A stretch of DNA of 60,029 nucleotides from Deltaproteobacteria bacterium. GTDB lineage: Bacteria; Desulfobacterota; Desulfarculia; Adiutricales; JAFDHD01. The position numbers and the translations under genes were made by a program. The stretch lies in NCBI GenBank assembly GCA_019306365.1, contig JAFDLS010000001.1:1-60029 (forward strand), given 5' to 3'. This document shows, in pieces, positions 1 to 60,029 of the stretch. Within the stretch, counting starts at the first letter, position 1. Every line of letters starts with the position of its first letter. The notes under the pieces are model-generated. The model was not told the origin of the DNA, ran no database searches, and was given only the letters and a program-made list of their open reading frames with translations.

Positions 1-98
1 TCGCAGTCCCTGGCAATCTCCCTGAGCTCGTTCTGAGCAAACCGGCGCATCATGTCCTGAATCTGCTGTTGGTCCTCATCCAATGTAAATTCAGCCAT
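1..98 (-). CDS. acyl-CoA dehydrogenase, N-terminal fragment (gene runs off the window start)
   Basis: The reverse complement has an ATG at 98-96 preceded by GGAGGAAAAATAA. The translation MAEFTLDEDQQQIQDMMRRFAQNELREIARD resembles the usual acyl-CoA dehydrogenase N-terminus. Only 32 codons are visible. Confidence 0.5.
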   Translation of the reverse strand, partial: MAEFTLDEDQQQIQDMMRRFAQNELREIARDC

Positions 99-263
99 TT
101 ATTTTTCCTCCTAATTTCTTGGCCTCTTTCTCCCTGTTTCACAGGGTAGAAAAAATGAGTATAAAACCTTTATTTCCCCGCGCCGAGGATTATGGTTGAT
201 TTTAAGATAGAAGGCAAGAAAAAGATAAATACAGTACGGGCAACAGAATTAGAATTATAAAAT

Positions 264-436
264 GAGACCTCCGCAAAACTTCGTCCTTTAGCCGAACTCA
301 TGAGCGCTGCTTCGCTGACGCTGCAGCAGCATATGTCAGTCTCAAATTTAAGTCCTCGAAATATTAGCAATATTCCTGCGGGTTAAATTTTCGTCTTCCG
401 CGATTTCAACAAAATTACCGGTTTTGCAGAGGTCTC
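264..436 (+). mobile_element. MITE-A copy 1 (173 bp, nonautonomous TIR element)
   Basis: Ends are GAGACCTCCGCAAAAC ... GTTTTGCAGAGGTCTC. It is flanked by direct AAAAT/AAAAT and is near-identical to the copies at 1173, 8839 and 16150. Confidence 0.85.
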
Positions 437-453
437 AAAATATAGAAAGCAGG

Positions 454-481
454 TTGACAAAACAGGCCGCTCGTGAATAAT
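454..481 (+). promoter_or_regulatory. sigma70-like promoter candidate for the FmdB-like gene
   Basis: TTGACA at 454-459, a 16 nt spacer, then AATAAT at 476-481. GGAGGAG lies just before the ATG at 510. Confidence 0.45.
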
Positions 482-509
482 TAGAAGTGGAATTGTAACG
501 GAGGAGATA

Positions 510-752
510 ATGCCGATTTATGAATTTCGCTGTCTCGCATGTGATGAGGTTTTTGAATTTCTTTTCATGTCTGATAAGGACGAAAACGAAATGAAATGCC
601 CCCATTGTCAGGGGGAGGAACTTGAACGAGTCTTAAGCAGAACCAACCACACTATCAGCGGTTCCTCGCAGGAATCACAAGTCAATGTCTCTACTAAAGA
701 TTGCGCCAGCGGCAGTTGCGCGACAATTGAAATCCCCGGGGGCTATGACTGA
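510..752 (+). CDS. FmdB-family zinc-ribbon putative regulatory protein
   Basis: MPIYEFRCLACDEVFE...CPHCQG has the paired CxxC motifs and the typical FmdB N-terminus. An RBS, GGAGGAG, lies upstream. Confidence 0.7.
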   Translation: MPIYEFRCLACDEVFEFLFMSDKDENEMKCPHCQGEELERVLSRTNHTISGSSQESQVNVSTKDCASGSCATIEIPGGYD

Positions 753-945
753 GAGATCCAAAGCCTTGGATATTGAGTTGATTAAAGCTGATCTGCAAGC
801 GATGAAGGAGGAGTGTGATCAGTTAGAGCGGAACTTACCCGCTCACGGCCTCAAGCCTAACCACCTCCAGCGAATTGAAGCTTTAGAAGAACTTATCAAG
901 GAAAAAGAAAAAGAGCTCGCTTGGTTAATTCAGAATGAAAAATGA
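745..945 (+). CDS. small coiled-coil hypothetical protein (66 aa)
   Basis: The ATG at 745 overlaps the FmdB stop (ATGACTGA). The tracked start at 685 would overlap 68 nt of the upstream gene. The sequence is charged and helical with no recognisable family. Confidence 0.4.
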   Translation: MTERSKALDIELIKADLQAMKEECDQLERNLPAHGLKPNHLQRIEALEELIKEKEKELAWLIQNEK

Positions 946-1053
946 AAAATCCTGGTTTCGCAGACCTTTTAGAGCAGCAACCTTTTTCACTCCCTGCCTT
1001 TTGACGTAAACACTATTGAACTTCCTATCTTTCTCTTAATCTAGAGTAATTGC

Positions 1054-1168
1054 CAGATGGCAATTACATGATGTTTTGGCGTTTGTCGTAAGGCGCTTAG
1101 GAGAATGGCCAAAATTATACCTCCTCCTGCCCCAAAGCCAAACGGAACTGGTTTATGACAAACGCTCT
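1054..1168 (-). repeat. repeat family B, copy 1 (about 115 nt)
   Basis: Its reverse complement aligns by eye with 39690-39805 from AGAGCGTTTGT to CATCATGTA.TT.CCAT.TG. It contains the inverted repeat GCGTTTGTC / GACAAACGC. Confidence 0.6.
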
Positions 1169-1172
1169 AACC

Positions 1173-1345
1173 GAGACCTCTGCAAAACCGGTAATTTTGT
1201 TGAAATCGCGGAAGGTGAAAATTTAACCAGCAGGAATATTACTAATATTTCGAGGGCTTAAATTTGAGTCTGACATATGCTGCTGCAGCGTCAGCGAAGC
1301 AGCGCTCATGAGTTCAGCTAAAGGACGAAGTTTTGCAGAGGTCTC
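1173..1345 (-). mobile_element. MITE-A copy 2 (173 bp, inverted orientation)
   Basis: Same 173 bp sequence as copy 1 on the opposite strand, with perfect TIRs and flanking AACC/AACC. Its last two bases form part of the helicase stop codon. Confidence 0.85.
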
Positions 1346-3308
1346 AACCTGGCGTTTTTTCTTCGGATATACCTTTAAAAAATTCAGCGATTTGAGTCTG
1401 ATCATGGGTCATTGGGCTGGGCGGCAGACTGCGCAGGAATTTCTTCCCATAATGCCTGTTCACCATACGGGTGTCGAGAACGGCTAAAAGGCCATGATCC
1501 GTCCTGGATCTGACAAGCCGGCCCAGGCCCTGCTTAAGCGTGATGATTGCCTCGGGTATCTGGTAACTCATAAAAGGATCAAGGCCTTCCTCCCTTAGTT
1601 TTTGCATACGGGCCTTAATCAGAGGCTTATCCGGCGGCGAAAAGGGAAGTTTATCAATAATAACCGCGGACAGACTCTCACCCGGGACATCGACCCCTTG
1701 CCAGAAGCTCTGAGTGGCCAGGAGTACGGAATCTGTGTCCCGGCGGAAACGATCGAGGAGCGCTGATCGAGGCGCCTGTCCCTGAATAAGACAGGGCCAG
1801 TTCAACTGCTTTGGCAATCTTTCGGCCACATAGTTTAGGTTTCGATAAGAGGTAAACAACACAAAAGCGCGGCCCTTGCTCAGATTGAGCAGCTGCCCGA
1901 TCTCGGCGGCAAGAGAATCTAAAAAGCGATTATTTTGAGGCGGAGGCAGATGACGCGGCACATATAGTAAAGATTGCCGGTTATAATCAAAAGGAGAATC
2001 CAGAACACAGCCTTCCACCTCAGGCAAAAGACCCAGCCTTTCCTTAAAATAGCTAAAGGACCGGTCAGTCGCCAGAGTGGCTGAGGTAAAAACCAGAGGC
2101 AGCCCATGGGCGAAAAGCTTTTCCTGAAAAAACAACCCAACTTCGATAGGGGAAGCTCTTAGAAAAACACCGGCCGATCTCCTTTCGGCCCAATAGACAT
2201 AAGCTGAATCCCTTCCCTCCAGGATAAAAGAGAGCTCGGAGCTAATAGTCCTGGCGCGAAAGGCCAGCGTCTCTATCTCCTCTTCATCCTGCTTAACGGC
2301 TTCGAGCCGCGCGGCGATATTGTCCAAAACCGCCAACACTTCAGCCCCAAATTCACGCAGACGATCCATTACCGGATCCTCCTCAATCCAGAGCTCAAAT
2401 TCACCTTCCCGGCCAAAAAAATTTAGGGCAAGCGATTCAGAGTGATGCTCCAGAAAAGTCAGCGCCTTTTTTAAGCCGGGGTTCATTTCTTTAGCCTGTT
2501 TTAAAACACGCTCGGTGTCACGTTTGAATTCGGATAATCGCCAGGAGCTGACACTCAGGCCAAAATATTGAGTCGCTACCTCCTCGAGTTGATGCGCCTC
2601 ATCGAAGATCACGGCTTCATACGAAGGGATAACCTCACCATGTCCCTGGTCCCGGATGGCCAGATCAGCCATGAACAGATGGTGATTTACCACAACCAGA
2701 TCAGCCGCGGCCGCTGTTCGCCTGGCTTTTTGCAAGAAGCAATCCTTGAAATCAGGACATTTACTCCCCAAACACCGGTCACCCGGCGCAGAAAGATCAG
2801 GCCAGGGAAGAAAATCGTCAGGCAGGTCAGTCAATTCCGCCCTGTCACCCACAGTGGTTGTTTCAGCCCACCGCTTCAAGGCGTCAAGGAATACGGCCTC
2901 ACCCGCCAAAAAGAAACTAGGTTCCCGAATGAAATTTTTATAACGATAAAGACAGAGATAATTCTCCCGGCCTTTCAAGCACGCGGCCTTGAAACCGCGT
3001 CCGAGATGACGGCGAATAAACGGGATATCCTTATCGAATATCTGTTCCTGAAGGTTTTTAGTTCCTGTGGAAACGATTGTCTTCCTGCCGCTGAGAAGCG
3101 CTGGGACAAGATAGGCAAGAGTCTTGCCCGTGCCTGTTCCCGCCTCGATTAATACTATATCGTCATGCTCAAAGGCATAGCTCACCTTTTCAGCCATCTC
3201 AATCTGACCGGAACGGTATTCATAATTCGGCCAGGTTCGAGCGAGCGGCCCTTCCGGACCAAGCAGACTTGCGATTTGTGTTGTTTTGCTTGAAGAAGGT
3301 TGTGACAC
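1344..3308 (-). CDS. dinG: DinG/Rad3-family ATP-dependent DNA helicase
   Basis: 654 aa with a GTG start. It has Walker A AGTGTGKT, DEAH-box FDEAHQ and Cys-rich segments typical of XPD/DinG helicases. Confidence 0.8.
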   Translation of the reverse strand: MSQPSSSKTTQIASLLGPEGPLARTWPNYEYRSGQIEMAEKVSYAFEHDDIVLIEAGTGTGKTLAYLVPALLSGRKTIVSTGTKNLQEQIFDKDIPFIRRHLGRGFKAACLKGRENYLCLYRYKNFIREPSFFLAGEAVFLDALKRWAETTTVGDRAELTDLPDDFLPWPDLSAPGDRCLGSKCPDFKDCFLQKARRTAAAADLVVVNHHLFMADLAIRDQGHGEVIPSYEAVIFDEAHQLEEVATQYFGLSVSSWRLSEFKRDTERVLKQAKEMNPGLKKALTFLEHHSESLALNFFGREGEFELWIEEDPVMDRLREFGAEVLAVLDNIAARLEAVKQDEEEIETLAFRARTISSELSFILEGRDSAYVYWAERRSAGVFLRASPIEVGLFFQEKLFAHGLPLVFTSATLATDRSFSYFKERLGLLPEVEGCVLDSPFDYNRQSLLYVPRHLPPPQNNRFLDSLAAEIGQLLNLSKGRAFVLFTSYRNLNYVAERLPKQLNWPCLIQGQAPRSALLDRFRRDTDSVLLATQSFWQGVDVPGESLSAVIIDKLPFSPPDKPLIKARMQKLREEGLDPFMSYQIPEAIITLKQGLGRLVRSRTDHGLLAVLDTRMVNRHYGKKFLRSLPPSPMTHDQTQIAEFFKGISEEKTPG

Positions 3309-3316
3309 TGCTTTGA

Positions 3317-5767
3317 TTAGAGGTCTTTTTCACTCACTTCGGCGCCAGTCACTTCCATCTCAGCGTCATGAGTGACTTCCACTTCCGTGATACCGGTCCC
3401 AACAGTGCCTTCCTTGAAGTAAAGCAGGATCGGGTCTAAAGTTTCGGGCCCGGCCAGGGCGCCTGTGCGGGGGTTGATGTAGGCATAAGTAACCCCCTCG
3501 GGGACAGGGAATTCTTGAACCGGCTTATCTTTGAGAATCTCCTTCATATAATTCAGAAAAATAGGCGCGGCGGCCCTGCCGCCTGTTTCCTTGTCACCCA
3601 TACGCTCCAATTCATCCCTGCCAACCCAAACGCCGGTCAGATAACGCGGGGTGAATCCGATAAACCACGCGTCAGCCAGATCGTTGGTTGTGCCTGTTTT
3701 GCCCGCTACCGGCCGGTTGAGCGATTTGACGGACCTGGCGGTTCCGTTTTTAACCACGTCTTCTAACATGCTCAACATAACGTAAGCGGTTTGCGGGTTT
3801 ATTACAGGTTCAACCTGAGGCTTAAACTCCTCGATGACCCTGCCATGACGATCCTCTATCCGGGTAATGAAAATGGGCTCAACTTTATTGCCCAGCGTGG
3901 GGAAGACAGTATAGGCGGTAACAAGTTCCAGGAGCGACACGCCGGATGAACCCAGGGCTAAAGAAAGGTCCGGAGTAAGGGGTGATGTAATGCCCATTTT
4001 TCTGGCAGTCTCTATCACAGGGGGGAGCCCGATCTTTTGAAGAAGCTTGATTGTAATAACATTGCGTGATTTGATCAACGCCGTGTACAGCATGGTCGGA
4101 CCGTGAAACTTGGTATCATAATTACGCGGTTTCCATCGACGCATATGGAGAAAATCATCATAGACGATCGGCGAATCAATAATGATGGATGACGGCGTAA
4201 AGCCATTATCGAGGGCCGCAGTGTAAATGATTGGCTTGAATGCGGAACCCGGCTGCCGATGCGACTGGATGGCGCGGTTGAATTGAGATTCAGTAAAGTC
4301 CCGGCCTCCAACCACGGCCTTGACCGCACCTGTGTCAATGTCCATACAAATAAGGGCTGATTGTTCCAGCGGCTCCTGTTCCAAAGAAAAAAGCCAACTC
4401 CCGGTTTTAGGATTTCGCTTGAGCGCTTTGACCAGAATTACGCATCCTTTTTGAAAGACTTTATTTAGTCTCCGATTACCCTTCAAGGCCCATTTAAGTT
4501 CGTTGTTTATTACCCAGCCCTCAAACTTCCCCACCTTCACCTTGAGGCTTTTTTTAGAGTTGTTGACCCTAGTAACCACCGCCTCGATTTCACTCCCCTC
4601 GATGAGCGGGTTTTCAACTAAGGCTGAAGTTTGCTTTATCAGAAAATCATCGACCTCTTTCTGAGAAAGTTTTTTCAGAGGACCACGGTATTCATGACGC
4701 TTGGTTAATTCTCGAAGACCGTTATTCATGGCCCGCCAAGCCGCTTCCTGCATCTCGATATTAGCGGTCGTATAAACTTTCAACCCATCGTTATACAGTT
4801 TCTCAGTTCCGTATTTTTTCTCTAAAAAACGGCGAACATGCTCGGTAAAGTAAGCGGTGACGCTCAGATTTACGTTAGGCTGGTCGTAAAAAACAAGCGG
4901 CTCAGCTTTAGCCCGTTCTGCCTCACTCTCAGTGATATAACCGACGTTAACCATTCTGTTGAGCGTGTATAACTGACGCTCCCTGGCCCGCTCAGGATGC
5001 GAGAAAGGTGAGTAACGGCTGGGTGCTTGTGTCAACCCGGCGATAAAGGCCGCCTGGGCCAGGGTAAGCTGATCCGCATGGGTATTGAAGTACGATTGCG
5101 CTGCCGCCTCCACCCCATAAGCGCCGTGACCGAGATAGATCTGATTCAAATAAAGATAGAGAATTTCGTCTTTGGTTAAATTTTTATCAATGCGGTACGC
5201 TAAAATAGCCTCGCGAATCTTGCGCTCGTAGGTCTTTGCCCTGGTGAGCAGAAAAGTCCGCGTAACCTGCTGGGTAATAGTACTCCCCCCCTGGACGATC
5301 CGGCCCGCCAAAATGTTCTTGGTAAAGGCCCGGGCAATACTCATTAAATCAATACCCGGGTGGCTATAGAAATTGGCATCCTCAGCGGCTATAAAGGCCT
5401 GAAGCAAGTGCTTGGGAATTTTTTCCAATGGGACCACAATACGCCGTTCCTGGCTGTATTCGCCAATAACCCGGCCATCATCGGAAAAGAAATAAGTAAC
5501 CGTCTTGGGATGATAGTCTTCCAAGGAGTCAAGGGAAGGCAGATCCTTTGAAAAATATTGATAAGCGAAAAAGAGCGTAAATGTTCCAGCAGCGATAAAA
5601 ATGAGCAGCAGAGAACACATAACTAAAACAAATGTTAAAAGAACACTCCGCCGCCGAGTCGGACGAGTTCTTCCCTTTTTAGATAATGTCTTTTTTTTAT
5701 TTTCTTTTACCAACTTAGACCCCTGGTCCCAAGCTTTCCATAAATTCGTTATCGCGTTGAGAATCAA
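3317..5767 (-). CDS. mrcA: penicillin-binding protein 1A (bifunctional transglycosylase/transpeptidase)
   Basis: 816 aa with an N-terminal TM anchor. Glycosyltransferase motifs EDANFYSHPGID and GGSTITQQ are present, plus transpeptidase motifs SAFKP, SRN and KTGTT. The start is apparently TTG. Confidence 0.9.
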   Translation of the reverse strand: MILNAITNLWKAWDQGSKLVKENKKKTLSKKGRTRPTRRRSVLLTFVLVMCSLLLIFIAAGTFTLFFAYQYFSKDLPSLDSLEDYHPKTVTYFFSDDGRVIGEYSQERRIVVPLEKIPKHLLQAFIAAEDANFYSHPGIDLMSIARAFTKNILAGRIVQGGSTITQQVTRTFLLTRAKTYERKIREAILAYRIDKNLTKDEILYLYLNQIYLGHGAYGVEAAAQSYFNTHADQLTLAQAAFIAGLTQAPSRYSPFSHPERARERQLYTLNRMVNVGYITESEAERAKAEPLVFYDQPNVNLSVTAYFTEHVRRFLEKKYGTEKLYNDGLKVYTTANIEMQEAAWRAMNNGLRELTKRHEYRGPLKKLSQKEVDDFLIKQTSALVENPLIEGSEIEAVVTRVNNSKKSLKVKVGKFEGWVINNELKWALKGNRRLNKVFQKGCVILVKALKRNPKTGSWLFSLEQEPLEQSALICMDIDTGAVKAVVGGRDFTESQFNRAIQSHRQPGSAFKPIIYTAALDNGFTPSSIIIDSPIVYDDFLHMRRWKPRNYDTKFHGPTMLYTALIKSRNVITIKLLQKIGLPPVIETARKMGITSPLTPDLSLALGSSGVSLLELVTAYTVFPTLGNKVEPIFITRIEDRHGRVIEEFKPQVEPVINPQTAYVMLSMLEDVVKNGTARSVKSLNRPVAGKTGTTNDLADAWFIGFTPRYLTGVWVGRDELERMGDKETGGRAAAPIFLNYMKEILKDKPVQEFPVPEGVTYAYINPRTGALAGPETLDPILLYFKEGTVGTGITEVEVTHDAEMEVTGAEVSEKDL

Positions 5768-5983
5768 TCCGCTTAAGAATAAATTCTATATACTGTTAGT
5801 GTAATACGTCAATAGAAAAAAAGAAATGCTATATTGAGGCCTCTGCATTCATGTGAGCTCTGTCTTCAATCCGAGCGGAGGTTTGATAGTCACTCTAACC
5901 GGGAAAGACGGGTTGAGCATTTACAGTTAGGTATTTGGGAATCAATAAAAATCCTTCCCTGATTTTAGAACAAATTTAATACG

Positions 5984-7033
<1,050 letters not shown>

Positions 7034-7088
7034 CTAACGGTTCGATTTCAAGCAAGTTCTAACTTTGGCTTTCTATGAGTCAGGAGAA

Positions 7089-7523
7089 TTAAATCGACGG
7101 GGAGTCAGATAACTCATCAACCCCTGGAAAAGACCTGATCCTTAAAGCAGTCTGCCAACGATGAATTCTGTTCCGTGCCTCATCCAAGGCTTTTCGGACG
7201 ATTTCGATATCCTCAAACGGCTTGATTAAATAATCTACGGCGCCAGATCCCAGGCAGTCCACCACGTAAAAGAGGGAAGAATAACCGGTCATCATGAGAA
7301 TATTAGCTAGCGGGTTGATTTGCTTCAAAACCTTCAACAAATCCAGGCCGCTCATCCCGGGCATCCTTATATCGCATAACACGAGGTTGAAAAGTTCACT
7401 CTTCATCAGTTCAATCGCCTTATGCGGCTCGGATACAGTTACCACCTCATAATCTTCCAAACTCAAAGCTCGCTTCAGCATGTTCAATATTTCTTCTTCA
7501 TCATCCACAACAAGGATCTTCAT
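7089..7523 (-). CDS. single-domain response regulator (CheY-like receiver)
   Basis: 144 aa; MKILVVDDEEEI ... CDIRMPGMSGLDLL ... KPF are typical receiver motifs. Confidence 0.85.
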   Translation of the reverse strand: MKILVVDDEEEILNMLKRALSLEDYEVVTVSEPHKAIELMKSELFNLVLCDIRMPGMSGLDLLKVLKQINPLANILMMTGYSSLFYVVDCLGSGAVDYLIKPFEDIEIVRKALDEARNRIHRWQTALRIRSFPGVDELSDSPSI

Positions 7524-7876
7524 GATCTTACCCCTTTACTATCGAAATTTTCTCGTCTGGCATAATAGATAAGTTAACTGGCTACAATACCTTCATTTTT
7601 CAGTTACTGCCCTCACAAGCGCGGCTAAATCATTTTATCGGGTAACTACTTAAGAATTTAACTAATATTTTGAAAGGCCTCAATAAAAACATTTGCCCCG
7701 GATTTGATCGTCGGAAATCGAGACCTTAAGTTTCCATAGCTGATATTGATTATTATAAGGGTTTAGGCAGACTGCCACACGCGTTTTCCCATGCCTATAA
7801 CGATTACCTGGGTTATTTTTCTTTTAATGAAGGTTGTTTAATGATAATTTCTCAGTAACAAAAGATCAATACACAC

Positions 7877-7904
7877 AAAAAAAAGCCCCGCAGTATCTGC
7901 GGAG
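7877..7904 (-). terminator. rho-independent terminator downstream of the MerR-family gene
   Basis: The minus strand reads CTCCGCAG-ATA-CTGCGGGG, an 8 bp stem including one GU pair, followed by a CTTTTTTTT run. It lies about 40 nt after the stop at 7946. Confidence 0.7.
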
Positions 7905-7945
7905 CGTATTAAAGGACAGTATAGGGATGGAAAGAGCGTAATGGC

Positions 7946-8212
7946 TTATTCAGGTGGGTCTTTTATCAGCCCTAGCTTCATTTTAACGCCAATGGATTTA
8001 TATTTCTCCACCTCAATGAGCTGTTTCAGGTTTTCAACCCTTGAGATGTCGTCCATGGAATACTGGCGACGATTAGTATCGGTGCGTTGAGGTTGAAGAT
8101 ATTCACTGAACTCTTTTTCCCAATACCTAAGGGTTGTCTTTTTTACACCGGTTAGCGTTGACACCTGATCTATATTTAATAATACCCTTTGCATTACCTC
8201 ATTGGTTTTCAT
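7946..8212 (-). CDS. MerR-family helix-turn-helix transcriptional regulator (short)
   Basis: 88 aa. LLNIDQVSTLTGVKKTTLRYWEKEF ... R..N.RRQY matches the MerR HTH signature. Confidence 0.7.
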   Translation of the reverse strand: MKTNEVMQRVLLNIDQVSTLTGVKKTTLRYWEKEFSEYLQPQRTDTNRRQYSMDDISRVENLKQLIEVEKYKSIGVKMKLGLIKDPPE

Positions 8213-8505
8213 GAGTTCTCCCCTGGCTGATCAGTTTCCACATAAACAATACAACAAGCCAACATGCGCTCCTCTAATTGTTTTATCGGCAGCTTTTTAA
8301 AAAAGTTTAATAAAACTTGAACAAAAAAGCAAATATAAATATCATCTTTCAGTTCCTTCAGAACAGAGATACAATGTTTCTTTATCTTATCTATACTCTC
8401 GGCCAAGGCAGATAAAATCTTTAACAATATTTTTAAAGCAGAGTCGATGTTTCCTAAAACTGTATAGCACCCTAATTTTAAAAGCTTCTTACAGGAGGTC
8501 ATGCT

Positions 8506-8778
8506 TTGGATGAATTCTGCCAAAAATGCGGACGGACCCTAAAGCCAGAAGAACTTCAGTATGGAGTCAAAATCGAGTTAACTTCCCTCTTTCATGGCTG
8601 CCTTGAAGAAGTCGATGGCGACATTGATCAGGAAATTGAGCGGCTAATCGAAATTGTCAGCCGGCAGGACCCTGAGGAAGCGGAAAAAGACGTGGCGCAG
8701 ACCATTTATCTGGTTATTTGCCGGTCCTGCCGCAATCAACTGGTCAAGGAGTGGGATATAAAAAGGCGGGTTCACTAG
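8506..8778 (+). CDS. zinc-ribbon hypothetical protein
   Basis: 90 aa with two CxxC pairs (CQKCG, CRSCR). TTG start 7 nt after AGGAGG. No family recognised. Confidence 0.5.
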   Translation: MDEFCQKCGRTLKPEELQYGVKIELTSLFHGCLEEVDGDIDQEIERLIEIVSRQDPEEAEKDVAQTIYLVICRSCRNQLVKEWDIKRRVH

Positions 8779-8838
8779 GGGTGGTTGTTTTACTTGTTGT
8801 TTCTCCCGGCCGTGGTTTATTGAGGGAAATTCAAAGCC

Positions 8839-9011
8839 GAGACCTCTGCTAAACTTCGTCCTTTAGCCGAACTCATGTGCGCCGCTTCGCTGACGTTGCA
8901 GCGGCATATGTCAGTCTCAAATTTAAGTCCTCGAAATATTGACAATATTTCTGCCGGTTAAATTTTCGCCTTCCGCGATTTCAACAAAATTATCGGCTTT
9001 GCAGAGGTCTC
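8839..9011 (+). mobile_element. MITE-A copy 3 (173 bp)
   Basis: TIRs GAGACCTCTGCTAAAC / GCTTTGCAGAGGTCTC, flanked by direct AAGCC/AAGCC. Confidence 0.85.
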
Positions 9012-9100
9012 AAGCCACCAATTAAGCGGCTTTTTACCGCCTTCGACACAGGGGGGTAAACTGGCAGAAACGATTTTTAACAATGTTTTCCAGGAACGGT

Positions 9101-10150
9101 TTAATCCCTGAACACCACCAACCAGTCGTCGATACCGATGCCTGGAGTTTCTACTTCATGGGCTGAGTAGAACTGAGTCAGAACTTGATGAACGTCATCC
9201 TTTGACTTTCCCTCAAGCATTGATTCAAGGCGGCTAACGCCCTCATCAGGGTAACAGAAAAAATCACCGGTAATGGATACGTTCGCGAAGCGCCCTTCAC
9301 GATCTTCGTAACTGGTCCGGATAAGCCCGCCAGTCGCTTTATGCATTCTCTCAACTACCTTGATACCGGCCCGTATCCTGACTTCCCGATCTGAGATTTT
9401 TCTCCCTTTCCGGTAGAGCCAATCGCCGCTCAGCATCCAGCCGCCCAATTCGTCAATTTTGGATTGAAGCTCGCTGTCTATCCCGCGAGGTGTGAGGGAG
9501 CCGAGTAATGGTTTAAACTCTTCAATCATAATATTGTTCAAGCTCGCCTCATCCCATGCGGACGCCCTGGTTTCCCCTAGTTCTCGTCGAATAGTAGTCA
9601 AATTTTCTTCCATGGTTTTATGGACCTTGTCACGGAACTTCTCATCAGGCACCTTAAGAACGCGCGACATCATTTCATAGTTGAAATCCAGTATGAGATT
9701 GCCGACAAAAACAAGACAGTCCCCTATCTCGCCCACACCGGTGCCTGAAATCTTGCGCGCGTTCACTATGACGTCATTTACGGGCTTAAATTCAGCCTGA
9801 ATGCCTATACGGCGATACGTATTGACAACCGGGCCGAGGAATTTCCTGTAAAAAGAGTCCTTGCTCAAAGGAACGACAGGGTTGTCCGGGTGGATGATCA
9901 GCTGGAAAAACAGCTGGTTCCCATCAAGGTAAACGGTTCCGCCCCCGACCTCCCGCCTGAAAATCGGGATATGACGCGTCTGGCAGAAATCAAGATCCAC
10001 TTCCTGGTCAAGCCCCTGATGGTAACCGGCGCAGACATAAGGACTGGCCGGTGAAAGCAGCGCCAGCGCTTCACGCCCCATTCTGGCCAGGGCATGATAA
10101 ATAAGCTGGGATTCCTGCCAGGACACCTTGCCTAAATTATATAGATACAA
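9101..10150 (-). CDS. lipoate-protein ligase family protein (LplA-like, with C-terminal extension)
   Basis: 349 aa. The N-terminal two thirds resemble the BPL/LplA/LipB catalytic fold (RREVGGGTVYLD, ...KISGTG). The start is apparently TTG. Confidence 0.7.
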   Translation of the reverse strand: MYLYNLGKVSWQESQLIYHALARMGREALALLSPASPYVCAGYHQGLDQEVDLDFCQTRHIPIFRREVGGGTVYLDGNQLFFQLIIHPDNPVVPLSKDSFYRKFLGPVVNTYRRIGIQAEFKPVNDVIVNARKISGTGVGEIGDCLVFVGNLILDFNYEMMSRVLKVPDEKFRDKVHKTMEENLTTIRRELGETRASAWDEASLNNIMIEEFKPLLGSLTPRGIDSELQSKIDELGGWMLSGDWLYRKGRKISDREVRIRAGIKVVERMHKATGGLIRTSYEDREGRFANVSITGDFFCYPDEGVSRLESMLEGKSKDDVHQVLTQFYSAHEVETPGIGIDDWLVVFRD

Positions 10151-10190
10151 ATTCTCGTCTCCAGGTATTATTTAAAATATGGAGGAGTTC

Positions 10191-11378
10191 CTATGAGTCA
10201 AGCGCGCGGTAAACAAGCTCGGTGATGTCCAGGACTTCGAGCGAAATTTGGTTCCGCCTGACGTAAGTGGTCATGGTCCTGACGCATTGCTGGCAAGCGG
10301 TGACCACCGCCTGCGCCCCTGTTTCCATGATTTCATCGATTTTCTGTTTGGCGATCTCCTCAGAAAGCCCGGAGTCAATCATCTCCAGGTTGCCGCCGCC
10401 GCCGCAGCAACGGCAGTTTTCTCGATTAGCCTCAAGTTCAATAAAATTTACTCCAGGGATGGCCTTGAGGACTTCCCTTGGCTCGTCAAAAATACGGGCT
10501 CCTCGGCCCAGATCGCAAGGGTCATGGTAGGTCACGGTTAAGTTAAGTTCTTTAAGAGGGAGCCGTCCTTCCTTGACCAGCCGGTATAAAAACTCCGTGC
10601 TGTGGACAATTTCGAACTCAGCATGGTAAAACTCACGCCACATTTGATAACAGGTAGGACAGGCGCATACAACTTTAGAGGCTTTTTTTTGCCGCACCGC
10701 GTCAATGTTGTGCTCAATAAACTGCGGCATCAGACCCTTCTGACCTGATCCCAGAAGCGGAAAGCCGCAGCACCATTCTGCCTCGCCGAGCAATGTAAAA
10801 TCAACTTCCGCCGCTTCAAATATTGAGGACAGATTGATTGGAATCTTTTGGGCCAGGGGGAAGTAGGAAGCCACACAACCGGTAAAATAGACGACCTCGG
10901 CTTGTTCCTTGATAAAACCGTGATCCGGAGGCTCGTCCATGTCCTCCACCCAATCGGCCCGCTCTTCATTCTCCTCATTAAAGACGTTGTGGCTTTCTAA
11001 CAAATTTTCTCGAATAAGATCGACCTTTTCAGGATATGAGCCGGAGTTCACCAAATCCTGGCGAATCGAAAGCCACAGGACTTTAAGATGAATACCTACC
11101 GGGCAGATCTCCTGGCAGTTCCCACACAAAGTGCAGCGAAAAACCGTTTCACTGAACTGATCCAGGGCCTCAGAGGAAATCTGCTTTCGGCCAAAGAGCC
11201 TTGTGAGCAGGCCCGATCTTTTCCTTAAAACTTCCTTCAGTCCCTTAATGCGATAGACACCGGACAGATGCCCATCCTGAGAGGCCGAAACCGCCGGACA
11301 AACATCAGCGCACAGGCGGCATTTGGTGCAAGCCTCCATCTGAATCAGCTGCCAGAGGTTGTAATCCTGATGAGCCAT
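10191..11378 (-). CDS. HdrD/TmcB/DsrK-like iron-sulfur protein with two CCG domains
   Basis: 395 aa with two ferredoxin motifs (CTKCRLCADVCP, CTLCGNCQEICP) and two CCG motifs (EWCCGFP, CRCCGGGG). Confidence 0.85.
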   Translation of the reverse strand: MAHQDYNLWQLIQMEACTKCRLCADVCPAVSASQDGHLSGVYRIKGLKEVLRKRSGLLTRLFGRKQISSEALDQFSETVFRCTLCGNCQEICPVGIHLKVLWLSIRQDLVNSGSYPEKVDLIRENLLESHNVFNEENEERADWVEDMDEPPDHGFIKEQAEVVYFTGCVASYFPLAQKIPINLSSIFEAAEVDFTLLGEAEWCCGFPLLGSGQKGLMPQFIEHNIDAVRQKKASKVVCACPTCYQMWREFYHAEFEIVHSTEFLYRLVKEGRLPLKELNLTVTYHDPCDLGRGARIFDEPREVLKAIPGVNFIELEANRENCRCCGGGGNLEMIDSGLSEEIAKQKIDEIMETGAQAVVTACQQCVRTMTTYVRRNQISLEVLDITELVYRALDS

Positions 11379-11379
11379 C

Positions 11380-11802
11380 TCAAGTGGTTTTATACTTCTC
11401 GATATCAGCCAGAAGCCACTCTTTGACGGCCTCCGGTCCCTTGATCAAATTATCGAGCTCCGCCATATCATCAGGCTTGATTTTGTACATCCAGCCCTGA
11501 CCGTAACAATCCTCATTAATGAGCGTCGGTTTTGTTTCCAGATCCTGGTTGGAACTGATCAATTCACCGTTCACCGGGGCGAAAACCTTGCCCAGCCATT
11601 TCCCTGATTCCACTTTGGCGAACTTTTTCCCTGCTTTTAGTTTTTTTCCTTCAGCGGGAAGCTGAATATAGACGACCAGCCCGGCCATTTGCTGGGCAAA
11701 ATCATCCATACCCATGACCAGATAATCGTCTTCTTTTTTAATCCAGAAGTGACCTTCCTGATAGTACAAATCATCCGGTAAATTATATCCTTCGAGTTCC
11801 AT
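11380..11802 (-). CDS. glycine-cleavage H-protein-like lipoyl carrier protein
   Basis: 140 aa. It aligns with GcvH, and the lipoyl-lysine context is kept (KVESGKWLGKVFAPVNGEL versus AESVKAASDIYAPVSGEI in E. coli GcvH). RBS AAGGAGGAA. Confidence 0.8.
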   Translation of the reverse strand: MELEGYNLPDDLYYQEGHFWIKKEDDYLVMGMDDFAQQMAGLVVYIQLPAEGKKLKAGKKFAKVESGKWLGKVFAPVNGELISSNQDLETKPTLINEDCYGQGWMYKIKPDDMAELDNLIKGPEAVKEWLLADIEKYKTT

Positions 11803-11827
11803 TATTATTCCTCCTTAACCTAAGGGG

Positions 11828-13609
11828 TTATTTCTTTTCATGCGTCATAACCGCATTGATAACCACGGAAACCGGGGCCATAATAATGTGAAGCATCCGG
11901 CTGAACGGCAGATAAGCGATGAAAATCCCGGTTAGTATAGCGTGAAAATACCAGGAGTATACATACGCCGTGGTTGAACCAAACCCATCCGGCATCAAAC
12001 GGCTGATGGTATTACCTGCAAAAGCGTACCCCGCTCCCGCCGGGCTGCCCGTCATGGTAATACGGTTAGCCTCCAGGAAAAACCCGCTGATTATCAGGAA
12101 ACCCATCAAGGCCAGGGCAAACCAATCAGGCCCGGGCAAACCGGGAATTTTTTCAGATCGCTTTACCAGGCGGCGCAAGACAGCCAGAACTACGCCCAGG
12201 ATAACCAGAACGCCCGTTAAATCGAACAGGAACGCGGTAAGAGCATGATTGTTGTCCAGCATCATCCAGCTCACAGGCCATCTGCCCGCTATCTCTGAAA
12301 AGATAAGCGCGACCATGCCCCATAAGAACCTAAAAACAAAAGGCAGAAAAATCAGGCTGTGGATTAGCCAGCGAGTAAAGTTCTGCCTGAAAAGTTTTCG
12401 AGCGAGCAGCGCGTCCAGGAATAAAACCTTGAAAATTGTCAGCAGCTTAAATGAAAACAAGATCTTCAGGAAGCCAGAGACCGCTTTCAGAATTCTGCCT
12501 TTTGACTCCGCGTTCCTGTTTTTCAAAGAAGCCGCGCCTGCCCAAATAGAAATCAGGCTCAAGACTCCGATTAAAAACACAACCAGAGAAAGCCCGGTGA
12601 TAGTGTTCCTGACTGAAAAGCCGGACGCGTGGCAAGGTACGCAAATTAGACTTTTAGAAGGTAAAATCGAGGCGGCCGCGCCAACCGCGTTTTCTTTCCG
12701 GTGACAACTTCCGCAGGCAGCCTCGTCGCTGGCCGATACCAGATTATGAATTTGACTCACAGCCCCGGGCTCGCGGTCCGGCTGCGTTTGAACCCAATCG
12801 GACTCAAGGTCTCGAACCGGAGTTATATCCGAAAGGTGGCAGGCTTCACAGCGAATCTTCAGATGAACAGCCGTGTCAACAGAGGCTTCATGCGATTGAT
12901 GACACTTGAGGCATTTCTCGGGTTTCTGATCTGAATGAAGGTATTGAAATGAATCAGGATGGCATTCCAGACACGTCAAGCTGCCGTGCGAGGACGCTTT
13001 AAGCCCAGCCGTATCGATCTTAACGGCTTTCACGCTCCCGTCTTTTTCCTGGCCGTGACAGTGAAGGCATACCGCGGAAACTTTGGGGTTTTGATAATCA
13101 AGAGCCCGGTGACAGGCCAGGCAGGCTTCATCCTCTTGTGCAGGCTCAGGCAGGGTAGTTTGTATTTCATGACACGCGCCGCATTGAGTGTTCAGCGGTT
13201 TACCGGGATCAAACCTGTCTCCTGCTTCGAGCTTGAGGGCCCGGCTCAACTGGTAGTGAGGGTCATGGCAGCTTAGACAATACTCATAGTCCTCACCCTC
13301 ACTGACCTTCCGCTCCCCGTGGATACCCTTTTTCAAATCTTCAATAATGTCATCGTGGCAGGCTGAACATTTCTCAGCGCTAAAAAAATCCTTGAGACTT
13401 CTGTTGACATTAGCTGAATTTGGATGAAGCTTCTGATCTTGAATATCGCCGTGGCAATCAAGACAGGAAAATTGACCGTGGATCGAGGCGTGAAACTGTC
13501 CGGTATCAATGAACCAGGAAGCCTCACTAACAGGATATCCGGCCAGAAGAAAAACCAGCGGTAAAATAAAAAACGTCAGGTTTTTCATCGATGCGATTCT
13601 TTTGGGCAC
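11828..13609 (-). CDS. multihaem cytochrome c (11 CxxCH) fused to a NarI/DsrM/TmcC-type membrane cytochrome b domain
   Basis: 593 aa. A signal-peptide-like N-terminus is followed by 11 CxxCH motifs in the first ~330 aa, then a polytopic hydrophobic C-terminal half with His-containing helices (RWLIHSLIFLPF, WYFHAILTG). An alternative ATG start at 13588 gives MKNLTFF. Confidence 0.8.
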   Translation of the reverse strand: MPKRIASMKNLTFFILPLVFLLAGYPVSEASWFIDTGQFHASIHGQFSCLDCHGDIQDQKLHPNSANVNRSLKDFFSAEKCSACHDDIIEDLKKGIHGERKVSEGEDYEYCLSCHDPHYQLSRALKLEAGDRFDPGKPLNTQCGACHEIQTTLPEPAQEDEACLACHRALDYQNPKVSAVCLHCHGQEKDGSVKAVKIDTAGLKASSHGSLTCLECHPDSFQYLHSDQKPEKCLKCHQSHEASVDTAVHLKIRCEACHLSDITPVRDLESDWVQTQPDREPGAVSQIHNLVSASDEAACGSCHRKENAVGAAASILPSKSLICVPCHASGFSVRNTITGLSLVVFLIGVLSLISIWAGAASLKNRNAESKGRILKAVSGFLKILFSFKLLTIFKVLFLDALLARKLFRQNFTRWLIHSLIFLPFVFRFLWGMVALIFSEIAGRWPVSWMMLDNNHALTAFLFDLTGVLVILGVVLAVLRRLVKRSEKIPGLPGPDWFALALMGFLIISGFFLEANRITMTGSPAGAGYAFAGNTISRLMPDGFGSTTAYVYSWYFHAILTGIFIAYLPFSRMLHIIMAPVSVVINAVMTHEKK

Positions 13610-13619
13610 TGCTTGCCTG

Positions 13620-14990
13620 TTAACTTTTAGGTAAATATAGCGCCCAGCCTAAAGCATCCTGAGCGGCCATGGCTATTGACTCAGAATAAGTAGGATGCAC
13701 CGGAATGGATCGGGCCAGTTCCTCAGCCGTGCACTCCAGCTGCATGGCCAAAACAGCTCCCCAGATCATTTCGGTGGCGCGGCCGCCGACGATATGAACA
13801 CCCAGAATATCTCCATATTCAGCGTCAGATACGATTTTTACCGCTCCATCCAGTTCACCATAGGACATGGCCAATCCGTTTATGGAAAGGGGGAAGTCGC
13901 CAGTTTCGACCTCATGTCCCTTGTCCTCCGCCTCTTCTTCCGAAAGTCCCACCGCGCCTACTTCAGGAATGGTGAAAATTCCGCGAGGCACAAGATTAAA
14001 AGGAAAAACAGCCGGAGTTCCCATGGCGTTTTCCGACGCGGTGATACCCATAGCCGTGGCGGCATGACTGAGCATCCAGCCGCCAATCACGTCTCCTATG
14101 GCATAAATTCCCTCGGCGCTGGTTTGAAGATTTTCGTTCACTTCAATAAAGCCGCCGTCATCCAGTTTAACACCGGCTTGATCGAGTCCCAGGTCTTTTG
14201 TATTCGGCTTTCGGCTTGAGACCAGCACCTTATCTACAGCAATGTTTTGATCCTTGGAACCGGCGAGGCTGATTTCAAAACCTTTCTTCGCCTTCTTGAC
14301 TGATTGAAGTTCCGCCCGTGTAAGGATTTCTACGCCCTTTTCCCTGAGAACCTGCGCCACGCGCTGGCTTGTATCGCCGTCTTCCTTCGATAATATTCTG
14401 GCGGACCCGGTAACCAGATATACTTTTGAGCCGAAGGCGTTAAATAAGGCGGCCATTTCCACCGCCATGGCCTCAGCTCCATCAACCAGGACCGAACCGG
14501 GAACCTTCTTCATTTCGAAGACCTGATCAGTAGTCATGGCGGCCTTATCCAGTCCCTCAATCTCAGGCATGGCCACAGACGACCCGGTGGCGATAATTAT
14601 TTTCTTTGCCTCCAGAGTCTTTCCCTCAACATCCACTTCATGAGGGCTCTTCAAGGCGCCTCGCCCCTCAATAACCTCGATGCCATTGTTAGCCAAAAGA
14701 CCGCCCATGCCCATGCGAATGTCGCCGGCTATGCCATTCTTCCGCTCTACGATGGTACTGAGGTCAAACCCATCGACCTTGGCCTTGATTCCAAATTCAC
14801 CGGCGTTTTTTATCATCTCGTTCAAGTACACAGCCCGGAGCCAAATCTTCGAAGGAATACACCCTCGGTTAACACAGACCCCACCCATTTCAAAAGACTC
14901 AACCAAGGCTACCTGCCCCCCTAATTGAGCCGCGCGTATACCCGCTGCGTATCCACCTGGACCACCACCGATCACAACAACGTCATACAT
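13620..14990 (-). CDS. lpdA: dihydrolipoyl dehydrogenase (E3)
   Basis: 456 aa with FAD motif GGGPGGY, the redox disulfide GGVCVNRGCIPSK and a C-terminal HPT..E interface motif. Confidence 0.9.
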   Translation of the reverse strand: MYDVVVIGGGPGGYAAGIRAAQLGGQVALVESFEMGGVCVNRGCIPSKIWLRAVYLNEMIKNAGEFGIKAKVDGFDLSTIVERKNGIAGDIRMGMGGLLANNGIEVIEGRGALKSPHEVDVEGKTLEAKKIIIATGSSVAMPEIEGLDKAAMTTDQVFEMKKVPGSVLVDGAEAMAVEMAALFNAFGSKVYLVTGSARILSKEDGDTSQRVAQVLREKGVEILTRAELQSVKKAKKGFEISLAGSKDQNIAVDKVLVSSRKPNTKDLGLDQAGVKLDDGGFIEVNENLQTSAEGIYAIGDVIGGWMLSHAATAMGITASENAMGTPAVFPFNLVPRGIFTIPEVGAVGLSEEEAEDKGHEVETGDFPLSINGLAMSYGELDGAVKIVSDAEYGDILGVHIVGGRATEMIWGAVLAMQLECTAEELARSIPVHPTYSESIAMAAQDALGWALYLPKS

Positions 14991-15072
14991 TTAGTTACCT
15001 CTTTTATTAAAATTAATTTTATATGCTGCGTGTCTGGAATAAAGGTTCCCCGCAAAACGAAATAACCCGATT

Positions 15073-16077
15073 CTAAACTTGGTTGATAATAAAAAGACAT
15101 TTCTCGGACGCCCGCCGCAGCGCCTCATGCAGGTCAACCACGTATGGACCATGAATATTAAGTTTTATGGTCAGCCTTTCCTCTTTCCCCTGGCTGATCT
15201 CACGCTCCCCGTCGAGAGCGATGACGGTCGGTCCAACTGGAAGCGAAAGCTCTTCATCCACCTCAAAGAGCCGAAAAGATTCGATAGGCACCCAGGGTAT
15301 CAGGCCCGGCGCTATAGGAGCCCTGACCTTCTTTTCCCCGGGCCCAACTTTTATATATAAACCCTGGCGGGCATTTAAAGGCAGACGGCACAGAGCCCCT
15401 CCCAGGGAAGAAATACCGATGTTCCCGGGGTCTGATCGAGTAAGAAAGATCTCTTTAATGGTAGACACGTCCCAGATGGCCCTTGAGGCTATAAAACTGG
15501 ACGTCGAAACGACCACGTCAACCAAGGCAATGTCTAAAAGCTCTGAATCGCGCCAGATCTCCAACCGAGGCATCTGCGATACGACCTGATCCAAATTTGC
15601 TTTGTTCAAAGCCACAACACCGGCCGCGATTCCAGCCAGAGTTCCTTCGACCATGCAGGAAAAGACATTATTTGTCCCGGTGGCAATGGAAAGAAGAGGC
15701 GTTTCTCCACTGGTCTTGGCCACAACGCGGTTGGTTCCGTCACCGCCCAGAACAACAACACAGCCCGTGTCCATTTCACTTAGTATCCCGGCCGCGCGAG
15801 TGGAGTCGTCTTGAGTGCCTTCCGGAACCATGTCAAGAAAAGAGACGTTAAGAGAGAGATTGAGGTTTTCCAGGGCTCGCTGACCGATGCCATAATAGTC
15901 AGGCATAAGAAAAACGTCCTCTACCCCGGTGGAATCCAGGCCCAAAAGAACTCTTTTAACGATGTTGACTTTTTCCCTGTTGGAAAAGACCGAACCGTAG
16001 GCCACTAATCTTCGGATGTCTTTTCCGGAAGCTGGATTGGCGATAATTCCCACTGATCCCAATTGAGTATCCTCCAA
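15073..16077 (-). CDS. acoX: AcoX-like ATP-NAD kinase family protein
   Basis: 334 aa. GIIANPASGKD and the GGDGT motif indicate the NAD kinase/diacylglycerol kinase fold. The position beside acetoin-type E1/E2/E3 genes matches known acoX context. The start is ambiguous, with TTG at 16077 or 16062. Confidence 0.6.
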   Translation of the reverse strand: MEDTQLGSVGIIANPASGKDIRRLVAYGSVFSNREKVNIVKRVLLGLDSTGVEDVFLMPDYYGIGQRALENLNLSLNVSFLDMVPEGTQDDSTRAAGILSEMDTGCVVVLGGDGTNRVVAKTSGETPLLSIATGTNNVFSCMVEGTLAGIAAGVVALNKANLDQVVSQMPRLEIWRDSELLDIALVDVVVSTSSFIASRAIWDVSTIKEIFLTRSDPGNIGISSLGGALCRLPLNARQGLYIKVGPGEKKVRAPIAPGLIPWVPIESFRLFEVDEELSLPVGPTVIALDGEREISQGKEERLTIKLNIHGPYVVDLHEALRRASEKCLFIINQV

Positions 16078-16149
16078 TGCAATAAGAAGCGATTGGCGCG
16101 ATGATATTTGATATAACTATTACAATAGAAACAATCTAATACCTACTCA

Positions 16150-16322
16150 GAGACCTCTGCAAAACTTCGTCCTTTAGCCGAACTCATGAGCGCCGCTTCG
16201 CTGACGTTGCAGCGGCATATGCCAGTCTCAAATTTTAGTTCTCGAAATATTAGTAATATTCCTGCGGGTTAAATTTTCGCCTTCCGCGATTTCAACAAAA
16301 TTACTGGTTTTGCAGAGGTCTC
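16150..16322 (+). mobile_element. MITE-A copy 4 (173 bp)
   Basis: Perfect 16 bp TIRs GAGACCTCTGCAAAAC / GTTTTGCAGAGGTCTC, flanked by direct ACTCA/ACTCA. It lies in the divergent promoter region between acoX and the E1 genes. Confidence 0.9.
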
Positions 16323-16363
16323 ACTCAATAAAATGAAGCCCTTTAGCGATCTTGGTTATTATC

Positions 16364-16388
16364 AGAATTGACGTTGATCGTCAATTCT
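16364..16388. promoter_or_regulatory. perfect palindrome, candidate operator upstream of the E1/E2 operon
   Basis: AGAATTGACG-TTGAT-CGTCAATTCT has 10 bp arms and ends 20 bp upstream of a TTGACA box. Confidence 0.45.
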
Positions 16389-16408
16389 TAATAAAAAAAT
16401 GCAAAGAC

Positions 16409-16440
16409 TTGACAAATCCAGCGCTAACCTATTAGATATT
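16409..16440 (+). promoter_or_regulatory. sigma70-like promoter candidate for the dehydrogenase operon
   Basis: TTGACA at 16409-16414 is followed 16-18 nt later by the AT-rich TATTAGATATT. The exact -10 hexamer is ambiguous. Confidence 0.35.
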
Positions 16441-16545
16441 ATCCGGTCCCCAAAATGTAATTAATGAAACTAATCAACAATACCCTTTCAATTAAAAAGG
16501 TAATCGGTTTAACAGTTCAAACAATAACATAATGAGGAGGGTGTC

Positions 16546-17523
16546 ATGAAACTTAAAAATGATGACTTGATTTTTATGTACAAAACCATGGTACGAACCC
16601 GGAAACTGGATGAGATCACCATCAAGGGTCTTCAAGAGGGTAAAGTGCTTGCGTTTTATCACAGCAGTCAGGGATCTGAAGCTCTGGCAGTTGGCGCCGC
16701 CTCCTTCTTGAGGCCTGACGATTATCTCTGGGCGCATCACCGGGGGCATGGAATCGGGTACATACTCGCCAAAGGGGGATCAGGAAGAGATTTCCTGGCC
16801 GAGCACTACGGCAAGGCCACAGGCAGCTGCCTGGGCGTCTCGGGATTTCACTTCGCCGACCCTGAGAATGGAGCGCTCGGCGCCGCCGGCACGATCGGCT
16901 CCGTTTTTCCCATGTCCCTTGGCTGGGGTCTGGCCGCCAAAAAGCATGGACGGCAGCAGGTAACAATCGCGTGTTTCGGCGACGGCGGATCGAATCGAGG
17001 CACCCTGCATGAGGCCTTCAACCTATCCTCAGTTTGGAAACTGCCTATAGTCTGGATTTGCGACAACAACGGCATGGCCCAGTATACGCCTATTACTGAC
17101 GCCTACGCCAAAGACGATATCGCGGACCTGGCCACGGGTTATGACATACCCGCCGTGGTGGTGGACGGCATGGATATTATAGCCGTTCACGAAGCGGTTC
17201 AAGCCGCCGTTGAAAAAGCTAGGGCCGGCGAAGGTCCTTCCATGATCGAAGCCAAGACCAAACGCTTCCGAGAACATTCCATAGGCAGTCCCGATGTTGT
17301 CCATAACCAACCACGCACGGATGAAGAAATAGCCGAAATGAAAAAACTGGACCCCATTATAACTTTTAAAGCTAAACTGCTGGAGCAAGGTGTATTGACT
17401 AAGGCCGATGTTGAAAAAATCAATAATGACGCCGAAGCCGAGATGGCGGAAATGGACCAGTTTTGCGTAGACAGCCAGATTCCCGATCCATCTATTCTTA
17501 ATACGTTAGTATACGCCGAGTAA
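16546..17523 (+). CDS. thiamine-diphosphate-dependent 2-oxoacid/acetoin dehydrogenase E1 alpha subunit (copy 1)
   Basis: 325 aa with TPP motif GDGGSNRGTLHEAFNLSSVWKLPIVWICDNN. RBS GAGGAGGG. Confidence 0.85.
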   Translation: MKLKNDDLIFMYKTMVRTRKLDEITIKGLQEGKVLAFYHSSQGSEALAVGAASFLRPDDYLWAHHRGHGIGYILAKGGSGRDFLAEHYGKATGSCLGVSGFHFADPENGALGAAGTIGSVFPMSLGWGLAAKKHGRQQVTIACFGDGGSNRGTLHEAFNLSSVWKLPIVWICDNNGMAQYTPITDAYAKDDIADLATGYDIPAVVVDGMDIIAVHEAVQAAVEKARAGEGPSMIEAKTKRFREHSIGSPDVVHNQPRTDEEIAEMKKLDPIITFKAKLLEQGVLTKADVEKINNDAEAEMAEMDQFCVDSQIPDPSILNTLVYAE

Positions 17524-17546
17524 AAAAGTAAGGAGGCCCCCAAGCT

Positions 17547-18509
17547 ATGAAGCAGACAATATATTTAATGGCGATAAGAGAAGCGCTGGATGAGGAACTT
17601 CAGCGGGATGATAAAGTGTTTATCCTGGGCGAAGACGTTCAGCAAGGCACCTTTGGAACAACCACCGGACTTGTCGACAAATTCGGCCCGGAAAGAATCA
17701 TGGATACTCCTCTGGCGGAAACAGCCGTCGCTGGAGCGGCAATTGGAGCGGCTCAGGCCGGATTCAGGCCCGTGGCGGACATGATGTTCGGTGATTTCAT
17801 GTATATCGCCGGTGATGAGATCATGCTCAAAGCGGCCAAATGGCGTTTTCTGCACGGCGGAAAAGTCAACGTACCCGTGGTGATCATGGCGGCCGTCGGC
17901 GGGGGCATGAAACTCGGCGCCGAACACTCAATGATTCCCGAGGCCATGATCATGCACACTCCGGGACTGAAACTGGCTGTTCCGTCCACACCATACGATG
18001 CCAAAGGCTTATTGAAAACGGCTATCAGGGATGATAACCCGGTGGTTTTTTTCTACCATAAAGGGTTGCTGGGCCTGCCGGGCGAAATCCCGGAGGATGA
18101 ATATTTGATACCCTTTGGCCAGGCTGACGTAAAACGGGAAGGATCAGACGTCACAGTGGTGGCGACTTCCGCCATGGTCCAACAGTCCCTGGCCGTGGCC
18201 GAGCAGATCAAAGACAAGGTCAGTGTTGAAATTGTGGACCCGAGAACGCTTGAACCTTTTGATCTCGACACCATCATTGAATCGGTTAAAAAAACGGGCC
18301 GGGTTGTCATTGTCGACGAGGACACCAAACGCTGTGGCATTACCGCTGAGATTGGGATGCAGATCATGGAAAACGGTTTTGACTATCTCGACGCGCCCAT
18401 TCAAAGAGTCGCTGCCGCTAATATGCCTATCGCGGCTGGATTCATGGAAGAGCATGTTCTTCCTCAACCCAAGAATATCGCCGGCGCCATAGAAGCGGTG
18501 ATGGCTTAA
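17547..18509 (+). CDS. E1 beta subunit (copy 1)
   Basis: 320 aa, typical transketolase-like pyrimidine-binding and C-terminal domains (GEDV..G..F..T.GL...FG..R..DTPL.E). Confidence 0.85.
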   Translation: MKQTIYLMAIREALDEELQRDDKVFILGEDVQQGTFGTTTGLVDKFGPERIMDTPLAETAVAGAAIGAAQAGFRPVADMMFGDFMYIAGDEIMLKAAKWRFLHGGKVNVPVVIMAAVGGGMKLGAEHSMIPEAMIMHTPGLKLAVPSTPYDAKGLLKTAIRDDNPVVFFYHKGLLGLPGEIPEDEYLIPFGQADVKREGSDVTVVATSAMVQQSLAVAEQIKDKVSVEIVDPRTLEPFDLDTIIESVKKTGRVVIVDEDTKRCGITAEIGMQIMENGFDYLDAPIQRVAAANMPIAAGFMEEHVLPQPKNIAGAIEAVMA

Positions 18510-18567
18510 GAAGAAATCCGATTTTAACATTAAGTTATAAGATAACCTGAAAAAAGAGGAGGCAGAC

Positions 18568-19542
18568 GTGGAGCTGACACAGGATCAACTGATAAAACTA
18601 TATACGCTTATGGTTCGCACCCGAAAGTGTGACGAACTTATTGTGAACGCGCTCAAGTCAGGAAAGGCCATAGGTTTTTTTCACAGCGGCCAAGGTTCCG
18701 AAGCCGTGCCAATCGGCGCTTGCACCTTTAACCTAAGAGATGATGATTACCTGTATCCTCACCATCGCGGCCACGGGATAGGGTATATGCTTGCCCGGGG
18801 ATTGTCTCCAAAGCCCTTTGTAGCCAGCCATATGGGCAGAGTAGCTCAAGATGTCGAGGGCCCGACGGCGCGGGAAAGAGGAATACATGGCGGCAGCGGC
18901 ACAATCGGCGCCTCGTTTGTTCTCTCAGCGGGCATGGGCATCACCGCAAAAAAGAATGGAAAAAACCAGATAACGGCCTGCTTTTTTGGGGACGGATCGG
19001 CCAATCGAGGAACACTGCACGAAGCCATGAATCTGGCCTCTGTCTGGAAGCTGCCCATTGTGTGGGTTTGCGAGAATAATCTATACGCACAATATATGCC
19101 TTTGAAGGATTCGATGGCGCGGGAGGACATTGCCGACCTGGCCTCAGGATATAACATGCCTGGCGTTATTGTGGACGGCCAGGACGTGTTAGCCGTTCAT
19201 GAGGCGGTTAAAGCAGCGGTGGACAGGGCGAGAGCCGGTGAGGGACCGTCTCTGGTGGAGTGTAAAACTTATCGCTACCGGGGTCATTCGGAGGGAGGCC
19301 CTGACATCTCTCACTATGAGCCGCGCCCGGCCAAGGAACTGGAAGAGTGGAAAAAGAGAGATCCCATAAAACTCTTCAGAGAGAATCTTCTGCAGCAAGG
19401 TGTTCTCACCGATGCGGATGTGGAAAGAATTGACAAGGAGATCGAGGCGGAAGCCGAAACACTGGAAAAATACGCGGATGAATGTCCAATACCCAAACCT
19501 GAAGACCCGTCGGTCCTGGACAGACTTCTTTACGCAGAATAG
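18568..19542 (+). CDS. E1 alpha subunit (copy 2, paralog)
   Basis: 324 aa with a GTG start after AGAGGAGG. It is collinear with copy 1, and roughly half the residues are identical by eye. The same TPP motif is present. Confidence 0.85.
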   Translation: MELTQDQLIKLYTLMVRTRKCDELIVNALKSGKAIGFFHSGQGSEAVPIGACTFNLRDDDYLYPHHRGHGIGYMLARGLSPKPFVASHMGRVAQDVEGPTARERGIHGGSGTIGASFVLSAGMGITAKKNGKNQITACFFGDGSANRGTLHEAMNLASVWKLPIVWVCENNLYAQYMPLKDSMAREDIADLASGYNMPGVIVDGQDVLAVHEAVKAAVDRARAGEGPSLVECKTYRYRGHSEGGPDISHYEPRPAKELEEWKKRDPIKLFRENLLQQGVLTDADVERIDKEIEAEAETLEKYADECPIPKPEDPSVLDRLLYAE

Positions 19543-19558
19543 CCAAGGAGGTTCACAA

Positions 19559-20521
19559 ATGAAAGAAATACGTTTTGTACAAGCGATAAATGAAGCGCTG
19601 GAAGAGGAGCTGAGCCGGGATGAAAAAGTGTATATCATCGGCGAGGACGTGCAGGCTGGCACCTTTGGCGTTTCCACCGGCCTGGTTCATAAATTCGGTC
19701 CGGAAAGAATAATGGACACACCGCTTTCCGAAACGGTGATCGCCGGAGCCGCTGTAGGTTCGGCCATGACCGGCTATCGTCCGGTGGCTGAATTCATGTT
19801 TGCCGATTTCATGTATGTGGCCGGTGATGAGATTTTCGCCAAAGCGGCCAAATGGCGTTTCATTCATGGAGGAACCGTGGAATTGCCGCTGGTTTTTATG
19901 GCCTCCATGGGGGGGTATGCCAAGCTCGGGGCTGAACATTCCCAGTCCCCGGAATCCATGTTCATGCATACCCCGGGTCTGAAGCTCGTCGTCCCGTCCA
20001 CGCCATACGACGCGAAGGGCTTGATGAAATCGGCTATTCGCGACAACAATCCGGTAGTCTACCTCTTCCACAAAAGGCTGTTGGGACTAAAGGGCGAAAT
20101 CCCGGAGGAAGAATATGTTGTTCCCCTGGGTCAGGCGGATATAAAGCGGGAAGGCACGGATGTAACGGTTGTGGCGACGGGCATGATGGTGCAGTTCGCC
20201 CTGAAAGTGGCGGAAGAACTGAAAGAGAAGGTCAGTGTGGAGGTCATCGACCCACGGACCCTGGAACCGCTTGATATAGATACCATTATAGAATCGGTAA
20301 AAAAGACGGGCCGGGCAATCGTTGTGGACGAGGATACCAAGCGGTGCGGTGTCGCTTCGGAGATCATGGCGCAAATCATGGAGCTTGCCTTTGATTACCT
20401 CGACGCTCCCATTCAAAGGATAGCCGCGGCTAATTATCCGATTCCGGGCGGCTTTATGGAGGATTACGTGCTTCCACAAACCAAGGATATCAAGGCGGCG
20501 ATTGAAGCTATCGCGGACTGA
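19559..20521 (+). CDS. E1 beta subunit (copy 2, paralog)
   Basis: MKEIRFVQAINEAL starts at the ATG at 19559, after AAGGAGG. The tracked start at 19400 would overlap the alpha gene. 320 aa, collinear with beta copy 1. Confidence 0.85.
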   Translation: MKEIRFVQAINEALEEELSRDEKVYIIGEDVQAGTFGVSTGLVHKFGPERIMDTPLSETVIAGAAVGSAMTGYRPVAEFMFADFMYVAGDEIFAKAAKWRFIHGGTVELPLVFMASMGGYAKLGAEHSQSPESMFMHTPGLKLVVPSTPYDAKGLMKSAIRDNNPVVYLFHKRLLGLKGEIPEEEYVVPLGQADIKREGTDVTVVATGMMVQFALKVAEELKEKVSVEVIDPRTLEPLDIDTIIESVKKTGRAIVVDEDTKRCGVASEIMAQIMELAFDYLDAPIQRIAAANYPIPGGFMEDYVLPQTKDIKAAIEAIAD

Positions 20522-20621
20522 ACCCTATAACTTACTTAAGTACTGGTTGGTTCTGAGTTTCATGACTCATATAATGGTATCTGGCAACCGCGCCGTTCGA
20601 GTGTGAAGCTCACCAAAAAAA

Positions 20622-21893
20622 ATGGAGGAAAAATTGGCAGAAAGCATACACATTCCTAAACTTGGTATGAGCATGAAGGAAGCAACGTTGGTCGAGTGGA
20701 AGTTCAATGAAGGAGACCAAATCGAAAAGGGTGACGTAGTTTTGGTAATTGAAACTGAAAAGACCAAATGGGAGGTCGAAGCTCCCGCCTCCGGCTTGCT
20801 GCATATAGCGGTAGAAATAAACGTCACCGAAAAGGTAGGCGCTGTGGTGGGGATGATCGCCGGCTCCAAGGAAGAGCTGGAAACCATCCAGAAAGATTCC
20901 GGCGCGCCGGCCGTCGCCGTTGCTGAGCCCGCGGCGGCCTCTGCGTCCGCCCCCACGAAAGCCTCGGCCGAAAAAGCTGGTAAGGGTGAACGGATACGTA
21001 TTACCCCTGTGGCGCGAAGATTGGCTGAAGAGAACATGATTGACCTGACCTCTGTAACTGGCAGCGGCCCGGGAGGCAGAATAATCAAGGAAGATATCGA
21101 ACGGGCCATTGAGGCCAAAAAAGCCGCGCCGGAAGCTGCGCCCGCGGAAACGGCGGAAGCCGAAGAATATGACGGCAAGAAAATAAAGGGAAGAATTCCT
21201 CTCAGGGGAATGCGGAAGGCTATCGCCAGCCACATGCACGCCAGCCTGGCTACAGCCGCTCAGCTCACTTCCATGGGCGAACTGGAAATGACCGAGCTGA
21301 AGAAACTCAGGGAGGACCTCCTCAAACAGGAAGAGGCGCTTGGCACCAGGGTTACATACACGGACATTTATGTGCTCGCTATTGCCAAAACCCTCAAACA
21401 GCTGCCCATGGTCAACGCCAGTCTGATTGAAGACGAGGTTATTCTCTGGGACGACATCAACGTCGGGGTGGCCGTGGCCCTGGAAGGAGCTGATGACCTG
21501 GGTGGCGGATTGATTGTGCCCGTGGTTAAAAACGCGGATCGCAAGTCATTGGCGGAAATCAGCAAGGAACTCAAAGGAATAATAAGTAAAGCCAGGGAAG
21601 GCAAACTGATGCCTGACGATGTCTCCGGCGGCACATTTACCCTGACCAATCTTGGAGGGCCGGGAGGCGGCTGGGGATTTGGCACCCCCATTATCAATCA
21701 GCCTCAGTCGGCCATTCTGGGAACCGGGTCCATTGTTGACAGGCCGGTAGTAAAGGACGGTAAGATAGTTATCAGGCCTATGATGCCTTATAGTTTCACC
21801 TTTGATCATCGGGTGATTGACGGTGTTCCGGCTGGCATGTTCATGAGCAGGCTGGCGCAGCTCCTGTCAAACCCGCTGCTCTTGCTGAGTTGA
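20622..21893 (+). CDS. dihydrolipoamide acyltransferase (E2) with a single lipoyl domain
   Basis: 423 aa. It has a lipoyl domain (IETEKTKWEVEAP), an Ala/Pro linker, a subunit-binding domain (ITPVARRLAEE) and a catalytic domain with DHRVIDG. Confidence 0.9.
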   Translation: MEEKLAESIHIPKLGMSMKEATLVEWKFNEGDQIEKGDVVLVIETEKTKWEVEAPASGLLHIAVEINVTEKVGAVVGMIAGSKEELETIQKDSGAPAVAVAEPAAASASAPTKASAEKAGKGERIRITPVARRLAEENMIDLTSVTGSGPGGRIIKEDIERAIEAKKAAPEAAPAETAEAEEYDGKKIKGRIPLRGMRKAIASHMHASLATAAQLTSMGELEMTELKKLREDLLKQEEALGTRVTYTDIYVLAIAKTLKQLPMVNASLIEDEVILWDDINVGVAVALEGADDLGGGLIVPVVKNADRKSLAEISKELKGIISKAREGKLMPDDVSGGTFTLTNLGGPGGGWGFGTPIINQPQSAILGTGSIVDRPVVKDGKIVIRPMMPYSFTFDHRVIDGVPAGMFMSRLAQLLSNPLLLLS

Positions 21894-21909
21894 ATTATCT
21901 TGACTTAAG

Positions 21910-22584
21910 ATGCCTGTTCTAAAAGTCTACAAAATGGGCCTGGCCGATTATGGTCGGGCCTATAAATTTCAGGAAGAACTCCTTCTACAAAGAATTGGAA
22001 GGGAAATTCCGGATTCCCTCCTCTTGCTGGAGCATCCCCCTACGCTTACCATTGGCAAGGAGGGCGATCTCGAAAACCTGCTTGTTTCAGGAAACGAACT
22101 TAAAAAAAGAGGTATAGCCCTTTTCCCGGTGGACAGGGGAGGAAGCATTACCTGGCACGGTCCGGGTCAGCTGGTAGGGTATCCGATCCTTGATCTGAGG
22201 GAAAGAGACCGGGACATTCGTAAGTTTATTGACGCGCTGGAAGAAGTGATTATCAGGACCCTGGCCGATCTGTCCATCCAATCAACCCGGGATGATGAAC
22301 ACGTCGGCGTATGGGTGGGGCAGGAAAAAATCGCCGCTATTGGCGTTAGAATAAATAGGTGGGTGACCAAACACGGCTTTGCCTTAAATGTTAATAATGA
22401 TCTTTCGCATTTTTCTCTGATCAACCCTTGCGGAATAACAGACAGGGGCGTAACCTCAATAGTCAAACTTCTGGGTCGTGACGTGTCCATGGAAACCGTG
22501 ACCGAAAAATTACTGATAAACTTCTCAGATGTTTTTGAATATGAGTTGGACATAGCTGCCAGGTCAACTGACGACCTCTTGTAA
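21910..22584 (+). CDS. lipB: octanoyltransferase LipB
   Basis: 224 aa with the motifs RGG.ITWHGPGQLVGYPI and ...KHG.ALNV...PCG. Confidence 0.85.
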   Translation: MPVLKVYKMGLADYGRAYKFQEELLLQRIGREIPDSLLLLEHPPTLTIGKEGDLENLLVSGNELKKRGIALFPVDRGGSITWHGPGQLVGYPILDLRERDRDIRKFIDALEEVIIRTLADLSIQSTRDDEHVGVWVGQEKIAAIGVRINRWVTKHGFALNVNNDLSHFSLINPCGITDRGVTSIVKLLGRDVSMETVTEKLLINFSDVFEYELDIAARSTDDLL

Positions 22585-22597
22585 AGATCAAAAAAAA

Positions 22598-23857
22598 ATG
22601 AAAAAAACGACGATTTATTATGGCTGGTGGATCGTTCTGGCCTCTTCTTTGACCGGCTTTTATGTCGCAGGCACTATTTTTTATGGTTTTACCGCGTTTG
22701 TAGATCCACTGGTTATGGAATTCGGGTGGAGCTACACCCAGATATCGTTCGCCTCTTCTCTGCGCGGCCTTGAAATGGGCATTTTCGCCCCTATTGTAGG
22801 GATTTTCGTAGACCGGCTCGGATCAAGAATCATGATCCGTCTGGGGATGATAGTAATGGGGGCCAGCCTTATCCTGCTTGCCTTCACGCACTCTCTGGTC
22901 ATGTTTTATGCCGCGTTTCTCCTGCTGGCGCTGGGCGCGGGCGGATGCACCAGTGTGGTCGTTATGGCTGTGGTGGCCAACTGGTTCGATAAAAAAGTGG
23001 GACTCGCCATGGGGATCGCTATTTGCGGCTTTGGAGCCGCAGGTCTGCTCGTCCCCATCGTGGTTAAACTCATCGAGCTTTTTCAATGGCGAACCACCTA
23101 CATCATTCTGGGGATTGGAGCCTGGGGAATTGGGATCCCCATGTCATTCATCATTCGTAACAAACCCGAAGACTACGGTTACCTGCCTGACGGTGAACCA
23201 CTGCCTGAGGTGCAATCAGAAACAGACGCTTCTGCTCAAGAAGAGGACATCAGCTTTCGGAAGGCGCTTAAAAATAGATTTTTTTTAAGCTTACTCTCGA
23301 TTGAAGCCATCAGGATGTTAATTGTAGGCACCCTGGTCATACACGTAATGCCCTACCTGAACAGCCTGGGCATCCCGAGATCAACCGCTGGTCTTGTCGC
23401 GGCCGGTATCCCAATATGCAGCATGATTGGCCGATTCGGTTTCGGATGGCTTGGCGATATCCTTGACAAAAGATACATTTTATCCATGACTTTTATTTTA
23501 ACCAGCGCGGGGCTTTTTATTTTTTCCTATCTAGACCGTTACTGGCTTATTCCCGTCTTCCTTCTTCTATTTGGCCCGGGATACGGGGGCGGCATGACAA
23601 TGCGCGGGTCGATTCTGCGGGAATATTTTGGCCGTGTCTCTTTTGGTAAATTAATTGGATTAACCATGGGCATCGCTTCTATCGCCGGGATCATAGGACC
23701 AACCCTGGGAGGCTGGGTCTTTGATACCTTTGGAAGCTATCATTACCTCTGGATTTCTTTCGCCTGCCTGAGCATGGTCGGAATTATAATAGTCTTGAGA
23801 CTGCCCTCCACTCGCCACCGGACCAGGAACTCGCCCTCCCTCCGGACTCTCAGATGA
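22598..23857 (+). CDS. MFS transporter
   Basis: 419 aa with about 12 predicted hydrophobic helices and a central loop. The layout resembles the oxalate/formate antiporter family. Confidence 0.75.
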   Translation: MKKTTIYYGWWIVLASSLTGFYVAGTIFYGFTAFVDPLVMEFGWSYTQISFASSLRGLEMGIFAPIVGIFVDRLGSRIMIRLGMIVMGASLILLAFTHSLVMFYAAFLLLALGAGGCTSVVVMAVVANWFDKKVGLAMGIAICGFGAAGLLVPIVVKLIELFQWRTTYIILGIGAWGIGIPMSFIIRNKPEDYGYLPDGEPLPEVQSETDASAQEEDISFRKALKNRFFLSLLSIEAIRMLIVGTLVIHVMPYLNSLGIPRSTAGLVAAGIPICSMIGRFGFGWLGDILDKRYILSMTFILTSAGLFIFSYLDRYWLIPVFLLLFGPGYGGGMTMRGSILREYFGRVSFGKLIGLTMGIASIAGIIGPTLGGWVFDTFGSYHYLWISFACLSMVGIIIVLRLPSTRHRTRNSPSLRTLR

Positions 23858-23890
23858 AAGCGGATAAATCTTAGGAGGTAAGCGGTTAAA

Positions 23891-25054
23891 ATGGCACAGC
23901 CTATCTATCTTGATTACAATGGCACAACCCCTCTCGATCCGCGTGTAAAAGAGGCTATGCGGCCCTTTTGGGACGATGAATTCGGAAATCCCTCCAGCAC
24001 CCACTGGTATGGGATAAAGCCCAAACAGGCTGTGGCCAGGGCGAGAAAACAGGTTGCCTCTCTTCTTAATTGCCACCCCGGCGAATTCATTTTTACCAGC
24101 GGCGGCACTGAATCAAACAATCATGTTTTAAAAGGCGCCGCTTTTGCCCGGCCAAGCCAGCGGACTCATATAATAACCTCTCAAATTGAACACCCCGCCA
24201 TCTTAGAAGTTTGCGCGTATCTTGATAAGTTTGGTGTGGAAACAACCTTCATACCCGTGGATGCACAAGGTTTGGTAAACATTTCGGACATAAAGAAGGC
24301 CGTCAAACCGGAGACCGCTTTGATCTCGATCATGCATGCCAACAATGAAGTGGGAACCATACAGCCGATTGAAGAAATATCTGCTCTGGCAAAAGAAAAT
24401 GGAATCATCATGCATACCGACGCGGCTCAATCCGTTGGTAAAATCTCTGTCGATGTCGCAAAATTGGGTGTGGATCTGCTTTCTCTCGCCGGACATAAGG
24501 TTTACGCTCCCAAGGGGATTGGCGCGCTTTTTATTAGAAATGGCGTGGTGTTGGATAAATTCATGCATGGAGCCGGGCAGGAAAGGGGCTTCAGGGCGGG
24601 CACGGAAAACGTCATGCAAATTGTGGGACTTGGAGAGGCATGTGAAATCGCCAAAAAGGACATGGAAAAGAACAAGTCCCATATGCAAAAAATGAAAGAC
24701 CTGCTTTACGAGGGGTTAAAAAGAGAACTGACGCAGATCAGATATAACGGTCATCCTGAAAAATGCCTGCCCAATACCCTCAACTTATCCTTTTTCAATC
24801 TGGAGGCTGACAGGATACTTGAAGAAATTGGACTGGAGGTAGCGGCTTCAGCCGGCGCGGCCTGTCATTCCGATTCAATTGAAATATCCCATGTGCTCAA
24901 AGCTATGGGCGTGTCCCTGGACTGGGCCAAGGGAACAATAAGGTTTTCAACCGGGAAAATGACAACTGAAACTGAAATTCACAGGGCTGTCGAAGTTGTC
25001 TCTACGGCCGTGAAAAGGTTAAGAAATGTCGACCAGGTCCATAACCTTCCTTAA
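23891..25054 (+). CDS. cysteine desulfurase family protein (NifS/IscS-like)
   Basis: 387 aa. It has IYLDYNGTTP, the PLP-lysine context SLAGHKVYAPKGIGAL, and an active-site Cys region SAGAACHS. Confidence 0.85.
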   Translation: MAQPIYLDYNGTTPLDPRVKEAMRPFWDDEFGNPSSTHWYGIKPKQAVARARKQVASLLNCHPGEFIFTSGGTESNNHVLKGAAFARPSQRTHIITSQIEHPAILEVCAYLDKFGVETTFIPVDAQGLVNISDIKKAVKPETALISIMHANNEVGTIQPIEEISALAKENGIIMHTDAAQSVGKISVDVAKLGVDLLSLAGHKVYAPKGIGALFIRNGVVLDKFMHGAGQERGFRAGTENVMQIVGLGEACEIAKKDMEKNKSHMQKMKDLLYEGLKRELTQIRYNGHPEKCLPNTLNLSFFNLEADRILEEIGLEVAASAGAACHSDSIEISHVLKAMGVSLDWAKGTIRFSTGKMTTETEIHRAVEVVSTAVKRLRNVDQVHNLP

Positions 25055-25409
25055 TAATAAAAATATTGATTTTAAAGTTAAAAAATACAAACATAAGGAG
25101 AGAGGCGCCGTATATGCTTCTCAGGCCATAGAATTTCCCCTCGAAAGAACGATAAAAACCCTGGTTGTTGATATGGGTTCTAAGGGGTTCGTCATGGTTC
25201 TTATGCCAGGCGATAAAAAACTGGACCTGACTCGCCTGGCGAAAAAAATTTCAGTCAAGAAAGCGGCTATGGCCGACACATCTACGGCCCAGCGTTTGAC
25301 CGGATACATGATTGGCGGTATTAACCCGTTCGGGACGAAAAAAAAGTTGCCCGTCGTACTAGAAAAAAGCATATTAAATTATGATGAGATCGCCATCAAC
25401 GCGGGTTAA
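25026..25409 (+). CDS. YbaK/EbsC-type aminoacyl-tRNA deacylase, interrupted by an in-frame TAA (homology continues to 25487)
   Basis: The 127 aa ORF ends INAG-TAA. The same frame continues RGVMLIIRPEDILRAIDCSVLELVR-TAA, which looks like the normal C-terminus of this ~155 aa family. Confidence 0.6.
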   Translation: MSTRSITFLNNKNIDFKVKKYKHKERGAVYASQAIEFPLERTIKTLVVDMGSKGFVMVLMPGDKKLDLTRLAKKISVKKAAMADTSTAQRLTGYMIGGINPFGTKKKLPVVLEKSILNYDEIAINAG

Positions 25410-25556
25410 AGAGGAGTAATGCTGATTATTCGTCCTGAAGATATTTTGCGGGCGATAGATTGCAGCGTGTTGGAGTTGGTACGATAACATACTCGAAGCT
25501 ATTGAGTATATTGAAATCATAAAAAACTGAGCTGGCATACCGGAAATGAGGAAAAA

Positions 25557-26030
25557 ATGAATGATAGGCTAAATAATGACACAAGCGGCAGCGAGGAGGT
25601 GCTTTTAAGGGCAAGACCCGTGTGGCGAAGTTTTTTCGTTTTTTTTCTTGGCATCGCCATCTGCGTGGGGGGGCCGTTATTGAAGGAAGACTCTCCCTTG
25701 AACCCGGCCATCGGCTTCGTGCTGGCCGCCATATTCCTGCTGCTCATTATCAGACGCTGGTCAAATGTATATACTCTGACTAACCGTCGATTGAGTATTA
25801 AAGGAGAACCTTTCTTTCGGCATACATCTGAAATATATCTGGAAGATATAGATGGGATAGACGTAAATCAGGGATTGACCCTCAGAATAATGGGCGTGGG
25901 CCACCTTTTGATCAGTTCCAGGAAATCAGACCAGGCGAATATGCTTTTATACGGCATGCCCGATCCCATGAATTTTAAAAAACGCCTGGAAAAGTTAGTA
26001 ACTGAAAACAGAGATAAAACCAGTTTTTGA
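25557..26030 (+). CDS. PH-domain (bPH_2/YdbS-like) membrane protein
   Basis: 157 aa with two N-terminal TM helices followed by a YTLTNRRL... bacterial PH-like region. Confidence 0.55.
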   Translation: MNDRLNNDTSGSEEVLLRARPVWRSFFVFFLGIAICVGGPLLKEDSPLNPAIGFVLAAIFLLLIIRRWSNVYTLTNRRLSIKGEPFFRHTSEIYLEDIDGIDVNQGLTLRIMGVGHLLISSRKSDQANMLLYGMPDPMNFKKRLEKLVTENRDKTSF

Positions 26031-26172
26031 GGATAAAGCGCCTCCTTTAACTTGACTTCAGCTCACCTTGACACACCCGGATCTTTGGACTATTCTTGAT
26101 ATTCATAGGTAGGCGGGCCGCTGGGAGCTGGTGAGCCCTTTTTTTAATTTTCGGAGGTCGTGCATAGGGAAT

Positions 26173-27111
26173 ATGCCCAATAATGAAGATTATTATGAGA
26201 TCTTGGGAATTAGCCGTCAGGCTTCCCCGGATGAGACCAAAAAGGCCTATCGTCGTTTGGCGATAAAATACCATCCCGATAAAAACAAGGATGACAGGGC
26301 CGCTGAAGAAAAATTTAAACAAATAAGTGAAGCTTACGCCGTCCTGAGTGATCCGGAAAAAAAACAAAATTACGACATGTTTGGGCACGCTGGTTTCCAA
26401 CAGCAATATTCACAGGAAGACATATTCAGAAACTTCAATGTCGGGGATATGTTCCGAGAGTTCGGATTTGGAAACGACGACGTCTTTTCACGTATTTTTG
26501 CCGGCGGCAGAGGTCCCAGACGAGGCTATCGGGGATCGGCAAATAATATGGAAGACCTTTTTGGAGGTTACGGCCGCCAAGCTTCATTAAAAGGACAGGA
26601 CGTTGCCCTGGAACTGCATATACCGCTGGCCGAGTCCATTTTCGGCGGCGAGCGTCTGGTTGCCTACAATACGCCGGACGGGGTCTCCAAGATGTCTGTT
26701 AAAATCCCGGCAGGTGTTGTAACGGGCAAGAAACTGCGTCTATCCGGAAAGGGTCATGTTAGTCCGCATGGCGGACCTCAAGGGGACCTGTACGTCACCA
26801 TTATCGTAGATCCTCATCCTGAATTTCGACGCGAGGGAGAAAACCTGGTCCGGGACGTGAAGATCCTGCCTTCTGAGGCCATGCTTGGCACAACTATCCA
26901 GATCAATACCCTGGATGACAAAACTTTGAATCTCAAAGTGCCTCCAGGAACCCAGAGTCATACCCGGCTTCGGGTTAAAAAACATGGCGGAACCCGCTTG
27001 AAGGGCGGGGGCAGGGGCGACCTTTTTATTCGTTTGCTTGTTAATTACCCTCAAGAGCTTTCTAAACGGCAGAAAGAACTTATACGGGAATTGGCCAAAG
27101 AGGGATTATAA
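26173..27111 (+). CDS. J-domain protein of the CbpA/DnaJ class (no zinc-finger domain)
   Basis: [33 protein letters not shown] is a J domain, followed by a G/F-rich region and DnaJ C-terminal domains. The ATG at 26173 is preferred over the tracked GTG at 26131. Confidence 0.8.
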
Positions 27112-27126
27112 AGAGGTTCAAATACC

Positions 27127-27816
27127 ATGACTATTGAATTAGTTCTTTTCCGTCTGACTGTCGCCGCCGCATTGGGGCTGATTATTGGATATGAGCGCGA
27201 AGTCCGTGGCCGGCCCGCCGGCCTCCGGACAAACATAGTGGTTACGCTCAGCTCCTGCCTTCTCATGATCCTCTCATTGGAACTCGCCTCATTGTTTGAT
27301 AACTTTGACCAAGAAAGTATAATCCGGGCGGATCCCGGCCGAATCGCATCTTACGCGGTAGCTGGAATAGGCTTTTTGGGCGCGGGAGCTATCATTAAGG
27401 GCCAGGGCGCGGTGCGAGGCTTGACCACAGCCGCCAGCCTCTGGGCCAGTAACGCGGTTGGCCTGGCTGTAGGCGCCGGTTTTATTTTACCAGCGGTACT
27501 TACCGCTGGTTTGATTCTTCTGACCTTGCTTCCGATGCGATGGGTGACACGTTACGTCCCCAAAGGTTTGGATATCAGAATCGTTTTGGATTTTAATTCA
27601 TGCGCGGATAAAATGCCGGAAATAAGAACATTATTTAGTAATTTCAAAATTGAAATCGAGGACTTCGACTTCGATTGCAGATATTCACATCAATCATCGA
27701 GCTATGAGGTCAGGATTCATCTTAAATACAGCCAATCCTGGGCCGAGGTGCTGACCGCGTTACGTCAATTGGAAGGTCTGACAAGAATACGCTGGAATGA
27801 AGGATATCTGGCCTAG
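27127..27816 (+). CDS. MgtC/SapB family membrane protein
   Basis: 229 aa. LGLIIGYEREVRGRPAGLRTN is the MgtC signature, followed by a soluble C-terminal domain. Confidence 0.8.
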   Translation: MTIELVLFRLTVAAALGLIIGYEREVRGRPAGLRTNIVVTLSSCLLMILSLELASLFDNFDQESIIRADPGRIASYAVAGIGFLGAGAIIKGQGAVRGLTTAASLWASNAVGLAVGAGFILPAVLTAGLILLTLLPMRWVTRYVPKGLDIRIVLDFNSCADKMPEIRTLFSNFKIEIEDFDFDCRYSHQSSSYEVRIHLKYSQSWAEVLTALRQLEGLTRIRWNEGYLA

Positions 27817-27851
27817 GTGTTCTAAACAGCCTTGATGCCCCAAGAGACTAA

Positions 27852-28021
27852 AAGCCATCTCAAAAAAGCTTGTTTACCCTAACTCATGAACTCCGCTTCG
27901 CTCTCGCTACAGCGGCATACGTCGTACGAAAATATAGGTCCTCGAAATATTAAACATATTCCTGCGGGTCTAATTTTCTTTCTCCGCGATTTAGACCAAA
28001 ACACTAATTTTGAGATGGCTT
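27852..28021 (+). mobile_element. MITE-A2, a variant subfamily (170 bp)
   Basis: The core from AACTCATGA to CCGCGATTT is homologous to MITE-A, but the termini differ (AAGCCATCTCAAAA / TTTTGAGATGGCTT). It is flanked by direct CTAA/CTAA. Confidence 0.75.
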
Positions 28022-28087
28022 CTAATCTAATTCATTTTAATCCGGTTTGATAAAAACAAAACTTAAAGGAAAGACTACTTAAAAGCC

Positions 28088-28765
28088 ATGGATCTGATCA
28101 TCAAATCTGCGGCGGATTTAAGATACCTGCTGGATAAAGGTTATTCCAGAGCCGGGGCCTTGACATTTGTTGGGAACCGCTACCAGTTGAGCCGCGCTGA
28201 GCGCGAGCTCCTGAACAGGGGCGTATATCCCGATTCTATCGCCAGCGCCCGGCGGGCAAAATTGGTTCGGCCTGAACAGGTAACCGGGCGGCCATTGGGT
28301 ATTGACGGTTATAATGTTCTTATCACCTTGGAAAGCGCTTATTTGGGCCGGGATATAATCGCCGCCGATGACGGTCTTATCAGGGATACGGCCGGTCTTC
28401 ACTCCTCTTACCGCCAGAGTGAAGCCACAGCTCAGGCTTTGAAATTGATACTTAATTTTCTCAAACTGAATTCACCCGAATCGACCCTTTTCCTGCTGGA
28501 CGCGCCCATGAGTTACAGCGGTGAACTGGCCTCTCGGATCACCTCCGCTTTGGCCGGTCAAAAACTGCCTGGCCAGGCCAGAGCCGTGCCCGTTCCGGAA
28601 AAAAAACTTTACAACTTTGCCGGTCTTGTAGCGACCAGCGATTCGGTCGTGATTGATAATGTGATTGAACCTTTTGATCTCGCCGGTCACCTCATTAAAA
28701 CACGTCTGCCTGATGTAAAAATTAAAACTCTGCGCGGCGGTGACACTCGAAAGGGGAACCCTTAA
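28088..28765 (+). CDS. DUF434-type protein with a C-terminal PIN/NYN-like region (recalled family, not verified)
   Basis: 225 aa. The N-terminal DLRYLLDKGYSRAGALTFVGNRYQLSRAER pattern matches my recollection of DUF434. No search was possible. Confidence 0.45.
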   Translation: MDLIIKSAADLRYLLDKGYSRAGALTFVGNRYQLSRAERELLNRGVYPDSIASARRAKLVRPEQVTGRPLGIDGYNVLITLESAYLGRDIIAADDGLIRDTAGLHSSYRQSEATAQALKLILNFLKLNSPESTLFLLDAPMSYSGELASRITSALAGQKLPGQARAVPVPEKKLYNFAGLVATSDSVVIDNVIEPFDLAGHLIKTRLPDVKIKTLRGGDTRKGNP

Positions 28766-28779
28766 GGAAAGTAAATAAA

Positions 28780-29754
28780 ATGACAATTGCCTATGGGATA
28801 TTTTCAGGAGGTCTGGACAGCCTTCTTGCAGCGAGGATTCTTGTGGATCAAGACATAGAGGTTCGTCTGCTTACTTTTGTCACACCTTTCTTCAGCGCAA
28901 AACGGGCCAAAATTTCCAGCCAGCAGATAGGGCTCACAACCAGACCGGTGGAAATCACCCAATCTCATCTCAATATGCTTGAAAACCCGAAACATGGATA
29001 TGGGCGTTTCATGAACCCCTGTATCGACTGCCATGCCTTGATGTTCAATCATGCCGGAAGAATTATGGAAGAGGAAGAAGGCGACTTTCTCTTCTCCGGT
29101 GAGGTGCTGGGTCAGCGTCCCAAGTCTCAGATAGCCTGGGCCATGAAGCTGGTAGCGCGAGAATCTGGATACGCGGACTACATCTTAAGGCCGCTTTCCT
29201 CCTTGAAGCTTCCCCCCACAAAAATGGAGCTGGCTGGTCTGGTGGATCGAGACAGACTGCTCGGTCTGTCCGGACGCTCGCGCAAGCCTCAAATGGAACT
29301 GGCCGCTAAATTTAAAATCAAGGATTACCCTTCCCCGGCCGGAGGCTGTCTGCTTACTGACCCGATTTTTTCGAACCGCCTCAAGGAGTTCATGTCCCGC
29401 ACAAAACAATTAAGCCATCAGGATGTAAAAATCCTCAAGTGGGGACGTCACTTTCGGTTACCGGGCGGCAGTAAGCTTGTAGTTGGCCGAAATGAAAAGG
29501 AAAACGAGATAATTTCAAAACTATCTAAACCCGGGGATTTTATCCTGGAGACGGTAAATATTCCCGGGCCCACGGTGATCATGTCTGGAAGCGATCCGTC
29601 GGACCTGGAACTGGCCGCCTCAATAACTGTTTCCTACGGTGATTCCGAGCCTGATCAGCTTTATAAGGTTATTCTGACATCTGATGACGGTAAGAAGTGT
29701 CTAGAAGCTGTGCGGCAGGCAAAAGAGGTTTTTGCTCACCTTATGATTATATAA
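28780..29754 (+). CDS. PP-loop ATP pyrophosphatase (ThiI/MnmA-like tRNA thiolation family)
   Basis: 324 aa with PP-loop FSGGLDS near the N-terminus and an NPCIDCH cysteine pair. Confidence 0.6.
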   Translation: MTIAYGIFSGGLDSLLAARILVDQDIEVRLLTFVTPFFSAKRAKISSQQIGLTTRPVEITQSHLNMLENPKHGYGRFMNPCIDCHALMFNHAGRIMEEEEGDFLFSGEVLGQRPKSQIAWAMKLVARESGYADYILRPLSSLKLPPTKMELAGLVDRDRLLGLSGRSRKPQMELAAKFKIKDYPSPAGGCLLTDPIFSNRLKEFMSRTKQLSHQDVKILKWGRHFRLPGGSKLVVGRNEKENEIISKLSKPGDFILETVNIPGPTVIMSGSDPSDLELAASITVSYGDSEPDQLYKVILTSDDGKKCLEAVRQAKEVFAHLMII

Positions 29755-29773
29755 CCCTTGGTGAGCCACTTAA

Positions 29774-30382
29774 TTATACGTCCAGTACGGAGAGCTTTTC
29801 AGTCAGTTTTATGAACGTTTCTATATCCTCTTTAAACTGCTGAAAATATTTCTCACGCGGCAGGTCACCCGCCCGGTCGTAAACGATTAATTCAGATGTT
29901 TCCAGGATTTGGTTCAGAAGGGTCTTCATGTCTTTTGAGGCCGCCCGCGCCATTTCCAGCGCGCCCATGATCCGCTCTTTTTCTATCTCCACCTCACAGA
30001 GCATCTTCAGCCTGGTATGATTCCGAATCCGTATCAGAAGTTCCTCCTCATCAAAAGGCTTTGTTAAAAAATCATCCGCGCCCAGATCAAGGCAGTGTAA
30101 ACGAGTTTCCCTGTTAACCTGACTCCCTGTCAGCATTACTACCGGTATTCGCGTGGAATTTTCATCCTGCTTGATTTTCTTCATGGTTTCAAGCCCGTCA
30201 ATACCCGACATACTGATGTCCAGCAAAATAAGATCTGGAGGATCGGCCGCGATCCTGGTCAAAGCTTCCCCCCCATCATCTACGATGTCTACACGGTAAT
30301 CGTATTTTGCTAAAATATCGCCTAAAAAGTTAGTTGTAAATGGATCGTCACCCACCACCATTATTTTTGCATCTGAAATCAT
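29774..30382 (-). CDS. response regulator with a receiver domain and a helical C-terminal extension
   Basis: 202 aa with receiver motifs (MVVGDD, LLDISMSGIDGLE, KPF). No recognisable output domain. Confidence 0.75.
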   Translation of the reverse strand: MISDAKIMVVGDDPFTTNFLGDILAKYDYRVDIVDDGGEALTRIAADPPDLILLDISMSGIDGLETMKKIKQDENSTRIPVVMLTGSQVNRETRLHCLDLGADDFLTKPFDEEELLIRIRNHTRLKMLCEVEIEKERIMGALEMARAASKDMKTLLNQILETSELIVYDRAGDLPREKYFQQFKEDIETFIKLTEKLSVLDV

Positions 30383-30676
30383 CCGTTCCTCACTTAAGTT
30401 TAGATATTAAAGATCGAAATCAAAACTGAAGAGAACTTCCGGTAACTCCGGCCCTTCTAAACTGCTGGGCTTAGTTTATATCCGCCAAACTCAAGGTTCA
30501 ACGGTGAGTTATCATGTCTGTCAAATATTGAATAACGAGCTCACTTTATATATTAGCTCAAAATCAAATACTTTAAAAGACAAAAGCCTTCAATAATACC
30601 CACCCTTTCACGTCATTTTCAAAATTATGCGCTCACCCCACTTGAGAATTGGATCTTAATGCCTAAAATATAGGTT

Positions 30677-30817
30677 GAGATCTCTGCAAAACTTCGCCCT
30701 TTAGCTGACCTCTTTGTCAGGCTCAAATTTAAGTCCTCGAAATATTAAACATATTCCTGCGGGTTAAATTTTCACCTTCCGCGATTTCAACAAAATTACC
30801 GGTTTTGCAGAGGCCTC
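30677..30817 (+). mobile_element. MITE-A copy 6 (141 bp, internal hairpin module replaced)
   Basis: TIRs GAGATCTCTGCAAAAC / GTTTTGCAGAGGCCTC with flanks AGGTT/AGGTA. It is 32 bp shorter than the 173 bp form. Confidence 0.8.
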
Positions 30818-30883
30818 AGGTAATCTAATCGATTAGGGTAGAGATAAGAGCAACCGGCCAAAATTTATAAATTCGCCAAAATA

Positions 30884-30926
30884 ATTTACTTGGCAATCAA
30901 ACGGAACGCAATTCTGACAATTACTG
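30884..30926 (+). repeat. repeat module C, copy 1
   Basis: ATTTACTTGGCAATCAAACGGAACGCAATTCTGACAATTACTG aligns with 39837-39879. Confidence 0.5.
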
Positions 30927-31112
30927 AAATTGGTCAGAAACCGTGTATCGAGGGGATCTATCTTTTCAAAAGCTCGGGCCTGGCGGGATTTTTCCTGAAT
31001 AGCGAGTGCGTAAAAAACGACTGAAAGGCTTCCTCAAAATGTTTTCAAGAAAAGTGTAATTAATCACCAAGAAAGCCCTTGCCAAGCTCCATGTCTTTTG
31101 CTAATAAAGACC

Positions 31113-32054
31113 ATGACTCTTCCTATTTTAGCAGCCATAGATATCGGCTCGAATACAATCCGCCTTCTTGTTGCCTCACCGATGCGCAATGGTTTTAAAC
31201 GTCACCTGATTCAGCAAAAAGTAACGCGTTTGGGAGAAGGCCTCGAGCCGGGAGAACCACTTTCTCCGGGGGCTGTGACGAACACTATCGAAGTTCTTCG
31301 AGATTTTCAGAAAAAGGCCCTGGCGTCAGGCGCGCATGTTATTCTTGCCGGCGCCACCAGCGCTGTACGAGAGGCAAAGGGTGGTCAGGATTTTATGAGC
31401 CGGGTCAGTGATGAACTGGGGTTGGAGACACTGATCCTCACGGGAAAACAGGAAGCGGACCTGGCCGCCGCCGGGGTTATCAGCGCCCTGCCCTCCGTTT
31501 CGAACGAAGCCCTGATTTTTGACCTCGGAGGCCGGAGCACTGAATTTATAGCCACGGAGGACGGGCATGTTTTAACCTCGATCAGCCTAAGCCTGGGGGC
31601 GGTAGCCCTAACAGAGTCATTTCTCACCCTTGACCCACCCGCCTTAAGGCAGTTAAAAGCTTTGCAGGACGAAGTGGCAAAGGTTTTGGACCAGGGCCTG
31701 ACGCAAATGCTCAAAAAGGTCAAACCCAAAATCCTTATAGGAACGGCTGGCACTGTAACCACCCTGGTTGCCATGGTTAAAAAATTAACGGTTTACCAAC
31801 CGGGATTAGTGCACAACCGCTGTCTCACCAGACAGGACCTGGAAGACCTTTTCAAGCGCCTAAGCGCGCTTAAAGCGGCTGAACGTGCTTCAATCCCAGG
31901 CCTCCCTGAAGATCGGGCTGATATTATCGTGGCTGGCACGGGAGTTGTACTGGAGATAATGAAATATATTAAAACTGATCAATTGACAGTCAGCGACGCG
32001 GGCCTGCTGGAAGGACTCTGGCTCGTGGCCGCTGGTCAGAGGAGGATTGCATGA
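31113..32054 (+). CDS. Ppx/GppA family phosphatase (short form)
   Basis: [20 protein letters not shown] is the typical Ppx/GppA N-terminus, with DLGGRSTE as the second phosphate loop. The ATG at 31113 is preferred over the tracked TTG at 31098. Confidence 0.8.
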
Positions 32055-33523
32055 ATGAGAATCGTATTTGGACTGTTGGCTTGACTTTTGATGACCTGCT
32101 TCTGGTACCGGCATCTTCAGAAGTCCTGCCAACCGAGGTGGACGTATCCACTAAATTGACTGAGGAAATCAGACTTAAAATTCCGCTGGTCAGCGCGGCC
32201 ATGGATACTGTTACCGAGGCTGAGACCGCGATAACCATGGCCCGCCAGGGAGGGCTGGGCGTTCTCCACCGGAATATGAGCATTAAAAAACAAGTGATCG
32301 AGGTGGAAAAGGTAAAGAAGTCAGAAAGTGGAATGATCGTTGAGCCGGTCACGGTTGAACCGGAACAGAAGGTCTACGAAGTTCTTGAAATCATGAAAAA
32401 ATATCGTATTTCAGGAGTTCCGGTCGTTAAGGGTGAGGAACTCCGGGGGATCGTCACCAACCGGGATCTGCGCTTTGAGACTAATTTCGATCACCCTGTG
32501 TCTGATGTTATGACTAAAAAGAACCTCATCACCGCACCTGAGGGGATCACTTTAGAAGAGTCCAAGGTTCTGCTGCAGGAGCACCGTATTGAAAAGCTTC
32601 TTGTAACAGATGACCAGGGCCGTCTCAAGGGTCTGATCACCATAAAGGATATTGAGAAAGTTAAAAAGTATCCTGACGCTTCCAAGGATTCCATAGGCCG
32701 GCTGCGTGTTGGCGCCGCCATTGGAATCAAGGAAGGATACCTTGAATGGGTTGAAGCCCTTATTGGAGAGCAGGTTGACGTGATCGTAGTTGATTCCGCG
32801 CATGGTCAATCAATGGGGGTTATTGAGGCTGTAAGAAACATTAAGACAACGTTCAAGGATATACAGCTCATCGCCGGTAACGTGGCCACCCCCGAAGGGG
32901 TTGAGGCCCTGATTGAAGCGGGAGCGGATGGCGTCAAGGTCGGAGTGGGACCCGGTTCCATCTGCACCACCCGCGTGGTGGCCGGAGTTGGAGTGCCGCA
33001 GATGACGGCCATTATGGCTTGCGCGAAAATCGCCGCAAAGAAAGGTATTCCCCTCCTGGCCGATGGTGGTATAAAGTTTTCCGGGGACGTGGTTAAAGCC
33101 CTTGCCGGAGGCGCTCACGCCGTCATGATCGGGGGGCTATTCGCCGGTACTGATGAGAGTCCCGGTGAAATGGTCTTGTACCAGGGCCGTACCTATAAGG
33201 TTTACCGGGCCATGGGATCAATCGAAGCCATGCGCGAAGGCTCACGCGACCGGTACTTTCAGGAAGAAGCCCTTTCAGAATCCAAACTCGTACCAGAAGG
33301 TATTGTGGGCAGAGTGCCCTATCGCGGATCACTGTCTGACAACGTCTATCAACTCATCGGCGGGCTGAGAGCTGGTATGGGCTATGTTGGCTGCTCCAAT
33401 ATCGAGGAACTCAGAACCAAACCGATCTTCACCCGTATCACATCAGCCGGACTCAAAGAAAGCCACGTGCATGATGTCATTATCACCAAGGAAGCGCCTA
33501 ACTACCGGCTGGATCAATTTTAA
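32051..33523 (+). CDS. guaB: IMP dehydrogenase
   Basis: 490 aa with a CBS pair insert and the catalytic loop [11 protein letters not shown]. The start overlaps the ppx stop (ATGA). Confidence 0.95.
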
Positions 33524-33589
33524 CCACACCGACTGAATAACTCAGATGCTGTTGGTTTTAGAAAAAATGAATCTGGAGATCAGATATTA

Positions 33590-35152
33590 ATGGGTGAGGA
33601 TATACATAAAAATAAAATCATCATTCTAGACTTCGGCTCCCAGTACACTCAGCTCATCGCCCGCCGGGTGCGGGGGCTAAAAGTCTATTCGGAGATCCAT
33701 CCCTGTACGCTCAGCATGGACCAGCTCAGGTCCATGTCTCCCGGCGGGATCATCCTTTCCGGCGGTCCGTCTTCGGTAAACCTGCCAGACGCTCCCATGA
33801 TCGCGCGCGAAGTTTTTGAAATGGGCGCGCCCGTGCTGGGGATCTGTTACGGAATGCAGCTCATGACCCATATCCTGGGAGGTGAAGTAGCGCCTTCAGG
33901 TCAACGGGAATACGGCCCGGCTGAGCTTATTATTGACGAGGACACAGGGATTTTTTCAGGGCTGAAAAATGACGAAGGCATTTTGGACGTTTGGATGAGC
34001 CATGGAGACCGCATTGAAAAGCTCCCTGCAGGTTTCAAATCGATCGCTCACAGCCAGAATTCTCCTGTTGCAGCGATGCGAGACAATGAAGGGCGGTTGA
34101 TCGGTGTACAGTTTCATCCGGAGGTTTACCATACACCCAAGGGTCAGGATATTATAGCTAATTTCCTTTTCCGCATCTGCGAGCTTGAACCAACTTGGAC
34201 CATGGCCAATTTCATCGAATCGGCCGTTTCCGCGATTCAAGCCAGAGTGGGAGACGACCGGGTTATTTGCGCCCTGTCCGGCGGTGTTGACTCCTCCGTG
34301 GTGGCGGCGCTCCTGCACCGGGCCATTGCTGATAAATTCACGGCCATTTTCGTGGACAACGGCCTGCTCAGAAAAAATGAGGCTCAGGATGTTGTCAATC
34401 TTTTTAAAGAACGCTTCCAGAAAAACCTGATCGTAATCGATGCCGCCGAAACGTTCCTGCAAAAACTTAAAGGGGTTGAGGACCCGGAGGAAAAGCGTAT
34501 AATCATTGGACATGAGTTTATCAGGATATTTGAAACGGAGGCTGAAAAACTGGGAGATGTAAATTTTCTGGCCCAAGGGACCCTTTACCCGGACGTGATC
34601 GAATCGATTTCTTTCAAGGGACCGTCGGCCACCATCAAATCGCACCACAATGTCGGCGGACTGCCCGAAACCATGGATCTCGAGTTGATCGAACCCTTAT
34701 CAGAACTTTTCAAGGACGAGGTTCGAGAATTGGGCACAGTCCTGGGATTGCCTGAAGAAATGGTATACCGGCAACCTTTCCCCGGGCCGGGTCTGGCCGT
34801 CCGTATACTCGGGGAAGCGACCCCGGAAAGGATTAGGGTTCTTCAGGAAGCCGACGCTGTTGTGCGGGAAGAAATAGAGAGAAATCTTGAACTCGCCCGA
34901 TCAATCTGGCAATATTTCGCCGTACTTCTACCTGTCAAAACCGTGGGCGTCATGGGTGATGAACGCACATATGAGAACGTGGCAGGCCTCAGGATTGTTG
35001 ACAGCGTGGACGCCATGACCGCAGACTGGACCAGGCTGCCTTATGACATCTTAGCCGTGATTTCCAATCGAATCATAAACGAGGTCAAGGGTATTAATCG
35101 AGTAGTCTTAGACGTCTCCTCCAAGCCCCCGAGTACTATAGAGTGGGAGTAA
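33590..35152 (+). CDS. guaA: glutamine-hydrolysing GMP synthase
   Basis: 520 aa with a GATase domain (GICYGMQ), PP-loop SGGVDSS and the C-terminal IEWE. Confidence 0.95.
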
Positions 35153-35154
35153 TC

Positions 35155-38100
35155 ATGAGTTCCTTCATCCACCTTCACGTTCATACCGCTTACAGCCTTC
35201 TGGACGGCGCTATAAGAATCGACGATTTAATAGCCAGGACCAAAGAATTCGGCATGAACGCCGTTTCTATTACCGACCATGGCAATATGTTCGGTGTGTT
35301 GAATTTCTATGAAAAAGCGTACCAGGCAGAAATCAAACCCATAATCGGGTGCGAAGTATATGTGACTCCTCTTGATCGTCACCGCCGGGAACAAAGAGAC
35401 CCCAGGTACCATTTAGTGCTTCTGGCCAGGAATTACCAGGGTTATAAGAATCTGGTACGCCTGGTTACTATCGCTAACCTGGAAGGATTTTATTACAAGC
35501 CGCGTGTGGATTTCGAGGTTCTTAGAAAATATAACAAAGGCCTGATCGCCCTATCAGCCTGTCTTCAGGGTCAGGTGCCCAATTTAATCCTTTCCGGCCA
35601 GGAGGAAAAGGCCTTAAGGGCGGCCCAGGATCTGGCTCAAATCTTTGAAGACCGCTTTTATCTCGAACTTCAAAAAAGGCCCAGCCCTGATCAGGAAATC
35701 GCCAACAAGGGCCTGTGCCGCATTGCGGGAGAGCTTGATCTGCCTCTGGTGGCAACCAATGACTGTCATTACCTGCGCAGGGAGGACGCCAAAGCCCACG
35801 ATATTCTGCTCTGCATTCAAACCGGCAAGACAGTTGAAGATCGGGATCGAATGAGCTTTGACAGTGAGGAGTACTACTTCAAATCCCCGGACGAAATGGC
35901 TGATCTTTTTGCAGACTTCCCGGAAGCCCTGGCCAATACCCAGCGGATCGCCGACGAGTGCAACCTGGAGATTCACAAGGGAGGATATCATTTTCCAATT
36001 TTCCCTGTAAACGAGGGCGAGGACCTGGAAACCCTTCTCAGAAAGAAAGCGGAGTTAGGACTTAAAAAACGTATCGAATACCTTCGCCAAACCCGCCCTC
36101 TGGATGAAGCGGAAGAAAAAAAGTACCATGATCGATTGCAAATGGAGCTAGAAATTATCATCCGAATGAAATTCCCCGGATACTTCCTAATCGTCGCTGA
36201 CTTCATTAATTATGCCCGGGAAAACAATGTACCTGTCGGGCCCGGCCGGGGTTCAGCGGCTGGGAGCCTGGTAGCTTATTCGCTCGGCATCACCGATATC
36301 GACCCCTTGCCATATGGTTTGCTTTTTGAACGCTTTCTTAATGTCGAACGTGTTTCCATGCCTGATATCGATATCGATTTTTGTAAGAACGGGCGGGAGA
36401 AAGTTATTCAGTACGTCTCTGAAAAATATGGCGGTCCCCAAAACGTGGCCCAGATAATTACCTTCGGCCAAATGCAGGCCAGAGCCGTAATTAGGGACGT
36501 TGGCCGGGCCATGGGTATGCCTTATGGTGAGGTGGACCGCATCGCGAAGCTCATCCCGAACAGGCTGAACATTACCCTGGCCGAAGCGGTAAAGGACCCA
36601 AAGCTCAAAGAAGTCATCCAGCAGGAAAATCGTGTAGCCCAGCTCATCGAGATCGCCCGATCATTGGAGGGTTTACCCCGGCACGCTTCAACGCACGCCG
36701 CCGGGTTGGTTATTAGCGATCGTCCCCTGGTGGAATACCTGCCGCTTTACTGCGTCGCCTCGAATCACGGGGAAAACCAGGACAAGATCGTGGTCACCCA
36801 ATTCGACATGCACGGCGTTGAAAAAATAGGGCTGGTTAAATTTGACTTTTTGGGTCTTAAAACCCTTACCATCATCGATTATACCCTGGAAATGCTCAAG
36901 GCCCGTGGTATCAATCTTGACATATCAAGCCTGGATATGGATGACCAGCTCACCTATGATCTCCTCTGCAGTGGTGATACCACCGGTATATTCCAGCTTG
37001 AAAGTTCCGGCATGAGAGATCTTATAGTTAAGCTTCGCCCCAATTGTTTCGAGGATGTTATCGCCCTGGTAGCAATTTACCGGCCCGGTCCTTTGGAGAG
37101 CGGTATGGTGAATAGTTTCATCGCCGGCAAGCACGGTCAAGTTGAGGTTGAATACGAACTGCAAGAGCTTGAACCCATCCTTAAAAGCACCTACGGCGTT
37201 ATCCTTTACCAGGAACAGGTCATGCAAATTGCCAGCAGTCTGGCCAACTACACTCTTGGAGAAGCTGACCTGCTTCGGAGAGCCATGGGTAAAAAGAAAC
37301 CAAAGGAGATGGAATGGCAGCGAGGCCGCTTCATGGAGGGAATCAAGGCTAATGGCATTGATCCCAAGAAAGGTACAAAAATATTCGACCTCATGGCCAA
37401 ATTCGCCGGGTATGGTTTTAACAAATCTCACAGTGCCGCTTACGCGCTTATCGCCTTTCAAACAGCGTATTTAAAGGCGCACTATCCTCTGGAATTCATG
37501 GCCGCCCTGTTAAACAATGAAGTTAACAATACAGATAAATTAAGTCGGTTGATTAGTGAGTGTAAGGCGAAAAATCTTGTCATCCTGCCTCCGGACATAA
37601 ACCAGAGTGATTTAAATTTCACGGTAAATGAAGGAAAAATCCGTTTCGGGTTGGCCGCCATAAAAGGGTTGGGCCAGGCGGCGATCGAGGCCATTATCGA
37701 AGCCAGGGCTGAAGGCCCTTTTAAGGATCTTTTCGATACCTGTCAACGGGTAGATCTCAGGAAGGTAAACCGGAAGGTGTTCGAAACACTGATCAAATGC
37801 GGAGCCTTTGATTCTACCGGCGTTAAAAGATCCCAAATGGCCGCCTTGCAGGATGAAGCCCTGGAGCAAGGGGCCAGGGTTCAAAGGGATCGGGAGTCCG
37901 GACAAACTAACCTCTTTGACACCATTGAATCCGGGGTAGAGGAGATTCCGATTCGCTGGCCGGATGTACCGGAATGGCGGGAAACTCAGCGCCTGAGCTA
38001 TGAAAAGGAGGCCTTGAATTTTTACATCAGCGGACACCCGCTGGATCGATTTGAGAAGGAACTGGCCGCCTTAACCAACACCGACACCCAGCGGATTCAG

Positions 38101-38625
38101 GAAATGAATGATGGGGTCAAGGTTCGCCTGGGAGGAATCATTGTCCAGATAGATCTCATTAACACCAAAAAAGGCGATCGAATGGCCTTTGTCACCCTGG
38201 AGGACATGGTTGGACAGGTGGAGATACTGGTCTTTCCGGAAATCTATCAGGCCAGCACCCAGTACCTGGAACAGGACCGGCCGCTTCTGGTGATAGGGGA
38301 ACTGACCACCGATGAAAAAGGGGCCGCCTCCATCAATAAAATCATCGCCAAGGAAATCCTGCCCATAGAAACAGCTGCGGCTAAATTGGTTCGTGAAGTT
38401 AACCTGACCATATCCGCGTCTTCAGAGGATCAGGCGCCCTTGCTAAAGCTCAAGGACATTCTTAATCGCTATCGAGGAGAGACGCAGGTGATTCTCAAGC
38501 TTCAAGTTCCAGGTCAGGGAACTGCTGTTTTCAGCCTGGAGCAGCGGGTGCAGCCAAACCTTGCCCTCCTTCGGGAAGCTCAGGAAGCCTTTGGGGACTC
38601 CAGCGTGGAATTTCATTATACATAG
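35155..38625 (+). CDS. dnaE: DNA polymerase III alpha subunit
   Basis: About 1156 aa with the PHP domain FIHLHVHTAYSLLDG, a polymerase core and an OB-fold tail. The ATG at 35155 is preferred over the tracked GTG at 35143. Confidence 0.95.
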   Translation: MSSFIHLHVHTAYSLLDGAIRIDDLIARTKEFGMNAVSITDHGNMFGVLNFYEKAYQAEIKPIIGCEVYVTPLDRHRREQRDPRYHLVLLARNYQGYKNLVRLVTIANLEGFYYKPRVDFEVLRKYNKGLIALSACLQGQVPNLILSGQEEKALRAAQDLAQIFEDRFYLELQKRPSPDQEIANKGLCRIAGELDLPLVATNDCHYLRREDAKAHDILLCIQTGKTVEDRDRMSFDSEEYYFKSPDEMADLFADFPEALANTQRIADECNLEIHKGGYHFPIFPVNEGEDLETLLRKKAELGLKKRIEYLRQTRPLDEAEEKKYHDRLQMELEIIIRMKFPGYFLIVADFINYARENNVPVGPGRGSAAGSLVAYSLGITDIDPLPYGLLFERFLNVERVSMPDIDIDFCKNGREKVIQYVSEKYGGPQNVAQIITFGQMQARAVIRDVGRAMGMPYGEVDRIAKLIPNRLNITLAEAVKDPKLKEVIQQENRVAQLIEIARSLEGLPRHASTHAAGLVISDRPLVEYLPLYCVASNHGENQDKIVVTQFDMHGVEKIGLVKFDFLGLKTLTIIDYTLEMLKARGINLDISSLDMDDQLTYDLLCSGDTTGIFQLESSGMRDLIVKLRPNCFEDVIALVAIYRPGPLESGMVNSFIAGKHGQVEVEYELQELEPILKSTYGVILYQEQVMQIASSLANYTLGEADLLRRAMGKKKPKEMEWQRGRFMEGIKANGIDPKKGTKIFDLMAKFAGYGFNKSHSAAYALIAFQTAYLKAHYPLEFMAALLNNEVNNTDKLSRLISECKAKNLVILPPDINQSDLNFTVNEGKIRFGLAAIKGLGQAAIEAIIEARAEGPFKDLFDTCQRVDLRKVNRKVFETLIKCGAFDSTGVKRSQMAALQDEALEQGARVQRDRESGQTNLFDTIESGVEEIPIRWPDVPEWRETQRLSYEKEALNFYISGHPLDRFEKELAALTNTDTQRIQEMNDGVKVRLGGIIVQIDLINTKKGDRMAFVTLEDMVGQVEILVFPEIYQASTQYLEQDRPLLVIGELTTDEKGAASINKIIAKEILPIETAAAKLVREVNLTISASSEDQAPLLKLKDILNRYRGETQVILKLQVPGQGTAVFSLEQRVQPNLALLREAQEAFGDSSVEFHYT

Positions 38626-38661
38626 AGCCCGCCAGCCAGCCTCAAACAGGTAAATCTTTTC

Positions 38662-39402
38662 ATGAATATTCATGAAAAAAAAGATAAGGCTATCTACCGC
38701 CATAAAATTCGATCCAGCGGCTTGGACAGTTTTCGGGTTCAGGTGGAGCAGACGGATCTTTTCATCCGGGCTGAAAGAGACCTGTCGATTGAAGCCCTGG
38801 AGCTGGTCATTCTTGGTCGAAAACGGATTACAGACTGGGCCGAAAACCACCCCTTCTTTTTAACCAGCCTGAAACCTCTTCCGGAAGACCCGCTGGCCCC
38901 CTCGCCGGTTAAAGAGATGCAGCATGCCGGCCGAATCGCCGGGGTAGGGCCTATGGCCGCCGTTGCCGGCGGTCTGGCTGAATTTGTTGGACTGGGGTTA
39001 CTGCGTCTGTCACCCAAAGGCGTTATTGTTGAAAACGGCGGGGATATTTTTATCTCCGCCGCAAGCGAAATCGTGGTCGGTCTGTTCGCCGGAGATGCAT
39101 CCGTGTCTTTGAGTTTAGGCCTGGTGGTTTCCCCGGACGAAAACCCCTCGGGAATCTGCACTTCATCCAGTACAGTCGGTCATTCTCTGAGTCTTGGGAA
39201 AACAGACGCGGCGACAGTTAAGGCCGATTCAGCAGCCCTGGCAGACGCCGTGGCCACCGCCCTGGGAAATCGGGTGAAGCGAATTCAGGATATTGAACCC
39301 GCTTTGAACTGGGCAGTATCTTTGGCCGGAGTTCACGGCGCGGCTGTGGTACTTGGCGATAAAATCGGACTCCTGGGAGACCTTAACCTAGTTCAAATTT
39401 GA
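38662..39402 (+). CDS. UPF0280 family protein (ApbE-like fold)
   Basis: 246 aa. The segments GVGPMAAVAGGLAEFVG and ENGGDIF match my recollection of the UPF0280 family. Confidence 0.6.
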   Translation: MNIHEKKDKAIYRHKIRSSGLDSFRVQVEQTDLFIRAERDLSIEALELVILGRKRITDWAENHPFFLTSLKPLPEDPLAPSPVKEMQHAGRIAGVGPMAAVAGGLAEFVGLGLLRLSPKGVIVENGGDIFISAASEIVVGLFAGDASVSLSLGLVVSPDENPSGICTSSSTVGHSLSLGKTDAATVKADSAALADAVATALGNRVKRIQDIEPALNWAVSLAGVHGAAVVLGDKIGLLGDLNLVQI

Positions 39403-39517
39403 GCCTAAATCCTGCCTTTATTAACAACGCCGGTTTTATAAAATATAACCTTTCCTTTCCCCGGAAAAAGATAAAAACCTCAGTAGTAATTACCGCATAA
39501 CAGAGAAAATACACCTT

Positions 39518-39553
39518 GAGACCTCTGCAAAAACACTAATTTTGAGATAGCTT
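39518..39553 (+). repeat. 36 bp chimeric mini-element: MITE-A left terminus joined to MITE-A2 right terminus
   Basis: GAGACCTCTGCAAAA followed directly by ACACTAATTTTGAGATAGCTT. Compare the A2 right end ACACTAATTTTGAGATGGCTT at 28001-28021. Confidence 0.6.
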
Positions 39554-39689
39554 TTAACTGAATGACCTATCCCTTGACATCTTCTGTTTTTTGCCACCAC
39601 TTCAAACGGAAAATTTTTTTGGCAATCACACAGTGCCTTGAACATTTAAAAAGACTTGTTTTACCCTGACCCTATTTGGTAAGGTATTC

Positions 39690-39805
39690 AGAGCGTTTGT
39701 TAAAAATATGTTCCGTTTAGCCTTGGGCTAGGAGAAGATTTAGTTTCGGCCATTATCGTAAGCCACCTTACGAAAAACGCCAAAACATCATGTAGTTTCC
39801 ATTTG
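39690..39805 (+). repeat. repeat family B, copy 2 (about 116 nt)
   Basis: It aligns with the reverse complement of 1054-1168 and contains the hairpin CGTAAG-CCAC-CTTACG. Confidence 0.6.
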
Positions 39806-39836
39806 TTATATCATGGCAGCCGCTGTTACAGCCTTG

Positions 39837-39879
39837 ATTTACCTTAGTAATCAAACGGAACGTAATTCTGGTAACTACT
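39837..39879 (+). repeat. repeat module C, copy 2
   Basis: ATTTACCTTAGTAATCAAACGGAACGTAATTCTGGTAACTACT aligns with 30884-30926. Confidence 0.5.
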
Positions 39880-39921
39880 ATAATTAGTTTAGCAAGCTCA
39901 TTACGGAGGATTTACGAGCGT

Positions 39922-40401
39922 ATGAAGATAGGCGTTATGTCCGATACACACTTGAGACAGATTACGGACGAGCTTAAAAAAGTTGTCGAAAGGCTATTCA
40001 GCGACACTGACATAATCCTTCATGCCGGTGATATTGTTTCACCGGTTGTACTTCAATACCTGAAAACGGCAAACGTGATTGCCGTGTCCGGGAACATGGA
40101 TCATTATGAAACGAGCCAGGCCCTCCCGTACAAACGGATTATCGAGGCCGGACCTTTTAAAATTGGGCTGATTCATGGCTGGGGTTCTCCGTATGGATTG
40201 GCTCAAAAATTAAGGAAAGAGTTCGATAAGATAGACTGCCTGGTTTTTGGGCACAGCCACCAGCCATTAAATTCATGGGTTGGTTCGGAGCTTTACTTCA
40301 ACCCCGGATCAATGACCCTTGGAAAACGTGACCAAAAACGGTCTGTAGGTACGCTGCATATTAACAAAACAATACAGGGCGAGATAATCACTCTGGATTA
40401 G
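39922..40401 (+). CDS. YfcE/MJ0936-family metallophosphoesterase
   Basis: 159 aa with MKIGVMSDTH, GD, GN.D and GHSH motifs. Confidence 0.8.
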   Translation: MKIGVMSDTHLRQITDELKKVVERLFSDTDIILHAGDIVSPVVLQYLKTANVIAVSGNMDHYETSQALPYKRIIEAGPFKIGLIHGWGSPYGLAQKLRKEFDKIDCLVFGHSHQPLNSWVGSELYFNPGSMTLGKRDQKRSVGTLHINKTIQGEIITLD

Positions 40402-40411
40402 GAGCAAATTG

Positions 40412-40915
40412 ATGAAGAACCTCTGGGCCCCATGGCGTATGACCTATATTACCGGCGCTGATAAGCAAGTGGCGTCAGGTGACTGTATCTTTTGTGCGGA
40501 CAAGAACCACGAGGGACCGGACAAGACCCGCCTAATACTTTATGCCGGACGTCTTTCCATAGCCATGATGAATCGTTATCCTTACACTAACGGTCACCTT
40601 CTGGCCGCTCCCCGCCGCCATGTACCTGAACTTTCCGACCTGAGTGAGGAGGAGATGAGCGACCTGCTCGGTCTTGTACGTTCGAGCATTGATATAATGC
40701 GCCAGAACATGAGCCCTGACGGTTTCAACGTGGGGCTGAACCTGGGGCGAGTGGCTGGAGCCGGGGTGAAGGATCATCTGCACTTTCATGTTGTGCCTCG
40801 GTGGAACGGAGACACTAACTTCATGACCGTATTTGCCGACGTGCGGGTTATCCCGGAACACCTGGAAGCCTCATTTGACCGTCTGGTCAAGTACTTTTCG
40901 GAATTGCCCAAGTAA
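40412..40915 (+). CDS. HIT family protein (Ap4A phosphorylase/GalT-like branch)
   Basis: Histidine triad HLHFHVVPRW. The ATG at 40412 lies 7 nt after AGGAG. Confidence 0.8.
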   Translation: MKNLWAPWRMTYITGADKQVASGDCIFCADKNHEGPDKTRLILYAGRLSIAMMNRYPYTNGHLLAAPRRHVPELSDLSEEEMSDLLGLVRSSIDIMRQNMSPDGFNVGLNLGRVAGAGVKDHLHFHVVPRWNGDTNFMTVFADVRVIPEHLEASFDRLVKYFSELPK

Positions 40916-40917
40916 AA

Positions 40918-41277
40918 TTGAAAACGCTTAAATCGATAATTATCAGCCTGACCGTCATCATTCTGGTGGTTCTTATTATCCAGAACCTGGCTGTTTTAAC
41001 CAAGGGAGAAGTTTTTAGAATCAACCTTATATTTGCTTCTTTGAAAACCCCCCCGCTTCAAATCTATCTTCTCCTCGCTGTCTTCTTTGTTCTTGGTTTC
41101 GCCCTGGCTTACGTAACCGGTTTCATGCAGCGCCGCCGTTTGAAAAAAAACATCAAAGAACTCAACCGATCTCAGGCACAGGCCGAAAAAGAATTGAATT
41201 CGCTCCGAAACCTTCCCATCACTGGACCCAAAAACGGGTTAGAAAAAACCCAGGCCCCTGAGCAAGCCGAAGAGTAA
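40918..41277 (+). CDS. lapA: LapA-family (DUF1049) inner-membrane protein
   Basis: 119 aa with two TM helices and a charged tail. It lies directly upstream of a LapB-like gene. TTG start. Confidence 0.6.
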   Translation: MKTLKSIIISLTVIILVVLIIQNLAVLTKGEVFRINLIFASLKTPPLQIYLLLAVFFVLGFALAYVTGFMQRRRLKKNIKELNRSQAQAEKELNSLRNLPITGPKNGLEKTQAPEQAEE

Positions 41278-41281
41278 GGCC

Positions 41282-42577
41282 ATGTGGGAACAGCATTTTG
41301 AATTCATGAATATCAAGATAACCATGTATCAGCTGATGCTGCTGGTGGCCATAGTTTCCCTCATTCTGGGCTACTTCTTAGCCTTTCTGCCAAAACGCGC
41401 TGGCCGGGGGGACTATCCGAAGCAGAGTGTTGAAAAAGAACGTATAATCTCGAACGCGGCTTTTATGAAGGGTTTGAATTACATCCTCTCAGATAAAAGG
41501 GACGAGGCCATAGAGGAATTCAGCCGCGCCGTGGCCCAGGACACCCAAACCGTGGAAAGTTACATGGCTCTGGGCAACCTCTTTAGAAGCAAGGGGGAAT
41601 TCGAGCGGGCCATTCGCATTCGTCAGAGTCTCATCCTCCGCCCTCACCTGGACGCAAAAATCAAGCTTCAGGCCCTTTATGATCTGGGACTGGATTATCG
41701 CATGGCCGGGCTCTTCGACCGCGCGATCAAATCTTTCAATGACGTGCTCGCTGAAGATTCCGGACATGCTGAAGCTTACCGTCAACTGGTTCAGATTTAC
41801 GAGGAAACACGTGACTGGAAGCAGGCCTTCCAGACTTGGCAAAAACTGGCCAAACTCACTGGGAACGAGCCAAAAAACGTGATGGCGCATTACCATGTTG
41901 AAATGGGCAAGGTCCACTTTGAAAAAGGTGAATTGTCTCCGGCCCGGGGAGCTTATAAAAAGGCCCTCTCCCTTGACTCCAGCTGCGTGGACGCCTACCT
42001 GCATCTGGGTGACCTGCTGCTCAAGGACAAAAAGCCTAAAAAAGCCATTAACGTCTGGCGTAAGATCATTGAAGTCGCTCCTGAAATGACCTTTTTGGTT
42101 TTTGGGCGCTTGGCTCGCGTATACAGTGAGCTTGCCGACCTTAAACCTGTTGAGGATTTCCTGAACGAGTGCGCGGCCAAGGAGAAAGACCCGCTGGCCC
42201 GGCTGGCGCTGGGACGGATGTTTCTGGAAAGCGGGAATCAGCCGCGAGCCCTGGATGAATTCCGAAAAGCCCTTGAACTCGATTCGGGTCTCCTGGAAAT
42301 TCATCGCGAGTTGGGTCTGCTTTTGTTATCTCTGGAGAACGCGGATGAAACACTTGAAGCTTACCGGGATCTCCTGGATCATTTAACTCCTCTGGGAGCC
42401 GATTTTCAATGCGCTAAATGCGGGTTCGAATCACAAAAATTAATGTGGCGCTGCCTCCAGTGTCAGGAATGGGACACCATGGCCTTGCACCGCCGTAAAC
42501 CCGTTCTTCTTTCCCTGAAAAAATCCGATTCAGAGGTTGTGCCTAATTCCGAAAAAAATCAAGGAGACCGTTCCTGA
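41282..42577 (+). CDS. lapB: lipopolysaccharide assembly protein LapB/YciM (TPR plus rubredoxin-like zinc finger)
   Basis: 431 aa with an N-terminal TM helix, TPR repeats and the C-terminal CAKCGF...WRCLQCQEWDT. The exact start among three nearby Met codons is uncertain. Confidence 0.75.
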   Translation: MWEQHFEFMNIKITMYQLMLLVAIVSLILGYFLAFLPKRAGRGDYPKQSVEKERIISNAAFMKGLNYILSDKRDEAIEEFSRAVAQDTQTVESYMALGNLFRSKGEFERAIRIRQSLILRPHLDAKIKLQALYDLGLDYRMAGLFDRAIKSFNDVLAEDSGHAEAYRQLVQIYEETRDWKQAFQTWQKLAKLTGNEPKNVMAHYHVEMGKVHFEKGELSPARGAYKKALSLDSSCVDAYLHLGDLLLKDKKPKKAINVWRKIIEVAPEMTFLVFGRLARVYSELADLKPVEDFLNECAAKEKDPLARLALGRMFLESGNQPRALDEFRKALELDSGLLEIHRELGLLLLSLENADETLEAYRDLLDHLTPLGADFQCAKCGFESQKLMWRCLQCQEWDTMALHRRKPVLLSLKKSDSEVVPNSEKNQGDRS

Positions 42578-42584
42578 AATCGAC

Positions 42585-45191
42585 ATGTCCAAACTTACAC
42601 CCATGCTCAAGCAGTACTTTGAGATCAAGGAAAAGTATCCCGAGGCTATTCTTTTTTTTCGCATGGGTGATTTCTATGAGATGTTTTTCGAGGACGCCGT
42701 CAAGGTTGCCCCGTTATTAGAAATTACTTTAACTTCCCGCTCTAAATATCATAATCAAGACATTCCTATGTGTGGAGTGCCGTATCACTCGGTGGAGCCC
42801 TATATCGCCAAACTTATCAAGGCCGGCCTCAAAGTCGCCGTCTGCGATCAAATTGAAGACCCCCGAACGGCCAAGGGGATTGTGGCGCGGAAGGTAACAA
42901 GAGTTGTGACGCCGGGCATGGTTATCAGCCCGGAGATAGAGGATCCGAAATCACCCCTTTACCTGGCCGCTTTGACCGCAAAAGACAAAGAACAGTTTGG
43001 CCTGGCGGTTTTGGAAGTCAGTACCGGTGATTTCATACTAACCGAGATAAATGGCGAGCAGGCGCTTATTTCCGAATTATCAAGGCTTGCGCCGGCGGAA
43101 ACGCTTATCAGTGAAAATGCTCCTGGGGATCTGGCTGACCTCCTCAAGGAAATGTCCCTGTATCACACTGTTTTTGAGGAGGCCGCTTTCGAGTATTCAC
43201 GGGCTCGGTCGGTGCTGATAAACCATTTTGGCGAATATGCCCTGGCCGGTTTTGGTGTGGAAGACATGCCGTTGGGCTTAACCGCGGCCGGAGCGGCCCT
43301 GCTTTACGCTGAAGAGAACCAGGAGCAAAATCTTGAACATGTTGATCGGCTGAGGTGCTATCGCCTCCAGGAATACATGGTGCTGGACGAAATAGCCAGA
43401 AGAAACCTGGAACTGTTTACCAACCTTCGAGATAACTCTCGACCCGGTTCCCTGGTCAGCCTGATCGACCTCACGGTCACGGCCATGGGCAGCCGTAAGC
43501 TCAGAGAATGGATAAGCTATCCTTTACGGAATCGAACCCAGATAGCCGAGCGGCATGAGTCTGTTGAGATGCTGGCCTTGGACGGGTTGCGGCGTTCTGA
43601 TTTACGTGAAATCTTAAACGGCGTTTACGACCTTGAAAGGCTTACCGGGCGCATATCCCTGAACCGCGCCAATCCAAGAGACTTGATTACCTTGAAAGAA
43701 AGTCTCCGCCGTCTGCCTCAGATCAAGTCCCTGCTTTTGGAACTGAACGAGGGCCAGCTCCGCGATTTTGGCTGGAAGCTGGATGAATTAACCGATATAG
43801 CCGACCTGATCGAAAAGGCGCTTAATGATAATCCTCCACTCACCCTCAAGGACGGCGGGGTCATTCGGCCGGGGTATAATCCTGAGCTTGATGAGCTTAT
43901 CTCAATCATGTCCGATGGAAAAGGCTGGATAGCCCGGATGGAGGCTGAGGAACGCGATCGAACAAACATCTCATCTCTCAAGGTCGGATTCAACAAGGTT
44001 TTCGGGTATTACATCGAGGTCACCCGTTCCAATCTGGATCAGGTCCCGGATAACTACATTCGGCGGCAAACCCTTACCAATGCCGAACGTTTTATAACCC
44101 CGGAACTCAAGGAATGGGAATCCAAGGTCCTCAGCGCTGAAGAAAAGCGTGTTATATTGGAACAGAAGTTCTTTGAAGAACTCCGTCAGGATTTGATGGC
44201 TTACGTCTCACGCCTTAGAGAAACCGCTGATTTAATCGCTGAGATTGACGCCCTGGCCTCACTGGCGGAAGCGGCGATCAAGTATGACTACGTCAGACCG
44301 GAACTTTTGGATGAGGACCGCATAGAAATCGTTGACGGCAGGCACCCGGTTATCGAACGTTCTCTCCCCCAGGGCGCCTTTGTCCCCAATGATATCATTC
44401 TGGATAACGAATCCAACCAGATTTTGATCATTACCGGCCCCAACATGGCTGGAAAATCGACGATCCTGCGCCAGGTTGCCTTAATCGTGCTCCTCAACCA
44501 GATCGGCAGCTTTGTACCGGCGAACCAAGCCATGTTAGGCATTGTTGATCGGATATTCACACGCATCGGGGCCTCTGACGATCTGACTCGCGGCCGTTCA
44601 ACATTTATGATCGAGATGAATGAAACAGCGCAAATACTTAACCAGGCCACTAGCAAAAGTCTGGTAATTCTAGACGAGATTGGCAGAGGCACAAGCACTT
44701 TTGATGGCCTTTCCATCGCCTGGGCCGTGGTCGAATTCATGCACGAGCTCGAAGGACACGGCGTTAGAACACTGTTCGCCACGCACTACCACGAACTCGT
44801 CGAGCTGGCCAAAACCCGGTCGCGAGTCAAAAATTATAATGTTTCGGTCAAGCAATGGAGGGACGAGATTATTTTCCTGCGCAAGTTAATTCCGGGCGGA
44901 ACCAGCCATAGTTACGGGCTGGCCGTGGCCCGGCTGGCCGGTCTGCCTTCTGAAATACTTGACAGAGCGGCCGAGATTTTGGAAAATCTGGAACGGGAAG
45001 AGATTGACCTGTCCGGGCTGCCTCGCCCGGTGCGCTCAAACTCAGGGCGTAATCAGGACATTGACCAGTTGTCTCTTTTCACCAAATTAGAAGAAGGCTT
45101 GGCCGATGAGATACAGCGGCTGGACCCAGATACAATGACACCCTTAGAAGCCCTTCAAAAATTGGCTGAACTGAAAAAGATGATCCAATGA
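42585..45191 (+). CDS. mutS: DNA mismatch repair protein MutS
   Basis: MSKLTPMLKQYFEIKEKYPEAILFFRMGDFYEMFFEDA is a canonical MutS N-terminus, with Walker A GPNMAGKST. The tracked start at 42537 is rejected. Confidence 0.95.
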   Translation: MSKLTPMLKQYFEIKEKYPEAILFFRMGDFYEMFFEDAVKVAPLLEITLTSRSKYHNQDIPMCGVPYHSVEPYIAKLIKAGLKVAVCDQIEDPRTAKGIVARKVTRVVTPGMVISPEIEDPKSPLYLAALTAKDKEQFGLAVLEVSTGDFILTEINGEQALISELSRLAPAETLISENAPGDLADLLKEMSLYHTVFEEAAFEYSRARSVLINHFGEYALAGFGVEDMPLGLTAAGAALLYAEENQEQNLEHVDRLRCYRLQEYMVLDEIARRNLELFTNLRDNSRPGSLVSLIDLTVTAMGSRKLREWISYPLRNRTQIAERHESVEMLALDGLRRSDLREILNGVYDLERLTGRISLNRANPRDLITLKESLRRLPQIKSLLLELNEGQLRDFGWKLDELTDIADLIEKALNDNPPLTLKDGGVIRPGYNPELDELISIMSDGKGWIARMEAEERDRTNISSLKVGFNKVFGYYIEVTRSNLDQVPDNYIRRQTLTNAERFITPELKEWESKVLSAEEKRVILEQKFFEELRQDLMAYVSRLRETADLIAEIDALASLAEAAIKYDYVRPELLDEDRIEIVDGRHPVIERSLPQGAFVPNDIILDNESNQILIITGPNMAGKSTILRQVALIVLLNQIGSFVPANQAMLGIVDRIFTRIGASDDLTRGRSTFMIEMNETAQILNQATSKSLVILDEIGRGTSTFDGLSIAWAVVEFMHELEGHGVRTLFATHYHELVELAKTRSRVKNYNVSVKQWRDEIIFLRKLIPGGTSHSYGLAVARLAGLPSEILDRAAEILENLEREEIDLSGLPRPVRSNSGRNQDIDQLSLFTKLEEGLADEIQRLDPDTMTPLEALQKLAELKKMIQ

Positions 45192-46957
45192 ATCGACGTT
45201 TGAAATACTTACTCGTTTCCTTATTGTCTCTGGTTATCATCGTCTCGTGGTTCCAATCAGCCGGAGCCGCCTCAAATGAAGTGCTTTTCAAATATGCCGA
45301 GCAGGCCAAAATCAAACTCGAAAAGAATAAAAAGGCTCAGGCGTATCGGCACAACTGGCTCAACGTAATAGATCGCTACAAACGAGTCCTTAAAAAAAGC
45401 CCTACCAGCAAACGGGCCAGGCAGTCACTTCTGGCTATTGGCGACCTATATTTAGGGCTGTATAAAAGATCCATGCTGACAGCGGATCTGAACGAGGCAA
45501 TGGACTACTATCGCCGTTTGACAAAGCGTTTTCCTCGGGAGCCTTTAGCCGCCGAAGCTCAGGTCAAAATCGGACAGATTTACTATCTCCATAAGAAGGA
45601 TAAGGACCGAGCTTACGTGGAATTCTTAAAGGTTGAGCTCAACCATCCCAAGAGTAATCAGGTCGTTGAAGCCCAGAAGTGGATGGCCAAAATATCGGGG
45701 ATGCCGATTCCCAAGACGGTGACACAAGAATCCGCCGTCCTGAGAGGCGCCAAAGCGATGGTAAAAAGCATACGCCACTGGTCCACGCCTTCTTACACCC
45801 GCGTGGTCATCGATCTGGATCAAGTTACAAAATTCAAGGATCATCTATTAAGGCCGGATCCTAAACAAAATAAGCCAATGCGCCTCTATCTTGACCTGAA
45901 GCCTTCCAAAATCGATCCTAAAATCAAGGAAGTAGTACCCATCGCCAACCGGCTCCTCAGGCAGGTGCGAATCGCTCAACACGACTCAAAAACTGTTCGG
46001 GTCGTTCTTGATATTGGCAACATAGAAACCTATCGTATCTTTGCCTTGAGCAATCCCTTTCGTATAGTGGTTGACGTAACCGGGAGGCCGAAAGAGCAGG
46101 CTGTGGCCAAGGCAGGACAAAAACCTTCTTCAAAGCACGAATCAAAGACCTCCTCAATAGCCGAACCGTTAACCGACCTCAAGGAAACAGCCAGTAAGCG
46201 AAAAAAGCTCCCGCGCGGTCAGGCCAAAGAGTATCCTGACCAGGCTTCCCTGGCCAGGCAACTGGGTCTTGGAGTGAAAAAAATAGTTATTGACCCCGGC
46301 CACGGAGGTAAGGATTGCGGTGCGACAGGTGTCACGGGATTGCGTGAAAAAGACCTGACTCTGAGGGTCGCCAAAATGCTGGCGAAAAAGATAAAAAAAG
46401 ATTTAGGGATCGAGTGCATTCTAACCAGAACAAAAGATGTTTTTCTGCCTCTGGAAGAGCGGACGGCTATAGCCAACACCGTCGGGGCGGATTTGTTTAT
46501 TTCCATACACGCTAACGCCCATAGGGATAGAAGAATTCATGGCATTGAAACATATTTTCTCAATCTAGCCACGGATGAAGAAGCTATGCGGGTGGCGGCC
46601 CGAGAAAACGCGACTTCAACTAAAAACATGAGTGATCTGGAATTAATCCTGAATGACCTTATGCTAAACTCAAAAATAACGGAATCCAGTTACCTGGCTA
46701 AAGAAATTCAGATCCGAATGGTTAAAAGCCTTGAGACGAAATATAAAAACGTCAAAAATATGGGTGTCAAGCAGGCCCCGTTTTATGTACTAATTGGAGC
46801 CAACATGCCTTCCATCCTGCTGGAACTGGCCTTCATCAGTAACAAAACAGACGAAAACCGCATGCGCAATCAACACTATCTGAACTGGATGTCTAAAGGT
46901 ATTGTGGAAGGTATAAAGAATTATACCAAGTCAGTTAAAACGGCCGGGATGAAGTAA
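45188..46957 (+). CDS. N-acetylmuramoyl-L-alanine amidase with N-terminal TPR-like and AMIN-like regions
   Basis: 589 aa with a signal peptide and a C-terminal Amidase_3 domain (IVIDPGHGGKD, SIHANA, LLELAFISN). Confidence 0.85.
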   Translation: MNRRLKYLLVSLLSLVIIVSWFQSAGAASNEVLFKYAEQAKIKLEKNKKAQAYRHNWLNVIDRYKRVLKKSPTSKRARQSLLAIGDLYLGLYKRSMLTADLNEAMDYYRRLTKRFPREPLAAEAQVKIGQIYYLHKKDKDRAYVEFLKVELNHPKSNQVVEAQKWMAKISGMPIPKTVTQESAVLRGAKAMVKSIRHWSTPSYTRVVIDLDQVTKFKDHLLRPDPKQNKPMRLYLDLKPSKIDPKIKEVVPIANRLLRQVRIAQHDSKTVRVVLDIGNIETYRIFALSNPFRIVVDVTGRPKEQAVAKAGQKPSSKHESKTSSIAEPLTDLKETASKRKKLPRGQAKEYPDQASLARQLGLGVKKIVIDPGHGGKDCGATGVTGLREKDLTLRVAKMLAKKIKKDLGIECILTRTKDVFLPLEERTAIANTVGADLFISIHANAHRDRRIHGIETYFLNLATDEEAMRVAARENATSTKNMSDLELILNDLMLNSKITESSYLAKEIQIRMVKSLETKYKNVKNMGVKQAPFYVLIGANMPSILLELAFISNKTDENRMRNQHYLNWMSKGIVEGIKNYTKSVKTAGMK

Positions 46958-46965
46958 GATTTTCG

Positions 46966-46999
46966 GCGGCTGAGGGAACAAGCCGCTTCTTGCTTTTAT
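46966..46999 (+). terminator. candidate intrinsic terminator after the amidase gene
   Basis: GCGGCT-GAGGGAACA-AGCCGC stem-loop followed by TTCTTGCTTTTATT. Confidence 0.4.
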
Positions 47000-47007
47000 T
47001 CCCCTAC

Positions 47008-47057
47008 TTTTTCGCCTTCCGCGGTTTCAACAAAATTACTGGTTTTGCAGAGATCTC
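47008..47057 (-). mobile_element. truncated MITE-A copy (right-end ~50 bp only)
   Basis: TTTTCGCCTTCCGCGGTTTCAACAAAATTACTGGTTTTGCAGAGATCTC matches the right arm of the 173 bp element. It overlaps the last codons and the stop of prfB. Confidence 0.75.
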
Positions 47058-48164
47058 ATATTATTAAGCCCGGCTTGTTTTAGCAGAAATGCGCGAGTGA
47101 AACTTTCCAGATCACCATCAAGAACAGCGTCCACATTACCAATTTCAATAGAGGTTCGATGATCCTTAACCAGGCGGTAAGGGTGAAGGATATAAGATCG
47201 AATCTGGTTGCCCCAGGCAATTTCCTTCATCTCCTGATGCTGTTCCATCATTTCCTTGGCCTTTTTTTCCTCTTCGAGCTGGTAAAGTTTGGCCTTGAGA
47301 ACCTTCATCGCCAGATCTCGATTGCGGTGCTGAGATTTCTCATCCTGGCATTGAACCACGATCCCGGTGGGCAGGTGAGTGATACGTATGGCGGAACTGG
47401 TCTTGTTTACATGCTGGCCGCCGGCGCCACTGGCCCGATATGTGTCGATACGCAAATCTTTTTCATTTACTTCAATGACGATGTCTTCATCAATCTCAGG
47501 AGTGACAAAAACACTGGCAAAAGAGGTATGCCTTCGGCTGCTGGCGTCAAAAGGCGAAATCCTAACCAGTCGGTGAACGCCGATCTCCGATCTGAGGAGC
47601 CCGTACGCATATTTTCCGCTCACCGTAAAGGTTACGCTCTTGATTCCGGCTTCGTCTCCTTCCAGTGAATCCACGATCCTGGTTTTGAAACCCTGGCGGT
47701 CTACCCAGCGCAGATACATGCGCAGCAGCATTTCAACCCAGTCCTGAGCCTCCGTGCCTCCGGCTCCGGCGTTAATATCCACAATCGCGCTATTAAGATC
47801 ATGCGGTCCGGAAAGCGTTCGCTCAATCTCAAACCGGCTTAATGCTTCATCCAGGCCCGCGACTTTCTTGAGAGCCTCCTTCACTGTCTCCTCGTCATCT
47901 TCCTCGAGGGCCAGATCAATTAAAATCTCCACTTCTTCCAGATCATTCTCTAAAGAAAGTAAGGCTTCTGAGCGGGCGGCCAGAATGTTTCGTTCTCTGG
48001 TTGCTTCGCGGGCTGATTCCGGGTCATCCCAGAATCCGGGTTTGCTCATTATATTATCCAACTCGGCCAGACGCTTATTTATACTGGGAAGGTCAAAGAT
48101 GCCCCCGTAAAGCAAAGTAGCGTTCCTGAACTTCTTTAACTTTTATCTTTATATCCGTTAGCAT
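47036..48164 (-). CDS. prfB: peptide chain release factor 2 (two frames joined by programmed +1 frameshift)
   Basis: Frame 0 reads MLTDIKIKVKEVQERYFALRGHL, then CTT TGA C. The +1 frame continues DLPSINKRLAELD... and includes the SPF and GGQ motifs (DTYRASGAGGQHVNKT). RBS AAGGAG lies before the ATG at 48164. Confidence 0.9.
48092..48107 (-). promoter_or_regulatory. prfB: prfB autoregulatory +1 frameshift site
   Basis: The minus strand reads CGG GGG CAT CTT TGA C. This is an SD-like GGGGG, three nt, then the slippery CTT followed by an in-frame TGA with a 3' C. Confidence 0.85.
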
Positions 48165-49756
48165 CTTTTTCTCCTTATAATTCCGGCCACATAAACAATG
48201 ACAACTACTATCAGACAAATCTGAGGAATTATGTCCCCAATCGTGGTGTAAACAGTTTTTTCGTGCATGCCAGGGATTAATTCTGTTATAACACCCCGCT
48301 TAAGAAGGCCGAGTCTCGTTTTAATCTCACCGGTGGGCAAAATAAAAGCGCTTATTCCAGTATTAGCCGCCCGAATCATGGTCCGCCGATTTTCTACCGC
48401 CCTCAAAGCGGATTGATAGAGAAGCTGATGCGGGGCGGATGTACGGCCAAACCAGGCGTCATTGGTTAGATTAACCAGATAGTTTGCTCCTTTTACAACC
48501 TGGTTTCTGGCCAATGCTGAAAAAAGAGACTCATAGCAGATCAATACACCTATCTGTTCGCCCTCCATGTCAATCAGTGTACCCTGTTTTCCTTCCGAAT
48601 AGTCACCCACGGCTTGAGTGAGTTTGCCTAAAAAGGGAAAAAACCTTTGAAAAGGCACATACTCGCCATAAGGGACCAGATGAACCTTGTCGTAATGCCC
48701 TCTGACTTCTCCTTGCGCGTCAATCAGATAAACACGATTATAATATTTAGGGCCGCTTCCCTGATCTTCATATGCCGGAGAGCCAAAAAGTAAGGGCGTT
48801 TCAATTTTTTTAATCAGGGTTCGCAGCCATTCCGTTTCCCCTCGTTCATTGATGAAGAAAAATGGAGTCGCGGCTTCAGGCCAGATTATCATCCAGGGAT
48901 TTTCCTGTGCCGCCTTTAGAGTTAGATTGCGGTAATTCTTCAGAATGCTGACCCGATGAACCGGATCCCATTTAAGCGACTGGTCAATATTACCTTGTAC
49001 AACCGCTACTTCATGCTTCTCGGCGTCCGCGATCTGATCCCCCACCTGAGCGAGACGAAAATGACCGTAACCCCAAAGCCCGCACAGGGCTATTACTACC
49101 AGGGCCCCAGGAACCAGACCAGCTTTGAATTTCTTTGTCTGATACCGGAGGCCCGCTGAAAAAAAACTCAAGTTGACCATTACAACAATAAAGGTCAACC
49201 CGCCAGTACCCACTATATCCGAAAACTGAACCAAAGACAAGCGGGCCACCAAAGCGGCCCCTAACGGCTCCCATGGCAAACCGCTTAAAAAAATCCCCTT
49301 GAAATATTCCAGGCCTGTATAAAGAGCCGCTCCAACAAATATCCACAACAGACCGCTCGGAACCACCTTCAAATACCTTTCACTCAGCGCCAGACCGAGT
49401 GTAAAAAAGGCCGGGTAGAGCGCAACATAAGCCACAAGAAGATAAAAAGCAGGTAAGGCTAACCATAAATGCAGGCCGCCGTAAAAGGTCAGTACTTTAA
49501 CCAGCCAGTAAAGCAGAATGCTGGAGTGGATCAAGCCCGTTAGATACCCAAGGCCAAAATGTGCTTTAGGTTCTTTACCACGACAGGCGATAAGTAAAGG
49601 AATCAGCGCGACAAAGACTAAAGGCCACAGGTTGGGCCTGGGAAAAGCCAGGGAAAGAAGAATTCCAGACAAAATGGCCAGAAAATAACTTACCGGGTTG
49701 TTTGCTCGGGTGAGCCCCCCGCCAGTGGCGTGGTTGGAGATTGGAAGACCCGGCAT
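48158..49756 (-). CDS. lnt: apolipoprotein N-acyltransferase
   Basis: 532 aa with a polytopic N-terminal half and a C-terminal nitrilase-like domain (AVVQGNI, WPE, ICYE). Confidence 0.9.
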   Translation of the reverse strand: MPGLPISNHATGGGLTRANNPVSYFLAILSGILLSLAFPRPNLWPLVFVALIPLLIACRGKEPKAHFGLGYLTGLIHSSILLYWLVKVLTFYGGLHLWLALPAFYLLVAYVALYPAFFTLGLALSERYLKVVPSGLLWIFVGAALYTGLEYFKGIFLSGLPWEPLGAALVARLSLVQFSDIVGTGGLTFIVVMVNLSFFSAGLRYQTKKFKAGLVPGALVVIALCGLWGYGHFRLAQVGDQIADAEKHEVAVVQGNIDQSLKWDPVHRVSILKNYRNLTLKAAQENPWMIIWPEAATPFFFINERGETEWLRTLIKKIETPLLFGSPAYEDQGSGPKYYNRVYLIDAQGEVRGHYDKVHLVPYGEYVPFQRFFPFLGKLTQAVGDYSEGKQGTLIDMEGEQIGVLICYESLFSALARNQVVKGANYLVNLTNDAWFGRTSAPHQLLYQSALRAVENRRTMIRAANTGISAFILPTGEIKTRLGLLKRGVITELIPGMHEKTVYTTIGDIIPQICLIVVVIVYVAGIIRRKRC

Positions 49757-49759
49757 AGG

Positions 49760-50626
49760 TCAGGATTTCCCAAATTTTGTATTACCGGTTTGATCAAGGC
49801 ATTTGATTTCGACCTGACTTATCTTGCGTTCGTCGGCGGAACGTATGGTCATAATTAGATTTTGAAATTCGATCTGTTCTTTCACCTTGGGAACCCGGCC
49901 AGTTAAGTCAATAATAAACCCTCCCACGGAATCATAATTACCTTCCGGGAGATCGATCATCAGGTAATCGGATAATTCCTCAAGATGCAGCCGTGCGTCG
50001 ACCAGTATGGTGTCGCTACTCAGTTGAATAATCTTCTGGTCATCTGTATCGTATTCATCTTGAATTTCGCCAACGATTTCCTCGATAATATCTTCCAGCG
50101 TGACAAGGCCGGCGGTACCTCCATATTCATCTAAAACGATGGCCATATGAGTTTTTCTCGTCCTAAATTCGACGAGGAGTTCCCCTATCTTTTTAACTTC
50201 AGGAATAAAATATGGCTGCCGTATTAGATCTTTGGACAGCAGTTCATCCGAGGAAGATCCCCAATAGCCAAGTAAATCCTTGATGTGAAGGATACCAACA
50301 ATGTGATCTATATCTATTTGGTATACAGGCAGGCGTGAATGGCCGTGCTTACGGGACATCTGAATGACCTCCCCCAGTGTGGCCTCCTGGGCAGTGGCCA
50401 CCATATCGGTACGCGGGATCATAACCTCCCTTGCCACGGTCTCACCAAACTCAAAGATGCTTTGGATCATCTCCCCTTCGCTGAAGGTAATGACCCCCTT
50501 TTCAGCACCTTCGTCAATGAGCTCTTGAATGTCCTCCTCAAACTTGTTAGCGACACGATTCGCATCATCGCGCCTTAAAAAGGCTTTAAATTTTGAGATT
50601 AAACTTTGCGATGGGTCGTCGTCCAA
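49760..50626 (-). CDS. corC: CBS-pair plus CorC_HlyC domain protein (CorC/YbeX-like)
   Basis: 288 aa with a CBS pair and a transporter-associated C-terminal domain. The conserved ybeX-lnt adjacency is present. Confidence 0.8.
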   Translation of the reverse strand: MDDDPSQSLISKFKAFLRRDDANRVANKFEEDIQELIDEGAEKGVITFSEGEMIQSIFEFGETVAREVMIPRTDMVATAQEATLGEVIQMSRKHGHSRLPVYQIDIDHIVGILHIKDLLGYWGSSSDELLSKDLIRQPYFIPEVKKIGELLVEFRTRKTHMAIVLDEYGGTAGLVTLEDIIEEIVGEIQDEYDTDDQKIIQLSSDTILVDARLHLEELSDYLMIDLPEGNYDSVGGFIIDLTGRVPKVKEQIEFQNLIMTIRSADERKISQVEIKCLDQTGNTKFGKS

Positions 50627-50674
50627 TCGAATCTAACCTCCCTTCCGCCGCTGAATGCGGCAATAAAATTATTA

Positions 50675-52549
50675 TTAATTTGTAATTTGCATCACAACTG
50701 TTTGTTCAAGGGAAACACCATAACGCCGAATTCTTTCCTCCAGTTCATCTGGTTTAAGGCCAAGTATTTCAGCGGCCTGTTTTGTTTCCCCATCTGTTTT
50801 AGCCAGCGCCTTGCGGATAAGATCCTTTTCCACTTCCATAATTGATTCGGACGACCTTTCGCCTGGCTGTGTTTTAAATGTATGCGCGGCCAGACGCAGT
50901 TCCAAAGGAAGATCTTCAACCATGATATGGGACCCCTGATGAAACATTATTACCCGCTCAACTACGTTTTTTAACTCACCCGCGTTTCCAGGCCAGGTAT
51001 AAGCCCGCAAACATTCGGAGACCGCCGGGTCCATTTCCGGAACGAGGTGTCCTTCAATCTTGGCCACCTCCGCAAAGAAGTATTTCGCCAGGAGGATTAC
51101 ATCCTCGCCCAACTCTCTCAGGGGATAGGTGGCCAGGGTAACTTCAGAAATACGGTCATGAAGATCTGCCCGGAATTTATTCTTTTCAACCATGCCTTTA
51201 AGGTCTTCAGTGCTGGAAGATATGATCCTGCAATTGATCGGTCTGGGCCGAATAGAACCCACCCGATAGACAACCCCTTCCTCAATTGTCTTAAGTAAAA
51301 CAACTTGTTCCGGCAAAGGCAGCTTATTAATGTTGTGTATAAAAACAGAGCCGCCCTCGGCCTTCTCCAGAAAACCCGGCGCCTCGTCCTCATCTAAGGT
51401 CCCGCCCTCCTGCCCAAATAACTCTCGGCTGATATTGCGTGATGAAATAGAGGCACAGTTTATGTAAACAAATGGATATTTCTTACGAGGGCTCAAGGAA
51501 TGAATCAGCTTGGCCAGAATTTCCTTTCCTGTTCCCGACTCGCCCTCGAGCAATATCCGGTTATCAGCCTGAGCGACCTGGGCCGCCATGGCGCGCAGAG
51601 CTTTAACCTTCTCATGTTCACCTATGAGATAGATTCTTTCTTTGACGGCCTCCTCTTCCTGAGCCGCTCGACGGTTCAAGTCATGAATCATGCGCGCGTT
51701 CGCGATAGCGGAACTTACAAGCGACCCGAGGGCGGTTAAAAAATAAAGATCTTTGTCCGTATATTCACGGGAACGGCTTTCAATATAAATCAATCCCGGC
51801 GATCCCTCCTTTGTATTAAGAGGCACAGCCAGAGCTTGCTGAGGTTTGTCTTCTAGAATGCGTTCGCCGTCCCTGAAAGTCAATTCGGTCACTACGGTCG
51901 GCCAGATGACAGATTTACCTTCCTTGAGCACACGATCAATCAAAGGCCGCGGCAGAACCATTCGCTGATCTTGAGGCTGCATCGCCAGAACGTTCAAGCG
52001 ATTCCAGTCCACGCCTTCCGGCCAAAGGACCACCATCCGTTCAGCTTCGAAGAGCTTATCCAGAACGTATATCACCTGTCTGATAATTCCAAATAACTTG
52101 GAGGTTTTGGCCAGGGCTGTAGCCACCTTGAATAAAGCCGCCATAGACACCCGGTCCAATGAGTTCAGCTTCGGCTCCCCGGCCTCTTCAACGAGGCCCT
52201 CCGGGTTGTCTTCAACCCCTCCTACCAGAAGAACAACTCCTCTTTTTCCAACGGCCACATCCAGATCAGGATCGAAGAGAAAAACTTCATCTCCCAGCTT
52301 GATTTCATCATTTTTTTTAAGCGGGGTAGGTTCTTGGATTTGAATGTCGTTATGAAAAGTGCCGTTGGAGCTGTCCAGGTCTTTCAGAAAGTAGCCGGCA
52401 TCGTCCTTGTAAATCTCGGAATGAAATCGGGAAACAGCGCGTCCGAAAATAATGAGATCGCATTCAGGTGATCGTCCCAACACCGCCCGTTCGTCAATCT
52501 CGAAGCGAAATCCAAGTCTATCTTCTCGAAAAGCGAAAAGAAACGGCAT
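50675..52549 (-). CDS. FHA-GAF-AAA+-HTH regulator of the sigma54 enhancer-binding-protein family, with degenerate GAFTGA and Walker B
   Basis: 624 aa. It has an N-terminal FHA domain (GRSPECDLII...SRFHSEI...DLDSSNGT), a central GAF-like region, Walker A GESGTGKE and a C-terminal Fis-type HTH. The expected ELFGHEKGAFTGA is instead ELFGQEGGTLDEDEAPG, and GGTLFLDEI is instead GGSVFIHNI. Confidence 0.8.
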   Translation of the reverse strand: MPFLFAFREDRLGFRFEIDERAVLGRSPECDLIIFGRAVSRFHSEIYKDDAGYFLKDLDSSNGTFHNDIQIQEPTPLKKNDEIKLGDEVFLFDPDLDVAVGKRGVVLLVGGVEDNPEGLVEEAGEPKLNSLDRVSMAALFKVATALAKTSKLFGIIRQVIYVLDKLFEAERMVVLWPEGVDWNRLNVLAMQPQDQRMVLPRPLIDRVLKEGKSVIWPTVVTELTFRDGERILEDKPQQALAVPLNTKEGSPGLIYIESRSREYTDKDLYFLTALGSLVSSAIANARMIHDLNRRAAQEEEAVKERIYLIGEHEKVKALRAMAAQVAQADNRILLEGESGTGKEILAKLIHSLSPRKKYPFVYINCASISSRNISRELFGQEGGTLDEDEAPGFLEKAEGGSVFIHNINKLPLPEQVVLLKTIEEGVVYRVGSIRPRPINCRIISSSTEDLKGMVEKNKFRADLHDRISEVTLATYPLRELGEDVILLAKYFFAEVAKIEGHLVPEMDPAVSECLRAYTWPGNAGELKNVVERVIMFHQGSHIMVEDLPLELRLAAHTFKTQPGERSSESIMEVEKDLIRKALAKTDGETKQAAEILGLKPDELEERIRRYGVSLEQTVVMQITN

Positions 52550-52948
52550 TTTTTAATTCAATGGTAAAATTGAAGGTATGAGCATAAACACTTAAAACTC
52601 CAATGAAACCGCGTGCCTCCCCATGTATTAAACTTGCCATAAAAGTAGCGCATTGTCAATAAGATAACTAACAACGAAAATCAGATTATTCCTTGTTGGT
52701 AAAAGGAATTGAGGATATCTGGGATTGTGAAATGAAAAAATCGACGCTGTTACGCCCATCACATCGCTTTATTCACCTCCAGAAATCCCGAGGGGCAGAT
52801 ATTTACCTCTCAATGTTTGGATAAAAGCATGTGGAAATTTCGTATAATTTGTGGAGTAAATCAGAAAAACAAGATATAAAACTTGACTGGTTTGGACGAG
52901 TATGGTAGCGACAAATAGCCAAATCGAAAGGGCTTAGAGGTAAAAAAT

Positions 52949-54313
52949 ATGGCTGAAATCGCCCCTTTAAAGGGTATTATATATAACACATCAAAAACAG
53001 GCAACCTTAGAGATCTGGTTGCTCCTCCTTACGACGTCGTATCACCTGAGGAGCAGGCCTCCTTCCATCAGGCTCACGCTAATAACGTAATGCATCTTAC
53101 CCTAGGAGCCACACATCCTGACGATCAAGACCCGTATGATTGGCACCAACGCGCCGCTGCAAAATTCAGTCAGTGGCTTGAAGAAAAAATTCTTATCAGG
53201 CATGAGCAACCGGCTATTTATTATACGGAGATGGATTTCACCAATCCCATAACCGGCCAGCGAAAAACACGCCATGGGTTCGTAAGCCTGCTCAAGCTTG
53301 AGAATTTCGATGAAAAGGCCAGAGTCAGGCCTCATGAAAGCACTTTTTCCTCCACCAGAGCTGAACGGCTTAATCTCATGCTGAATGTCAATGCGAATTT
53401 AAGTCAGATTTTCGCCGTTTACCCGGATGAAAAGGGTGAATCCCAGAAAATCCTGAGATCTGACATCCAGAGTCAACCTCTATTTGACTTCATGGATCCT
53501 TCTGGTCGAGGTCACCGGATCTGGCCGATTACAGACCAGGCTGCTATCAAAAAATTAAGTAACTTCATGCTGGATAAAACAGTCTACATCGCTGACGGTC
53601 ATCACCGGTATGAGACATCTCTAAATTATCGCCGTACGAAGCTTGAGGAAGGTGTTGAAATTGGACCGCGATCACCTCTCAACTACACCATGGTGTATCT
53701 GTGCGCCATTTCAGACCCTGGCCTTACCATCCTCCCGGCTCACCGGCTGATAAGCAACACCCTGCATCTATCAAAAAAGGAACTGGAAACCGCCTTAGAA
53801 CGCTTTTTCAGCGTTCAGACATTTTCTTTCACGCGGGTGGACGAACGCACGACCAGAAGGGCCTTTTTGCGCCAGCTTGAAAAGGAAGGCCGTACCGGCA
53901 ACGCACTGGGATTATATACACATCTGGGGAAAACATATTATCTCCTCAAGCCACGTAATGATGTCGGCCAGGGTACGTTTCTGGAAACATGGGCCCCGGA
54001 ACTTAGAAAGCTGGATACGGTTGTATTGACGGGATTGGTCCTTCAGGAAATATTAGGGTTGACCGAAAAAGGCCTTGATGATCCCAACCGCATCACTTAC
54101 ACCAGCAGAGCGGGTGACGCCATCAGGCGGGTGAATGAAGGTTTGATCCAGATGGCATGCATTCTCAACCCGACCCGCATTAATCAGGTTCAAGACGTAG
54201 CGGAATCCGGCCTTATCATGCCGCGTAAATCAACTTACTTTTTCCCCAAGGTAAGTACCGGCCTGATCTTTAACCGGATCGATCCCGCTGAGGAGATCGA
54301 CTCTGTACTTTAG
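52949..54313 (+). CDS. DUF1015 domain-containing protein
   Basis: 454 aa. APPYDV near the N-terminus and IADGHHRY in the middle are as I recall for DUF1015. Confidence 0.65.
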   Translation: MAEIAPLKGIIYNTSKTGNLRDLVAPPYDVVSPEEQASFHQAHANNVMHLTLGATHPDDQDPYDWHQRAAAKFSQWLEEKILIRHEQPAIYYTEMDFTNPITGQRKTRHGFVSLLKLENFDEKARVRPHESTFSSTRAERLNLMLNVNANLSQIFAVYPDEKGESQKILRSDIQSQPLFDFMDPSGRGHRIWPITDQAAIKKLSNFMLDKTVYIADGHHRYETSLNYRRTKLEEGVEIGPRSPLNYTMVYLCAISDPGLTILPAHRLISNTLHLSKKELETALERFFSVQTFSFTRVDERTTRRAFLRQLEKEGRTGNALGLYTHLGKTYYLLKPRNDVGQGTFLETWAPELRKLDTVVLTGLVLQEILGLTEKGLDDPNRITYTSRAGDAIRRVNEGLIQMACILNPTRINQVQDVAESGLIMPRKSTYFFPKVSTGLIFNRIDPAEEIDSVL

Positions 54314-54325
54314 GATCTTACTAAG

Positions 54326-55108
54326 GTGCCTAAGACGAACCAAACTGATTCCGATCTGACTTCTGATACCATATATCGGGGGGCGTTGACCCTGAAACAA
54401 CCTAGATCAGGCTACCGCTTTGCCATCGACGCCCTCCTCCTGGCCGCGTTCACACATGTTAAACCGGATCAATTGGTAGTGGACCTTGGAACCGGGGTGG
54501 GAGTTGTGGCCTTGACAATGGCCCAGCGCATGGGCCGCGGCCGGGTGTTTGCGGTTGAAATCCAGCCTCGATTGGCTGAATGCGCTCGACAAAATACCGA
54601 GGCCAATAATCTTCAATCTCTGGTCGAAGTCCTTGAGATGGACTGGTCGAAGCTTAATCGGAAAAAAATCGGCGGACAGGCTCAACTCATTATCTGCAAC
54701 CCCCCTTACCGCGGCCTGGGTACCGGCCGGGTAAGCCCTGATCAGGAAGAAGCTATGGCCCGGCATGAGTTAAAAGGCAGTTTGGAGACAGCCGCCTGGA
54801 CAACAGAACGATTGCTGGCTCCGGGCGGTTCCTTTTCGGTAATTTACCCTGCTGCCAGGCTGGTTAGTCTTCTGACTATACTGCGTAAATATGATCTGGA
54901 ACCAAAACGGCTGCGTCTAATTCACAGCCGTCCTAAGGAGAAAGCCCGCTTAGCGCTGGTGGAAGCCCGCCTGGGGGGCGGTGAGGAACTGGAAGTTCAC
55001 CCGCCGCTTTATATCTACCAAACCGGCAAGGAATATTCAGCAGAGGTTGAGGCTATACTCTCCGGGGAAGGAAGTATCGGCCCGGCCGGACAATCTGATT
55101 CTCCCTGA
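54326..55108 (+). CDS. SAM-dependent N6-adenine methyltransferase, tRNA1(Val) m6A37 YfiC/TrmN6-like
   Basis: 260 aa with the SAM motif DLGTGVGVVAL and catalytic NPPY. GTG start. Confidence 0.7.
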   Translation: MPKTNQTDSDLTSDTIYRGALTLKQPRSGYRFAIDALLLAAFTHVKPDQLVVDLGTGVGVVALTMAQRMGRGRVFAVEIQPRLAECARQNTEANNLQSLVEVLEMDWSKLNRKKIGGQAQLIICNPPYRGLGTGRVSPDQEEAMARHELKGSLETAAWTTERLLAPGGSFSVIYPAARLVSLLTILRKYDLEPKRLRLIHSRPKEKARLALVEARLGGGEELEVHPPLYIYQTGKEYSAEVEAILSGEGSIGPAGQSDSP

Positions 55109-55165
55109 GCTGCAAAACCTGCCTCACGGCTCAGGCTCAGAAAGTTATTTTTACAATGACTTCTA

Positions 55166-55510
55166 TTAATCTTCGGATCCAGGCTTTGAAAAATCAGGTG
55201 ATACAGACCCCACCTTGAATATTATTTCCTGAACAAGGGGAGCGCCGGCCGCGTTGTTAATTTTTTCGATAAACTCCGCCTTGGAGTAATTCAATCGATC
55301 GATCCAAACCGAACTCTCGACCAAAACGGTCAAGCGGCCGTCCTGAATGGAGTCCGGTTGGCTGTGGGCGGCGACAAGCGGCCCAACAGCTCCAGGCCAG
55401 ATTTCAAAGACCTTACCCACCTCTTGAGCCAACCCCAGAAAACCATTCTTCAAGGAAGAAGAGATGATCTTTCCTATAGAGGTTAAGTCATTTGAAGGGC
55501 GTCTGGGCAT
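55166..55510 (-). CDS. DUF721 (DciA-like) protein
   Basis: 114 aa. Its size and the W...G......H..P.....G.L.V.V.SS.W...L pattern are consistent with DUF721. Confidence 0.55.
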   Translation of the reverse strand: MPRRPSNDLTSIGKIISSSLKNGFLGLAQEVGKVFEIWPGAVGPLVAAHSQPDSIQDGRLTVLVESSVWIDRLNYSKAEFIEKINNAAGAPLVQEIIFKVGSVSPDFSKPGSED

Positions 55511-55658
55511 AACTACTAAATAACCTTACATTTGATCTCAGTCAACCCTTTCCTGTCACGCATCTTCTCATAAGGCGTTTTTGACCCGATATCTGAAACA
55601 GCTCTCCCCTAAGCCAAGCTGCAGATAATTATCAAGTTAAAAACCAAGGAAAACTCAT

Positions 55659-55898
55659 TTAGTCTTCTTCCGCAACGGACCGATTCAGCCCAAGGCATTT
55701 ATCCGCGAACTCACACCACTGAGCGCAACCCTCGTTTAATTTTGGATTAGGGAACCTGTGCCCGCAGCCGGGGCACCGCCTTTGAGCGTCATCCTTCCAG
55801 AATTCTACCTGCGTATGGCAATTCGGGCAGGTGATTTCAAAGATGTCACCTGGCTTCCAGAACATCATGTTTTGACCGGGGCATTGTGTTTGAGACAT
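55659..55898 (-). CDS. Cys-rich zinc-ribbon hypothetical protein
   Basis: 79 aa from the ATG at 55898, which lies 7 nt after AAGGAG. It has CPNC...CPGCG plus further Cys residues. Confidence 0.5.
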   Translation of the reverse strand: MSQTQCPGQNMMFWKPGDIFEITCPNCHTQVEFWKDDAQRRCPGCGHRFPNPKLNEGCAQWCEFADKCLGLNRSVAEED

Positions 55899-55969
55899 CT
55901 TTGTTCTCCTTATCACTTTAAAGAAAACACGTTTCCTTTCCAGAGGGGAAAGGCCTGTTTTACAGTTTT

Positions 55970-56713
55970 TTAGACAGCCACCTTATTTTCGTGCCCCTCA
56001 ATTTCCTGACCGCTGAAATCAATCTTGTGCGCCTCCAGAGGTATTGATTTTCCACTTTTGGCCAGGGCCTGATTTATCAAGTATATCAGACCGGAGCAGC
56101 ACGGAACCGTCATATAAAGGATTGTTATGTTTTTTATGTTATTGCTTCGAAAAATTTCAGCCAGCTTCTCTTCATAAGAAGCAGCATCATCAAGTTTGGG
56201 ACAAGCGATGATCAGGGCCCGATCCCTGAGATAACTCTGGTGCAGATTCGTTAAAGTAAAGCCCGTACAATCCGCGGCGATAAGAAGATCGGCTCCTTCA
56301 AAGTAAGGCGCCTTGGTTGGAACTAGATGAAGCTGAACAGGCCAGTTTCTGAGGGCGGAAGCCGGTGCTGATCCGCTTTCTCGTTTCTCGGGAGCCGGTT
56401 CCAATTCCCTGACCATGCTGCTAGGACAACCGCAAGCCATTTCCCCAAGCTGGGATATGTCTGTAACAGGCTTTTTCTCGGCTAAATGAGCCTCAACCGC
56501 GATTTCATCAAACTCATCCGCCTCTCTTTCGATTATTTCCAGGGCGCCTTCCGGGCATCCCAAACACGCCCCCAACCCGTCACAATACATATCCTTGATT
56601 AGCTTGGCTTTACCATCCACGATTTCGAGCGCGCCTTCGGCACAGCTGATTATGCACTCACCGCAGCCCGTACACTTCTCCTCATCGATGTTAATAACTT
56701 TTCTTACGCCCAT
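55970..56713 (-). CDS. 4Fe-4S ferredoxin-domain protein with a Cys-containing C-terminal domain
   Basis: MGVRKVINIDEEKCTGCGECIISCAEGAL, plus a second cluster motif CDGLGACLGCPEGAL. The ATG at 56713 after AAGGAGGG is preferred over the tracked start at 56779. Confidence 0.65.
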   Translation of the reverse strand: MGVRKVINIDEEKCTGCGECIISCAEGALEIVDGKAKLIKDMYCDGLGACLGCPEGALEIIEREADEFDEIAVEAHLAEKKPVTDISQLGEMACGCPSSMVRELEPAPEKRESGSAPASALRNWPVQLHLVPTKAPYFEGADLLIAADCTGFTLTNLHQSYLRDRALIIACPKLDDAASYEEKLAEIFRSNNIKNITILYMTVPCCSGLIYLINQALAKSGKSIPLEAHKIDFSGQEIEGHENKVAV

Positions 56714-57145
56714 TTTGTCACACCCTCCTTGATTTTGATTAAAAAATACTTGAAAAGGGGGCATAAGGCCTTGACTCAAATCAATTTTTAAAAAAATTTC
56801 TTATTAATAGATAAAATAACTGACCCGTTGATCTCACGCTAACCATATAACTATGTTAAAAAATTAAATATTTCATGTTTTACCTGTCATCGGCCCATTT
56901 TTTTTATTTTCTTTCCACCTCACATCAAACGCTCAAAAAATCCCAAAAAAAACGCTTACATTATAAAAGTAAGAAGTGGTGGCGTGAATATCTACCGATG
57001 GAGGATTAAAAACTGTTCGCCGTTTCCAGGACATGAGGAAGGGGCAGAGGGTTGCAAGAACCGCATGGTATGGAGTATTATTACCTCTATATTCGATGAT
57101 CATTAAATTTACCTGTGAACTGGAATTATTAAAAAAGAAGGACCT

Positions 57146-58045
57146 ATGTCAGACCTTTGCTACCTGGATGAACCTGAGTTAGATAAACCAGCGTTAATTA
57201 TGGGTTTTTCAGGGTGGCCCAATGCCGGAGAGGTTGCCACGGGGACCCTGAATTACCTCCTGCGCCGCTTAAAATCTCGCCCCCTCGCCTTTTTGAAAAC
57301 CGATGCTTATTATGATTTTGCGTCTCATCGGCCAACAGCCAGCATACAAGACGGGTTGGTAGGTGAGCTTAACCTGCCGAAAAACAAATTTTTTTATATC
57401 AAGGGCGAGGAAAAGGATCGGGACTTGATTCTTTTTCTGGGGCAGGAACCCCATCTTCATTGGGAGGCTTTTTCCGGTCTGATTTTGAGCCTGGCACAAG
57501 ATTTTAATGTAAAAGGCATATATGCCCTGGGCGGGGCATACGATTATCTACCCCACTGGCTTGAACCACGCGTTTCCGTTGTCTGTTCATCTCCGGAGTT
57601 AAAGTTCGCTTTTGAGGGCCTCGACAGGCTTGAAACCTTGATTTCGGCTGAATACCAGGGCCCGGTTAGTATTCATACCATGCTTTTAAGTAAAGGCCGG
57701 GAAAAGGGCATTCCCGTTTTTGGTCTCTGGGGTCATGCTCCGGTATATATCCATACCGGCAACATCAAGGTCCACCGCCGGCTCGTGGAGTTATTGAGTC
57801 AACTAATAAATTTTTCTATTGATACGAATGATCTTGTTGAAGGCATTGAGCAGATGAATCAAAAAATCCAGATGCTTATGCAAGACAATCCGCAATTGAA
57901 GAAGTTCATCCAGGATTTGGAAAAAACACATGGGAAGCAGGGAGGTCTATCCACGCAACCCTCGATGATTGGCGCGCCCTCTACCAGGGGGAAGGTAATT
58001 TCCATAGATGACTTTCTCAAGCGTGAAAAGGAGAACGGTGGATAA
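57146..58045 (+). CDS. PAC2 (proteasome assembly chaperone 2-like) family protein
   Basis: 299 aa. PALIMGFSGWPNAGEVATGTLNYL matches the usual PAC2-family N-terminus. Confidence 0.6.
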   Translation: MSDLCYLDEPELDKPALIMGFSGWPNAGEVATGTLNYLLRRLKSRPLAFLKTDAYYDFASHRPTASIQDGLVGELNLPKNKFFYIKGEEKDRDLILFLGQEPHLHWEAFSGLILSLAQDFNVKGIYALGGAYDYLPHWLEPRVSVVCSSPELKFAFEGLDRLETLISAEYQGPVSIHTMLLSKGREKGIPVFGLWGHAPVYIHTGNIKVHRRLVELLSQLINFSIDTNDLVEGIEQMNQKIQMLMQDNPQLKKFIQDLEKTHGKQGGLSTQPSMIGAPSTRGKVISIDDFLKREKENGG

Positions 58046-58088
58046 AACACCTGCAAGTCCCTGGTATCGCCCGCCCCATTTCTTCTAA

Positions 58089-58294
58089 GAGACCTCTGCA
58101 AAACCAGTAATTTTGTTGAAATCGCGGAAGGCGAAAAATTAACCCGCAGGAATATTACCAAGTATTTCAAGGACTTAACTTTGAGCCTGACATATGCCGC
58201 TCCAGCGTCAGCGAAGCGGTGCTCAAAACCGCTGCAGCATGAGCGAAGCGGTGTTCATGAGTTCGGCTAAAGGACGAAGTTTTACAGAGGTCTC
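58089..58294 (-). mobile_element. MITE-A copy 9 (206 bp, tandemly duplicated internal hairpin module)
   Basis: Both TIRs are present, and the 33 bp hairpin module occurs twice in tandem. No matching flanking direct repeat is seen (TCTAA versus AGGTT). Confidence 0.8.
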
Positions 58295-58389
58295 AGGTTA
58301 ATAATTGACAGACAACAGCCTATTGTGCTATTCGTCAACATCCTTACCGGGTGTTAATAACAAAAAAGTTATTCTTTAGGATAATTATT

Positions 58390-59184
58390 ATGGATGAAAA
58401 ACAAAAAAATCAAAAAGATAAACCCAAACTCGGCATGAAGGACCACTTCCGCTTTGACTGTCACCCGGGAGTGGCCTGTTTTACCAAATGCTGTTCCGAT
58501 ATAAACATCTTCCTGGGGCCTTACGATGTTCTGCGGTTAAAAAACAGATTGGGTATCAGTTCATCTGAGTTCCTTGATAAACACACCTACCTCCTGTCAA
58601 CTCAAAACCAGATCATTCCGGTGGTTGTGCTCAAGATGTCTGACGATGAAAATAAAATGTGTCATTTTGTCACCGATGAAGGCTGCCAGGTCTATGAAGA
58701 CCGGCCCTGGCCCTGCCGTATGTATCCCCTGGATATGGATGAGGATGAGAAATTTTCCGTCCTCGCAGATCCTGAGACCTGCTTTGGACTCCAAGAAAAT
58801 AAGGAAACGCAGGTCATCGAATGGTTGGAAGATCAGGGGATCATGGATTACCAGCGGGCCTATAATTATTTTAACGAGATAGCCAGCCATCCGAAGATAA
58901 AAGAGATGGATGTGACCAACCAGCAGATCAAAAGCATGATCATTATGGCCACATATAATCTGGATAAATTCAGGGAATTCGTTTTTGGAAGCAGCTTTCT
59001 TGATATATTTGATCTGGAGGCTGATTTTATCGAACAGCTAAGGGTGGATGATACCGAACTTCTCCGTTTCGGCCTGGACTGGATAAAATTTGGTCTTTTC
59101 GGTGAAAAAACCTTGAAGATCAAGCCTGAGGTTCTGGAGGCCAGAAGTAAACAGGGCCTTGGAGCCGGTCAAGATATATCCTGA
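58390..59184 (+). CDS. YkgJ/CxxCxxCC-family cysteine-cluster protein (long form), paralog 1
   Basis: FRFDCHPGVACFTKCCSD ... CHFVTDEGCQVYEDRPWPCRMYP is the signature of this family. The ATG at 58390 is preferred over the tracked start at 58351. Confidence 0.7.
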   Translation: MDEKQKNQKDKPKLGMKDHFRFDCHPGVACFTKCCSDINIFLGPYDVLRLKNRLGISSSEFLDKHTYLLSTQNQIIPVVVLKMSDDENKMCHFVTDEGCQVYEDRPWPCRMYPLDMDEDEKFSVLADPETCFGLQENKETQVIEWLEDQGIMDYQRAYNYFNEIASHPKIKEMDVTNQQIKSMIIMATYNLDKFREFVFGSSFLDIFDLEADFIEQLRVDDTELLRFGLDWIKFGLFGEKTLKIKPEVLEARSKQGLGAGQDIS

Positions 59185-59936
59185 TGAAACCCCTCGACCA
59201 GGCCGACGGCCCATTTCAGCCGCTGGAGGGCGAAAGCTTTCATTTTGCCTGCCATCCGAAGATAGCCTGTTTTAATCGCTGCTGCGCCGATTTAAATCTC
59301 GTCCTAACCCCCTATGATATTCTCTGTTTAAAAAACAGGCTGGGGATGGCTTCGGACCAGTTTCTTGAAGAATATACCGACACCATGATTGAAGAAGGCC
59401 GGCCCTATCCGCGTGTCCAGCTCAAGATGTCAGACAAAAAGGACCGGCCGTGCCATTTTGTCTCACCAGCAGGCTGCACTGTTTACGAAGATCGCCCTGG
59501 AGCCTGCCGTATTTACCCTCTGGGGCGGGGCTCCGCGCACGGCGGCAAAGAGATATTTTTTCTGGTAAAGGAAGACCACTGCCAGGGGTTTAGCGAGGAT
59601 CGGGAATGGACGGTGGAAACCTGGCTGGCCGATCAGGGCCTCAAAGATCACAATAGAATCAATGATCAATGGATGGAGATAATCACCTCCTCCAAACCAT
59701 TGGGACCACCGGAACACCACCTAAAAAAGATGCAAATGTTCTTCATGGCGTCCTACAACCTGGATCGATTCCGGCAGTTTATATTCAAGAGCCCCTTTCT
59801 CGAACGATTTGTTTTGGAGCCGGAAATCATCGAAGCCATCAAAACCGATGACCGGTTACTATTGGAGCTCGGCTTCAAATGGCTCAGATTTTCCTTGTTT
59901 GGAGAAAAAACGATGCGTGTTCGCGGGAAAGATTAA
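59184..59936 (+). CDS. YkgJ/CxxCxxCC-family cysteine-cluster protein (long form), paralog 2
   Basis: FHFACHPKIACFNRCCAD ... CHFVSPAGCTVYEDRPGACRIYP. The start overlaps the paralog 1 stop (TGATG). Confidence 0.7.
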   Translation: MKPLDQADGPFQPLEGESFHFACHPKIACFNRCCADLNLVLTPYDILCLKNRLGMASDQFLEEYTDTMIEEGRPYPRVQLKMSDKKDRPCHFVSPAGCTVYEDRPGACRIYPLGRGSAHGGKEIFFLVKEDHCQGFSEDREWTVETWLADQGLKDHNRINDQWMEIITSSKPLGPPEHHLKKMQMFFMASYNLDRFRQFIFKSPFLERFVLEPEIIEAIKTDDRLLLELGFKWLRFSLFGEKTMRVRGKD

Positions 59937-60029
59937 GAAGTAAAACTTAAAAAAAGTCATCACTGCCCTGACCTGCCCAATCAAACTTACGGCCGGGCTG
60001 ATTGAAAAAATCACAAAGCGCTCACCCGC

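Follow-up and report, generated by a model that had tools for sequence, protein, structure and literature searches.

The described systems closest to the locus analysed here each share part of its make-up. In HdrDE of Methanosarcina, a NarI-like cytochrome b is joined by a peripheral protein of ~400 aa bearing two [4Fe-4S] and two complete CCG motifs, and a cytoplasmic disulfide serves as acceptor or donor; the noncubane clusters of HdrD and HdrB each bind one sulfur of the disulfide (PMC10861901; PMC13083937). The TmcABCD, HmcABCDEF and DsrMKJOP systems of sulfate reducers are transmembrane complexes that combine multihaem cytochrome c on the periplasmic side with a NarI-type b and, in the cytoplasm, a CCG protein (TmcB, HmcF or DsrK) whose CCG motif is single and accompanied by a T/GECGH cysteine (PMC10861901). 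In sHdr-LbpA (Hyphomicrobium, Acidithiobacillus, Sulfolobales), the genes of an Hdr-like CCG enzyme are tied to those of a lipoate-binding, GcvH-like protein and its dedicated ligase; there, the enzyme is a soluble HdrAB1B2C1C2 without cytochromes, the context is sulfur oxidation and LbpA is thought to carry sulfur. EtfD (Mycobacterium, 9ojn) and EMO (Syntrophus) connect a redox-carrying protein of the cytoplasm with the membrane by way of NarI-like and Fe-S/CCG domains. In glycine cleavage, the H protein bears a lipoyl-lysine on the GcvH fold, and E3, as the L protein, is the normal reoxidant of dihydrolipoyl-H. Finally, a connection between a membrane cytochrome complex and a GcvH-like lipoyl carrier (“LarG”) plus E3 was hypothesized for the Act complex of Pelobacter carbinolicus (Aklujkar 2012), although Act is an alternative complex III, the genes lie only nearby, and the speculative proposal was not followed by a family-level survey.

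The original prediction described six co-directional minus-strand genes, with gaps of 82, 10, 25, 1 and 40 nt, diverging from a 2-oxoacid/acetoin dehydrogenase operon. In the window (the whole stretch of 60,029 nt analysed here, from contig JAFDLS010000001.1), ORF coordinates agree with this run and its spacing, the divergent operon is found as two E1 pairs, E2 and LipB on the plus strand, and the domain identities all hold in profile searches (PF02665, CCG, PF01597 and the LplA catalytic domain). The features are as follows.

15073..16077, minus strand: AcoX-like protein with a NAD-kinase/DAG-kinase fold, opening the unit (weak matches: Pfam NAD_kinase, 30.3 bits; DAGK_cat, 24.2 bits); start codon uncertain, with a JGI call of 288 aa
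13620..14990, minus strand: dihydrolipoyl dehydrogenase, E3 (TIGR01350, 439.5 bits versus a cutoff of 408.8)
11828..13609, minus strand: CytCB, a fusion of an 11-haem cytochrome c and a NarI-like cytochrome b (multihaem c families and PF02665)
11380..11802, minus strand: GcvH paralogue, putative lipoyl carrier (PF01597, 1.5e-37)
10191..11378, minus strand: CCG1, HdrD-type iron-sulfur protein (Pfam CCG, 8.6e-35, two stretches)
9101..10150, minus strand: LplA-type lipoate-protein ligase (LplA-B_cat, 4.7e-35, plus a C-terminal LplB-like domain)
16078..16545, unstranded: divergent region between this unit and the E1/E2 operon, with candidate promoter and operator sequences
16546..20521, plus strand: two E1 alpha/beta pairs in tandem, from a dehydrogenase of 2-oxoacid or acetoin type (16546-17523, 17547-18509, 18568-19542 and 19553-20521; Pfam E1_dh, Transket_pyr/Transketolase_C)
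20622..21893, plus strand: E2 dihydrolipoyl acyltransferase with lipoyl, E3-binding and catalytic domains (Pfam Biotin_lipoyl, E3_binding, 2-oxoacid_dh)
21910..22584, plus strand: LipB octanoyltransferase (TIGR00214, 177 bits versus a cutoff of 83.55)

The E3 translation contains the redox disulfide CVNRGC, and its gene lies 10 nt upstream of that for CytCB. The E1 proteins resemble PDH E1 alpha/beta and mostly score under equivalog cutoffs; their tandem arrangement is found also in L085, a relative in which the entire locus is syntenic (CCG1 identity, 78%). Given this full synteny and the recurrence of the core trio CytCB-GcvH-CCG1 in dozens of species, the gene arrangement is not due to chance.

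CytCB has a signal peptide. Its 11-haem cytochrome c domain is periplasmic, with CXXCH motifs spanning nt 12629-13465, and its NarI-like cytochrome b domain, of five TM helices, occupies nt 11831-12601. The 11 CXXCH motifs are invariant across 25 homologues. The b domain scores 24.6 bits against PF02665 (NarI; cutoff, 22.9), hydropathy and charge give its five helices a NarI-like, positive-inside topology, and H556 and H574 align with NarI H187 and H205, but only three of its histidines are invariant, versus four in NarI; the same trait separates it from HdrDE, as does the fused periplasmic c domain, which holds 3 haems in the L086 counterpart. In Tmc, Hmc and Dsr systems, too, the c and b parts are not a single polypeptide, and homologues of TmcD, DsrJOP and HmcBCD are absent from the module. 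Relatives of CytCB number 258 among 185,579 species genomes and belong, with few exceptions, to MAGs of Desulfobacterota, a host phylum in common with the systems of sulfate reducers; unlike the hosts of HdrDE, these are bacteria without CoM or CoB.

The earlier label for CCG1, HdrD/TmcB/DsrK-like, stands in its first part only. Besides a pair of ferredoxin-type [4Fe-4S] motifs, the protein has two CCG motifs (nt 10650-10877 and 10284-10517), each complete with five cysteines (C168..C203-C204..C240xxC243 and C288..C324-C325..C362xxC365), whereas TmcB, HmcF and DsrK have the single motif with T/GECGH, and NCBIfam scores are far under cutoffs. A TmcB/DsrK identity was rejected on the motif pattern, by which CCG1 is classed as HdrD-type. 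Among solved structures it is nearest to EtfD (9ojn; E 7.8e-40; Foldseek TMq 0.72), then to HdrB. In EtfD only one Cys remains of the first CC pair, and the clusters are buried; EtfD and EMO are single polypeptides that lack a cytochrome c domain, and no lipoyl protein accompanies them. Since these two enzymes take electrons from ETF (FAD), the pairing of a CCG protein with a NarI-type b is not on its own a sign of a thiol/disulfide substrate, as had been proposed. Nor does the CCG motif count discriminate such a substrate, because CCG2, a second CCG protein in one clade of loci (type A, below), also keeps two full motifs.

The GcvH paralogue scores 132 bits against NF002270 (cutoff, 117) and falls below the TIGR00527 equivalog cutoff. 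Its best PDB match is T. thermophilus GcvH, to whose lipoyl-lysine K67 (codon nt 11602-11604) aligns, in agreement with the claim that this residue is retained. K67 and the surrounding signature ESGKWLG, which in glycine cleavage H proteins is ESVKxxSD, are invariant in 57/57 family members, and neither gcvP nor gcvT occurs in the window or among common neighbour families. The paralogue adjoins CCG1, immediately upstream, in 40 of 45 loci, with a gap of exactly 1 nt in 13; in the window the stop and start codons meet as TGA-G-ATG, and the absence of a separate Shine-Dalgarno sequence for CCG1 indicates its translational coupling to GcvH. The ligase gene is likewise conserved, following CCG1 in 23 loci, with the catalytic-lysine motif (R/C)KI(S/A)G in 20/20 members, and is probably dedicated to the cluster. 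Genes for lipoate assembly that resemble sLpl(AB), LipS1 and LipS2 are also present at some loci. By median identity to the window protein (69% for GcvH and 65% for CCG1, versus 42% for CytCB), GcvH and CCG1 are the best conserved components; CCG1 family identity is 60-68% across 44 aligned survey loci.

The placement of the H-like gene beside the cytochrome and CCG genes recurs widely, in keeping with the earlier proposal. Among 42 CytCB loci counted as informative (at least 6.5 kb of flank; all survey genomes are MAGs), 38 have GcvH and CCG1 alongside and 4 lack one or both, and reverse look-ups from CCG1 or GcvH matches recovered the trio in 6/6 cases. Two coherent clades swap accessory genes and keep the trio. 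The larger, type A, comprises most loci and has a LarA lactate racemase, a GlcD-type FAD flavoprotein dehydrogenase, CCG2 and a TRAP transporter, with neither E2 nor E3. The type-B clade, to which the window belongs, is the only one with E1/E2/E3; of the 39 loci whose upstream flank is long enough, 10 have E3 upstream of the cytochrome gene, and all 10 are type B. Thus, the proposed source of electrons, 2-oxoacid or acetoin oxidation, fits the gene content of the window's clade but is a special case, as most loci lack E2 and E3.

CytCB, CCG1, the GcvH paralogue and the LplA-type ligase form one conserved module, for which no published description was found. The gene set suggests, but does not prove, that the lipoyl protein is an electron shuttle to the membrane, and the earlier interpretation is, overall, partly supported. 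We give about even credence to the module being a membrane-bound, HdrDE-like thiol/disulfide oxidoreductase with lipoyl-GcvH as substrate, exporting electrons of cytoplasmic dehydrogenases to periplasmic haems or quinone. The ligase would lipoylate K67, and a cluster-specific enzyme would reduce lipoyl-GcvH in the cytoplasm: in the window's clade E3, fed by NADH or by dihydrolipoyl-E2 of the adjacent dehydrogenase, and in the larger clade perhaps the GlcD-type flavoprotein with its own CCG subunit. CCG1, which we infer docks on the cytoplasmic face of the CytCB b domain, would bind dihydrolipoyl-GcvH and oxidise it at two noncubane [4Fe-4S] clusters. Electrons would then flow through the two cubane clusters to haem b and cross the membrane to the haem c chain in the periplasm, with periplasmic cytochromes and/or menaquinone as probable final acceptors. 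The substrate would be a protein-bound intramolecular disulfide, setting the module apart from HdrDE, and the partner a lipoyl protein in place of the DsrC of Tmc/Hmc/Dsr systems.

Retention of the trio in both clades, the GcvH-CCG1 coupling, the higher conservation of these two proteins, the private ESGKWLG signature and a ligase with its catalytic lysine all point towards this oxidoreductase, as do the neighbouring catabolic dehydrogenases, which generate reductant in the cytoplasm. The two five-Cys motifs, as in HdrD/HdrB, are consistent with it by analogy, as is EtfD, whose NarI-like b and Fe-S/CCG parts move electrons from a cytoplasmic protein carrier to menaquinone. Electron transfer from lipoamide to menaquinone or c-type haems is exergonic. 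This follows from the lipoamide E0′ of -0.29 V (PMC6067878). Against it count the presence of CCG domains in the non-thiol enzymes EtfD, EMO, LutA, GlcF and GlpC, the lack of E3/E2 to reduce GcvH in type-A loci, the three invariant b-domain histidines and the 4/42 loci without GcvH and/or CCG1. With lactate (-190 mV) as donor, reduction of lipoyl (-290 mV) is uphill under standard conditions. Flow from cytoplasm to periplasm through a NarI-type scaffold would also dissipate proton-motive force, though the reaction is already exergonic.

The same parts and redox pair could also work in reverse, a reading that we regard as rather improbable: electrons from H2 or formate in the periplasm (via cytochrome c3), or from quinol, would enter the haem c/b wire and pass through CCG1, lipoyl-GcvH and E3 to NAD+, giving NADH by a route comparable to the supply of a cytoplasmic disulfide by Hmc/Tmc, with CCG1 acting as HdrD does on CoM-S-S-CoB. 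A NarI-type scaffold would conserve energy in that direction, the large periplasmic multihaem domain fits electron uptake, and E3 is translationally close to CytCB in the window's clade. The known or presumed direction of HdrDE, DsrMK, Tmc and Hmc is likewise towards the disulfide on the cytoplasmic side (PMC10861901), and Aklujkar et al. proposed flow from the membrane complex through “LarG” and E3 to NAD for Act (PMC3543383). However, reduction of lipoyl (-290 mV) by menaquinol (-74 mV) is strongly endergonic, the span from H2 to NAD+ offers scant driving force for electrogenic transfer, type-A loci have no E3, and the neighbours of CytCB are substrate-oxidising dehydrogenases, lactate racemase and uptake transporters, with no hydrogenase or formate dehydrogenase among them.

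Less probable still, GcvH and the ligase could serve cofactor assembly only, relaying lipoyl groups to the E2 of nearby or distant dehydrogenases as Bacillus GcvH/LipM/LipL do, while CytCB-CCG1 would be a separate, generic electron-accepting membrane module for flavoproteins like GlcD-CCG2 (cf. EtfD, LutABC, GlpABC) with no redox contact to GcvH. Some bacteria cannot do without GcvH as a lipoyl relay, E2, LipB and ligase are all near in the window, GlcD-CCG2 needs an electron outlet and has CytCB encoded alongside, and the nearest structural relatives of CCG1, EtfD and LutA, use no thiol substrates. Yet type-A and “bare core” loci strictly keep GcvH-CCG1(-LplA) without any lipoyl-dependent enzyme, the translational coupling of GcvH is to CCG1 rather than to the ligase or E2, the LipB already in the window modifies E2 directly, a private invariant surface surrounds the lipoyl-lysine, and a relay gives no reason for GcvH to stay wedged between two CCG genes in >40 species. 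Very improbable is a sulfur carrier like LbpA, whose lipoyl persulfide or trisulfide CCG1/CytCB would process as DsrMK does the DsrC trisulfide: its hosts belong to Desulfobacterota, the sLpl(AB), LipS1, LipS2 and GG-reductase-like set of shdr-lbpA clusters (PMC6067878; PMC10332631) recurs at some loci and the trisulfide chemistry of DsrK is established (PMC10861901), but TusA, DsrE, rhodanese and Dsr genes are absent from the 30 most frequent neighbour families, CCG1 lacks the DsrK single-motif + GECGH arrangement, and the context is 2-hydroxyacid or 2-oxoacid catabolism in anaerobes, around a complex that, unlike sHdr, is probably membrane-bound.

Elsewhere in the locus, no sigma-54 consensus was found in the intergenic region 16078..16545, which contains a perfect palindrome of 10 nt (16364-16388) and a block with TTGACA, both partly conserved in L085. 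Homologues of the AcoX-like gene lie directly upstream of CytCB or E3 in L001, L015, L030, L041, L067, L085, L086 and L088.

The six minus-strand genes of the cluster are closely packed, and the open reading frames and intergenic distances that had been read from the sequence (gaps of 82, 10, 25, 1 and 40 nt) were recovered unchanged. Profile searches upheld each of the domain assignments made at that stage.

Genes of the minus-strand cluster, with the profile evidence for each
15073-16077, minus strand: AcoX-like protein with a NAD-kinase/DAG-kinase fold (profile search, weak matches)
13620-14990, minus strand: E3, dihydrolipoyl dehydrogenase (TIGR01350, 439.5 bits against a cutoff of 408.8)
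11828-13609, minus strand: CytCB, a 593-aa fusion of a multihaem cytochrome c with a NarI-like domain (PF02665, 24.6 bits, barely clearing the cutoff of 22.9)
11380-11802, minus strand: GcvH-family protein (PF01597, 1.5e-37)
10191-11378, minus strand: CCG1, 395 aa, with a two-[4Fe-4S] ferredoxin domain and two CCG domains (Fer4_8 and two CCG stretches)
9101-10150, minus strand: LplA-type ligase with a C-terminal accessory domain (LplA-B_cat, 4.7e-35; Lip_prot_lig_C/LplB, 61 bits)

The redox-active CxxxxC disulfide of E3 is present in the translation as CVNRGC. A strong AAGGAGG precedes the GcvH gene, whose stop codon abuts the start of CCG1 in the arrangement TGA-G-ATG, and CCG1 has no ribosome-binding site of its own. 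The divergent strand encodes two E1 alpha/beta pairs, E2 and LipB, followed by an MFS transporter and a NifS-like enzyme. The E1 pairs lie in tandem ahead of a single E2 (16546-20521), a duplication also seen in the related locus L085, and the NCBIfam models applied to this interval do not distinguish pyruvate, acetoin or another compound as the E1 substrate. The rest of the window consists of housekeeping genes and contains no gcvT, gcvP or dsr genes. The contig is also present in two JGI metagenomes.

CytCB, the GcvH paralogue and CCG1 are linked well beyond this genome. At least 244 full-length CytCB homologues, at roughly 45% identity, occur in the protein collection, and a scan of 185,579 species, one genome per species, located relatives encoded at 258 loci; the best 80 of these 258 belong almost entirely to Desulfobacterales, Syntrophobacteraceae, Desulfatiglandales and unclassified Desulfobacterota MAGs. 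Of the 88 loci inspected, none was identified as coming from a cultured isolate. Neighbourhoods were surveyed by tblastn with the window's proteins, a locus being informative if it extended at least 6.5 kb downstream (n = 42) and a CCG protein being called CCG1 if at least 55% identical to the window's. The GcvH paralogue and CCG1 adjoin CytCB in 38 of the 42. Three of the exceptions (L007, L008 and L024) have unrelated genes where the cluster stops and offer no other partner for CytCB; the fourth (L074) keeps CCG1 and LplA and is missing GcvH alone. Reverse look-ups, three from CCG1 and three from GcvH, found all three genes together in every case and the ligase in five of the six; an LplA-type ligase accompanies the module in 23 loci. 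GcvH lies directly 5′ of CCG1 in 40 of 45 loci (with the exact 1-nt gap in 13), and these two are the best-conserved components, with median identities to the window of 69% and 65%, respectively, against 59% for the ligase and 42% for CytCB. The trio constitutes a conserved module, and the existence of a conserved module of four genes is nearly certain. The expectation that the H-like gene would be found beside the cytochrome and CCG genes in other genomes was thus borne out.

CCG1 contains two five-cysteine motifs (C168...C203-C204...C240xxC243 and C288...C324-C325...C362xxC365), both of which are present in the window's protein and in 45 of 46 family members. Two CX(n)CCGX(n)CXXC motifs are the mark of the disulfide-cleaving HdrD and HdrB, and DsrK, TmcB and HmcF have one CCG motif plus a T/GECGH cysteine (PMC10861901). 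With two full motifs, CCG1 is HdrD-type by that criterion, and it displays the complete HdrD arrangement of an N-terminal 2x[4Fe-4S] ferredoxin domain with two full CCG motifs. The original prediction had called the protein HdrD/TmcB/DsrK-like, and the TmcB/DsrK part of that assignment did not survive: both motifs are full, there is no ECGH, and the NCBIfam scores fall far under the cutoffs for TmcB (116 against 735), DsrK (112 against 400) and HmcF (85 against 750). Motifs and scores together exclude the module from the Tmc and Dsr systems.

The closest solved relative of CCG1 is mycobacterial EtfD (sequence E 7.8e-40; fold TMq 0.72, searched with an AF2 model of pLDDT 69.8), followed by LutA and HdrB. 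In EtfD, Fe-S and CCG domains are joined to a membrane domain of NarI-like type, and the electron donor is ETF, not a thiol (PMC13083937); Syntrophus EMO has the same domain combination and the same donor (bioRxiv 10.64898/2026.08.18.745454). Since both take electrons from ETF, the premise that a CCG protein paired with a NarI-type cytochrome b implies a disulfide partner is weakened. EtfD and CCG1 differ in that EtfD has lost one Cys of the first CC pair and has buried clusters, whereas CCG1 keeps the full Hdr pattern.

CytCB has a signal peptide and 11 CXXCH motifs, all invariant in 25 homologues, and five predicted TM helices, with loop charges that correspond to the NarI topology and place the haem c domain in the periplasm and the C-terminus in the cytoplasm. 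In NarI-type dihaem cytochromes b (NarI, DsrM, HdrE and TmcC), five TM helices supply four His ligands, one pair ten residues apart in helix II and the other eighteen residues apart in helix V. The b domain of CytCB (11831-12601) has three invariant His only: H556 and H574 in TM5, which align with NarI H187 and H205, and H417 at the cytoplasmic end of TM2, the sole helix II His, with an invariant Arg at +10, the site of NarI's fourth ligand. It may be that the distal haem b site is altered, or that H556 ligates another haem. The periplasmic domain lacks methionine and has about 10 conserved non-CXXCH His for its 11 c haems, and haem 11 sits 10 residues ahead of TM1. An AlphaFold2 model of CytCB (mean pLDDT 56.7) was inadequate for a fold search, as expected of a cofactor-free multihaem protein. 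The length of the haem c wire varies, since in a Ca. Adiutricales MAG (GCA_044344285.1, locus L086) a short CytCB of 398 aa (5988-7184) has the same b domain and three CXXCH only, yet keeps the module in a cluster of AcoX-E3-CytCB-GcvH-CCG1-LplA-MerR.

In the GcvH paralogue, K67 falls at the position that the lipoyl-lysine occupies in solved H proteins (1onl), confirming that this residue is retained, as had been predicted. Around it, canonical GcvH has ESVKxxSD, whereas the paralogue has ESGKWLG, a private and invariant signature, as are its MGMDDFAQ and DCYGxGW blocks (57/57 sequences). The protein passes the subfamily model NF002270 (132 against 117) and misses the equivalog model TIGR00527 (107.6 against 115.85). 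GcvT and GcvP domains are absent from the annotated window ORFs and from the annotated, most frequent neighbour families (a few small families are unannotated), and for want of P and T genes within that range a canonical glycine-cleavage role was rejected.

An LplA enzyme is recognised by a catalytic domain with a conserved lysine together with a C-terminal accessory domain for adenylation. The cluster's ligase has both domains, and the catalytic lysine motif occurs in all 20 of the members compared; the ligase falls short of the equivalog cutoff of TIGR00545 (123 against 280). Six to eight loci, the window not among them, encode in addition radical-SAM enzymes like LipS1 and LipS2, which score slightly under the NCBIfam cutoffs (213.7 against 230 and 215.8 against 270, respectively), together with a geranylgeranyl-reductase-like flavoprotein and a second ligase, of sLpl(AB)-like type. 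These extra lipoate-assembly genes lie 3′ of the core (L038, 17364-20960; L015, 8957-10060; L030, 18462-19556; L083, 10275-14722), and in L083 the sLpl(AB)-like ligase is fused to DUF116. The same set is known from shdr-lbpA clusters (PMC6067878, PMC10332631).

When all ORFs from the 80 loci were clustered in an unbiased manner and the families that recurred often were annotated, two architectures emerged.

Gene order in the two locus architectures
Type A, upstream part: GntR/FCD regulator, TRAP DctPQM, AMP-ligase, Usp and LarA, then CytCB
Type A, downstream part: CytCB, then GlcD-type FAD oxidase, CCG2, GcvH, CCG1, LplA
Type B: E1a, E1b, E2, (LipB), E3, (AcoX), CytCB, GcvH, CCG1, LplA

LarA is a nickel-dependent lactate or 2-hydroxyacid racemase, and CCG2 is a second CCG protein, about 30% identical to CCG1. 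Type A accounts for 25 of the 42 informative loci and type B for about a dozen of the 80, and there are "bare core" loci besides. The two types form separate coherent clades in a neighbour-joining tree of CytCB, with the window and L001 in the type-B clade; the exact window layout, with the divergent double E1 operon and the downstream MerR, recurs in L085, where CCG1 shares 78% identity with that of the window. A rearranged type-A order (GlcD, GcvH, CytCB, CCG2, CCG1, LplA) is seen in L047, L055, L066, L075 and L070, and these loci form their own subclade, in which GcvH is inside the operon yet apart from CCG1. Because only type B carries both E3 and the 2-oxoacid dehydrogenase, these are accessories of one clade and not part of the core, and the commoner partner is a 2-hydroxyacid (lactate-type) utilisation set without E2 or E3. 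The original interpretation is therefore partly supported: it came through the comparative-genomic test with its scope narrowed, the gene association with E3 and a 2-oxoacid dehydrogenase being found in the type-B clade, window included, and lacking in the commoner type-A loci. The CCG cysteine count was also tried as a means of telling a "thiol-reactive" CCG1 from a GlcF-like CCG2, and was discarded because the motif does not discriminate: CCG2 also has the full Hdr pattern, and both proteins keep two full motifs.

The gene content and motifs lean, on balance, towards lipoyl-GcvH as the redox substrate of CCG1, much as the original prediction had cast the dihydrolipoyl H-protein as the dithiol substrate of the CCG subunit. 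The module would then work in the membrane as an oxidoreductase of the HdrDE kind, its substrate being the lipoyl group, as disulfide or dithiol, of a dedicated GcvH paralogue. Catalysis would fall to CCG1, bound to the b domain of CytCB, and electrons would pass from the cytoplasm to the periplasm or to quinone. This direction is favoured because the conserved neighbours are all substrate-oxidising enzymes, racemases and uptake systems, because lipoamide, at -0.29 V (PMC6067878), would be a good donor for the haems and menaquinone, and because in EtfD a scaffold of this sort is already known to receive electrons from a protein carrier. Set against these considerations, flow in reverse, from periplasmic donors through lipoyl-GcvH and E3 to NADH, appears unlikely; Aklujkar et al. 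speculated along these lines about "LarG" and the Act complex of P. carbinolicus (PMC3543383). Less probable again is that GcvH and the ligase act purely as a cofactor relay while CytCB-CCG1 serves flavoprotein dehydrogenases, a reading that fits poorly both with the type-A and bare-core loci, where there is no lipoyl enzyme at all, and with the translational coupling of GcvH to CCG1. An LbpA-like role for the paralogue as a sulfur carrier is highly improbable, as genes for sulfur trafficking (TusA, DsrE, rhodanese, Dsr) are absent from the 30 neighbour families that occur most often.

With outward flow through lipoyl-GcvH, E3 in the window's clade would equilibrate NADH or dihydrolipoyl-E2 with the carrier. 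In type A, GlcD-CCG2 would be the only plausible in-cluster reductant of lipoyl-GcvH, and this transfer would be endergonic at standard potentials, so that a high lactate/pyruvate ratio would be needed to drive it. Outward flow to periplasmic cytochromes, assisted by the membrane potential, would suit syntrophic or cytochrome-cycling metabolism. Tentatively, the lipoylated paralogue could be a dedicated cytoplasmic two-electron carrier, widespread in Desulfobacterota, that connects soluble dehydrogenases (of the E3-linked 2-oxoacid/acetoin type in one clade and the FAD/CCG 2-hydroxyacid type in the other) to a wire of haem b and multihaem c that spans the membrane; DsrC and CoM-S-S-CoB are the proposed functional counterparts of the dithiol/disulfide carrier.

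The architecture of the module resembles those of HdrDE and Tmc, and its grouping of an Hdr-like enzyme, a putative lipoate carrier and a ligase of its own recalls sHdr-LbpA, but the module appears to belong to none of these families. HdrD acts on CoM-S-S-CoB with HdrE in methanogens; the hosts here are Desulfobacterota MAGs, in which the substrate is a predicted one. sHdr-LbpA relies on a soluble sHdrAB1B2C1C2 with an HdrA flavoprotein, whereas the module has no HdrA- or HdrC-type gene and is partnered by a membrane cytochrome. Full-text searches of open-access papers found no description of this gene set; an earlier mention may exist outside open access. In public entries (P0001-P0360) the GcvH paralogue is named "glycine cleavage system protein H/GcvH", CytCB "nitrate reductase gamma subunit" or "cytochrome c3 family protein", and CCG1 "(Fe-S)-binding protein" or "heterodisulfide reductase subunit D". 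Such labels conceal the module, and owing to them metabolic reconstructions of MAGs may miscount glycine cleavage, nitrate reductase and Hdr.

To our knowledge, little has been established about the physiological partners of the many HdrD-like/CCG proteins, about those of the transmembrane cytochrome complexes in sulfate reducers and syntrophs, or about the path by which lactate or 2-oxoacid electrons reach the membrane or periplasm. The module supplies a concrete, testable candidate partner in the form of a small lipoyl protein amenable to production, lipoylation and reduction in vitro, and makes the reaction partners of these proteins and cytochrome complexes in anaerobes open to direct biochemistry. 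If the proposal is true, the role of lipoate would extend from swinging-arm cofactor to respiratory shuttle, the lipoyl protein would be a previously unrecognised respiratory electron carrier, and the sHdr-LbpA precedent would be tied to anaerobic carbon catabolism.

Consensus scans for promoters and terminators performed no better than shuffles and are therefore uninformative on co-transcription, and a scan of the divergent intergenic region found no sigma-54 site. This region contains a 16-nt perfect inverted repeat, GAGACCTCTGCAAAAC / GTTTTGCAGAGGTCTC, at 16150-16165 and 16307-16322, with arms 141 nt apart. In the syntenic relative L085, about 170 nt are missing from the side of the region nearer AcoX, the distal arm (16150-16165) among them, so this stretch may be a small inserted element. 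A 10-nt perfect palindrome, AGAATTGACG-N5-CGTCAATTCT, lies at 16364-16388 and may serve as an operator; part of it is kept in L085. Beyond the ligase gene, the window encodes an 88-aa MerR-family regulator (7946-8212) and has small ORFs at 8209-8523 and 8506-8778. In L082, L085 and L086, as in the window, the ligase gene is followed by a small MerR gene and by one or two small ORFs that carry no annotation; conceivably their products regulate the unit.
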